A DNA stretch of 64,000 nucleotides. Source: Balanoglossus misakiensis. Its lineage: Eukaryota > Animalia > Hemichordata. Positions 1 to 64,000 of the stretch are shown here, piece after piece. The position numbers and the translations under genes were made by a program. Every line of letters begins with the position of its first letter. The first letter of the stretch is position 1. The stretch is from NCBI GenBank assembly GCA_040954595.2, contig CM082592.2:11872632-11936631 (forward strand), read 5' to 3'. A model generated the notes under the pieces. That model searched no databases and was not told where the DNA came from. It was given only the letters and a program-made list of their open reading frames with translations.

Positions 1-129
1 TTTAAAGTAAATATAATGATGTAAATATATGATGATATAATAGTACATCCTACACATATGCTTACTTTGGAGACACTCATAGACAGTAACAAGAATACTC
101 ACATTGTATCTTCTCCGTTTATTCGCCAG

Positions 130-608
130 CTGGGAAAAGATCAAAAGATTTAGCACCGATCATTTCTGGTCATGGAATCACTCTGGGATCCCGGGACACA
201 TTTAGCAGTTCCTTGACCAGTCCTGTGGTGGTGGACGGCCGGAGCAGCAGCGGAAGTAGTGTGGAAAACAAAGGACCGTCATCGTTAACGGTCATTCCAA
301 AACTGAACTCTCAATCACAGTTGCAATCAAGGACCGAGACGTCAAGTCACAATGCCAAAAATGCATTGAAAAGCTCCCCTTCCAATCACAGCATTATAGG
401 CGATCTCAGCGAAATGAATTTAAAAGTGGACGAGAGCCTGCGATGGGACAATGCTCTGGAAGACACAGCGCAAGAGCGCGAGAGAATACGTGAGTACAAG
501 ATCAACAGGCGGAAACGATATCTGGCAGCCGCCGTCAGAGACAGGGGAGATGTTGGACATTTCACAGAGAAGGACGTTTATGAAGATGAGAGATGTTCAC
601 CCAGGTAG
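130..608 (+). CDS. LIAT1: Terminal coding exon of a LIAT1 (ligand of ATE1 / C17orf97)-domain protein; upstream exon(s) outside the window
   Basis: Polypyrimidine acceptor ttctccgtttattcgccag|130, then an open frame GKRSKDLAPII... to TAG at 608. It contains DESLRWDNALEDTAQERERIREYKINRRKRYL, matching the LIAT1 domain as I recall it (ESLRWxxxLxDxxxExERIRxYKxNRRKRY), after a Ser-rich low-complexity region. AATAAA at 2897 followed by a T-rich tract suggests a ~2.3 kb 3'UTR. Confidence 0.75.
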
Positions 609-3600
609 ACCAAAAGTGGTGGATATCATCAATGCAACTTGTACTCTATACTATGAAAGATTTACAATTTACAGATCTATCCGTCTGCTGTTTTTTCTAT
701 GTATTTGTTACTATCAGGAATATGGACGAACATATCAAAGTAGCGTGATAAGTTTGACTTGCTGTGGTGTCACTAATAGCTATTTACAGGTGACACAACA
801 TTATTGTACTTTGGAGTGACAGAAGTTAACCTTTTGAACCAGCCTCCTGCGAAAAGATTCTGTCTCTCCGTGCGAAACAATGGGGAAATGGATAGAGTTA
901 AACGTGTCCTGTCAGATAACAGTACTCCATCAATCAAGTGATAAGCTACTGCCTTGCCAATTCTGTCTGTCCCACTCTTCAGTGGACATGTATTTAATTG
1001 ACTGATGAGTTACTTTTGTAGACAAGGGCTGGTAGCTAGGAGTTTGCCTTTGAATGGTCAAGGAATGATCAAACTTCAAATGCCAGTCTGCCTCTATCAC
1101 AGACCTTCAAGTGCCTTGCTACAATCTGCATGCATCGTGGACATATACCTATTTCATGATCCTTGCAATGCATGGTGTTCCTATCAGCAGTGGATAGTGC
1201 TTTAAAACGAACTGTGTTGATTGAATTAACAGTAGAAAGAATTGTTTGTAGATTAACAATAGAAGCTTTTTCATTCAAGAAATATAAGTTGACAAATTAG
1301 ATTATATGAGATGGTAATTTAATTACTACAGTTCCTTATTTCATGATTGGTCTATTATTTCATTGTCCAAGTTGCAGTCAGAGTGGTACATTCTTGCTCA
1401 AAATCCTTTTGAAGGAATATCTATTTCCTGTCTGGCATTGCAATGGCACAGATGAACTTTGACAGTACTTCTACTTAGTACCCGGTATGTGGACAGTGAT
1501 TTTAATAATGATGTGCCAAAATTTGTTATCAAACCCTACCTGGCTGTCAGTCATTGAAATGTTAGGTTCGGTCACCATGCATGTATTGTGAAGTCTGGCT
1601 TTTGACCGATTCACCCTAAGGTCACTTTGAGTCACGACACAATCAGTGGCGAAATATTTCCGCACCGGAGCGTGCCAACAGATACCAGCATTTCAAACTC
1701 CTAAGTTTACTTTGGAAAGAACTTGAAATGGATGTCCCTATTGGCTTTTTTTGTGAAGTAAGATTTACCTGTTCATGTGAAAAGAAAGGTTTTGTTTGTG
1801 GAAGGTTTTGATAGAATGATTTCAACAGCTGCTGTATATTGCTTTGACTGCATGTACTTTGATAATAAGGAAAACGGACCTGTCTTCCTTTTGCAAATTT
1901 TGTGCCAAATGTATAGCCTGGTGGTCAAAGAGAGCAACTGTCTTAAAGACATGCATTACATTTTTGACATTGTAAATAACTTTTCTTGATGTGCCACCAT
2001 TGATTTACATATTTTTGTATTGGCAGTGAAAACCAACAGTTTTTTTTTCTTGTCTGGAATCGAGGCAGCATTTCTGCCATCATATTGTCAGTGAAGTCAT
2101 CCAGATTTTTAAAGGCTGTGTGTTTCATTTTGTGGACATTATACAACGTCTGGCCTCAGGCTGTGTTGCCATGACAATCAGCATAACAATCCCTGATCGT
2201 TTACACAGCACCTCAAACATGATATATTAATGTGAAATACAATCATGTAACACTTCTGATCAGATTCTCTGCATGGAAACTTTGACGCAGGCAGTAAATA
2301 GGGCTTAGAACAGAGGGTGTCAGTTTTCATCTGCCAAGTTGTCAAAATCACCAGAGTCAATTAGAATGAACCGACCCAACCTAGTCGTGAACAAACACTC
2401 TTGATAATGTGCCACATTATTGTAATTTAGTCTCCTTTTGGTAACTTACTCCACAAAGGGTAACGAAAGACAGCGGATGTTTCCATTTTGTACCCGCATA
2501 AAGTACTCGACTGTTTACCAGGAACAGCACAGATTGTCAGAAAAAATTCCAGCCACACATGCATCTTCACACATCCTTTTGAAGTGCCAAATACTACATG
2601 CATACACCCAAATTGAAAAATAGAAAGGCCTGTTAGCAACATTTAACCAAAGGCAGCTTCAAGAATTGTATTTCTGTGAATAACTTTCTGTGGAGATATG
2701 AGGAATCTCTCTTTTCATCAGGTCTTGATATTTCACAATGTGTACATTGTAAAAGTAGGTTTTTGTGTATGTTTTATTTATAAGCTGTTACATTTGCAAA
2801 CATGTTTTTGACGTTTGAAAGCTAACATTGTTAGCTCAGTCAACTCAGTTTGTAGTAACTTGACCTTGAAGGGCAGCTTTTCACTGTCAATTTGTGAATA
2901 AAAATGTTTTTTTTTTCAAAGACTAAAATGTCACCTGTTCTTTCTTATGCCATATGGGAACTCTACATGCCAAACACTTGCACCATGCATGTGTTTTCCC
3001 GACTTGGAAGTTTTATCTGCCATATTGCTTGGCTAACTCATAGAACCACTTGCCCAACAATGCATAGGAACCTTCCTAAACCTCAACAAATCTTGCAGGA
3101 CTTCATATGCTTACAAACATTGGTTCATGATTATTTTAGTTGTAGAAGCTGAAGTTTATGGTGTCTGGCGTAGCGTGCTTATTCAATAAATAAAAGTCAC
3201 GTTCTTCAGTGTGGCGTGGCGAGGTAATAGAGAAAGACAAAGTAAATATTAAATGGGCTGTAGAGGGCGCCATCATGATATCGAACATGACTGAAGAACT
3301 TTATGACGTCACCCAATGTTCCAAAAACTGAATATTCTTTGAACATTGAATATGTCGAATGGGAAAAAACTACGGACCGCCGTTTTTTGAAGTGAAACTA
3401 TAAGTTATACTCCGTTGGAAAATCCTGCAGCTTTGCGATCGGAACTGAATTCGACAGTGCACGACAAATCTCTTCAATTCTTCCAGGAAATCAAGAACAG
3501 CCTGGCCAAGGATTTACCTTGAATATATGGCATCTCAGGATACGGATAAACTCGTTACCGTGGCAACTGAAGGCATTAAGGAACAAACTGGAGTTCCTAG

Positions 3601-4270
3601 TTATAGCAGAAGGCCAGCCAGACGTTCAGGGCCGGTGGAACTAATACAAAGCCGTCGGAGTCAAATTTTTCTCGCCCTTGTGACTTGCTGTGCATCGTTT
3701 CCAGAAGACTTTGGCGATATTTATTACGAACACACAAACACAGTTAGAGAAGACAAGAAATCGACATATATAGGTTCAGAAAAACAAAGATTGACATGTA
3801 ACAAAAGCAAGATATAGCCCCTGGATATATCCTTGACAGTGCTATGGCTGACGGTCAGTCCCGGCCTAATGTCATATCTTGATCCGTTGCCTTCTAGGGA
3901 CTTTGTGATTCTGTGATTGTGGGGTTTGGAGAGATCACAAATAAAGGAGTTTCACTTCAGTTTCTTCCATTGGAACTTGAGCCATGCCATTTTTATTACT
4001 TGGATGGAGAGAAATGCTAAAACATAAAAGTAAATGCTACAATACCACAGATTTCATACTAAGGGATATTTAATTTAAAAAATCACAACCCAATTTTCCA
4101 GGGCCATGGGAGTTCAGGTAATCTACATGATACTGCTCATCCCATAGATTATTTTGTACAGATGTCTGAAACATGACCGCTCTGACAATAACATTCCAAT
4201 AGTGTTCAATAGTAAAATAATCAAAAAAATTTAATATGGAAACTTGTAAAATAGTTATATCTGATGGGGA

Positions 4271-4933
4271 CTATTTATCCTCTTCTTTCTTAAACATTTG
4301 CAGTGGGTTTTTCACACCTAAGGCATACAGTAAATATATCAATGCTAGTCCTCCCAGAAAAAGCCCAGTCTCTCCAAGAAGGAATTTATTCTCCTTTTGA
4401 TTTCTTATTTCTTCCATTTTCTTGACAAATTTCTTCCGTTGACGTCTTCGCTGTTCCTCGGCTAGCTGCTCTCCATATGTGCTTCGGTAGAACTCATCGA
4501 AATCAAACACCTTCTCCCCTCTGGTGTTGTACATTGTGCCTGTGAAGATTTTTCCCTTTTTCTGCATTGGAGCTCTGGCCGGTTCTGCTTTCACTTCCCC
4601 TCGGAAGTCTCTTGGCCCAAGGATTCCCTTGTCGTAGCGTCTCCTCAAAGTATGGTTACCAAGCACATTGTAGGCTTCGGTTATTTCAGAAAATTTCGCA
4701 CTTGCTCCGGAATCACCCTGGTTTACATCGGGGTGATAGATTTTAGACAGGGAGTAAAAAGCAGTCTTGACTTGGGCGTGCGTAGCCTTCGCAGAAATAC
4801 CAAGAACGTCATAATAATTTTTCTTGGTGCTTATTCGCGGTCTGTAAGCTTGGAGTGTACATGCACTAGTCCTGTATGGTCTTGTGGCCGTTAAACTCTT
4901 GTGCAGAGCTGAAGATGCCGTCAACTTCAACAT
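4271..4933 (-). CDS. DNAJC30: DnaJ subfamily C member 30 (mitochondrial J-protein, WBSCR18), intronless, 220 aa
   Basis: Basic/hydroxylated N-terminal presequence-like region. J-domain NYYDVLGI...KTAFYSLSKIYHPDVN...FSEITEAYNVLGN..RRRYDKG, then FDFDEFYRSTYGEQL (DNAJC30-type motif) and a C-terminal TM helix. Divergent from BUD23, as in human. Confidence 0.88.
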   Translation of the reverse strand: MLKLTASSALHKSLTATRPYRTSACTLQAYRPRISTKKNYYDVLGISAKATHAQVKTAFYSLSKIYHPDVNQGDSGASAKFSEITEAYNVLGNHTLRRRYDKGILGPRDFRGEVKAEPARAPMQKKGKIFTGTMYNTRGEKVFDFDEFYRSTYGEQLAEEQRRRQRKKFVKKMEEIRNQKENKFLLGETGLFLGGLALIYLLYALGVKNPLQMFKKEEDK

Positions 4934-5879
4934 GACCTCCGTCGTGGCAATGCAACACAGTACGGAATTGTTTTCGACGGGTTGTGGAGGCTTTTTTAAC
5001 TGTGCGCGTCCACGACAACGACGTAAACACCTACGAGTACTTTTGAAACTTCTGTGTCTGTCCCAGAAGACAACATACGTGAATGATGGAATTCATAGAC
5101 CAACTGGCTCGACAAACTGAGCAGTGGACTGGACAATGTCAAAGAAGGTCAAAGTGTTTGTTACAGTTCTACACCGGCCGGTTGCTATGTCGTACCTACG
5201 TCAGTCTGGACTACAGTATAGAGTTGTTCACCTTTTCACCACGGCTCTCACCATGACATCGTACCACCCCACCGATGTTTCTTTTGGACAAGTTTTTGCC
5301 CTGAGTTTATTTCCCTCAGTGTATCACCGGTGGTGACATAACTACGAGCACTTTACAACTGTAGACGTATTCGTATTCAGGAACTAGTGTCGGATTTTGA
5401 ATAGCAATGGATATTGAAGTAAGTTTGACAGATTAAACATTCTTCATATTCGTTCTTCTTGCTCAAATATAGACAAATGTCACCAGAAAGTGCTTTCTAT
5501 GTCATTCCACCGTCTACAACCTCCAAATTAACGGTGAATCTACCGCATCCGGAATTGCTTATGAATCTGTATCTAAGGAGAATCCGTTACATTTGGTTGT
5601 TCTTCCATAGAATTTGCGTCTCTCCACTGTGACCGTTCCAAAATTAACACAGGGAGTAGCAGATCATCGATACTGACCCATCGCGACAGTCTTTTCAACG
5701 AAAAGAACACGGACATTTAAATGTATAAAGAATTTATATAATGAAAAATAGAATGAAATAACTTGCTTTTAATTTATTTACTGAACGTCAGTATTCTAAT
5801 TGAGGAATTATACTTACTTTGAAAAGTGTCCCTCATATTCTGTGCAACACTTCAACCTGATAATAATATTCGCACCAAA

Positions 5880-8242
5880 ATGGCTTCCGGCAGAAGGCCT
5901 GAACACCAAGCACCGCCAGAATTGGTAATTTTTCAGGATTTTTGTTGACATTTCGCCACTTATATGATGATAGACTTTTAATTTGATTGATATACTAATC
6001 TGTTGCCGTTTCTTTCAGTTCTACAACGAAAATGAAGCCCGAAAATACACTTCAAAGTAAGTGAATAGTCTGAGACTAAACACGTGAGATGGAGTCGGTC
6101 TGTGTACGCTGTATTTTATTCTGCAGTCACAGGTTGTGAACGACGCGTGTACTAATACGGCAGCTCTGGGTGTGTAAATATTCAGTTTGAACTTGATTAG
6201 CCGAATGCAAAGCTATTCGCCGCCTGAATGCTCTCCCATTCACACCTGTTTTGATTGATGTCGTGAGTGAATTATGGTTATAAAGAGCGCCACCTAGCGT
6301 TCAAAACATATCTTAATGCAAGGTTATTGCGCACTTTAATAACCCATACAGTTTTTTTCTTGATCAATTGAATAACTATAAATCGAAATCTGTATTTTCT
6401 TTAACAGCTCTCGTATGATTGAAATACAGCAGCAGATGTCAGAGAGAGCATTGGAATTATTAGCATTACCTGAAGACACACCATGCTATATACTGGATTT
6501 AGGGTACATGTATATCAAATTTATTCCACTTCATGGTATTGCCAAAAGCACTTGCATGTATCATCCAACTCTTGTGGACACCATTTTGCATATGCTTAAC
6601 AATTGTTTTACCAAATCTTTTGTATTTTGTATGCAGGTGTGGGTCTGGTTTAAGTGGTGAAGCATTGACAGAGCAAGACCATGTATGGGTTGGTTTGGAT
6701 ATCAGTTCACACATGCTCAGTAAGTCTTACCATTCATACCTGTAACAGTCAATTATTTTTACAATGGTTTTGATGTCCAGTGTTGACAGCACTTTCTAGT
6801 TTCACGCTCTTGTTAAAATACATTTGATGATCCAAAACAGTTTGTTTCTTGGTCACAGTACCAGCGCAAAGAAACTCGATGGTTACAGTATTTGATTAGA
6901 AACAAAAACTGATATTTTTTTATTCAAACTGTGCAATTTATAGATGTAGCTGTTGAGAGAGAAGTTGATGGGGACATGTTCGAAGCTGATATGGGACAAG
7001 GCATGTTTTTCAGACCTGGAACATTTGATGGTGTCATAAGGTTAGATCACATTGCATACTGGTAATGTTTAAAACCTTAGTCAGTTCAAGAATAGAGGAA
7101 CATTTTTGACATTTAATTGTGTAAAAAAAGAGACACTTCCTACCAAAAGTCTGATAAAAACCATCAAAAGTTTTATTTTTGAATTTAAAGATAATGTTGT
7201 TTCTCAAACACATGTACATCTTTTGCTCTAGTATTTCAGCTTTACAGTGGCTCTGCAATGCCGACAAAAAATCCCACAACCCTCCAAAACGGTTATACAG
7301 GTTTTTCAGTTCACTGTATAGCTGTATGGTGAGTCAAGCTCCTGTTTCATATTAGCATAGCTATAGAAACTAAAGATCCTGGTATTGTCATATTTAGCAA
7401 ATGTCCACATTTACATACATTCACAAACCACAGCAAATACACTGTTCATCACCAGTTGTCTTTCGATTGTTTTTAACAGAGTAGAGGCAGCCGGGCTGTA
7501 TTCCAGTTCTACCCAGAAAATTCTGATCAGGTGGAACTCGTCACAAGGCAAGCTATGAAAGCGGGATTCACTGGTGGAGTGGTGGTCGATTTCCCAAACA
7601 GTTCAAAGGCCAAAAAGTGAGTACAGTGGATGCAGTGCTTACACCAAAGTTGTTAGGTAATGCTGTCTGCAGAGTAGTCTAACTTTGATGAACTATGGTT
7701 CTACGGATGTACTCATCCTTATATCTCTTTCTGTATGTGTATTCTTCATTTTCAGAATGTTTCTGTGCTTGTTTGCTGGAGGACAAGCTAATCAACAGTT
7801 ACCAAAGGTAAGGGTAGTTTGTTTATTGTTATGCTGTATCGCAGACTATTATTCAAATATTGGTTTCCCACATGCTTCATGCTAAAATCTACCCACTTAT
7901 TTAATGGTTGCAGGGGCTGGGCACAGAAGGAAAAGGCCTGCAGACACAGGTTGCCTATAGCAACTCAAGGGAAATGAGCAAAAGGAGAAAAGACCGGAAA
8001 CCGATGAAAAAATCGAGAGATTGGATTCTGGAGAAAAAGGAGAGAAGGCGAAGACAAGGGAGGTGAGTACAGTTCACCAGTATTTCAACAGGTTTCAAGT
8101 AGTTTAACAAATAGGAACAGCTTTAAAACACTGTTGGCATTAGTAAGCAAGGCCCATTCAATTTTCTTTTTCATTTCTATTTTACAGGGAAGTGAGACCA
8201 GATTCAAAATTCACAGGAAGGAAACGTCCAACAAAGTTTTAA
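5880..8242 (+). CDS. BUD23: 18S rRNA guanine-N7 methyltransferase BUD23/WBSCR22, 10 exons, 282 aa
   Basis: Exons 5880-5924, 6019-6056, 6408-6503, 6637-6719, 6944-7040, 7232-7328, 7480-7616, 7756-7807, 7914-8062, 8188-8242 (849 nt, all GT-AG). Translation: [35 protein letters not shown]...LDLGCGSGLSG (SAM motif I)...[33 protein letters not shown]...QFYPEN...[15 protein letters not shown]...[41 protein letters not shown] at 8291. Confidence 0.96.
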
Positions 8243-8631
8243 TTCTGTTGATATTGCTGCTGTATTTACAAACCAGGACATTTTGCCATTAATAAAAAGT
8301 GAACAATGCGAAACAGATTATTATTTTCCATTAAATTCCACCTTTCCATCATCAGACTGTCCCCTGAAAATGCAGCTGCATGATCTAGGTAACATCTAAA
8401 AAAATCAGTAAGTGGTACTTGTTTGTAGTGATTCTTGTGTGTAGCTTTGAGTTGCCTAGATATTTCTCGATTTAGATAACAAAATCTATTGAAAGTGTCA
8501 AACAGTTTTAATTCAGAGACTAAATAAGAAACACCAAACAATTGTATCAAAATCCGAACATTTCATCTGCTGGTTGGCAAGTCTGACAGAAGATGGTTCT
8601 GTGTACATGTGATGTACATGATTGCTTTTAT

Positions 8632-10173
8632 TTATACTTTTTGTGCTGGAACTGTCTCTAAATTAACCATGTTTGTGTCAACATCATCATCATTACTTTG
8701 TTTTCCTTTCTCATCGTATGAGAAATCCAAACATTTGACACATGGCCCACATGACAGACCACCGTTATTATCTTTCAAAAACATGGCAGTAAAGGCAGCA
8801 CAGAAAACGAAGCCCACTGAAAACCAAAAACATGCAGCAAACCCCTGTGTGGTACTGGTCGCATTGCCAACAAACTCATAGAGGGCTCCTGACACTAGGG
8901 TACCCGTCAGACGGCCAAGAGCATTTGCCATGTAGTAGAAACCAACATTCATTGCAACTTTGTCGCCCTCCGAATACTTGACGATCAGATAACTGTGAAC
9001 TGAAGAATTGACAGCAAAGATGAAAGCAAAGACAAACACCCCGGTTGTCAGCACAGCTGTCATGATGGCAACAACATCGTAATGGACGGCCGAGGAAAAC
9101 TGGAAGAAGAATGCAAGAACAGTGGGACAGCCAATCAGAATGAAACCCCACAAAGCACATGCCCACTTGTTTGCTGGGCTCTGTCGTAATGGGTTCAAAA
9201 TCAACTGTGGACTCCAACTTTGAATCTGACCATAGAGAATGATCCAGCCAGCGAGAAAGGCTCCAACTGCAGCACGTTCCCACCCCAGACCATCATCACT
9301 TCTTAGGAAGAATGGCAATGGAACTTCAAACCACAAATCTCGAGAGCCAAATAGGAAGAACCGTGCCACTGATAAAACATTCACGTTGTAATTCTTCTTG
9401 AAGATAGATTTCAATTTGATGTTCTCTTTTCTTGTTCGTCCCAAGTCTTTAGTAAGTCCACAAACGGCAAATGGAAGCGCACACAATATCAAGAAACACA
9501 TTACTCCAAGTGCCACATAGTAATGAATCATCAGCAGAGCAGATCCCAGGAAATAGCCGACACCTTTTAGTGTGTTCTTCCATCCTGTCAAGAGACTGAC
9601 AATCTTGAAGAGTCGCGTCTGTTTCTCGTCAGGCGTCACCAGCTTGGTGACAGTCTTACCACCGAGTTTGACCAAGTCTTTGGCGATACCACACAGCATT
9701 TGTGCCAGAGTGACGTAGATGATACCTGTGGATTTACTCCAGTCTTCTTGCCAGCCAAACAACATTCCAATGCCGGCCAATTGCAGGAAAAGACCAAAGA
9801 TCATCGTCTGTTTTATTCCCCAACAGGAACCAGCAACTCCAGCAATCAAATTGGTGAAGACACCAGCCAGTTCATACAATGTGAACATAATGGCCGTCTC
9901 CCATGCTGTAAAGTTCAGGTTAAACGCATGCAACAGTACAATCATGCGAACAGCTCCATCAGTCACTGTGTACAGCAAATACGAACAACTGATGATGACA
10001 AATGGCTTCAAGGCTTTATATTCACGTTGCATGCGTTCCTTTCTGGTCTCTGACCGCTCATCGTCTTTCAGTTTGTCAGTTTCTGTCTTCACTTCTATGT
10101 CACCTGGACCACCATTGTCAGGGCTTGCACCATTTTCTCCATTGCAGTCAGCCAACTTCTCTTTGCTTTCCAT
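8632..10173 (-). CDS. arsJ: MFS transporter of the ArsJ family (organoarsenical / 1-arseno-3-phosphoglycerate efflux permease-like), single coding exon, 513 aa
   Basis: Multi-TM ORF with ArsJ-type motifs in the expected order: YTVTDGAVRMIVLLH, YELAGVFTNL, GIAKDLVKLGGK, LTGWKNTLKGVGYFLG, ARFFLFGSRDLWF, WIILYGQIQ, FAVNSSVHSYLI, DKVAMNVGFYYMANALGRLTGTLVSG. Acidic hydrophilic N- and C-terminal extensions. ATG context aaaATGg. Confidence 0.88.
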   Translation of the reverse strand: MESKEKLADCNGENGASPDNGGPGDIEVKTETDKLKDDERSETRKERMQREYKALKPFVIISCSYLLYTVTDGAVRMIVLLHAFNLNFTAWETAIMFTLYELAGVFTNLIAGVAGSCWGIKQTMIFGLFLQLAGIGMLFGWQEDWSKSTGIIYVTLAQMLCGIAKDLVKLGGKTVTKLVTPDEKQTRLFKIVSLLTGWKNTLKGVGYFLGSALLMIHYYVALGVMCFLILCALPFAVCGLTKDLGRTRKENIKLKSIFKKNYNVNVLSVARFFLFGSRDLWFEVPLPFFLRSDDGLGWERAAVGAFLAGWIILYGQIQSWSPQLILNPLRQSPANKWACALWGFILIGCPTVLAFFFQFSSAVHYDVVAIMTAVLTTGVFVFAFIFAVNSSVHSYLIVKYSEGDKVAMNVGFYYMANALGRLTGTLVSGALYEFVGNATSTTQGFAACFWFSVGFVFCAAFTAMFLKDNNGGLSCGPCVKCLDFSYDEKGKQSNDDDVDTNMVNLETVPAQKV

Positions 10174-10193
10174 TTTCCACAGATGTTATTGAT

Positions 10194-10562
10194 CTGAAAT
10201 GTTACAAAATAATATAAAATTCAAGTTACTTGCATGTACAGAAATTCCTGCTTCATAACACAGGCTATTGTCCTGAATGTGCCCATGTAAAGTATAACAA
10301 CTGCCTGGGCTTTGACACGCACGCCCCCACGTGGTATCCATGTGGATCCCATATGATCATTGTTTACGCGCACAGTACAAGACCGGAATCTAAATTTCTC
10401 TCTACAAAGTGCAATGATCAAAAATAATAATGTTACAGTTTACGTCGTGGAAACATGTAGTGCGGTAATTTCATTTGCCGAGCTACTGTATCCTATTAAG
10501 TTACACTAGGTGGAAAGGCAGCAGCAAAATCACGAGCTATCTTAATACTTCAGGTAACTCAC
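10194..10562 (-). other. Predicted spliceosomal intron in the 5'UTR of the ArsJ-like gene (non-coding exon 1 ends at 10563)
   Basis: Minus-strand donor TTTCG|GTGAGT at 10563/10562 and acceptor attttgtaacatttcag| at 10194, 20 nt upstream of the ATG. Confidence 0.6.
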
Positions 10563-11263
10563 CGAAATCGACGCCAATGTTCGTTTCTGTTTCTGATCAG
10601 ATACATGTACACTGCCTTGTCCGTTTCAAGTTAACACTGTGTGTACATTGCATGTGTAAGCGACAATCACTCATATGAGCTTTCCTTTGCTGGCTGGACA
10701 ATCAAGATTGCGTAACACGCCACTTCTCACGGTGATCGTGCAAAATATAGGGTGCATCACGCGGAGAAGGGATGAATATCGGACTTATTGGTCAGGGTTG
10801 TTGGTTGGGTCGGTTGAGGTCACGCGAAGACCGCATGCGCACACTCGACAGGCGCACACTGTGTTCGTGAACTTGTAAATAATTGTGTATCTCTGTCTCT
10901 TTATTTCATGCGCAAATTTGTAGTGTAAAACATTGTGTGGAATGTGTAATATGTGCAGAGTGACACATTTGACGCGTCAGGGAGTAATGGTGGAAGATTG
11001 ACAGTAGTATCTCAGATTTTTGTATTCCATCGTAGAGGGCGCTGCTAATGCTAAATCTCTCATACTTCGCGTGGTTAGGTTTCACAGGTTAAAAGGGGAA
11101 ACAATAAGACTTTTAGTTTTACACAACCAAAATTCCAAAAATTTTCTTTTTAATAGTATCTGCATAAACTGATGTACAAAATTCGTTCATAGAAATCGAT
11201 CAAAGTATGTTACAGGCGCGACTTCAATGTATCTGTGCTGGTCCTGGTCAGTGGTCCAATTCC

Positions 11264-12259
11264 TTATGCTTGTAGGTAACCCCTGAAATATGAGATAAAA
11301 GATTTCTGCTATTAAAATCTTGGAAACAGAATATGTGGGTACATAATCTTGGCTAGACACCCTGTACATCAGTATATATAATCTGCAGCTACGGAACTTA
11401 GGCAACTGAATCCTTTATTGCAAAATGTAAGAGTTCTAACTTACGGTAACTTCATCCTCATGAAGACTCTGCACATGAAGAATGATAGGATCACACAGAC
11501 AAAACCCATGAAGAGTAACAGGAATCTGTTGAGTTTGGGCATGTTTGGAGCATTTGATTTATCCAAAATGACAAAACCGAGGCCGCCAGCTGTGAACAGG
11601 AAGCTGGAGGCAAGACCTTCCATAATGTACTGTCCATTTACTCTGTAAGGCATAAATGCAACCTGTGGAAAGAAAATATGGAAAATTCATTGGTGACATA
11701 TGGTAAGTGTTTTGTACTAGACAGCAGTGAGCTATTGAAGTTGTAGTCAAAAGGTAAGCAAATCACATACTTGCACATCACACAACTTACTGGTTTCTGA
11801 TGCCCATGTTCGTCTGTCGTTGATCCGACACTAGGGGGCTCTACAATAACATCATATATAACACCTGAAACAAAATTTAAACATAAAACCTAAACAATCA
11901 TTGATATCAGACAATTTAACTCCGCTATAAATGGAAGACTAACACCAATAAATGTTAACCCAGAAGCAGACATCCCTTCAAAACGGTCGTTTGTTTATAT
12001 GTTCACTTCAGAAGCTCTACAACCCGGAAGTTGCATACGTGTCCATTGACCCACTCAGCAACCAGCTGGTTCTCTCAGACACCAACAGCAAAGCATGCGG
12101 AATTAACATGCAAACATTACCTCCAGTGACAAGAAAATACGAGACTAATATCATGGCATAAACAACCATGGCTGATGGCATTTTCACCCATGTTGGACGC
12201 TTAAGTCGAATGTTAGGGCATTGTAGCACGGTGAATGGAACTGAGTACAGGGCCTCCAT
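11264..12259 (-). CDS. OSTC: Oligosaccharyltransferase complex subunit OSTC (DC2), 4 exons, 149 aa
   Basis: Exons 12259-12121, 11864-11791, 11662-11445, 11282-11264 (450 nt). Translation: [22 protein letters not shown]...[66 protein letters not shown]...[14 protein letters not shown]. Confidence 0.97.
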
Positions 12260-12606
12260 TTTGCTTTGGCTGGAAAAGACCGGAATCTAAGGCGGAGCGT
12301 ATTATGTACTTTGTAGTTCATATTTTCGAATAGGACACTTATGTAACTTTGCTGTTTACAGCGTAACTATGACAGATTTTCCCCCAATAAATAACTAGTG
12401 TTTTTGAAATTATAAATAAAGCCCAATCGTTATTTTTTAAGGTTATTCTGACGTTTATTTTTTACTTTTTATTAAGAATCAGTGTATAAGAATATTAGGC
12501 CTTGAAAAGGCTTCCACGATTGATCACGCGTGAATACGGTGAGATTGCAAAATGTTGTTGATGGAAAAAACCGTAGGACTGCCAATGTGAGTCAGTCGTT
12601 ATCAAC
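12260..12606. promoter_or_regulatory. Probable bidirectional promoter shared by OSTC and SFSWAP
   Basis: Only 347 bp separate the two divergent ATGs. AT-rich core (about 12390-12495) flanked by CpG-containing segments, with palindrome TCACGCGTGA at about 12524-12533. Confidence 0.6.
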
Positions 12607-15600
12607 ATGGCTCTGTTCGTGAAGAACAAGCAGAAGAGAGCACAAATTGTAGATAGAAAGCACGTAGAAACGGCCAAATCCCGCGAAGAAGAACTCGATG
12701 AACTCTTTGTCTTTGGGTACGCGGCAAAGTTGTTCCATGATGACGAGAAGGCAATTTACATTGACAAGGGAAAGCATTTGATTCCATGGATGGGAGACAC
12801 AACTTTGATGATCGACAGGTCGGTATAACACTGTTTCTTTGGGGTTTTTCCTATGCGCACGTACTCCGACTGACATGTTGGGAAGAGCACAAAGAAACGT
12901 CCTGTACTGCAGTGAAGCAGTGCATCGACTAACCGAGGGGCGAAGTTGTTACTGTTTTTTTTTCTTTCAAAAATCATCATCACTTCTGAGTGTGAACGCT
13001 GATCTCGTTGCCGATTGGTTGAAAGGGTTTGCGGAAACAATGCAACCAGCTGCTTGCGATTTTGACAAGTCGCTAAAATTCTTTTTCGGCAACACAGTCC
13101 TGCAGCTGGAAAGAAACACTGCATTCCATTGTTTATACGGCGTATTCTTGCAGAGTATTGTTTAATTTGTGGTAAAATATCTTGAGAAGTTCACCTGGGT
13201 CTGTTCCGAGTCGCTTTTGTTTTTCGCTGATGTCCATTGCATGCTTGGTGGCTCACTGCACCAGCGGCCGCACGACCCGGCTTTTTCACCTGTGCTATGT
13301 TATTATGGATCGACGGTGTCAGAAAATGAATTATTTGAAGCATTAAAGAATTGAGAAGTTGTGTATGCTTGAATTGAATATTTTTTTGGCACAGCTATAT
13401 ATTGATCGGCGCATGAAGTAGTGCGGGTACAGCTTTGGTCAATATCAAAACAACTTATCATTCATTGCGCTATAAACTTGTGATTGAGGTGTGAAGGAAA
13501 TGTAAATTTCCTTCCGGAAAACAGTTACCATGATTAACTTACATTTAATTAAATTAAAATTGTGATAACAATTGAAGCAGCACAATCAGAAAACGTGTTG
13601 GGGTTGGGATAATATTGTTTACACAGTGACTTTGGGGGGTGGGGGGTTGTCTTACCAGATTTTCAAGAATCATTCCAATTTTGGAAGTGCACAGTATAGA
13701 TAGTCTATTGCATATTTGCAGATTTAAAAATTCATCACTATAGCGAACGTACCCACCAGGTACCGGGTCAAGGTAAAGTACTTCAAAACTGTGCATAATA
13801 ATCACTAAAACAATTTTATGCTGTGTTCAGTCACTTATTTTACTGTCTGTTTTTTTTCACCTTACCAACCTCAATGTCTCCTGCAGGTACGATGGGCGTG
13901 GACATTTACATGATCTTTCCGAGTATGACCTTGATGCTTGGAACAGAGAATACAGATTATCCGAGGAAGAGGCCCGGATAGAAGCCTTGTGTGATGAAGA
14001 GCGGTATCTGGCACTTCACACAGATCTCCTTGAAGAGCAACATCGGCAAGGTATGGGGAAAATGAGAAGGATTCATAATAGTTATATATATTGTAGCAGT
14101 TTCTGATTTCGTTACTCAATCGTAGGAGAGAGTGAAGTCTATCTGACAGATTCCAGTGATTATTATCAAAAGACGGTGAAATCACAGTTGGAATCTGACC
14201 TCAGATAGAAATAAACCAACTTTCTTATCTCTAGACTATATTTACTGTAAACAGTTATCGAACTGTATTTTGTAAATACCGCCCAGTATTTGGACTAATG
14301 CCATCATTGTTGCTGTACACAATGCTAAGTTACTTGTTAAGAGAAATTGAAGATTTTATTCTAGTGATGCTTTCAGTGTTGAATCACCGACAGACAAGGG
14401 TGTGTTTGACACATGATTTGTATAAAGCACGCCTCCTATCACGTATTAGAGCAGACATTGTACAGCTATAACATTACCATGGTCCAAGGTTGCTGTGACC
14501 TCACCCTGATAGCATCAAGGTGGTGGAAATTTCCACACATCAGGCAGTCCCAAAATTACAGTAGTTTTTAAAGATTCAAATCATTGTTTTAAAACAATGC
14601 CACATTTAGAAATTTAAACAGGCTGAAAAATGAATTAAAAGGCTAATGTTATAGTATGTAAATGTTATAATTGTCTTGCTATTGTTATTCAAATAAGCTT
14701 ATTATATTTTAGTGTGGCACGTTTTGGCCTTGAAATTGCACAATTGGCTGTTAGGTATTGATCCCAATGCATTCTGTATACAACCTTCTTGTCATCTGTC
14801 TTTAAACATGCGAAAATGAATTGCTTTCAAAAGTTATGCCTAATGGAGATTATCATTGTAAACCCATCTCAATTTATTCCGGCATTACTGACGCAAGATG
14901 GCTTTTAATTTTAAACTGCCCACAGAACTTGATGAGAGTAATATAAAATTGAGCGTATAAAATGACTTACAACACTTTCCTACTGAATGCTTGCAGCATA
15001 CAGTAACATATTGTTCGTATAATTCTGCCCATGGTTTCTGTGAGCTTGAGCGGAGTTTAAAAGAAAGTTGTCCCTGCCAGCTGTTTGCAATGTGCCAAAC
15101 ATCCATGCAAAAGTCCTGTGGGAAAATTCTGTTGAACAGACTCGGCCAACATAACAATCTAAGCTGGCAAGGTGCCCTTTTTTTCACAAGTGGTTTCTCC
15201 ATTAGACAGGATTTGTGAGTTTCTTCACCTTGCATCTTGCTCAGCATCTTGTATTCATTTGACAGAGGTCAAAGGTTACACTTTACGGGCACGCACCCCG
15301 TTGCAATGCCAGTGAACCAATTCATGTAGTTATATTCTTATGCACCCAGTGTGTCTTGTCACTGTCAGTTTGGATTGAAACAAGTTGGCTGTTTATTTGC
15401 AGTGACAAACCTTTTCCAAATACATCACCATACACTGTGAAATGAAAAGAATACAAGAAAATGTCAGGCCTTGAAAATGTTAGGGACCTTTCATTGGTGA
15501 ATGGCACAGTTCCAAGAGATCTTCGCTAAGATCTTTGATGTTCTTTTGGGAGGTGATTGACATGTATGTTCAATAGCCTGGTGTAAGGCAAGGGTCCTCG

Positions 15601-18600
15601 CATACATGTGTAACTAATTATGAAATATGAAACTTATGTTGACAAGGCAAATACTGAATATCTATGTACGTAGTTTAAATAGTCATGTCAAGTAGCCATC
15701 TGTTTAGTGCCGTAAGGAAGATTGACAACTGCGTTTCGTAATATTATGCTGAGTGTACAGTTTGCTTTCATTAGAAGGCTCCTCTCTCGCATGTTTTTTG
15801 TCGGATTGTTCCAATTTGAAGATATTTAAGTTTAACAGGTGTCACCTCTGCCTTTATGGCACACACGCACACACTGGTTTGTGCGTCAGCAATACGTGTG
15901 ACTGTGTGTATAAACTACAGCTGTTGGCTACTGAAAAATAAAAGTTGTAAATGACTTGTCAATCTCTGAAATCAAAGACATTGTGGGGAAATGTCCTTGC
16001 ATCAAAGAGAATCATCGTGCATTGCCTACTTTTACAGTTGTTGAAGTTAATAACCTGATATAAAACACAAACTGAAGACTTTGTGTTGTCAGAAATATGA
16101 GAAGGTTAAGACTTTGATTTTCGAGGTGCATATCAACCTTACAGCAGATCCGGCACAGCATGTAATGATGATTGATTTCATTTCCTTTTTGCTCTCTTGT
16201 GCAGAGGAAGAGTTGAAGAGACTGAACGAAGCCATAGCTGGCTCTGAAGATAATTACCAAGCAGTGGGATTCAGCTATGATGATGCACCCTCATCCAGTT
16301 ATAATGCCAGCTATGATCCTACGCAACCGACCGATGATTACGAAGATGATGCAAATAAAGAAAATCAAGGTATTGTGTGAGATTTCGACCATTCTTTGTG
16401 ATTGTGTGATTGTTCGTTTTATGTTACAGCTTGCAGACTGAGAAGCTCCTGTGGTAGGTTGTCACTAGCATGTACACTTCATTTTGAAAAAAGACTCTCA
16501 GCTTACATCTGTGGATTTTCAGTGAAAATAACTGATGATAGCTTTCTTGCTCAGTTGTAAATTTCACTGAAAATAACGCATCATTTATTGCGTTGACATT
16601 TGATGCTAAAGTCCAGGGGTTTCACAAAAGCAAGAAGCAAATGGAATCATCCGACTCTTGAGAATTTTCATTTTTTTGGCAACTTTCCCAAAAATGTCCA
16701 GTGAGCCCTTGTTTTTCTTGAGACCCTGGGAATTTTGGCATTTAATGCAAAATGTTTGTCTGCCAGAAAATTAATTCATTATGACGTAACAGGCAAGGTG
16801 ATTATTATGTAAAAGGCTTCTAATCTATGTTACATGGTCAAATATCTATTCTTTAGCGAAAAAAACTAAACTTATATGTTACATAACTGCACAAGAAGCC
16901 TTATAAGAAAATTATACAAGCTATGTAGATTTTCAAAATTGTCAAAGTAACTTCAGCTTCTCAGATGCTAATTACTGATATCAAGACCACAACAATTCAG
17001 CACTGATGTTCGTACATGTAGCTACTGTCATTGGTTTATGTTTCTGTAAACAAATGTGAACTTGAAGTACCCAATGTTTTGATACTTCACATTTGTTTGG
17101 AAGGGATACTCTGATAAAAATCCCTCCCTCACAGTCAAGTTTCACCTATAAAAAGAAGTATGAACCTCAGGTAGGCAATGTTTTGATACTTGAAAGCATT
17201 GTTTTATAAGGAAACTCCAGATAAGATTCCTCCAAACAATGGTTTCTCCTCAGGGGAAGATATTCCTCAGCCCTCAAGACCCACTAATACGATTATCTCA
17301 TCCATGGATAAAAATATTTGCATAGTCATCAATGTGTAGATTCTATCGTTTGGATCACAGTTTGGAATTTCACCATCTTCCTAATGGATCTCTATATTCA
17401 TTTCTATTGGCAAACACCCCAAATACATAAACTGAATGCTTTGGGACTCCGGAGTGACCGTGAGTGACTTCTGACTCATTTGAAAACCTGGGGAACGTAC
17501 ACAGAATAGATATCTATTCAGATAGATACGGGACATCTGTTTTCACACAGTTTGACAGTTGTACACACAATGTCCAAGATGAATGCCTAAAAAGCCCTTA
17601 CAATATGGTGACCTTCTTGCGTGTCCACCTTATACAAGACCTGGAAGCTAAACTAAGAGTAACATTGAAGTAGGATTCAACCATTTACATTTGTATGCAG
17701 GGGTGGGAGACCAATGCCCTTTCTACCTTGAACTGGTTTCATGTTGAGATCTAAATAGCTTGTTTGTGTAATGGTCTCCACACGTGTGTGCTAGTATGGG
17801 ATCTTACCCAATTGTCAAACTGAGAGTTTAGGGTAATTAACGTCATTGATAAGGAAATGAAAGCAGGTCTTGCAGAATAAGATTTAGAAGAACAATTCTT
17901 AGCTTGAAGGTGGATATTTGCATCTTTCATTATACACCCACAGTAAGAAAGTAGAGAATGTTTATAGACTAGTTTGAACTGATCCCTGGGGTATGGATTA
18001 TGGAGGTAGCCTCTGGGGGTGAAGATTTTGGAGGTAGCCTATGGATAGTGTCTACAACCCATGTCTGCTCATGTACGTCCACATGCCAAAAAGCATGTAT
18101 GTGTAGAGTACACAACCATACTGACATTCCCCATACATCCAATCCTTAGGTCCACGTTGCGCTTTGAGCTAAAATTATTTTGCTGAATCATACACTTTTA
18201 AGTACAAGAGACATGACCTTTGATCTGTGACCTTGTGATCTTTATGAAACTAAGCAAACTATCATTCATGCAAGTACTTGTGAAGGGGTGGTTGACATCA
18301 GTACTAATGATGTACCTTAGCCAGACGGCCTTATCAATGAAATTCCTGTGGTTTTCAAGTGATAAACAACTGATTTTACCTATCAAGGGTAGCCATTGGT
18401 TCCTGTTTGTACACACAATGAAAACCATGGTTTGTGGCAAAAACCACTGGATTGTCCACAAGGATTTATATCACAGACAGGAGAAAAGTCTCCCATTCTT
18501 CTATTGTACGTCTTTGATACATGTACATGTATGTCAATATCGTATTTGAGATTCATGTTATGATGTATATCAGTATCGTATCATGATGCTCCCTTTTGCA

Positions 18601-21600
18601 GTTCACAACACTTGAGGAAGATTTTAAAAAAAAACATGGAATTCTACAGTATCTCTGTCATCTGTACTTCATTTGCAAATTAAACCACGAGAAAGGAAAG
18701 TGTATTCACCATCTTGTATTATTCAGAAAAAAGCAGGTATGATTCAGCCTGTTGCCATAGAGACCACATCACACATGGAGGCTATTTAGACCTCTGAGAT
18801 AATTGATTTAATAAATTCTAAGATTTGACTGATGAACATTGCTTCAAATAGAATATTAAACGAAGCACAATATTGACCGAAAAATTGAGCAGTTAAACAG
18901 TCTACTATACAACGCCATTTGTATTTGTCAGATGGATCTAAGTTTAGAACCGCTTCAAACTGGCGGGAACAGGAATATTGAAATTCCTGAACCCGCAGTG
19001 AAGACCACTTACCAGCATTACTCTGAAGTTGATAGCTTAGAGTATCAATACAAAATATCTCTGGATTTCACAAAATTATATACATCTGTATGTAATGCTG
19101 GCATTATCCATACAGTTGTCAAACGGGCCCCTCTGTCCTCTATAGGAAATATTTCACTGAAAGTGAAACACATCCATTTCATAAGATTTTGTAAAGCATG
19201 TTTCATCAATGCTTTCACAGCATTTCTGACTGTCCTGTGTTCTACTGCCAAAATCAGATCAATCTCTCTGCCGCATCTGATGAAGATGCCTGAAACTACC
19301 AGACTACTTTCTGATTTCTCATCGCCTTGCCATCTTCTGGCAACAGTTTGTAATTCCATGAAAGTTGACATAAAGTGTTTAAATTTCAAGTACCATTGAA
19401 AATGAGTAAATATTTAACGGGTACTCAAAATAGGTTATTCATTGAATATACAAAGTGGGGACAGCACAGAGGGCTACATCACATGTTTTGCAAGAAGGAT
19501 ACACCTTAACCCAGATTATTGCATTGTATTCAAATTAAAGAGAATCCTGTGGCGTTCCTGTGTGGACTAATTTAGAACAAAAACATGAAGTCAGTAAACT
19601 TTACATAAGTATTTTGCTCCTTACACCTACAAATCAGATAAAAACCCCAAATGATCTGATTTCAGTGCAGGGAAAAGAAGGGAGGTGCCGTTTGAAATGT
19701 TAAACAGATCTGTGTTTTGCATGGCATGACTGCAGTACTCCATCCCACTGTGACAGGATTTTTTTGTGACAAGTTTTTCGTGCATCCATACATGAAATGA
19801 CAAGACTCTGAAGTGAAAGACTCTCTGTAATGAGACTGGCTCAAAGAAAGTTCTACAATTCCAAACATTTTCCAAAAAGTCATGTTTGTTTAAAGGGCAC
19901 CCATTGCACATCCGTCTGCAGATGTTTCATTCGATATCGACTGTGTGTATGTGTGGTTTTATCTGCTTTCAACCCAGCCAGACTTCAATTCCCACAGGGA
20001 AACGCTTGCTAAGTTCTCTATATAATGGTTTGGCTGTGTTTAAATAACACCCGATGACTTCTGTGTTAGTTTTGGCAAAAACACATTTCTGTGGCATGAC
20101 TGTGCAGAGGTAAACATGTCAGTCAGGTTTAGGGAAGGTCAACCTGACATTGTGCATGAAATGATAGCCGTTATTGTACCAGGGTACATTGACACAATCT
20201 CGTAGATCAATTATTGCTGCATAAGTAATGCAGTTAAGGGGACAAGTCTGACAGCTGACCTGATTTTCTCTGACTTGTGTGTACAGATGTCATACAGCAG
20301 TGTGAATGAATGGCGAGATGATTATGAAAAATTCTCAAACTACGCGAGAGCCAAAAAAGCGAAAATAAAAAGTCATTTAATAATGTTTTTTCGGGGATAA
20401 TGATGCAGTGAAATACGAAAACGTGAAAATTAAACGTTGCATAACAGTTGCCGCTATTGATATTGCGAAAATTTCCTGTTGCAAAAATTTCCCGTTTTTA
20501 CATTACTAGTAAAGCATGTTGATAACATGTTTGTTTCATTTTTTCTGTACAAGGTGTTGTAATTTCCAAAATTGGCGTTGGAGGGAGAATAGAGTTAGTG
20601 TCAGAATATCACTGTCCACAAATTAATTACTTGATCAGTAATGCGTAGAACAGCATTGCTCAGCTGTTGCATGGAGCGTGTAGAGACAGCAATGCTTAAA
20701 ATGCTGCATAGCGCTTCATGTACTCTTCTGTGACTGGCTTTCAACTAATTATAGGTGTACTGTGACCTGGCATGGTCTTCTCACACTGTGTGTGCGCTAT
20801 CGAATCATGCTGACATCATAACAGTTTTTGTTGGACCACATTGCGCTTGCTTGGTGGTTTGCCCAGTGTGCGTTTGGAGCCAGCTGTTCTTGGAACAAAA
20901 CCATCTTTTGGAGGTGTTAGTCCCGACATTTGTCAAATATTTACCCACGAAAATAAATTCACAGTAATAATGAGAACATCTTCTTGTGCAAAGTAAAAAA
21001 AATTTGTCAGGTCAACCATATTGATTAATTGCGTTAATGTATTGTTCCTGGTAGGTTAATGGCGGGAATATCCGGGAATATCCGAGTGAAATGTCACCGG
21101 TAAATTTCACTTTGTGAGCACTCACTGTTGGTATTTTTAGTGAAAATGTATTCACCTGTCATCATACATGTAGTACGATTTTTAGAACATGTCCAGATAT
21201 ATCCTAATGACAAAACTTCACTTTGTTTTTCTCATCATGTTACAGAAGAAGAAGATAATCCTATCGGAGAGGATGAGGAACCATTTGTGGCACCAAAGGA
21301 ACTGGAATTGCCCAGCGATATGGAAGTGGTAAGAAGGACTTTTAATGATCTCACTTTTTTATGTATTGTACTTTCAGTTATCGTGTGATAAAAGAATAAT
21401 GGAAGAGATACATATACAGTAGTGGTATTTCATGATGCTTCCAGTCTTGGGGTTTCAACTTACAGCAGCATTGAATTAAGTTTAAATTACATGTTACGTT
21501 CTGCATGTCAGAACAGATCAGCTGTTTCCTGAATCATTGATTGGTTTTCATGGCAGCCAGGACTGTTTAGTGCAAATGCTATACCTCCTTTATATCTCTT

Positions 21601-24600
21601 GAAAACTCGGCTCAATCATTGAATGTTTTTTACAGGGTTTGACCATGCGAGAGAGTAAAATATACTTCTTTTTTTCTTTCCAGCCTGCGACAGTAAAGAC
21701 AAACGCCATCATTGAAAGGACGGCCATTTTTGTCATGACCAACGGTCCACAATTTGAAATTATTCTGAAAGCCAAGCAATCGGGGAACTCTCAGTTTAAT
21801 TTTCTCGACTTTGAACATTATCTGAACAAATATTACAGGCACGTTTTGAAGTACATCAAATCAGGCAAATACAAACCAAAGTCAACAGATTCAAAAGGTA
21901 AATGAATGTTTCATTCCTGTAATTTTTCTGCTGCAAAAATTGTCAGAGTTGTTGTTACAGGCTTTTTCAAATTTGAGTCGTAGATTTAAATTGTTCGACC
22001 TCCAATGCACCTCATCAGATACCCCAGAGAATAATCACCGTAAAGCAAGCTGTGATGACGAAAGTAGTTGCCATACCGACGATGAAGAAGAGAGCGATGC
22101 AGACAGCAGTGGTTATTTACATCCGAGTTTATTGACATCCAGGAAGACAAAATCACCAAAGGTAATATGAATGGGTTGCGTGTGTAAAGCTTTGTCATAA
22201 TTCTAGCCCTAAAATTCACATATTTTTGCTCCCTGAAATTCTTCTCATGAAAAACAGTACCGTCTAAAACTTGCAGAAAATGTAAACCTTTCATCCTATT
22301 CCATTCTGTAAAGGTCCAACATTATTTATATTAATAGAAGACAGTGGATTCAAAGTTTTATTACTGGTTGCAGTGTATGTTACTTGCTAGTATTTGTTTT
22401 CTGTGATTCCAAAAGTTGACTTGATGCCCTGTTTCTTTTTCCAGAAAACAGATGCTCCACCGTGGCCAAGCGGGACACCTCTACCAACACAAAGTGTCAT
22501 TACAGCTGTAGGAACTTCCAGTGCTCTGCTGGGGCCGGTCTATGGACCAATGCTGCCAGGATTACAACTTCCACTTCTACCTCCTGCAGCCAGTACTACT
22601 GCAAACTCAGGTGAGTGTTGCTGGCCTGTCATCACAGACAGAGAAATATCGGCGGGTGGGCAGACATGAATGGATGGATGGACTTGCAGATTGAAACCCA
22701 TATCATCTAACTGCAACAGGATTACATCCTTTAACCCTTTCACCCCCCCCCCCCCCCCCTCCCTCTTTAGAGGTCCAACCTTACCATTAAAAAACAATGG
22801 GTTTGGACTGAACCACGGTGGTGAAAGGGTTAAGCAATCAAGACCATCCCGGTGATGACTTGTCCATTTTCCTCCGTCTATTGAAGGAAACAAGTTACAG
22901 TTTCAAAGTTAACAACCTTATCAGATATGCATGTATTCAAAGCATAATACAGCCATGTTTATTTGTTTGTTTGTTTTTGTTTCAGGGACCACTACTGCGC
23001 CAATTTTGCCGCCACCAATTCCCCCCTTTATTGGGGTTGCGCCAGATGGCAGTGCTGTTGTACCTCCCCCTCCCCAGACAGTACCTCCAACAACAGTCCA
23101 TGTAAATACGCTGTCTTCATTTACTGCTGCTCAACCAGCCTTGTCAGGGATTTCGGCTCTGACTGCCACGCCCCCTCCCCCACCCCCAGAAGACAACCCC
23201 AGTGCAGTTGCAACCACTAGTGCAAGGTAAGAAGTGTTAAATTAGTGAAAAAAGTAGTCAGAGGTGATAGTACTTGTTTAACTTCCTCAGAAATTGATGA
23301 AGCATGCTAATAAATGTTTCTTATTTGCTTCCAGTGCCCAGGCAATTCCTACAATAGTCCCCCCTCCCCCAGATCTTCAACCAGTCATTGACAAAATGGC
23401 CAAGTACGTGGCCAAGAATGGGGTGGAGTTTGAGGCAACCGTAAGAGCCAAGTCAGATCCTAGGTTTGAATTCCTCCTACCTTGGCATAGTTACCACGCC
23501 TACTATGAATACAAGAAGAAACTTTTTATTGGGGAATTCGGCAAAAAGATAGAAGATGAACCTGAGATGCACTCAAAGAAAGGTATTTATCAGCTGAGCT
23601 TCAATGTGATTTGCATAGCTATTTAATGTTCATATTGGTGGTGGTAGTATAGTTGTGGAAGAACTACTATGACTTGGTAATTTCTGCTGGTTGGCTAAAT
23701 TTTACATCACTGTTAAATTTTCATATGTCAATCATTTTATTTCCAGCCCGGGGTCCGGTCTCCTTTTCCATTAAAAGCAAAGACTCCGATGACCGGGTGT
23801 CGGAATCCAGGTGCACATTCCCGGTGGAGAGCAGCAGTGACTCTGACGGAGAAAATGTGGGAAAGAGTGATGAGAAATACAACCCGTTTATGTTGCCTGA
23901 GATGTCCGGTGGAGAGAAGCAGTCGGATAAGAAGAAACCACAGCTTTCACTTGAAGAATTAGAAGCCAGACAAGGTAAGGAAGGAATCAAGGTTTTTGTG
24001 TGAAAGAATTTGTGGAGATAATAGATACATGCTACTGTTACACATCCACTTTCGTTTTAAATTTCACGGATGTTGGTGGAATTGTAAGAGCTGCATACCA
24101 GACTACATTGTACACACAGACACACTGGAACCTGTTTCAGGCCATTTCTCTGTCAGTATAAGTAACGTCCAGGTTTTGAATCCTTAAATTTTAGTCGGTT
24201 TTATCGATGATATTGGCCGAGGATGGTGGGTGTTTAATTCACTTATTTGGTTTGTTACTGGCAGCACAGTTTTCATCGAGCTGATCTTTATTTGAGGATT
24301 GCTCATTTTACAGAAAGGCTTAATCTTAAGTCAGGCTTGCCACAGACAGACTGATCTAGGTATATACACTGGAAAAAAAGTCTCCATCTATACATTGGCA
24401 GAAGGCATGTTTGCAGGCCTAGAAGGATTTACAATATCATGACAAAGGTCAAACCAGCCCATACTCTGGTGATCTGAATATCTGTGTCATGTTAGGTCAT
24501 AAGAACGAGAATGTTGTGCCACATTAGTCCAGGCAAATATCTATTGACATCGTTGATAATACCAAACATTTCATGATGCAAAAACTATTTAGCTTTTTTG

Positions 24601-27600
24601 AGCACGCTTCTTTCTATTATAGAAATGTCAGTGAACACAATATGTGTCAACTAATCTGTTTTGAGTTGGCTGTTTTTCATGGATGGCTAGAGCTGATATG
24701 TGATAAATAACTGGAGACCAATATGAAGTAGTCATGCATTTTGTATGCCCATAATGTTATACTGCCTGAGCCACTTCCGCCGTTTGCCAGAGATTTTCAT
24801 CACATCTGTCAGCAGTGTTTCTGGAAACAGCTTGCAATGTGTCGGATATGACTATGCTCAGCAGCTTACAGTGAGTGAATAAGCGACTGGTTTGTCTGTA
24901 TAACAGGTATATACTAGTACAGACGCACCAATTACTTGTACATTTTGTACCACTAATTTAATGTGTACAATCACAAAACTGAAAGTCTGCTATATTCACT
25001 AAATCTAGCGTGACTTGCTCCCCGACCAGGGAAAGAGAGATACTAGTACGTTGATATATAAGGGCACGTCTGATAAGGGTGAGTGACCTCAAAGCATCAT
25101 ACATGTACATGCATGGCTGCATTTGTCAACAGAATTGTTGTAGTTTTGCGGTCACCTTGTGGGGCTCCCCTTTTGTTAGTTCACATTCTACCCAGATGTT
25201 TTTGAATCGCCAGATTGTGGTTATTGTTGCAGAAGAGCTGACCACTCACTTGTGTCAACAGTTGGATGACCTGACCACCCCTTTGCCCCGGCATGTCATG
25301 GCATTCCTGTATGCTATGTAGTGCTGCGTGGGACATTCCAACTAGGAAAAGTCTATTTTATGGGGGGTTGGGGGTTGTTGTTGGTTCATTTTCCTGAGGG
25401 TGAGAAAGAAGGACTCAAATAGTTCAGATATAAAGAGGAGGTGGTGTGGTCAATTGGCCGAATGTAATGGACTGTTGGAGGAGGGCATTGATATTTTTGG
25501 TACCCCTGAACAAGACACATTCTTCTTTCTGAAGGTATGTGCCAATAGCCTCAACTTAAAAGATAGATATTAACGACTTTTCAACTTTCTAATACTTTCT
25601 GCAGCCAAACAGAGGCTTGAAGACAAGCTGGCACTTGCAGCCAGAGAGAAGTTAGCTCAGTCGTCGCGAGAGAGACAGCTACAGTTGGAAAGAAAGAAGA
25701 AAGCTGCCATGTTTCTGAGTAAGCTGAAGGGCGGTGGTCCTGCCAGTGCCACGGCAACAGCCATGGACATCACAACTTCGGATGAAATGTTGGGATCTAC
25801 TGCTTCTGTAACTGGTAAGAGAGAGAGGAATTAGAATTCCCCAAAAAGATACTTTTCATGATAAACGTCACTGCGGTATTTCTCAGTGTTCTGTGTTTCT
25901 TTCTGAGTTTGGCGAGTCAGACCAGAACACAGCTACCAGCCAAGTCATGAAAAACTTGTAGCTTATGAGCTAGTGGATTTTCTCACCTCTGAAATGTGTC
26001 AATGTTAATTCTTAACTCGTGGCTATTTATTATTGAATAGTAACCTTCACAGACTTCTAATCTTGTATGGATGTTTCTGTTTCGTTTTTGAGTAACCGGA
26101 AATTTGTTGCAGCCTGGTAATCTCACATAGTTTTGCTGACATGAAAATGTCAGTTTTCAGGTTATCGGGTCAAGTAGCTGGATTTTTTCTCTGAAGCTCA
26201 TTCTTTTGAAAAAAGTGGGGGTGGTCAGTTGCATCAAAATCTGATGCAAGAGTTTGTTCCGTTCACACAGGATGACATCATCCCTATGTGTGTTTACAGT
26301 TTTTCTGAAAGACCAGCCAAGTGGTTGCGTGCGAATTGACAATAGAACCGGGGATGTGAATTAATACCTACAGAATTACTGATAGTGGCAGCGGCAGTTT
26401 TTCTATTATTGGAATTTATCTCAGCTGTATTAAAAAGGTCATCACCCACACTCTCAACAGATGGCTACACCTACTGAACATTTTGTAAACATGTCCTGGA
26501 GTAGCATGATGTTTTATCCAAATCAAGCTACACATCAGAAAGTTTGGGATTTTTAATGCAAGTAATTACCACTATGTTGGAATTTGTTACAAGTGTAAGA
26601 AAGTTAGAAAGTGGTAGATGTTTTGGTTCTTTGCAGTATGATGTTAGTAATATCATATAGATAATTTTGTGGAAAGGTTTGCTTTGAATAGTTGAATTCA
26701 AACTCCGAAAAATCAAACAAAATTGTCTGTGTATAATGTTATATCATTCTGAATTAATTTATTGTAAGTGCACTATTGTTGTGCTAAATGCAGCTCTAGG
26801 GAGGCATTCAGTGTCTGGTTTCTACAGATGTCATTCAGTTCACCATGGTTTATTTTCTGTCTCTCATCAGCCCCATCAGCCGTGTCTTCATCCAGGACAG
26901 CCAGAAGCGAGTCTCCAATACATGACAACCCAGTGAAATTTTTACCTCATTCAAGGTCTTTGTCCCCCATCAAGAGACGTTCCAAGTCTCCACCCAGGTC
27001 TTATAGAAAATCTTACAGGTAAGAAGAGGCATTTCATATCATCCAATCCTGGGTCATTTAGGACAGCCATGTGACCATATGATAAATGTCACGTGATCAG
27101 ACTGGTGATCAAAAATAGTACTGTGTACACAACCATTACACAATTTGTCCTATTTATTTCAGATTCCATTCTCAAGCAAGGTCAAGATCGAGGTCGCCCA
27201 AGGGACACAGGTCACGTTCAAGGTCAAAATCCCCCAAAAGACGAAGACATGCATCTCCTGCCCTTCCAACACAGAGACCACAACCTACGGACGATAACAA
27301 TAGGTAAGTCGCAAAACGAGGAAGCGTATGGTGTCTTCCCTTCAGTGTGTGTTTCATTGGCTGTCAAACCAAGGATCTGTGAATATTCCAGCCAGTGTGA
27401 AAATTGACAGTGTAGCTGAAACTTTCTCTGGCTTCCTGAGTGTTGCATAAACTGTCAGTCAGGCTTCTACAAGACTTCCCAAGGAATTTTAGAGCTACAA
27501 TGTTATTGAAATTTAGTAACTTGTTTTGGACGGATGTTGCTGTTCACTTTCAGGACTTGGAAATGTCAAGATGTTATGTCGCAAAATATTGATGAGACAT

Positions 27601-30600
27601 TTTGATCTTTAGGTCTCTTGATTTTGTGCGATGATACTTTTTAGTGAAGAATCATCTGTTGTGTCCATGCTGTATTTTTTGCTCGATCTCACAATAGAGG
27701 ACACCCATTGACAATTGGGTTCGGTCACAAATAAAATCAATTTTATTTCTAAAAAGAGCCGTAAATCTAGGGCACTCGTTCAGGAAATGGAGAAAATGAT
27801 AATGTAGGCCACAGTCAGATTTGTATGCATAGACTCACTTGTAAATTGAGGTGATCTGCATTCTCTTAGCGTGGATGGGGCCTAGGACTTGTGCATAGTG
27901 ATTGATTTTTGTCTAGGTGGCCGTGGCAGACATTGTGTCAGATAATGGGAGCATCCTAAGAAATGCTTGCTGCAGACATTTTATCAGTCTTAGATATTGA
28001 AGATTAATAACCGCATCCAACATGTCATCTGCGCCTGTGTCTTCAACTGTTAAATTATTAATGCTCTTTCTCTCCAAGGGATTTTGTGGAGACTGATTAC
28101 AAGGTTGTTGAATTCACTACAATCTCATTTCTTATCTAATTCAATTTTATTTTTTTCCGGGGGTGCTTAAAGGTATACAGTTTCCTACTAGCAGAAAACA
28201 AGACAGGTGCTTTACATATTATAGGTTTGGGGATTTTATTTTGAACTAATACATGCATTACGAGACACTTGGTTTGCTCAAAATAGATTGTTTATGCCTG
28301 ACACTTTTGATTCTGAAACCAGTGTTTATTCCTCTCATATGGGAATCTTCAAGAATTAGTTTTGGACCTCAGTGAAATAAAAAATGACCAGAAGACCAAA
28401 GCAACATGGTGTCAGCAAGAGAATATGCTGGTTGTATTCCAGATATTTCTAGAACAAGACCAGGTTGAAGGCTGGGCATGTGGAAATTTCCGTGGCCTTT
28501 TGTGTTCTCCCCCTTGGATGGGGAAAGATATTTGGGATGCCTCTGTTTAGGTCATTGGTTTGGATGTATGATATATGTAAAGACTGTGGAAATGGTTTGG
28601 ATGCCTGCCATAATTGGTGTCTGCAGACACAGAGAATGGTTGAGATGCCACCACCATTCTCAAGGATGGAAGTCAAGCTTTCTGTCTTCACAGTTTGTGA
28701 AAGTTTAGGGATTGATCAATGATGATATGCTGGTTGTACATTGAGCCATCAATTGGATCAGGTTAGACATAGAGATGGTCTTTTTACTGATTTGGTCGTC
28801 TAATATTCCATCGCATTCTCTGTTAGTTGATCTTAATTAAATTAAATGTTTTGAATTTTTTAACAAAGATATTGATGGAGAAATAATTTTTGAATGCGAG
28901 TCACAGTTGGGCAGATCTTTGTGTTACATGTACTTATTGTGGTCTTCAGATGTTTGTACCAAACTATTCTGACTATGATATGTCGATCCTGCAGTTTTAT
29001 TGTCATTACATGCATGGTTATTGAGAGCAAAGGGTCCGTTTCCTAGGTAGCAAAATTTGAATTGAATACACGGACAATAATCTCCAACAGACTTCAGTAC
29101 AAATTCCTAATGGAACAGAACGTGAACAAAATATTGAAAGAACTCACCATATGTAAACGTCTGATTGAATTGATTCTTGTATTATTCAAATATTAAGTAA
29201 AAATACAATGTGAGCTCTTTTGACATTAAAATGTTTCTAAAAATATCGCAATGCCAACAGAAATGTTACATAATAAATGCATTTATATTAAAATGAATGA
29301 GTAGCTGAAACATATACTATGGCAGAAATTTCATTGAAACATTCTGTATGATGTTTTATTCGGTATCACTATCAGTTAAAAATCTGAATTGGTTTTGTTG
29401 AATATGCTGCATAAATGTCATCATGGTCATTAAAATGCTTTGCCAGATATTTGCCTTCATCCCAGGCTCAGCTAATGACCTTTTACCGACATAGGAAAAT
29501 TTATATGATATTTTGCTGCTGAGGGCAGTAACCTCGTCACAGAACTGAGTTAATCTGGGTCAAGTAGTTTATTATGTGTGGCACATTTTGTGGTGTAACG
29601 GAGAATGCAATGGTCACCCTGCAAGGTATTGAAGTGGAGAATATTTGATATAAACAGGAAGTAATAATTCATTTTATTTCAGACAGAATATCCTACTTTT
29701 GATGTGGGTAATCTCCTATTTGATGCATTTGATTACTCGTATACAAAAGTAAAATATGGTTGCTATGCACAGCTGTCCACCTGTTGCATCAGCTTTTGAT
29801 AGCAGCAGTTCCATTGGTTGAGTTATTCAATATAAGTTTTTATGCGTGTCTTTAGTTGTTCTGGTCTATAAATGACTGTGGAATTTACAACTCTGCCTTT
29901 TTTCAGTTGTTCACAGCAGGAATAGTTCTCGACCTGCTGTGGGTAATCTTTCAGATGCTCACTTATAACGAGTGCTCAGGAATGAAAGATAAATCGTGCA
30001 AGCATGCACACACAAACAAATACAGTGGACACACAAACACCTGTGTGCTTAAACAACATGTACACTATCGTAAAGCTAGAGAAAGTCTCTGTGTAAAAAT
30101 ATAAGAACTTTTTACAATTAGAAGTAGAATTTATTGATCAGAGTAGTAAAAATGATCTAATGATTCCTGTGTGTGTTTTATCCCCCTAGGTCCCACAGTC
30201 AAAGAGAGGTATCATCTCCATCACATCACAGAAGCAATAGAGATTATTATAGGTATTTATGTTATACAGCTCTCTCGTTGCTCAGAAGTTGAGAGAATTT
30301 ACTAAATATATATGATGTATTAAAAAAATTAGATTACATGTTGAGTTTTATCAAACTCTTTACAGGTCATAACTTTTACAAATGGTGATAATGTTTCTAA
30401 TAAATGCTTTTGTTTTATCTTGAACAGGAGATCGGATGACAGAGATACAGAAGAGAGAACACACTTGCCACCCAACATCAATGAGGTGAGTTGACAAGTC
30501 TAAAGTTTCTGATTTTGGTTCTCTGTTGCATATACCAGAGTTATGAGATCAGTTGGTCCATCATCTGTGTGTCCACTGCAAAAACTTGAGAACCACTGCA

Positions 30601-30783
30601 CATATCACAAGAGGGCGCACTTCAGCAGGCAGCAATAGCGCAATATTTGGCAACTTGTCTTCCAACTCTGAAAGATGAACGTGATCAGCTCTGACAGAAT
30701 TTTTCATGTTTACTCTGTTGCAGGATCTGAGAGCTAAAGTGCGTGCAATGTTAGCAGCGTCACGGCAGACTCCAACAAGTTAG
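12607..30783 (+). CDS. SFSWAP: Splicing factor SWAP (suppressor of white-apricot homolog), 16 exons, ~847 aa
   Basis: Exons 12607-12818, 13887-14050, 16205-16369, 21246-21328, 21684-21897, 22019-22161, 22445-22610, 22986-23226, 23335-23582, 23747-23974, 25605-25814, 26871-27018, 27163-27303, 30190-30252, 30428-30485, 30724-30783 (2544 nt, in frame). DRY_EERY domain ([34 protein letters not shown]), two SURP domains ([26 protein letters not shown]; [24 protein letters not shown]), [14 protein letters not shown] repeats, and C-terminal [13 protein letters not shown]. Confidence 0.93.
17072..17255. repeat. Diverged two-copy tandem duplication (~104 bp period) in SFSWAP intron 3
   Basis: caatgttttgatactt at 17072 and 17176, each followed by a similar ...agg.a.actc..gataa.a.tcc.. 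segment. Confidence 0.6.
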
Positions 30784-31759
30784 CGCAGTGGGAGGTGCCG
30801 CCAAACTGCCTCCCCTCCAACCCCCCCTGCCCCCCCCTCTGACTATTACTGCCTTCCATCAAATCCACTGTATGCGTGTTTGTATATCTGCGAATAAATG
30901 TATGTGTCACTTAACATGCTCAATGTGGCCACACCTTTCCCCTCCCCAAGACGCGTGAATTCATACATTTGCAAAATCGTCCACCAAAACCGAATTTTCA
31001 ACTCATTGAGAACCACTGACATAAAAAGGGGAGAAATTCAATGATTGAATGAAAATAACCATGTTGATAGTCCACCACAGCCAATGGCTATCACTCACTT
31101 CTGAGAAAACATCTCAGTACGTTGTGCTATTCTCCAACGGAAACATTTCACGGAAAAAACTCCAGCTCCTCATGACTCGACAAGTGGCTACAACAATTTT
31201 CACTTACTGTGCTATTTTTTGTTGTTAAACTGAAACATGTAGTTTTCAAATTTTTGATTTTATTTTTTGTTGTGCATCGTGTGTACTGAAACATGGAGAA
31301 TATTTTCCAAAATCTCCAGGTTTAGTGTTAAGTTGATCTTTGTTTGTTTGTTCACTAATTTTGTTTTCTTTTTGCGAGTTAAATTGAAAGTATCTTGTTC
31401 TCCAGTTGATAGATCTGATTCTAGACTAGGGGTAGTGTTTTCTTCAGCTTTCATTGACATCAAAATCACAAGATGTGTAGATTTCCTGAACTTGATAACT
31501 TCTACATTCATCCTACTGTTTATACCCATCACCATGGCAATGGCCAATGGGATTCAAGCAAGTTACATAAAATTAAACATCTTTCACTACTAATTCTACT
31601 AGGATTAAATGAATAAATTAGTACAGTTTCCATGGAAATGGAATATGAGGGAATGCAGTCAGTACATCCTGTTTAATGTTGTTACAATACTTAGATGTAC
31701 AAGTTGTCTTTTTTGTTCTTTCTTACTCTCACATCTAAAGTTGACAAAGTTTTGAACAG

Positions 31760-31960
31760 TACTGTTAAATCCCTTTTTGAAGCCTGGGCCTTTCTCTAAA
31801 CTTCCCAATGTCTACACACTGTAATTTTATGAGTACATTGAACATATATAACAGTTGAGTTGGTGCAATGTAGCAACAGTTGGTTGACCTGGGTCCGACT
31901 CACCAAACCAAGTTATTTCTAATAATTTTGGGGCACAGCTTCAAAAGGGATTGTACGGTT
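31760..31960. mobile_element. MITE-like element (~200 bp) with imperfect ~30-bp terminal inverted repeats, in the SFSWAP 3' region
   Basis: Left end actgttaaatccctttttgaagcctgggcc (31761-31790). Reverse complement of the right end (31931-31959) is accgtacaatcccttttgaagctgtgccc. TA-CTGT/ACGG-T ends resemble Tc1/mariner/pogo-derived MITEs. Confidence 0.55.
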
Positions 31961-34900
31961 TATCTCAAGGCAGTCCTTCATCTACCCTATTCATACCTGT
32001 TGCTGAAAACAAGAATTTTGACAGAATTTGCGTGATTTTTCCCCACAAAGAGTGTATATTCCAGTACATTTTATTTTTGCACACAATATGTAAGTTATGA
32101 ATGGATCTGTCAAAGTTGCCAGACTTTACTTGCACAAGAAACAAGCCAAAATATTTTTAAAAGTTCAGGCCCTCATACTCATCATGTAATGATGTGGCCA
32201 TATTTATAAACATGGAGTGTGTATAAATATCGTCTAGAGTTATTTATTTTCCACTTGAAAGCAAATATATTTTTTTGTTATCAGTATGCGAGTTGGTTAT
32301 GAGAGTGTGTGCATTCTACATAATGGAAACGTGCGTATGGGGAACATGAATAATTCTTTTGTTTTTATTTTTAAAAACTGTGTGTGAGTTTGGGTGTCTT
32401 GTGGCTCATATCACTAATAATTGACAAAGTCTTGTTTCAATATGTAAACCATGGCAACAGAATGGCCAAAATGACCGATTCATGTATGTTTACAGTAACA
32501 TAAAACTTACAGACACAACTCTTTGTGAATTTCACTCAAGGCCTTGTCAAAATTGCTGTTTTACCGCAAAAAAGAGACATTTTTTCAGATGTTTTTAATG
32601 ATTTAATGCTGCCAGAAAAAAAGGTGTTACTCTATGTATTTATTCTGGAGTACATGTTGAGACGTTAGAATTTGTTCAGCTTCATCTTTACCTACATTCT
32701 CCATTTGGTATCTTCCATTGACTTTATATGGACAGGGTAAGTCCATTTGACACAAGAAATGGGGAATGTTAATTAAAATCACAGAGGGGTGGATTCAAAT
32801 AGATGATACCCCTGTTGCATTTGAAGTAAATAAAATAGTAAAATAATACTGTGTTGTTGCGTTTTGGACATTGTTTGAAGACTTGACTGGACTACAACAA
32901 GCTGTTATTAGTTTTTGCTGTTTTAGGGCTGTACATGGCCAGTTTTAAGTTATTCTACTGTATGAGTTATGTGGACATGTTGGTGAATGGGAGGAAAACA
33001 GGCCCACTTACAATTAGAAAAAGGGCGCCCTCAGTTTACTGTTGAAATTCTTTAAATGTTTTGTTGAAGGGCTTAGTAGTTGACTTTCAATCATCTTTAT
33101 ATGACCTTGAGGCAAAGGAGGTCCAACCTCAGCCTTGCAGTTCATGTCTAATCTCATATTATTCCCTTCAGGCCACCCATCACTGGAGTATCCTAACAAC
33201 ATTCAAGTTCAATGACACGAAATTTAACACAGAAGATGACTAAAAAGTCACCCTATCTTCCAGACCATACCGTCGAATGGTCCACCCCTTTAACTGAAGA
33301 GGCAGTCTGGCACACATCTTCCGCTCACAAGGATCGTTGACTCAACCACAAAACCTTGGCGGGCGAACATGTCTGGCATGTTCCTGAAGTTATTCACTAA
33401 GAAAAGAGACAGAGCTATTTTGAGAAAACTGTTCACCTACAGTAGTATTTGCCTACTTCTAGTATCTGTGACCAGGTGGATGAATTATTTCGTTTTAAGT
33501 GCAAAGTCAACAAAACAAAAAAGGACTCAAAAACTTGCCCTACTTGTCCGTTGCAACCTTTGATTAATGGTGACCATTTGACATTATGTCAGTTTTTAAA
33601 GGCAGGCGTGACCCTAGAAATACACATTGTCCTTGAGAGTATGTGGGTCACTAGTAGGGGCCACGGTTAATGAGAATGTGCATGGCAATCCAAATTTATT
33701 GGTTCAAGGGGAGGGTATTAAGCTCTATATCGATAATCATTCACATAATTTTGTTTGCTGGTTTTTCAGGTGCAAGGATTTGCAAAATGTTTTAGACTTG
33801 TGTGAGAGTGCTTATTGGCCAAGATTTATGGCTTCACCACATCAGGGTTTCATAGTGAATGTTTATTGAGGTATGTACTATGCATATTTGCCGTGAGAGG
33901 CACTGTCTGTAGTTCCTGTCCACTGCTTTCAAACTGTTACTTGATTTATAATGGCAGCTTTTTATAGTATATATATTGGAGCCTTTCTGGCATGAAATAA
34001 TCTTTTATAACAACTGTAATGTACATCTGGTTCCATCTCTCTCATTTTTTTTTTCATTTCTTTGTTTATGTAAACTTTGTTTCCTGTGTATATCATGCAT
34101 AATATGCTGATTACATATTCATCTAATCGTTTGTGAAAAATGAAGATCAAAACAGAGTCATGATGAAACAAGAAGGGGTGTATTGTGCAAATCTATCAAC
34201 TCCAGACTATTTGCAATGAGTCAATGAGAACTACATCTATTATGCAATGTTACACAGTTAAGCTCATTATCCAAAGGTCATAGCCCTCTTGGGTAGAGTC
34301 AGTCATGAGACAGCATGTTGTTTCCGCTCCACAAAAACCAACGGCAAAATAGAGCAGTACCTGTAAATGCCATAAAGGGGCCTGTGTTTTACAACAATGA
34401 GACTCACAAACAGGGAACTATACTGATTGTTTTTGTAGCTAGTCTGGCTAAGAAATTGAAGAGTGGCCTTCTTATAATTTTGTATTAAATGCAATATATA
34501 CATTGAAAGGACATTTCTAATTAGCACATTCAATGCCACGTGAGTCAGACAGGTTGTGACCTAACACTTTATAATACAATCTGTTGTGTAACCCCAACTG
34601 TGATGGTGTTTAAACAACAGACATGTGAGAAAACAACAGTAACAGTAAAATGCAAATCAGTTAATGTCTATCAGATTATCTCCACCTCACTTCATTCAAT
34701 TGTTTGTCTCAGTTTAACATCTGAACAGAACATAAAAACACAGATTAGGTAGAAATATTGTGAAACTATAGAATTCAGAAAGCTGAAATATTTTAATATT
34801 TGAGGAAATATTTATACCCATGTATACATATTGAACCAGCTGACATACATTTTTTTTCATTTCAGTAAACATAGACCACCCCAGTTACAATTTTTTTCCA

Positions 34901-35394
34901 TCCAGTCGTTTTTTTTATATCTTCATGTATATGCGGGTAACATGTCGCTTTTCACAGGCAATTTAGACTGGAGGAGACACATGTACAGGCTGTTGGAAAC
35001 ATATTCTGCAGACTCACCATCTGGTGTTCAAGAAAAACTCACAGGTCAGTTCCTGAAATAGAATTGATGTACTGGGTTCAAACATTTTGTTTTATAACTG
35101 TAAGCTTATGTGAGACAAATTATGTGGAAAGTCATGTTTTTCTGTGGATTAACTTTTGGATAGTGTGTCTCACGTAGGTAATATCATGAACCATTGATGT
35201 ATATAAAGAGTACTGTGATAATGCATCACATTGTGTCTTTTGCAGATTTCAAAGCAGTGGCACCCATGAGACTGACCAATCATGTTTGATCATTCATGCA
35301 CCTGTTGAACACCTGTTTGAAGATATCCTCGTTGATCTTCACTACAAGGTCTGCTGCAGCCTCGAACCAGCATAAGGTAAGAACCCATTAGCTT

Positions 35395-35421
35395 GCAGCA
35401 GCAGCAGCAGCAGCAACAACA
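35395..35421 (+). repeat. (GCA)n/(ACA)n microsatellite
   Basis: gcagcagcagcagcagcagcaacaaca read directly. Confidence 0.7.
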
Positions 35422-36208
35422 TCACATGCACAAACTGTGTTGTTTGATAGTGGCAGTCTTCAGAATACTGTCAGCAGTCAATAACTGTGTACAATAATTA
35501 CATGGCTGAAACAGGCTTACACACACACACATTGAAATGGACCGACATCATCCATAGTCAAGACTAGCTCTCTTCCCAGGGGTCCATACGATAGACTCTT
35601 AAAGATACACCGTACACAGAAATCCATGAAATAATACATTTTATTATAAACATTCATTGGAGTGAATTTTTACAGTGACAGCTAACAAAATTCAAGCATC
35701 AGATGCAAAGTTGAGAAGAAGAGCCAACACCACATTTAATATCCCACTCCAAGAGGGCACATATTTAAAAAGTCTGCAGCATGGCAAGAATAATTGAATT
35801 CACAATATGCATTTTTAATAATAGTTTCAATTTGAGCCAACCCAAAATGTCTGAGTCTCTGTAAAGCTGTCTGTCAGCAACGTAAATGACATAAATTCAG
35901 CTCCCCTTATGCAAGTAATGACAGCCAATTTAATTTGAATACATATGCATAATCTGTACAACCAGATCTGCACGAGATCACTAATTTAAGACACTGTTTT
36001 GCTTCAAACATCACATCTATAATAATCTTCTTATAGTATCCCCATCCCTGCAAATAAAATTCCCCACTCAATTTGAGTTCCCTGCCCAATGCAAAAAACA
36101 TCTCATTATTCTGAGGCCTCCTCTGCAATCTCACAGGGAAGTGCTACACAGCAACACTTGGGGTAAACATAAGTGCTCCTTTAGTTGCTTCAGTGTCTGT
36201 CTGTGTGT

Positions 36209-39200
36209 CTACCACTTCAATTTGCCAGGCATGTACTTGTCGATCAGCGATTGGTAATACGGTTTCAGTGCCTCAATGTCTGGCAGGTCATCTGACTTGG
36301 AGTAAAGGTCATATTTGCTGTGGAAGGGAAAAAAGGATGAGAACAGTGAGGATAATGTTGGTGTCATTTAACAGTGGTGAGGTTTGATCCCTGTAGTGAG
36401 GAAATATGTCAAACCAATGGTTGGAATTGGGGGATTAGCACTTAGAGAAAAGGGGAGGATCCAAAAAATAGGAACACAGACACTGCCTCTGATTGGCTGT
36501 CTTATCCTGTTTCCAAAAATCAGCCTCTCGCATTGTCTGTCTCATTTGACACAACCTGAGTGTCATTGGATTGGCTTTTGAACCAGTTTGTGACTTACTT
36601 GAATTCCCGTACCCATGGCATCATTTCTTTATCTTTGTTGTTACAAAGATGCATGTAATCTCCACCGGTGTGCCAGGGATAGAATGAATGGAACCTGATC
36701 ATGTACAAGCCCTGTAATCAAAATAACAGAATTATTATTAATTTGGATAGTCTGATGTTTAATATCTTAGTTGCATATTTAATACTAAAACATAGAAAAT
36801 CATAGATAAATTTGATTTGAGAAGGGCAAGTTTGAATAAACTGACCTCTTCAGGTAACGTGGTCTTGTTGCCAACTAGGACCTGGTACATGTATTCTGCA
36901 ATGAAGAAATAGGAACAGACATTAGTGGATTTTCAAAGCCAGATCCCTCCCCTAGATTGCCAAATATGGAGAGCTTTATAATGACAATTTTGTTTTGGAT
37001 AATATGAATTTTTTCCAGTTTTGTTTGACTTTTTTGTTGCTGGATATTTTGTGTTATTGTTAATTTTTCTATGTAACAATTTTGTTGGCCCATCCTAAGT
37101 ACCAAATAATCATCGAAACATTTTTGAAAAGGAACCTCCTCCACCTGAAATTGTTGAGAAAGAGAGTCACAAGCAATCAAGTCCAGAAAAAACAAACACC
37201 CATTTACAAATAAAATCAAATAACCTGAATGAGGCAGTCGCACATTGAAACTAAAATCAGTCAAAAGCATCTCAGGCATTGAAGCCATGACACTGCAAAT
37301 ATTCCACTGGGAGAAAACAGTTCATGTGTACATTAGAAGACAGTTCAGATCCGGTTTTGCAAACCGGGAATCAATTTCACACGGAATGAAACGAGATGTA
37401 ATGCTGTGACAGCATGGAATGCAATTCGTAAGAATGCAGATCTCTGAACTCTCTTGTAATATACACAGTAGAAATGGCAAAGAATTCAATATTTCACTTT
37501 GAAATCCCTTCGCTGCTAAAATGTTCCCCCAAAATATAAATCGACACCAAGCTCTTTTATTTATTTGCAAATTTGGGTGTTCCCGCATATAAAAATCTTA
37601 CTTTTCTCCCAATAAGGTAGTATAATAAATGCTCATGATATCAATGATTGCAAGACAAACCAGATGATTTGTTTTCAAATGACCACAGTATCAAAGGTAG
37701 AACATGCCATAATCAAACCACACACTGCTCAATATTCACATCTGTAAAAATCGCCACCTCTAACTAATACTGCTTTGTTAAAAAAAAGAAACTTCAATTC
37801 TTTATTTTTCTCACCATCATGCCCCCAAGACATGAAAACATTCTCCAAGCCGCAATTTTCTTCATAAATTCCGCACTTGGTGCTGTGGAGAGTTGACAAA
37901 GTTTGTCTTTGCTTTTGCCAATTAGTGACACATGTCTGGGGCCCTTCCCTTCAAGAGCTTCCATTGGCTTCCCCATAATTTCTATTCAACCCAGTCATCA
38001 TTGCAGCAAAACTGCCAGTTGTATTCTGGCAACACCCGCATTTGGGGGTAGGGGGGGGGGGGGGTGACACCCACAGAGACCCATCATCTTTTCGCTTTCC
38101 CATTTTTGCTCTCCCACTCCCCTAATCAACCCTTTCTCCCCCACTTTACAGTGTTCAGTTCCAATCAGATCATTGACAACAATAGGCTGATACCAATGAA
38201 CATGTAAGAGGTGTTGGATGGAATAGAAGGGTCCCATTGAAATGAAATATATAAACGATAATATGATGGCATGTTGTTCTTAGGCAGAACAAAATTATAC
38301 AAATATACGAGGCATGCAATATAACATGGATGCAACAAAATGGTTGGTTTGTGGAGTGTGAATTCTATACAGCTTGACAGACGTGGCTAGTTGTAATGCT
38401 TTGTTGGCAAGGTAATGGCATTGAATACGCACAGAGGATGTCATATCAGATCACATTGATTCACTTGAGATCTTTCCAGGTACAACCACAAGAAATGGCT
38501 CCACATCAGATGGTAGATGGATGGCACATATATGCATGCACACACACACATACAGACAGACATACTTAAAAAGGTACAGCTTGGAACTTATTTGGGGGGA
38601 GGGGGAGGAATTGTAAGACAAGGCGTACATGTAGTTTCAATTCACCAAACTTTGTCAAAAATGTTCAAGAAATTGCAAAAAACTGAGACGCACTAAAATC
38701 AGAAGCAAAGAAAATTAATGAGCAGCAAGGGGAAAAAATGCAGTGAAAGGATAAACAATGACTGGCACAAAATTTAATTTTTTTTATTCTGTGAGCAAAT
38801 GCCATCATGTTTATATCACTGTATGCTTTACGAACAATTTCACAGTTCTGAGTTAGACTCTGAATTTAATATCAATTTCTTTTCATTTTGTTCACTTTGA
38901 GTTGTGGACCATAGATAGGCACTAAACAGGTTAAACACAAGGGCTGAATTTAGATTCTAAAAACAAAGCATTGGCACTACACTATATATTGCTCTATTCC
39001 TTTTTTTAAAATGAACTCTCAACCAACTTTATACCAGGTATAAAATTCCTTTGTGTGCGAGTTATTTCGTTTCTTGGCTGAGGTTCCATTGATGGTAAAA
39101 TCTTTTCTTCATTTGTGTAGGGTTATCAAACTCTCTCTCTCTCACTCATACATGTAGAATTCATTACTTACTTGAACTTGGGGTTGTGCAAGTCATTGTT

Positions 39201-41318
39201 GTCCTTGAAGCTGGTATTTCTGTACACAATGGATTTCCCAAAATCGCAACCTGTGACAAACGTGTCCCCAACAACACACCACTGAAACAAAACAAACAAT
39301 ACAAAATAACTTGTCAATCAATCAAGCAAAACAAAGAAAAACTTTGATAGATATACACAATACCAACATGTCATTCTGCAAAGGACAATCACAAGCCAGG
39401 GTCAAGCGAAAGGGGCATTAAACTCAAACAGTTGAACACATCACATGATATTCGGAACAAACATAACAGTACAAAGATTTGCAAGATAAACAAAATCTAC
39501 TCAAAATTTGAAATGCCAGAATGATAAGGAAACATACATCATTGTTGATACCACATATTTATATTTCATATCAAACGCCACTTTTAGTTGTCCATTAACT
39601 CCAACTGACCTGTGGCTCACCCCAGAGAGCCAGTACCTTCCCAAGATCATGAATGAGACCTGTGAGATGGAACCAGTCTTTATCTGGATGTCTTTCACGG
39701 ATCCTTTCGGCTGTCTGGTATGCGTGGTAGATATTTGGAACATCAACCTGGAAATACAAAAGCATGCAGTCAAACAGTCTCTGATGCAATACACTCTGTA
39801 TATGATCCTTTACATGTTGGATATTATCTCTTCCCAAGTCCTGTTACCTAACCCTTCTAAGTTGATATCATTTTATCGTGAACAATACATGATGCCTTGC
39901 CCTGTTGAATATGGTGTTGTAATACCAGCAAATCATTTCAGTAGTAACATGTGACAACACTGTCAATGCATTTCATACCATTTACACCAAATTTAGATAT
40001 TGACTCTGACTTAAAATATACTTACATCAGGATCGCTTTCATCGATGACATTATTGAGGTAGTCCAAAGCTTCCATGATGTTCATCTCTGCCTTGTCCAG
40101 TTTGCCCCACTGCTCATGCTGTGAAAATACAAAGACAAATGAATTCACCACCTGAGTGAGTGCTTGCCAGCTGCAGTTGAAAAACACACCATGCTGATTT
40201 CAACAATTCATCCAACAAATCTTAAGTTATGCCAAAATATACTAATTCACCGTCCCATATTTTTAATTATTCTGAAACCATGGTCACATGCATATTTAAG
40301 GACTAGCGGAGTTTACCTTGCCCAGGACAAAGTCATGGGTCTGGAATGTGTGCATCAGCCGATATGTTTCCCGAACACGTTCCATGTGGGTGTCGCCCGT
40401 TGTTTCTTCCTAATTTTCAACAGAAATACATATGTTTAGAATTAAGAATAAGCATATGATGGTGATTTTTGGAATTTAATCAATTCACTGTCAAGTTAAA
40501 ACTAGAATAACACCATTCTGCTAGTGGGGACATTAAATTTTTTAAGCACATTAAATTCTTCTCCAATGAAGCCTTTATTGGTGGCATAGATTCCCAATGT
40601 GATATAAAGCACTGATTCATGATTGAATTTTTCTGTTAGAGGCCAACTTAAATTCATCATGCCATGGTCAACCCATGTTAGATGCACAATAACCACCATT
40701 ATTTGAGGATAAAAATAACCTGGGTCAAGTTCAACACCAAGGTCAAAACTGAGAGTGGCAATCACCAACACGACAGTGTACGCATGCTCCGGGTTTATGC
40801 TATTCTTCAGAGGGAAGTACGCATGTCTGCCTCGTGGAGTGAATTCAATTGTTCACGATCTCCGCTAGCCACCCCCATGTTCGAGAACGCAAAATCAAAC
40901 TCCAAACTGCAATTTAGGGGAAATGATAATACCTCGTGATAATTTCTAAACTCTTCTTTCGTTTTCTGGGCCTCGGGTTCAGGCCTGTACAGTTCAGACG
41001 GATCAATCATGTTCACTTGTTCCTGAAAAAGAAATGAAAATTCATATCAGTAACTTTATAGAGAAAATGCACACGTATGTCCTAAATGGAGAATCGTCGA
41101 GTTATACGACCAGATTCGCACGTATTGTCGTTTTAAAAATATTAGGAACGCCATTCGCTGTACATGACACTGTCACTGAACGGCGCGGTCGATCGAGGTG
41201 ACATCAATATCAACAAAGGCCGTCACCAACACTACGTGACGCACGGGTAATGAAATGTACATTAGTAAAAAGGAATTTTGCCCCAAATTTCGATCGCACA
41301 ACCCACTTCACTTACCAT
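36209..41318 (-). CDS. MIOX: myo-inositol oxygenase, 10 coding exons, 288 aa
   Basis: Exons 41318-41316 (ATG only), 41022-40933, 40409-40317, 40118-40026, 39747-39610, 39281-39172, 37882-37815, 36895-36846, 36711-36599, 36317-36209 (867 nt). Motifs: [61 protein letters not shown] (HD di-iron), [56 protein letters not shown]. Minus-strand AATAAA at about 35640-35645. Confidence 0.95.
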
Positions 41319-41409
41319 ATTCGTTCTTTTTTCTTCCTTCAAGCGAACACCGCGAAAAAGATAAACCACCGTGGAACAGATCGCCCCTTCTCTCTTGTTC
41401 TTTCGTTGC

Positions 41410-41484
41410 GAATGAAATATATTTGTTCGATCGCTTCTGTGTGAAACGCGACACGCCCCCTTATGAAAATGAGCTGTGACGTCA
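41410..41484 (-). promoter_or_regulatory. Putative MIOX proximal promoter: TATA-like element and full CRE
   Basis: TGACGTCA at 41477-41484 and an AT-rich TATA-like element (caaatatatttc on the minus strand) near 41415-41425, upstream of the ATG-only exon. Confidence 0.35.
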
Positions 41485-42240
41485 TACATGTCGAGTTCCC
41501 CTCTAGATGATTTTGCGCTGCGGCGTGTTATTTGGAACACTATGGCGACGTTTTTGACTTTAAACCAAATATTCAATACTTTATACACAAACAAAATATA
41601 TAATTTCCAATTTTACGTAAAAGTGAACAAAATATGGAGATTCGAAACTGTACATTATTTATTGATTTCCGTAACACACCTCCGACACACCCACGAAATT
41701 CACATTCGGATTGGCCGTGAAAGTGACATAGCTGTCATCGCTATATACCTGCAGAAACTGGAGTAAACCTGTACCGCGTGGAGGATATGTCTATTCTTTT
41801 TTCCCCTCAAAAGATCCTTGCACCACCCCGGGAGAAAATCGAACGTTCATGGACACTCAGATTTTCACGTACCACATGTACCAGGTTCAAACAGATCAAC
41901 GTGACGCAGTGCAATACATAACACACTCACGCTCACATGATTGTTGTTTATTTGTAGAAGCCAGGAAAGGGAGGTTTATTTTCATTATCATAATCAAAAT
42001 TCAAATATAATCTTTGATAAAAGTGCTGGTTGTTTCCCCTTTTCACCATTCCCTTCGCTTTTCCTAACCCTCGCTATTTTGTTATTTACAACGTAATGTA
42101 ATGTTGGCTAAAAAGAAAAGTACGCCGCAATGTAAAAACAGAGGGCGCCCTTGCACTAGGTACATGTATACACACAGGCGCACGCACCGGTGCAATATTC
42201 TCATATACATTGTATAATTCTAAGATACACCGTCTGTTCT

Positions 42241-42933
42241 CTATTCTAAGGCTAAAATGTATTTGTAATTATGCAATTTTAAGATGCAGCTACTGTATGT
42301 TACGGAAATGCCGGTTTTCTTAAAACCCATTCGTTCGTAAAGTCTTTGGGAAGCTTTATGATCCTCCGTTGTCTCCAGGCTTACAAATTTGTATCCAAAT
42401 CTTTTGCTGTATTCAATTGCTGTGTCCATCATGAGTTTTCCAATTCCTTGCCTACGCGAATCTTTGCATACAGACAATGTTGTCAGCACTAAAGTATCTT
42501 TAATTCTAGAATTGCCGTCAGGAATGAGTCCAACAGTAGCTACGACATGACCAGCGTATTCTGCAACCCAGAAATTTCCCTCGCCACCATTTATGTAGGT
42601 ACCCCGGATGTCTCGTAAATCTGAATTGATTCTGTATTGCAGGTATTGCCTATGAGGCGATGCCCAGTGCCAGATGCAGAATGTTACTATCACTGCCAAG
42701 GTCATCAGTGACAGGACGATACTCTCAAGGAGGAGATATGGTAGCAGCGCCCCCATGAGGAAAAGAACATGTGTGGTCCGGTAGCCAAGGTGACGGTAGA
42801 TGCAAGGTTTGCGGAACTCTTTCACAACATCTGCGTAAAGCTTGATGACTGCGTCTGTGTCGTTTTCCTTGAATTGACGAACAGTGAGTGCGTTTTCTAA
42901 CCTTGTTTTTGTCACACAGTCGGTAAATGCCAT
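42241..42933 (-). CDS. NAT8/camello-like membrane-anchored GNAT N-acetyltransferase, intronless, 230 aa
   Basis: N-terminal VRQFKENDTDAVIKLY, internal hydrophobic segment (VLFLMGALLPYLLLESIVLSLMTLAVIVTFCIW), SDLRDIRGTY..GNFWVAE..GHVVATVG, acetyl-CoA motif A LSVCKDSRRQGIGKLM, and LETTEDHKASQRLYERMGF. This is the NAT8/CML architecture. Confidence 0.85.
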   Translation of the reverse strand: MAFTDCVTKTRLENALTVRQFKENDTDAVIKLYADVVKEFRKPCIYRHLGYRTTHVLFLMGALLPYLLLESIVLSLMTLAVIVTFCIWHWASPHRQYLQYRINSDLRDIRGTYINGGEGNFWVAEYAGHVVATVGLIPDGNSRIKDTLVLTTLSVCKDSRRQGIGKLMMDTAIEYSKRFGYKFVSLETTEDHKASQRLYERMGFKKTGISVTYSSCILKLHNYKYILALE

Positions 42934-45220
42934 CGCCTCAGTCTCAGTGAAATCACAGCGAGGCTACTAGGTACTTCGTCTCCATGGAATTCTCAAGTCG
43001 TGATTTTACTTTGCTTACCACTGAGCCGGGTTCAAAATGGCGGTTGTTTCAAATCGCGCGTATGGCCAATCTTCGTGTAAAGGGCAAAGCATAGTTCACA
43101 GTATTCTTCAAGCTATGGTTATCATATGAGTTACTTATTGATTTGGAGTAAGTATTTAATTTGGATGTTTGACATCAAAAACATAGACTTTGCCCCTTTA
43201 ATCAACGCGTGATGATACATACGTGACCGCGGCGCGACCGGTTCTAGCACAGTCTACTCGACCAGCTTGAACAATCTCCTACCAACATTTTCATAGAAGA
43301 AACGATACGACTAACTCGAGATACATGGGCATGATCGATGTTTATTGCTAACAATACACTTCAATAATCCAATATACCATTAATTTTAATATGTCATAAA
43401 TCAAAGGCACATGTATTGCCAGAATTCAAATAAAGTTATCATCGTCAATAATTACAATAATGATAGTTACAATTGTATTTATAGTAACATTACAATTCAA
43501 TTATTGTCTCAGTATTTGTACAAATTAACATGAGTTCTCGACAAATCTGTGGTTATATTAAATACTTATTACAAACTGCCAATGTTTAAACCGCACCAGA
43601 TTCAGGTTTAGATGTTAAAGCCCCAATAACCTTACCTTTTCGCACAAATTGAACAAGCGAATTGTATATTGTAATACACCCCAAGATATGACCACTAATT
43701 TTATCCTCATTAACACCCATGGGTATACATGTGTTAAGGGAAAACTATGACAAACTGACCTTCCTGTGTTCACACAACACCAAACGAAATGTTATTGCTT
43801 AAAAGTGCTGAGGGTTTTGTTACCAAACTGAAATGTCAATATGGAGTGACATCTCAACACAGACGCTGGTCAAATTGCTTAAAAGGTTTATATGATGTCA
43901 TGTTGTTAAAATAGTGCCGAATCAAAATATTCAATGTCTGGAGCTCCATTTTCGGAGTTGAAGACGGGCAGTAACTGTCATGTACAAAGAACACTGAAAT
44001 AGGAGCGATAATGTCGCCAAAGCATTCTCCAAAATTTGACTTGTCACAAATGTTTACTTTTTTTTACAATTCAACATATGCACACCATATTTAAATGAAT
44101 TACTAAGAGCAATTAGACAACTGAGACAATGAGCTCCGGCACAGCCAACGAAAAGGTTGTCTTTTTTCCGCCAATGAGGGCGCTCATCATTTTGTGCTCA
44201 GCAGATTAGCTCGTGTACGACCACTGAAATATACTGCATGTGTTTCTATATAGACGCTTCTTACAAGACTCAGACACCAGTACAGATAGGAATAACTCGC
44301 CAGAGAAAATTACAAAGTCGTACTTAAGTATGAAAAAAAGATTTTGTTAAATTTCATGTCCGTATATGGAGGTTAGTAGAGGTCATTCTGACGACCCTCT
44401 AAAACATTGATAAAATTCACTTGCACTCTTTTTATTCTTACAGCCACTGTAAAGAATACATTTACATCACTGTGACGTCACATAAACATGTCTATGAAAA
44501 ATTTAATTCCCAGTGACACACGCAACATTTAAAAATCTCAAACACCATTTGATCTACAAAATCGTCATTTTTACATATAATTCATTCGATTTTTTTTTTG
44601 CGTTTGGAAGGGAATTGCCACGATGACATGTAACTTTACCGTTTAACCTCCCCTACAATTCTAGCAGCGTTGCAAATCTACACGAAATAAAATACGGACA
44701 CAACTCTTCATGATTAATTGAGCGGAAAGCCATAATTGACCAACAAACTGAGCAAACATGAAAATCAATGCAAATGACTGTCATACACGAATGACGTTAA
44801 CATAATAAGCCCAGTGTTAAAAACTGCATCTGTGAGTAGAAAGAGTCGAATTTACTGGAGACGTGTCTTTTCTCGCCGAATATTGACAAGACCGGGAAAA
44901 ATTTAACACCTCCATAGGCGTAGTAATACTAGGGCGTAATACTATAATACAAGTGGTTGGGCAGTGTTCTAACGCATAATTAAAGGGGTCCCTTGTCTTT
45001 CAATAGAATGACCTGGATTAATAGGCAGACTACATCCTGCCGACAACATTTTTCACACTCTAGATTTTTTTACGCCTACAAGTCTGTTACTGACATGGAA
45101 TGATTCCTTGAAGAGTATACTGGCCCTCTTCTCCTAAATCCCAGGTGTAACGCCCTCTATACGTAACGACCTTTCTTACTATCTGCGAAGGTTGGACAGC
45201 TTTCACAGTGTTCGCACCGC

Positions 45221-48200
45221 TCACAAATAGCTGTTCATTGCGTACTGCTCTCTTCCTCCCCATGGCTGGTCTCCTTCGGGTTTAAGTGATGTTATCAGTC
45301 TCTGTAGGATGGTGAAAACGAGGGGTAAATTTTATTTAATTTCATGGCCAACTGGAAACTTTGATTTCAGTTAAATGCAAAGTGGCTTAGTCCAATCCAG
45401 TCTTGTTGCGCATGGCCAGTGGCGAGTCTTGTTGCGCATGGCCAGTGGCGAGGGTACCAGGTTAGTATATTGTCTGGTCTACCTTTTATTAGTTGTCATG
45501 GGTCTACTCCAGATTAATCGTCACTTACCTCTTTGAGTGTTCCTGGTGTTATGATGATCCTGTACAAGGCATAAATTGGAACCATCATTATGGACGAGAG
45601 CGCCACCAACCATCCAATTCCAATGGACCAGCGAGGATACATATATCCTTGGAATTCCAATGGACTCCAGGAAGCGATTGTCATGATGATGATGAACTAT
45701 TGGAAATAAGCAAGAGGTAAAGCATTCTGATTTTACGGTTACTTTTATTATGATATAAATGTGTACAATTTCCGAGAGATTACAATCAGTTTATTGTTAG
45801 GCACTGTTCGTTCACAGCAATGAATTTCAACAAAATTTTCAAGATTAATCAGATGTTGCTCGAATCCAACGTACCCGTTAGAAATCAGTAGTAATCGTAA
45901 GTAGGAAGGAGGGGGGGGGGGAGTTATTGGCGGAAGTAGTTTCTTACCACCAAGAATATTGGCGAGATAAACCGCCAGCAAATTCTCCAAAAGATTCCCG
46001 GTTTAGACCCCAGCATCTGTTTGATTTCATCGGCAAATCTACCAGCTCCGTAAAACCAGGAAATGACGACAGCTTCCAGAAAGACGATCACGAGCAGCGA
46101 CACGCCAGCACCCATCTCAGTCAACAAGTGTATCACGTATTGTCCACCCTGTCGGTAGGATAAAGTATGTTGAGTTGAAATCTTCATACCATCAGCAATA
46201 TAGCCATGGCACTTGTGACCGGCCTCTGACATGTGTACAATTTCTCCATTCCGTAAACACAGAGATGGCGGCCATTTTGAATTTGAAAGTTTGTCAGGTA
46301 AGTGTCCAGTACTCACGTCATCCAATTTACCCTTTTCTGAACAAAACTAGTTTGTTTATACTTACATATGTAGTGGTGGGCAGCGCCCCCAGATAGCAGC
46401 AGCAAATGAGGACACCCACAAATATTTCACGATTTTTGCCGATGGTTTTGGGAAATTCATCACAAAAAGCTGTTATGATGGCCTCAAGTCCTCCGAACTG
46501 CGAAATGAAATGTTGAGAGAATTTGATTGGTCGTAATAAAGGCAGTCACAACTTGTTAGTACTCAGTATTAATATATGTGGTATTTCAGATTGGCTAGAC
46601 ATCCGCGAATCCACTTGGAGTTAAGGGGCAGGGTTCCTGAGCACGCAACAAATGCAGTGATTATTCGCCACAAACAATCAGTTCCAGCTAACTTTGTGCT
46701 CCCTCTGTCCAGCCGAGAAAAAAACCCGGAATCGCTCGGGTTATGACAAGCAGCGAGATTGACGTAACACATCCGTTAGGGCTCTACCGAACACAGCAGC
46801 TCGTTTCTGAGCAGCCGTCGCCAAGGTTACTTCATACCACCAACTGCGATTAAATAGTTCTTTATTTTGCATTCTTTTCCGAGTTTTTGCAAAGTTATGA
46901 ATATTTATAGTTTATTTGATTTCCCCGTAACAGTAATGTTTCCTTTTGGCTTGCAAGAATCGAACATATTTTTATCGATTTATTTACTTACGGTGAGCTG
47001 TTGATGGCAGTCAATGAATAGCTGAATATATTAGCGTAATTGTTTGCAATCAGGCAGCTAAGGCAGTCAATCTAAGTTCAATCTCACGTCAGAAATGACT
47101 CTCCAGCACAAGCATGCGTGGTAGGCAGTTTGCTAAGAGTCACTGAGAATGAATAATACATTTCTTGTACTATTTTTGTTGAATATCGCACACACTCTTA
47201 AAGTTATCCATAAATAAAGTCGGACATCTTACCGTGCTGTCCAGACCAAGTGTAATCAGCATAAAGAAGAAAATAATAGCCCAGAAGGTGGAAGCCGGCA
47301 TAGCCGCTATGGCTTCTGGGTAGACCACAAACACAAGACCAGGCCCTATTGACAGATTAGATTGTAAAGTGTTGTAAGACAAACCCCGTATGTCCAATGG
47401 TGCTAAGTCTGCGATGTTTTTTATTTGCATTGAAATAAATTCTGTATTATCCTAATGTGCCATAATTATTGTTAAGAAACGAGCACATTGATTTATTTAT
47501 TCAATAAAGATGTCATGTCCAGAATGTTGTATCTATTGATTCTTTATTCAGGAGGATATTTCTAGCGACTCACCATCTGTAGCAACTTTGGAGATATCAG
47601 TATTTTGCTTGTGAGCCATGAACCCCAACACAGAAAAGATGACAAACCCTGACATGAAACTCGTCAGACAGTTAATACTACTGGTGACTAAGGCATCTCT
47701 GCAATGATACGAGATTTGTAATAATGAATCAAAAAACGGTAGAAGGGACACTTCTATACTTTGATTTTCCATCTTGTGATCTTTAGTGTAAAAAGAAACT
47801 TCAATTCACCATCCGTTTTATCACAAAGAAATAATATGATTTAAAAAATTCATTGATCAACATCACTAAAGTACTGGAAGTACAATAACAAACTGGCTTC
47901 CAGGAATAAGTCGTCGGTAGTGCTTTTGGGTGGATACTGCCCTCTCGTTAATGACCAGCCATATTCAAGCGCTAGTTTATTCACTGTAAAAATTATTGGT
48001 TTTTATCATAAAACATTCTTTTACTTGAAACAAATGGCTCATTTACCTGTAACAATTGTTGTGGAATTTGTTATAACTCGCTAAAGCAAGAATAACACCA
48101 AACCCTGGACCCAAAGAGAAAAATATCTGCACTGCAGCATCTATCCACACCTTTAAAAAAATAGAATATAAAAGGTTATCACACTGTCATTTTTAACATA

Positions 48201-48430
48201 AAACGATTTTTTTGGTTATGACATAAACGGTACGACGATATCGATGATGATGAAGATGATGATTATGATGAATTTTCCGTTTAATCTTTACCTACCCCCG
48301 TGTCAAGTAAAGGCTCCCATCGTGGTGTTATGTAGTATAGTATACCATCCCTAGAGCCTGGCAACGTCACACCTCGTATTAATAAAATTGTTAATATGAC
48401 GTAAGGTGCTGTAGCCGTAACCCATACTAC
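45221..48430 (-). CDS. SLC6A4: SLC6 Na+/Cl- monoamine transporter, serotonin transporter (SERT)-like; 3' eight exons (TM5 to C-terminus), 5' exons not in window
   Basis: Exons 48430-48296, 48150-48047, 47698-47574, 47345-47233, 46497-46366, 46148-45948, 45696-45529, 45301-45221. Translation: [20 protein letters not shown]; [19 protein letters not shown]; [21 protein letters not shown]; [35 protein letters not shown]. The [16 protein letters not shown] segment is SERT-like rather than DAT/NET-like. Ends ...AMNSYL*. Confidence 0.85.
45399..45450. repeat. Perfect 26-bp tandem duplication in the last SLC6 intron
   Basis: agtcttgttgcgcatggccagtggcg twice in direct succession. Confidence 0.85.
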
Positions 48431-48831
48431 CTGAGAAGATATGATGAAAGGTAAGGAGGATATGTCACAGATCTATTCAGAAAACGCGCCTGATTACATT
48501 CATGTTAACAGTTTTGTCATCAGACTGTTTCCTAACTTGTCTGAGTTCTGTGGTGAATTCAAATTCTATGACTGCTTTGGTTTGCGTCAACAGGCTACTC
48601 GCAAGCCTCATGACAAAACCTAACATCGAGTAGTTCCGAAACACATCGAGTCCTACGAACAAACCGCCTCAAAACAAGAGTAATCAATATGGGGTGACAT
48701 AGTGACATGATGTTTACAGTACATTCACTAATGAACAGCGAGTGGCATCTCCACCAGCCAATTTGTTTTTCCATGTCCAAACAAACGGAGGCGGTCAACA
48801 CAGAACCAAGTTGAATATCAAGTAAGTTTAA

Positions 48832-48963
48832 ACGATTTTTCGACTTTACAAAATTTCTTCATTTTTTGAAAAAAATCATGGGTTATAGCTCATGAAAATC
48901 GTCAAAAAATGACAATTTTTCGACTTTGCGAATTTTCAAAATTTGGTCATTTTTTGAAAAAAA
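48832..48963 (-). repeat. About 1.5 diverged satellite monomers in inverted orientation at the array boundary
   Basis: catgggttatagctcatgaaaa and tttttcgactttgcgaattttcaaaatttggtcattttttgaaaaaa are reverse complements of parts of the 87-bp monomer. Confidence 0.85.
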
Positions 48964-48964
48964 C

Positions 48965-51900
48965 AAAATTTAGAAAATTCGCAAAGTCGAAAAATCCTCG
49001 ATTTTTGAACATTTTCCTGAGCTATAACCCATGGTTTTTTCAAAAAATGACCAAATTTTGAAAATTCGCAAAGTCGAAAAATCCTCGATTTTTCAACATT
49101 TTCCTGAGCTATAACCCATGGTTTTTTCAAAAAATGACCAAATTTTGAAAATTCGCAAAGTCGAAAAATCCTCGATTTTTCAACATTTTCCTGAGCTATA
49201 ACCCATGGTTTTTTCAAAAAATGACCAAATTTTGAAAATTCGCAAAGTCGAAAAATCCTCGATTTTTCAACATTTTCCTGAGCTATAACCCATGGTTTTT
49301 TCAAAAAATGACCAAATTTTGAAAATTCGCAAAGTCGAAAAATCCTCGATTTTTCAACATTTTCCTGAGCTATAACCCATGGTTTTTTCAAAAAATGACC
49401 AAATTTTGAAAATTCGCAAAGTCGAAAAATCCTCGATTTTTCAACATTTTCCTGAGCTATAACCCATGGTTTTTTTCAAAAAATGACCAAATTTTGAAAA
49501 TTCGCAAAGTCGAAAAATCCTCGATTTTTGAACATTTTCCTGAGCTATAACCCATGGTTTTTTCAAAAAATGACCAAATTTTGAAAATTCGCAAAGTCGA
49601 AAAATCCTCGATTTTTCAACATTTTCCTGAGCTATAACCCATGGTTTTTTTCAAAAAATGACCAAATTTTGAAAATTCGCAAAGTCGAAAAATCCTCGAT
49701 TTTTCAACATTTTCCTGAGCTATAACCCATGGTTTTTTCAAAAAATGACCAAATTTTGAAAATTCGCAAAGTCGAAAAATCCTCGATTTTTCAACATTTT
49801 CCTGAGCTATAACCCATGGTTTTTTCAAAAAATGACCAAATTTTGAAAATTCGCAAAGTCGAAAAATCCTCGATTTTTCAACATTTTCCTGAGCTATAAC
49901 CCATGGTTTTTTCAAAAAATGACCAAATTTTGAAAATTCGCAAAGTCGAAAAATCCTCGATTTTTCAACATTTTCCTGAGCTATAACCCATGGTTTTTTC
50001 AAAAAATGACCAAATTTTGAAAATTCGCAAAGTCGAAAAATCCTCGATTTTTCAACATTTTCCTGAGCTATAACCCATGGTTTTTTCAAAAAATGACCAA
50101 ATTTTGAAAATTCGCAAAGTCGAAAAATCCTCGATTTTTCAACATTTTCCTGAGCTATAACCCATGGTTTTTTCAAAAAATGACCAAATTTTGAAAATTC
50201 GCAAAGTCGAAAAATCCTCGATTTTTCAACATTTTCCTGAGCTATAACCCATGGTTTTTTCAAAAAATGACCAATTTTGAAAATTCGCAAAGTCGAAAAA
50301 TCCTCGATTTTTCAACATTTTCCTGAGCTATAACCCATGGTTTTTTCAAAAAATGACCAAATTTTGAAAATTCGCAAAGTCGAAAAATCCTCGATTTTTC
50401 AACATTTTCCTGAGCTATAACCCATGGTTTTTTCAAAAAATGACCAAATTTTGAAAATTCGCAAAGTCAAAAATCCTCGATTTTTCAACATTTTCCTGAG
50501 CTATAACCCATGGTTTTTTCAAAAAATGACCAAATTTTGAAAATTCGCAAAGTCGAAAAATCCTCGATTTTTCAACATTTTCCTGAGCTATAACCCATGG
50601 TTTTTTCAAAAAATGACCAAATTTTGAAAATTCGCAAAGTCGAAAAATCCTCGATTTTTCAACATTTTCCTGAGCTATAACCCATGGTTTTTTCAAAAAA
50701 TGACCAAATTTTGAAAATTCGCAAAGTCGAAAAATCCTCGATTTTTCAACATTTTCCTGAGCTATAACCCATGGTTTTTTCAAAAAATGACCAAATTTTG
50801 AAAATTCGCAAAGTCGAAAAATCCTCGATTTTTCAACATTTTCCTGAGCTATAACCCATGGTTTTTTCAAAAAATGACCAAATTTTGAAAATTCGCAAAG
50901 TCGAAAAATCCTCGATTTTTCAACATTTTCCTGAGCTATAACCCATGGTTTTTTCAAAAAATGACCAAATTTTGAAAATTCGCAAAGTCGAAAAATCCTC
51001 GATTTTTCAACATTTTCCTGAGCTATAACCCATGGTTTTTTCAAAAAATGACCAAATTTTGAAAATTCGCAAAGTCGAAAAATCCTCGATTTTTCAACAT
51101 TTTCCTGAGCTATAACCCATGGTTTTTTCAAAAAATGACCAAATTTTGAAAATTCGCAAAGTCGAAAAATCCTCGATTTTTCAACATTTTCCTGAGCTAT
51201 AACCCATGGTTTTTTCAAAAAATGACCAAATTTTGAAAATTCGCAAAGTCGAAAAATCCTCGATTTTTCAACATTTTCCTGAGCTATAACCCATGGTTTT
51301 TTCAAAAAATGACCAAATTTTGAAAATTCGCAAAGTCGAAAAATCCTCGATTTTTCAACATTTTCCTGAGCTATAACCCATGGTTTTTTCAAAAAATGAC
51401 CAAATTTTGAAAATTCGCAAAGTCGAAAAATCCTCGATTTTTCAACATTTTCCTGAGCTATAACCCATGGTTTTTTCAAAAAATGACCAAATTTTGAAAA
51501 TTCGCAAAGTCGAAAAATCCTCGATTTTTCAACATTTTCCTGAGCTATAACCCATGGTTTTTTCAAAAAATGACCAAATTTTGAAAATTCGCAAAGTCGA
51601 AAAATCCTCGATTTTTCAACATTTTCCTGAGCTATAACCCATGGTTTTTTCAAAAAATGACCAAATTTTGAAAATTCGCAAAGTCGAAAAATCCTCGATT
51701 TTTCAACATTTTCCTGAGCTATAACCCATGGTTTTTTCAAAAAATGACCAAATTTTGAAAATTCGCAAAGTCGAAAAATCCTCGATTTTTCAACATTTTC
51801 CTGAGCTATAACCCATGGTTTTTTCAAAAAATGACCAAATTTTGAAAATTCGCAAAGTCGAAAAATCCTCGATTTTTCAACATTTTCCTGAGCTATAACC

Positions 51901-54900
51901 CATGGTTTTTTCAAAAAATGACCAAATTTTGAAAATTCGCAAAGTCGAAAAATCCTCGATTTTTCAACATTTTCCTGAGCTATAACCCATGGTTTTTTCA
52001 AAAAATGACCAAATTTTGAAAATTCGCAAAGTCGAAAAATCCTCGATTTTTCAACATTTTCCTGAGCTATAACCCATGGTTTTTTCAAAAAATGACCAAA
52101 TTTTGAAAATTCGCAAAGTCGAAAAATCCTCGATTTTTCAACATTTTCCTGAGCTATAACCCATGGTTTTTTCAAAAAAATGACCAAATTTTGAAAATTC
52201 GCAAAGTCAAAAAATCCTCGATTTTTCAACATTTTCCTGAGCTATAACCCATGGTTTTTTCAAAAAATGACCAAATTTTGAAAATTCGCAAAGTCGAAAA
52301 ATCCTCGATTTTTCAACATTTTCCTGAGCTATAACCCATGGTTTTTTCAAAAAATGACCAATTTTGAAAATTCGCAAAGTCGAAAAATCCTCGATTTTTC
52401 AACATTTTCCTGAGCTATAACCCATGGTTTTTTTCAAAAAATGACCAAATTTTGAAATTCGCAAAGTCGAAAAATCCTCGATTTTTCAACATTTCCTGAG
52501 CTATAACCCATGGTTTTTTCAAAAAAATGACCAAATTTTGAAATTCGCAAAGTCGAAAAATCCTCGATTTTTCAACATTTTCCTGAGCTATAACCCATGG
52601 TTTTTTCAAAAAATGACCAAATTTTGAAAATTCGCAAAGTCGAAAAATCCTCGATTTTTCAACATTTTCCTGAGCTATAACCCATGGTTTTTTCAAAAAA
52701 TGACCAAATTTTGAAAATTCGCAAAGTCGAAAAATCCTCGATTTTTCAACATTTTCCTGAGCTATAACCCATGGTTTTTTCAAAAATGACCAAATTTTGA
52801 AAATTCGCAAAGTCGAAAAATCCTCGATTTTTCAACATTTTCCTGAGCTATAACCCATGGTTTTTTCAAAAAATGACCAAATTTTGAAAATTCGCAAAGT
52901 CGAAAAATCCTCAATTTTTCAACATTTTCCTGAGCTATAACCCATGGTTTTTTTCAAAAAATGACCAAATTTTGAAAATTCGCAAAGTCGAAAAATCCTC
53001 GATTTTTCAACATTTTCCTGAGCTATAACCCATGGTTTTTTCAAAAAATGACCAAATTTTGAAAATTCGCAAAGTCGAAAAATCCTCGATTTTTCAACAT
53101 TTTCCTGAGCTATAACCCATGGTTTTTTCAAAAAATGACCAAATTTTGAAAATTCGCAAAGTCGAAAAATCCTCGATTTTTCAACATTTTCCTGAGCTAT
53201 AACCCATGGTTTTTTCAAAAAATGACCAAATTTTGAAAATTCGCAAAGTCGAAAAATCCTCGATTTTTCAACATTTTCCTGAGCTATAACCCATGGTTTT
53301 TTCAAAAAAGGACCAAATTTTGAAAATTCGCAAAGTCGAAAAATCCTCGATTTTTCAACATTTTCCTGAGCTATAACCCATGGTTTTTTCAAAAAATGAC
53401 CAAATTTTGAAAATTCGCAAAGTCGAAAAATCCTCGATTTTTCAACATTTTCCTGAGCTATAACCCATGGTTTTTTCAAAAAAATGACCAAATTTTGAAA
53501 ATTCGCAAAGTCGAAAAATCCTCGATTTTTCAACATTTTCCTGAGCTATAACCCATGGTTTTTTCAAAAATGACCAAATTTTGAAAATTCGCAAAGTCGA
53601 AAAATCCTCGATTTTTCAACATTTTCCTGAGCTATAACCCATGGTTTTTTCAAAAAATGACCAAATTTTGAAAAATTCGCAAAGTCGAAAAATCCTCGAT
53701 TTTTCAACATTTTCCTGAGCTATAACCCATGGTTTTTTCAAAAAAATGACCAAATTTTGAAAATTCGCAAAGTCGAAAAATCCTCGATTTTTCAACATTT
53801 TCCTGAGCTATAACCCATGGTTTTTTCAAAAAATGACCAAATTTTGAAAATTCGCAAAGTCGAAAAATCCTCGATTTTTCAACATTTTCCTGAGCTATAA
53901 CCCATGGATTTTTTCAAAAAATGACCAAATTTTGAAAATCGCAAAGTCGAAAAATCCTCGATTTTTCAACATTTTCCTGAGCTATAACCCATGGTTTTTT
54001 CAAAAAATGACCAAATTTTGAAAATTCGCAAAGTCGAAAAATCCTCGATTTTTCAACATTTTCCTGAGCTATAACCCATGGTTTTTTCAAAAAATGACCA
54101 AATTTTGAAAATTCGCAAAGTCGAAAAAATCCTCGATTTTTCAACATTTTCCTGAGCTATAACCCATGGTTTTTTCAAAAAATGACCAAATTTTGAAAAT
54201 TCGCAAAGTCGAAAAATCCTCGATTTTTCAACATTTTCCTGAGCTATAACCCATGGTTTTTTCAAAAAATGACCAAATTTTGAAAATTCGCAAAGTCGAA
54301 AATCCTCGATTTTTCAACATTTTCCTGAGCTATAACCCATGGTTTTTTTCAAAAAATGACCAAATTTTGAAAATTCGCAAAGTCGAAAAATCCTCGATTT
54401 TTCAACATTTTCCTGAGCTATAACCCATGGTTTTTTCAAAAAATGACCAAATTTTGAAAATTCGCAAAGTCGAAAAATCCTCGATTTTTCAACATTTTCC
54501 TGAGCTATAACCCATGGTTTTTTCAAAAAATGACCAAATTTTGAAAATTCGCCAAAGTCGAAAAATCCTCGATTTTTCAACATTTTCCTGAGCTATAACC
54601 CATGTTTTTTTCAAAAAATGACCAAATTTTGAAAATTCGCAAAGTCGAAAAATCCTCGATTTTTCAACATTTTCCTGAGCTATAACCCATGGTTTTTTCA
54701 AAAAATGACCAAATTTTGAAAATTCGCAAAGTCGAAAAATCCTCGATTTTTCAACATTTTCCTGAGCTATAACCCATGGTTTTTTTCAAAAAATGACCAA
54801 ATTTTGAAAATTCGCAAAGTCGAAAAATCCTCGATTTTTCAACATTTTCCTGAGCTATAACCCATGGTTTTTTCAAAAAATGACCAAATTTTGAAAATTC

Positions 54901-57900
54901 GCAAAGTCGAAAAATCCTCGATTTTTCAACATTTTCCTGAGCTATAACCCATGGTTTTTCAAAAAATGACCAAATTTTGAAAATTCGCAAAGTCGAAAAA
55001 TCCTCGATATTTCAACATTTTCCTGAGCTATAACCCATGGTTTTTTCAAAAAATGACCAAATTTTGAAAATTCGCAAAGTCGAAAAATCATCGATTTTTC
55101 AACATTTTCCTGAGCTATAACCCATGGTTTTTTCAAAAAATGACCAAATTTTGAAAATTCGCAAAGTCGAAAAATCATCGATTTTTCAACATTTTCCTGA
55201 GCTATAACCCATGTTTTTTCAAAAAATGACCAAATTTTGAAAATTCGCAAAAGTCGAAAAATCCTCGATTTTTCAACATTTTCCTGAGCTATAACCCATG
55301 GTTTTTTCAAAAAATGACCAAATTTTGAAAATTCGCAAAGTCGAAAAATCCTCGATTTTTCAACATTTTCCTGAGCTATAACCCATGGTTTTTTCAAAAA
55401 ATGACCAAATTTTGAAAATTCGCAAAGTCGAAAAATCTCGATTTTTCAACATTTTCCTGAGCTATAACCCATGGTTTTTTCAAAAAATGACCAAATTTTG
55501 AAAATTCGCAAAGTCGAAAAATCATCGATTTTTCAACATTTTCCTGAGCTATAACCCATGGTTTTTTCAAAAAATGACCAAATTTTGAAAATTCGCAAAG
55601 TCGAAAAATCATCGATTTTTCAACATTTTCCTGAGCTATAACCCATGGTTTTTTCAAAAAATGACCAAATTTTGAAAATTCGCAAAGTCGAAAAATCATC
55701 GATTTTTCAACATTTTCCTGAGCTATAACCCATGGTTTTTTCAAAAAATGACCAAATTTTGAAAATTCGCAAAGTCGAAAAATCCTCGATTTTTCAACAT
55801 TTTCCTGAGCTATAACCCATGGTTTTTTTCAAAAAATGACCAAATTTTGAAAATTCGCAAAGTCGAAAAATCCTCGATTTTTCAACATTTTCCTGAGCTA
55901 TAACCCATGGTTTTTTTCAAAAAATGACCAAATTTTGAAAATTCGCAAAGTCGAAAAATCCTCGATTTTTCAACATTTTCCTGAGCTATAACCCATGGTT
56001 TTTTCAAAAAATGACCAAATTTTGAAAATTCGCAAAGTCGAAAAATCCTCGATTTTTCAACATTTTCCTGAGCTATAACCCATGGTTTTTTCAAAAAAGG
56101 ACCAAATTTTGAAAATTCGCAAAGTCGAAAAATCCTCGATTTTTCAACATTTTCCTGAGCTATAACCCATGGTTTTTTCAAAAATGACCAAATTTTGAAA
56201 ATTCGCAAAGTCGAAAAATCCTCGATTTTTCAACATTTTCCTGAGCTATAACCTATGGTTTTTTTCAAAAAATGACCAAATTTTGAAAATTCGCAAAGTC
56301 GAAAAATCCTCGATTTTTCAACATTTTCCTGAGCTATAACCCATGGTTTTTTCAAAAAAGGACCAAATTTTGAAAATTCGCAAAGTCGAAAAATCCTCGA
56401 TTTTCAACATTTTCCTGAGCTATAACCCATGGTTTTTTCAAAAAAGGACCAAATTTTGAAAATTCGCAAAGTCGAAAAATCCTCGATTTTTCAACATTTT
56501 CCTGAGCTATAACCCATGGTTTTTTCAAAAAAGGACCAAATTTTGAAAATTCGCAAAGTCGAAAAATCCTCGATTTTTCAACATTTTCCTGAGCTATAAC
56601 CCATGGTTTTTTTCAAAAAATGACCAAATTTTGAAAATTCGCAAAGTCGAAAAATCCTCGATTTTTCAACATTTTCCTGAGCTATAACCCATGGTTTTTT
56701 CAAAAAAGGACCAAATTTTGAAAATTCGCAAAGTCGAAAAATCCTCGATTTTCAACATTTTCTGAGCTATAACCCATGGTTTTTTCAAAAAATGACCAAA
56801 TTTTGAAAATTCGCAAAGTCGAAAAATCCTCGATTTTTCAACATTTTCCTGAGCTATAACCCATGGTTTTTTCAAAAAATGACCAAATTTTGAAAATTCG
56901 CAAAGTCGAAAAATCCTCGATTTTTCAACATTTCCTGAGCTATAACCCATGGTTTTTTCAAAAAATGACCAAATTTTGAAAATTCGCAAAGTCGAAAAAT
57001 CCTCGATTTTTCAACATTTTCCTGAGCTATAACCCATGGTTTTTTTCAAAAAATGACCAAATTTTGAAAATTCGCAAAGTCGAAAAATCCTCGATTTTTC
57101 ACATTTTCCTGAGCTATAACCCATGGTTTTTTTTCAAAAAATGACCAAATTTTGAAAATTCGCAAAGTCGAAAAATCCTCGATTTTTCAACATTTTCCTG
57201 AGCTATAACCCATGGTTTTTTTCAAAAAATGACCAAATTTTGAAAATTCGCAAAGTCGAAAAATCCTCGATTTTTCAACATTTTCCTGAGCTATAACCCA
57301 TGGTTTTTTTCAAAAAATGACCAAATTTTGAAAATTCGCAAAGTCGAAAAATCCTCGATTTTTCAACATTTTCCTGAGCTATAACCCATGGTTTTTTTCA
57401 AAAATGACCAAATTTTTGAAAATTTCGCAAAGTCGAAAAATCCTCGATTTTTCAACATTTTCCTGAGCTATAACCCATGGTTTTTTCAAAAAATGACCAA
57501 ATTTTGAAAATTCGCAAAGTCGAAAAATCCTCGATATTTCAACATTTTCCTGAGCTATAACCCATGGATTTTTTCAAAAAATGACCAAATTTTGAAAATT
57601 CGCAAAGTCGAAAAATCCTCGATTTTTCAAAAAATGACCAAATTTTGAAAATTCGCAAAGTCGAAAAATCCTCGATTTTTCAACATTTTCCTGAGCTATA
57701 ACCCATGGTTTTTTCAAAAATGACCAAATTTTGAAAATTCGCAAAGTCGAAAAATCCTCGATTTTTCAACATTTTCCTGAGCTATAACCCATGGTTTTTT
57801 CAAAAAATGACCAAATTTTGAAAATTCGCAAAGTCGAAAAATCATCGATTTTTCAACATTTTCCTGAGCTATAACCCATGGTTTTTTCAAAAAATGACCA

Positions 57901-60900
57901 AATTTTGAAAATTCGCAAAGTCGAAAAATCATCGATTTTTCAACATTTTCCTGAGCTATAACCCATGGTTTTTTCAAAAATGACCAAATTTTGAAAATTC
58001 GCAAAGTCGAAAAATCATCGATTTTTCAACATTTTCCTGAGCTATAACCCATGGTTTTTTCAAAAAATGACCAAATTTTGAAAATTCGCAAAGTCGAAAA
58101 ATCCATCGATTTTTCAACATTTTCCTGAGCTATAACCCATGGTTTTTTCAAAAAATGACCAAATTTTGAAAATTCGCAAAGTCGAAAAATCCATCGATTT
58201 TTCAACATTTTCCTGAGCTATAACCCATGGTTTTTTCAAAAAATGACCAAATTTTGAAAATTCGCAAAGTCGAAAAATCCTCGATTTTTCAACATTTTCC
58301 TGAGCTATAACCCATGGTTTTTTCAAAAAATGACCAAATTTTGAAAAATTCGCAAAGTCGAAAAATCCTCGATTTTTCAACATTTTCCTGAGCTATAACC
58401 CATGGTTTTTTTCAAAAAATGACCAAATTTTGAAAATTCGCAAAGTCGAAAAATCCTCGATTTTCAACATTTTCCTGAGCTATAACCCATGGTTTTTTCA
58501 AAAAATGACCAAATTTTGAAAATTCGCAAAGTCGAAAAATCCTCGATTTTTCAACATTTTCCTGAGCTATAACCCATGGTTTTTTCAAAAAATGACCAAA
58601 TTTTGAAAATTCGCAAAGTCGAAAAATCCTCGATTTTTCAACATTTTCCTGAGCTATAACCCATGGTTTTTTCAAAAAATGACCAAATTTTGAAAATTCG
58701 CAAAGTCGAAAAATCCTCGATTTTTCAACATTTTCCTGAGCTATAACCCATGGTTTTTTCAAAAAATGACCAAATTTTGAAAATTCGCAAAGTCGAAAAA
58801 TCCTCGATTTTTCAACATTTTCCTGAGCTATAACCCATGGTTTTTTCAAAAAATGACCAAATTTTGAAAATTCGCAAAGTCGAAAAATCATCGATTTTTC
58901 AACATTTTCCTGAGCTATAACCCATGGTTTTTTCAAAAAATGACCAAATTTTGAAAATTCGCAAAGTCGAAAAATCATCGATTTTTCAACATTTTCCTGA
59001 GCTATAACCCATGGTTTTTTCAAAAAATGACCAAATTTTGAAAATTCGCAAAGTCGAAAAATCCTCGATTTTTCAACATTTTCCTGAGCTATAACCCATG
59101 GTTTTTTCAAAAATGACCAAATTTTGAAAATTCGCAAAGTCGAAAAATCATCGATTTTTCAACATTTTCCTGAGCTATAACCCATGGTTTTTTCAAAAAA
59201 TGACCAAATTTTGAAAATTCGCAAAGTCGAAAAATCCTCGATTTTTCAACATTTTCCTGAGCTATAACCCATGGTTTTTTTCAAAAAATGACCAAATTTT
59301 GAAAATTCGCAAAGTCGAAAAATCCTCGATTTTTCAACATTTTCCTGAGCTATAACCCATGGTTTTTTTCAAAAAATGACCAAATTTTGAAAATTCGCAA
59401 AGTCGAAAAATCCTCGATTTTTCAACATTTCCTGAGCTATAACCCATGGTTTTTTCAAAAATGACCAAATTTTGAAAATTCGCAAAGTCGAAAAATCCTC
59501 GATTTTTCAACATTTTCCTGAGCTATAACCCATGGTTTTTTCAAAAAATGACCAAATTTTGAAAATTCGCAAAGTCGAAAAATCCTCGATTTTCAACATT
59601 TTCCTGAGCTATAACCCATGGTTTTTTTCAAAAATGACCAAATTTTGAAAATTCGCAAAGTCGAAAAATCCTCGATTTTTCAACATTTTCCTGAGCTATA
59701 ACCCATGGTTTTTTCAAAAAATGACCAAATTTTGAAAATTCGCAAAGTCGAAAAATCCTCGATTTTTCAACATTTTCCTGAGCTATAACCCATGGTTTTT
59801 TCAAAAAATGACCAAATTTTGAAAATTCGCAAAGTCGAAAAATCCTCGATTTTTCAACATTTTCCTGAGCTATAACCCATGGTTTTTTCAAAAAAGGACC
59901 AAATTTTGAAAATTCGCAAAGTCGAAAAATCCTCGATTTTTCAACATTTTCCTGAGCTATAACCCATGGTTTTTTCAAAAAAGGACCAAATTTTGAAAAT
60001 TCGCAAAGTCGAAAAATCCTCGATTTTTCAACATTTTCCTGAGCTATAACCCATGGTTTTTTCAAAAAAGACCAAATTTTGAAAATTCGCAAAGTCGAAA
60101 AATCCTCGATTTTTCAACATTTTCCTGAGCTATAACCCATGGTTTTTTTCAAAAAATGACCAAATTTTGAAAATTCGCAAAGTCGAAAAATCCTCGATTT
60201 TTCAACATTTTCCTGAGCTATAACCCATGGTTTTTTTCAAAAAATGACCAAATTTTGAAAATTCGCAAAGTCGAAAAATCCTCGATTTTTCAACATTTTC
60301 CTGAGCTATAACCCATGGTTTTTTTCAAAAAATGACCAAATTTTGAAAATTCGCAAAGTCGAAAAATCCTCGATTTTTCAACATTTTCCTGAGCTATAAC
60401 CCATGGTTTTTTTCAAAAAATGACCAAATTTTGAAAATTCGCAAAGTCGAAAATCCTCGATTTTTCAACATTTTCCTGAGCTATAACCCATGGTTTTTTT
60501 CAAAAAATGACCAAATTTTGAAAATTCGCAAAGTCGAAAATCCTCGATTTTTCAACATTTCCTGAGCTATAACCCATGGTTTTTTCAAAAAATGACCAAA
60601 TTTTGAAAATTCGCAAAGTCGAAAAATCCTCGATTTTTCAACATTTTCCTGAGCTATAACCCATGGTTTTTTCAAAAAATGACCAAATTTTGAAAATTCG
60701 CAAAGTCGAAAAATCCTCGATTTTTCAACATTTTCCTGAGCTATAAACCCATGGTTTTTTCAAAAAATGACCAAATTTTGAAAATTCGCAAAGTCGAAAA
60801 ATCCTCGATTTTTCAACATTTTCCTGAGCTATAACCCATGGTTTTTTTCAAAAAATGACCAAATTTTGAAAATTCGCAAAGTCGAAAAATCCTCGATTTT

Positions 60901-63900
60901 TCAACATTTTCCTGAGCTATAACCCATGGTTTTTTCAAAAAATGACCAAATTTTGAAAATTCGCAAAGTCGAAAAATCCTCGATTTTTCAACATTTTCCT
61001 GAGCTATAACCCATGGTTTTTTCAAAAAATGACCAAATTTTGAAAATTCGCAAAGTCGAAAAATCCTCGATTTTTCAACATTTTCCTGAGCTATACCCAT
61101 GGTTTTTTCAAAAAATGACCAAATTTTGAAAATTCGCAAAGTCGAAAAATCCTCGATTTTTCAACATTTTCCTGAGCTATAACCCATGGTTTTTTCAAAA
61201 AATGACCAAATTTTGAAAATTCGCAAAGTCGAAAAATCCTCGATTTTTCAACATTTCCTGAGCTATAACCCATGGTTTTTTCAAAAAATGACCAAATTTT
61301 GAAAATTCGCAAAGTCGAAAAATCATCGATTTTTCAACATTTTCCTGAGCTATAACCCATGGTTTTTTCAAAAAATGACCAAATTTTGAAAATTCGCAAA
61401 GTCGAAAAATCATCGATTTTTCAACATTTTCCTGAGCTATAACCCATGGTTTTTTCAAAAAATGACCAAATTTTGAAAATTCGCAAAGTCGAAAAATCAT
61501 CGATTTTTCAACATTTTCCTGAGCTATAACCCATGGTTTTTTCAAAAAATGACCAAATTTTGAAAATTCGCAAAGTCGAAAAATCATCGATTTTTCAACA
61601 TTTTCCTGAGCTATAACCCATGGTTTTTTTCAAAAATGACCAAATTTTGAAAATTCGCAAAGTCGAAAAATCCTCGATTTTTCAACATTTTCCTGAGCTA
61701 TAACCCATGGTTTTTTCAAAAAATGACCAAATTTTGAAAATTCGCAAAGTCGAAAAATCCTCGATTTTTCAACATTTTCCTGAGCTATAACCCATGGTTT
61801 TTTCAAAAAATGACCAAATTTTGAAATTCGCAAAGTCGAAAAATTCCTCGATTTTTCAACATTTTCCTGAGCTAGTAACCCATGGTTTTTTCAAAAAATG
61901 ACCAAATTTTGAAAATTCGCAAAGTCGAAAAATCCTCGATTTTTCAACATTTTCCTGAGCTATAACCCATGGTTTTTTCAAAAAATGACCAAATTTTGAA
62001 ATTCGCAAAGTCGAAAAATCCTCGATTTTTCAACATTTTCCTGAGCTATAACCCATGGTTTTTTCAAAAAATGACCAAATTTTGAAAATTCGCAAAGTCG
62101 AAAAATCCTCGATTTTTCAACATTTTCCTGAGCTATAACCCATGGTTTTTTCAAAAAATGACCAAATTTTGAAAATTCGCAAAGTCGAAAAATCCTCGAT
62201 TTTTCAACATTTTCCTGAGCTATAACCCATGGTTTTTTTCAAAAAATGACCAAATTTTGAAAATTCGCAAAGTCGAAAAATCCTCGATTTTTCAACATTT
62301 TCCTGAGCTATAACCCATGGTTTTTTCAAAAAATGACCAAATTTTGAAAATTCGCAAAGTCGAAAAATCCTCGATTTTTCAACATTTTCCTGAGCTATAA
62401 CCCATGGTTTTTTCAAAAAATGACCAAATTTTGAAAATTCGCAAAGTCGAAAATCCTCGATTTTTCAACATTTTCCTGAGCTATAACCCATGGTTTTTTT
62501 CAAAAAATGAACCAAATTTTGAAAATTCGCAAAGTCAGAAAAATCCTCGATTTTTCAACATTTTCCTGAGCTATAACCCATGGTTTTTTCAAAAATGACC
62601 AAATTTTGAAAATTCGCAAAGTCGAAAATCCTCGATTTTTCAACATTTTCCTGAGCTATAACCCATGGTTTTTTTCAAAAATGACCAAATTTTGAAAATT
62701 CGCAAAGTCGAAAAATCCTCGATTTTTCAACATTTTCCTGAGCTATAACCCATGGTTTTTTTCAAAAAAATGACCAAATTTTGAAAATTCGCAAAGTCGA
62801 AAAATCCTCGATTTTTCAACATTTTCCTGAGCCTATAACCCATGGTTTTTTCAAAAAATGACCAAATTTTGAAAATTCGCAAAGTCGAAAAATCCTCGAT
62901 TTTTCAACATTTTCCTGAGCTATAACCCATGGTTTTTTCAAAAAATGACCAAATTTTGAAATTCGCAAAGTCGAAAAATCCTCGATTTTTCAACATTTTC
63001 CTGAGCTATAACCCATGGTTTTTTCAAAAAATGACCAAATTTTGAAAATTCGCAAAGTCGAAAAATCCTCGATTTTTCAACATTTTCCTGAGCTATAACC
63101 CATGGTTTTTCAAAAATGACCAAATTTTGAAAATTCGCAAAGTCGAAAAATCCTCGATTTTTCAACATTTTCCTGAGCTATAACCCATGGTTTTTTCAAA
63201 AAATGACCCAAATTTTGAAAAATTCGCCAAAGTCGAAAAATCCTCGATTTTTCAACATTTTCCTGAGCTATAACCCATGGTTTTTTCAAAAAAATGACCA
63301 AATTTTGAAAATTCGCAAGTCGAAAAATCCCTCGATTTTCAACATTTTCCTGAGCTATAACCCATGGTTTTTTCAAAAAATGACCAAATTTTGAAAATTC
63401 GCAAAGTCGAAAAATCCTCGATTTTTCAACATTTTCCTGAGCTATAACCCATGGTTTTTTCAAAAATGACCAAATTTTGAAAATTCGCAAAGTCGAAAAA
63501 TCCTCGATTTTTCAACATTTTCCTGAGCTATAACCCATGGTTTTTTCAAAAAATGACCAAATTTTGAAAATTCGCAAAGTCGAAAAATCCTCGATTTTTC
63601 AACATTTTCCTGAGCTATAACCCATGGTTTTTTCAAAAAATGACCAAATTTTGAAAATTCGCAAAGTCGAAAATCCTCGATTTTTCAACATTTTCCTGAG
63701 CTATAACCCATGGTTTTTCAAAAATGACCAAATTTTGAAAATTCGCAAAGTCGAAAATCCTCGATTTTTCAACATTTTCCTGAGCTATAACCCATGGTTT
63801 TTTCAAAAAATGACCAAATTTTGAAAATTCGCAAAGTCGAAAAATCCTCGATTTTTCAACATTTTTCCTGAGCTAGAACCCATACTCTCACCGATAATTG

Positions 63901-64000
63901 TATCTTATTTTTCATGAGCTATACCCAGTTTTTCAAAAATACTTTAAAAAGTCGAATAATCTACTCGAATTTTTCAACCTTTTCCTGAGCTATAACCCAT
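48965..64000 (+). repeat. 87-bp tandem satellite array, ~170 copies, running to the window end
   Basis: Monomer aacccatggttttttcaaaaaatgaccaaattttgaaaattcgcaaagtcgaaaaatcctcgatttttcaacattttcctgagctat. Period 87 (gctataaccc at 49021 and 49108; 29-aa period in the spurious ORFs). Copies are near-identical. Confidence 0.99.

Follow-up and report, generated by a model that had tools for sequence, protein, structure and literature searches.

An ArsJ-like transporter gene of algal affinity in the acorn worm Balanoglossus misakiensis

ArsJ proteins are major facilitator superfamily (MFS) transporters and have been characterized in bacteria and in Chlamydomonas. The bacterial systems include the gapdh-arsJ pair of Pseudomonas aeruginosa DK2, the var operon of Vibrio, and the mfs2-gapdh genes of Halomonas. 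There are two published models for what is exported. The Pseudomonas model is one of strict GAPDH dependence (PMC6205960, PMC5930303), while in Vibrio cholerae resistance depends mainly on arsJ, whose product is reported to export free As(V) (PMC9601151). In Chlamydomonas, ARSJ (Cre07.g354150) lies in an ArsJ-GAPDH3-PGK3 neighbourhood (Foflonker and Blaby-Haas 2020, PMC7826186). The ARSJ mutant is described there as arsenate-sensitive, which makes this a eukaryotic ArsJ that has been tested genetically. ArsJ and GAPDH3 occur together or are missing together in green algae, which suggests dependence on the partner (PMC7826186). Cyanidiales retain arsJ without the cluster (PMC9812998).

One acorn-worm protein has already appeared in this literature. 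Saccoglossus NP_001171775.1 is an undiscussed tip in the arsJ tree of Cho 2023, where it is listed among green algae and apart from Capsaspora and fungi (PMC9812998 Suppl. Fig. 14), and the arsJ passage in the main text does not mention it. Among the papers listed by literature searches, one of which covered 25 of 1,581 listings, none deals with an animal ArsJ. An earlier sequence-only reading of the locus described here was not aware of such an arsenate-efflux route being characterised in animals; the presence of the gene in an animal was already published as the Saccoglossus tip (PMC9812998). The gene of Balanoglossus misakiensis is located in a 64,000-nucleotide stretch of DNA, all of which was analysed and is called the window, and it adds a further species or population to three carriers of acorn-worm orthologs.

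The ArsJ-like protein and its locus

The arsJ gene is an intronless open reading frame (ORF) of 513 aa at 8632–10173 on the minus strand. It has no internal stop, and a pseudogene is rejected. The ATG at 10173, with the context AAAATGG, is the first start because an in-frame TAA lies 4 codons 5' of it; the stop-to-stop frame ends at 10185. The sequence-only reading described an intact ORF carrying a full series of ArsJ-type motifs and assigned it to the ArsJ family, and all three points are borne out. The six quoted motifs are found at residues 71, 164, 195, 273, 389, and 410, and the sole NCBIfam match of the protein is NF033734 (MFS_ArsJ), with an E value of 6e-118 and 394.4 bits across profile positions 3–390 of 392, which is far beyond chance. 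A search of Pfam returned the generic MFS_1 only. Assignment to a different MFS family is rejected; the MFS_ArsJ match is full-length and ranks ahead of other MFS families.

There is a small discrepancy between this match and the curated equivalog, whose whole-protein cut-off of 400 bits was set for prokaryotes and lies 5.6 bits above the score of the protein. The orthologs of Ptychodera, Saccoglossus, and Glandiceps score 407, 399.2, and 394.9 bits, Chlamydomonas ARSJ scores 378.5 bits, the two outer eukaryotes scored (Corallochytrium and Synstelium) reach 343 and 393 bits, and four bacterial-type proteins reach 558–604 bits. Ptychodera is the only one of the 12 eukaryotic rows scored that attains at least 400 bits. 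Since the cut-off set for prokaryotes is missed, and Chlamydomonas ARSJ misses it too, the protein is classed by its sequence as eukaryotic ArsJ-like rather than placed strictly within the bacterial equivalog. Additionally, an ORF with a GAPDH motif was found at 66 of 80 prokaryotic homolog loci, nearly always directly upstream, so that the matched family is the gapdh-linked ArsJ.

The protein features 12 predicted transmembrane helices at about residues 44–463, flanked by variable N- and C-terminal tails; arsJ is likewise given 12 TMs in a published supplement (PMC9812998). The AlphaFold model (pLDDT 86.4) matches MFS structures. Foldseek retrieved generic MFS proteins only, at 11–17% identity, and neither a solved ArsJ structure nor a sequence homolog in the PDB was found, so the substrate is not readable from the structure. 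The ESM Atlas returned eukaryotic MFS clusters with no animal taxa, one of which is auto-named organoarsenical efflux. Fifteen charged residues are common to bacteria, algae, and all four acorn-worm rows: D72, R76, E101, K165, D166, K169, K173, K177, K199, K203, R271, R278, D279, H393, and R421. Ten of these are Lys or Arg, and most are located in helices 1, 4, 5, 7, 10, and 11 of the AlphaFold model, the helices that line the cavity in MFS proteins. In addition, of the 124 columns with 95% or higher conservation across 78 prokaryotic ArsJ sequences, the protein keeps 95, compared with 91 in Chlamydomonas.

The neighbours of arsJ in the window are BUD23, OSTC, and an SFSWAP-like gene. The 3' part of BUD23 occupies 7230–8572 on the plus strand and converges on arsJ, and OSTC lies upstream of arsJ at 11144–12274 on the minus strand. 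One BUD23 exon matches PF12589, and two OSTC exons match a PDB OSTC chain with E values of 2e-38 and 2e-19. In sequencing run X3, seven GT-AG joints coincide with BUD23 and OSTC introns, and a spliced contig extends to 8572 in BUD23. The run is labelled "DNA?", and the splicing at these seven joints indicates that it is probably RNA. Its contigs cover BUD23 and OSTC and none falls on 8573–11143, a blank that is evidence in neither direction. The position between two spliced animal genes that was first read from the sequence is confirmed by these exon matches and joints.

Around the ORF, a candidate poly(A) signal, AATAAA, at 8627–8632 on the minus strand overlaps the stop codon in the tail-to-tail arrangement with BUD23. 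A 369-nt GT-AG intron in the 5'UTR, at 10194–10562 on the minus strand, is plausible from the sequence. Its donor, G|GTGAGT, agrees with 3 of 7 confirmed donors, and GT[AG]AG sites occur twice in the 960 bases scanned, about the chance expectation. For pyrimidine content its acceptor is third among 24 YAG sites, with a score of 8, confirmed introns ranging from 7 to 11. The region at 10563–11000 on the same strand may contain a non-coding first exon and the promoter; its CpG observed/expected ratio is about 1.0, compared with about 0.5 in the arsJ ORF.

Affinity to algal ArsJ and origin of the gene

The closest homologs come from three acorn worms in three genera, Saccoglossus kowalevskii (NP_001171775.1 / ALR88600.1), Ptychodera flava (XP_070572795.1), and Glandiceps talaboti (XP_077984814.1), at 73–78% identity. 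None of these is called ArsJ in the databases, and the S. kowalevskii protein is named "major facilitator superfamily-like". Algal proteins follow at up to 65% identity, and bacterial homologs reach about 45%, the prokaryotic rows in the alignment being at about 41–45%. The best 120, 120, and 150 matches of the searches, most of which are unnamed, include no other animal by name; the shorter-protein search gave the best 120 of 1532 and the 50% representatives the best 150 of 2406, and names were looked up for 20 proteins picked from the match lists. Absence of the gene from echinoderms, amphioxus, and pterobranchs is suggested.

The careful phylogenetic tree used 47 of 261 rows, each required to cover at least 340 of 416 core positions. 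The four acorn-worm rows form one clade (support 100/100) that falls inside the algal ArsJ group, together with Chlamydomonas ARSJ and other algae (100/99). In 31 signature columns the acorn worms have the state of algae and not that of bacteria, and 0 columns show the reverse. The C-terminal DxxGGLxCG motif is present in 4 of 4 acorn-worm rows and 69 of 117 top non-animal matches. The corresponding counts are 0 of 13 for outer eukaryotes and 0 of 78 for the prokaryotic rows, which were trimmed to the aligned region. Approximately unbiased (AU) tests, for hypotheses named after the trees were seen, rejected grouping of the acorn worms with bacteria at moderate significance (p 0.023), and with Corallochytrium (p 9.5e-5) or its four-row clade (p 6.5e-4). 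Direct transfer from bacteria is therefore rejected, moderately. No supported sister or donor lineage was found inside the algal group in any tree, and its backbone is unresolved.

Membership in the algal subfamily makes algal transfer the leading interpretation and, judging from the sequences, the likeliest origin, with fair confidence. The donor would be a marine alga, plausibly food, and the transfer would have preceded the Saccoglossus-Ptychodera split, dated to more than 370 Ma (PMC4729200). The sequence-only reading had offered horizontal transfer or patchy retention from an earlier eukaryotic lineage. Transfer is favoured, by an algal route that was not listed; nesting within bacteria is rejected at moderate significance, and retention is not favoured in view of the rejected Corallochytrium groupings.

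A possible but less probable origin is ancient paralogy, in which early eukaryotes already had two ArsJ subfamilies, and the one retained by algae was also retained by acorn worms while other opisthokonts lost it. ArsJ-like genes are widespread, occurring in fungi, Capsaspora, Corallochytrium, and a dictyostelid (Synstelium), which indicates that the family is old in eukaryotes and makes hidden paralogy possible. The AU test also does not reject a sister position of the acorn worms to the algal rows as a whole (p 0.32), and the algal backbone lacks resolution. However, paralogy requires many independent losses. No opisthokont other than the acorn worms is named in the algal group, either in these trees or in the published tip list, which is the source of the Capsaspora and fungal names. 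The same holds for further animals among the matches listed above, and identity to algae, at up to 65%, is far above the 44% to the Corallochytrium homolog. Paralogy bears only on where the gene came from and does not conflict with arsenate export.

Proposed function and the role of GAPDH

Phosphate carriers let arsenate into cells, and this would be its route into those of the acorn worm. The Lys/Arg-lined cavity of the transporter would then bind the oxyanion and export it, most likely as free As(V). 1-Arseno-3-phosphoglycerate (1As3PG) from ordinary glycolytic GAPDH could supply the pump, either once hydrolysed or by serving as a second substrate, and no dedicated partner enzyme would be needed. 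Arsenate export by the acorn-worm protein is thus predicted from its sequence with a modest lean in its favour. The whole explanation, a host-encoded ArsJ of the algal subfamily that passed from an alga into an acorn-worm ancestor and pumps arsenate out, is evenly poised.

A search of the 64-kb window by tblastn with ars-type GAPDH found no GAPDH (best E 1.2). Pfam scans of 57 and 62 ORFs/exons, which covered most but not all listed ORFs, found no ars gene, and no PGK domain occurs among the ORFs scanned. The absence from the window that was first read is upheld for gapdh and, among the ORFs scanned, for other ars genes. The locus accordingly has neither the dedicated gapdh in an ars/pho context that marks the bacterial systems nor the GAPDH3 and non-canonical PGK that adjoin arsJ in green algae. 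A search with a 70-aa algal GAPDH3 exon gave 8000 matches, the best 120 of which include no hemichordate by name, in a list that algae saturate.

This separation of arsJ from its GAPDH and PGK partners would also fit a repurposed transporter, kept for another anion, with arsenate export incidental. The proposed substrates are phosphate, a phosphorylated metabolite, or dietary algal organoarsenicals. The basic cavity should suit phosphate-type substrates equally, and the strong purifying selection over 370 Myr that is evident in the 73–78% identity could reflect a routine role. Repurposing is nevertheless unlikely: the family-wide charged residues are kept at 15 of 15 positions, with no loss at the charged positions examined, and columns invariant in bacteria are as well conserved here as in the tested Chlamydomonas protein.

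There is additionally a strict model, in which the protein exports only 1As3PG and depends on glycolytic GAPDH or on a co-transferred, unlinked GAPDH3. It follows the Pseudomonas work and is in keeping with the GAPDH at 66 of 80 prokaryotic loci and the co-occurrence of ArsJ and GAPDH3 in green algae (PMC7826186). Rabbit glycolytic GAPDH is reported to have been the enzyme in the original in-vitro experiments (PMC9601151), and an animal GAPDH can therefore make the substrate. The same paper, however, reports for Vibrio no extracellular 1As3PG and no extra 3PG, accumulation of As(V) of about 20x in the arsJ mutant compared with about 3x in the GAPDH mutant, so that the one does not phenocopy the other, and a glycolytic Gap that favours phosphate (PMC9601151). 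With no gapdh in the 64-kb window either, the strict model is improbable. The sequence-only reading had suggested that the animal may couple the transporter to its own glycolytic GAPDH. Obligate coupling of this kind is one of the two published models, and since Vibrio ArsJ reportedly exports free arsenate (PMC9601151), GAPDH coupling is doubtful. The acorn-worm gene, with no dedicated GAPDH in the window, bears on the dispute between export of free arsenate and of 1As3PG.

Host assignment and comparison with known systems

That the gene is both an ArsJ-family member and a host gene is close to certain. Contamination or a chimeric assembly with algal or bacterial DNA, for which the intronless ORF, the lack of a single contig bridging BUD23 to OSTC, and the chance that run X1 is the source of the window DNA might be cited, is rejected as extremely improbable by orthologs in the genomes of three acorn worms, each assembled independently (contigs of 27 and 44 Mb carry two of these orthologs), an X1 depth of 64.8 on arsJ against 58–65 on long flanking contigs, a host-like GC3 (46% compared with 45% in two intronless host ORFs), and allelic variants that keep the reading frame. 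Among the listed X2 alleles, the membrane core has 7 synonymous changes versus 1 conservative change (P 2e-4 to 1e-3). The NP_ accession of the Saccoglossus copy points the same way, presumably having a curated transcript behind it by RefSeq convention. With the spliced neighbours, these results sustain the original argument against a contaminating bacterial contig.

In general, animals deal with arsenate through reduction, methylation, and thiol conjugation, and sediment-feeding acorn worms that pumped As(V) out directly would be using a different route. As a candidate eukaryote-to-animal transfer, retained over 370 Myr or more, the gene is also well supported, and its algal affinity contrasts with the homolog from a unicellular relative of animals. 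A similar pattern has been described for the "deuterostome novelties", hemichordate genes closest to those of micro-algae or bacteria that are attributed to deuterostome-stem transfer or repeated loss (Simakov et al. 2015, PMC4729200). The main text and two supplements mention neither MFS proteins nor arsenic (PMC4729200). The pattern is the same, but among the animals named in the matches listed, arsJ was found only in enteropneusts and not across deuterostomes. An "algal-like MFS transporter" is said to be included in Extended Data Table 1 / Supplementary Note 10 of Simakov 2015, and that supplement may already list the arsJ gene as an algal-like transporter.

The acorn-worm locus is a known family in an unexpected host, and its novelty is bounded by the work on bacteria and Chlamydomonas and by the Saccoglossus ortholog in the published tree. 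Compared with the ArsJ of Pseudomonas, Vibrio, and Halomonas, the protein belongs to the same family over the full profile and shares the 15 charged residues and 95 of 124 conserved columns; it differs in its identity of about 41–45%, its score of 394 bits versus 558–604, its longer tails, and a locus without an operon, ArsR, or adjacent gapdh. The proteins of outer eukaryotes, Corallochytrium (Clim_evm16s109) and Synstelium, joined in the published tree by Capsaspora and early-branching fungi, belong to the same family on separate branches. With Chlamydomonas ARSJ the protein has 61% identity over 465 aa and shares the subfamily signatures, including the C-terminal DxxGGLxCG; the acorn-worm gene differs from this green-algal locus in having no GAPDH3 match in the window and no PGK domain among the scanned ORFs, and in being carried by an animal.

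The arsJ gene and its locus

The arsJ ORF occupies positions 8632-10173 on the minus strand and encodes 513 amino acids in a frame with no internal stops, as the sequence-only reading had described, and all six of the motifs quoted there are present in the protein. The sole NCBIfam match is NF033734 (MFS_ArsJ), which spans nearly the whole profile (E 6e-118) and upholds the proposed ArsJ-family assignment, though its 394.4 bits lie under the curated cut-off of 400 bits. Pfam returns the generic MFS_1; on the ArsJ model, the window protein outscores Chlamydomonas ARSJ. In every sequence test the protein behaves as an ArsJ.

The gene is the animal's own. The top three of 4821 homologues are acorn-worm proteins: that of Ptychodera flava is 78% identical, that of Saccoglossus kowalevskii 75%, and that of Glandiceps talaboti 73%. 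They come from separate assemblies, two of them lying on contigs 27 and 44 Mb long. The window protein is sister to that of Ptychodera in the careful 47-row tree (support 100/96), and on this gene tree the window probably comes from an enteropneust. The GC3 of arsJ is 46%, compared to 45% in two intronless host ORFs. In sequencing run X1 the contig depth is 64.8 on arsJ and 58-65 on long flanking contigs; this is taken as supporting evidence only, since X1 is possibly the source of the window DNA and the locus is not covered by any one contig. Within the ORF, the listed differences between run X2 and the window come to at least 13 sites, and X2 carries two insertions of 3 bases each. Among those sites, the membrane core has seven synonymous differences and one conservative one (V266I); random changes there would be non-synonymous in 71-77% of cases (excess of synonymous changes, P 2e-4 to 1e-3). 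The tails have four non-synonymous differences out of five.

The neighbours BUD23 and OSTC proved to be spliced animal genes, as had been claimed: PF12589 is found in a BUD23 exon, the OSTC chain in the PDB aligns with two OSTC exons, and run X3, which is spliced and probably RNA, has contigs that skip seven GT-AG introns within the two genes. Between the 3' ends of BUD23 and arsJ, an X1 contig of about half depth omits 163 bases (8437-8601), which is likely a heterozygous deletion. The candidate 5'UTR intron (10194-10562, minus strand) combines a good donor with a passable acceptor, but neither exceeds what chance would give, and it leaves the protein unchanged because an in-frame stop lies upstream of the ATG. 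An X2 contig agrees with the window rightwards from 10191, next to the proposed splice acceptor, and its arsJ side consists of at least 255 unrelated letters, possibly a repeat or insertion allele.

The window also features an intronless DnaJ-domain gene (4271-4933, minus) and an SFSWAP-like gene (12577-23626, plus), whose exons encode DRY_EERY and two Surp domains; a CpG-rich stretch separates it from OSTC, to which it lies head-to-head. Myo-inositol oxygenase exons (37732-39843), SLC6/SNF transporter exons (45927-47805), and an intronless NAT8-like GNAT acetyltransferase (42241-42933) are all on the minus strand; the last was rejected as an ars gene, its ArsN1 match being weak (29.7 bits against a cut-off of 170). 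The final 15 kb are taken up by an 87-bp satellite array (48950-63883; ~170 copies, 98% match); one of its strands is open through many units, and the resulting repeat ORFs, as long as 599 aa, are spurious.

Homologues and origin

Next after the acorn worms, at 49-65% identity, are proteins of green and red algae, haptophytes, and diatoms, and the prokaryotic homologues compared reach 45% at most. Three homologue searches (best 120, 120, and 150 matches, most without a name) named no further animals. A 261-row FastTree, quick IQ-TREE analyses (78 and 47 rows), and the careful 47-row tree all agree in placing prokaryotes on one side (100/100) and eukaryotes opposite. The four acorn-worm rows form one clade (100/100) inside an algal group (100/99), outside of which are long-branched eukaryotic proteins, including one of Synstelium polycarpum and Clim_evm16s109, whose Clim_evm prefix belongs to Corallochytrium limacisporum (bioRxiv 2020.11.12.379420), a single-celled relative of the animals. 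All four acorn-worm rows agree with algae and differ from bacteria at 31 signature columns; the opposite pattern occurs at 0. Pavlovales haptophyte sequences (the P0016 cluster and P0065) are split between two positions in the algal group, which hints at more transfers among algae or at mislabelled records. An 872-aa long-branch ArsJ-like protein (P0143 / P0282) from the red alga Compsopogon is possibly a fusion.

The AU hypotheses were picked after the trees had been inspected. Monophyly of the acorn worms with Corallochytrium (p-AU 9.5e-5) and with a 4-row Corallochytrium clade (p-AU 6.5e-4) was rejected. Nesting within bacteria, an origin raised by the sequence-only reading, was rejected with moderate significance (p-AU 0.023), the rows grouping with algae. 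The data are compatible with the acorn worms being sister to the algal rows as a whole (p-AU 0.32), and the trees give no supported sister within the algal group.

The Saccoglossus ortholog is already in an arsJ tree by Cho et al. 2023, whose main-text arsJ passage leaves it unmentioned (PMC9812998). In the tip list of Suppl. Fig. 14, compared by the order of its names, one end is taken by Capsaspora together with chytrid, blastocladian, and glomeromycete fungi; the sole metazoan tip, Saccoglossus NP_001171775.1, lies between Mesostigma and chlorophytes (PMC9812998). These positions indicate an old eukaryotic family with an acorn-worm copy of algal type, for which this tree is independent support. 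No paper discussing ArsJ in an animal was found among the matches listed; the breadth across enteropneusts, the explicit origin tests, and the caveat on mechanism are new here. An algal-like MFS transporter is reportedly in the supplementary list of Simakov et al. 2015. That study describes a class of hemichordate genes that marine micro-algae also have, and a Saccoglossus-Ptychodera split of >370 Ma (PMC4729200). The simplest reading, which we consider probable, is transfer from an alga before that split; ancient paralogy, which would take many losses, is the rather less likely alternative.

Predicted function and known systems

The model of the window protein has a 12-helix MFS fold (pLDDT 86.4); its Foldseek matches are generic MFS proteins at 11-17% identity, and sequence search returned no solved structure for any ArsJ relative. 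The protein keeps 95 of 124 near-invariant columns of 78 prokaryotic ArsJ (Chlamydomonas, 91/124) and 15/15 charged residues common to bacteria and algae, 10 of which are basic, and helix 4 features an i/i+4 lysine stripe (K165, K169, K173, K177). By analogy with MFS architecture, the conserved basic residues may line an anion-binding cavity. Beyond the last helix is a C-terminal DxxGGLxCGPCxxC motif (residues ~466-482; window 8740-8790, minus) that recurs in many algal ArsJ and in none of the outer eukaryotic rows; speculatively, its cysteines might be lipidated, or bind arsenic or metal.

The window protein is 61% identical to Chlamydomonas Cre07.g354150, whose insertion mutant is described as severely impaired by arsenate (PMC7826186). 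This identity, the higher ArsJ-model score, and the conserved residues make arsenate export the best guess for the predicted function, with moderate confidence. The substrate form of ArsJ is disputed. In the Pseudomonas model ArsJ exports 1-arseno-3-phosphoglycerate (PMC6205960, PMC5930303, both second-hand), whereas the Vibrio study reports arsJ as the main determinant, did not see exported 1As3PG, concludes that free As(V) is expelled, and states that rabbit GAPDH was employed in the Pseudomonas assay (PMC9601151). Neither model would oblige an animal to have a dedicated partner for ArsJ, and arsJ is reported as kept alone in Cyanidiales (PMC9812998). Against partner-free use stand GAPDH at 66/80 prokaryotic homologue loci and the green algae, which reportedly have both ArsJ and GAPDH3 or neither (PMC7826186).

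Export of free As(V) is favoured as the putative mechanism, and a stand-alone arsenate exporter of algal origin is a possible, though less likely than not, description of the protein. A repurposed anion carrier is unlikely. GAPDH-dependent export, including the suggested coupling to the animal's GAPDH, is unlikely too, and the Vibrio conclusion argues against it. GAPDH was looked for in the 64-kb window and none was found, in agreement with the sequence-only reading. In intron-rich algal metagenome contigs (L084, L086, L087) GAPDH3 adjoins arsJ, which fits the published green-algal cluster, and two loci with intronless algal-type arsJ (L081, L082) have no GAPDH match within the locus DNA searched.

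The arsJ described here is a real, conserved gene whose family is known but whose host is unexpected; it is likely an algal transfer, and its function is putative. It is not filed with the green-algal three-gene neighbourhood, and since, unlike the bacterial ArsJ system, it scores narrowly under the bacterial cut-off and has no gapdh pairing, it is filed as a member of a eukaryotic, algal-type ArsJ-like subfamily.
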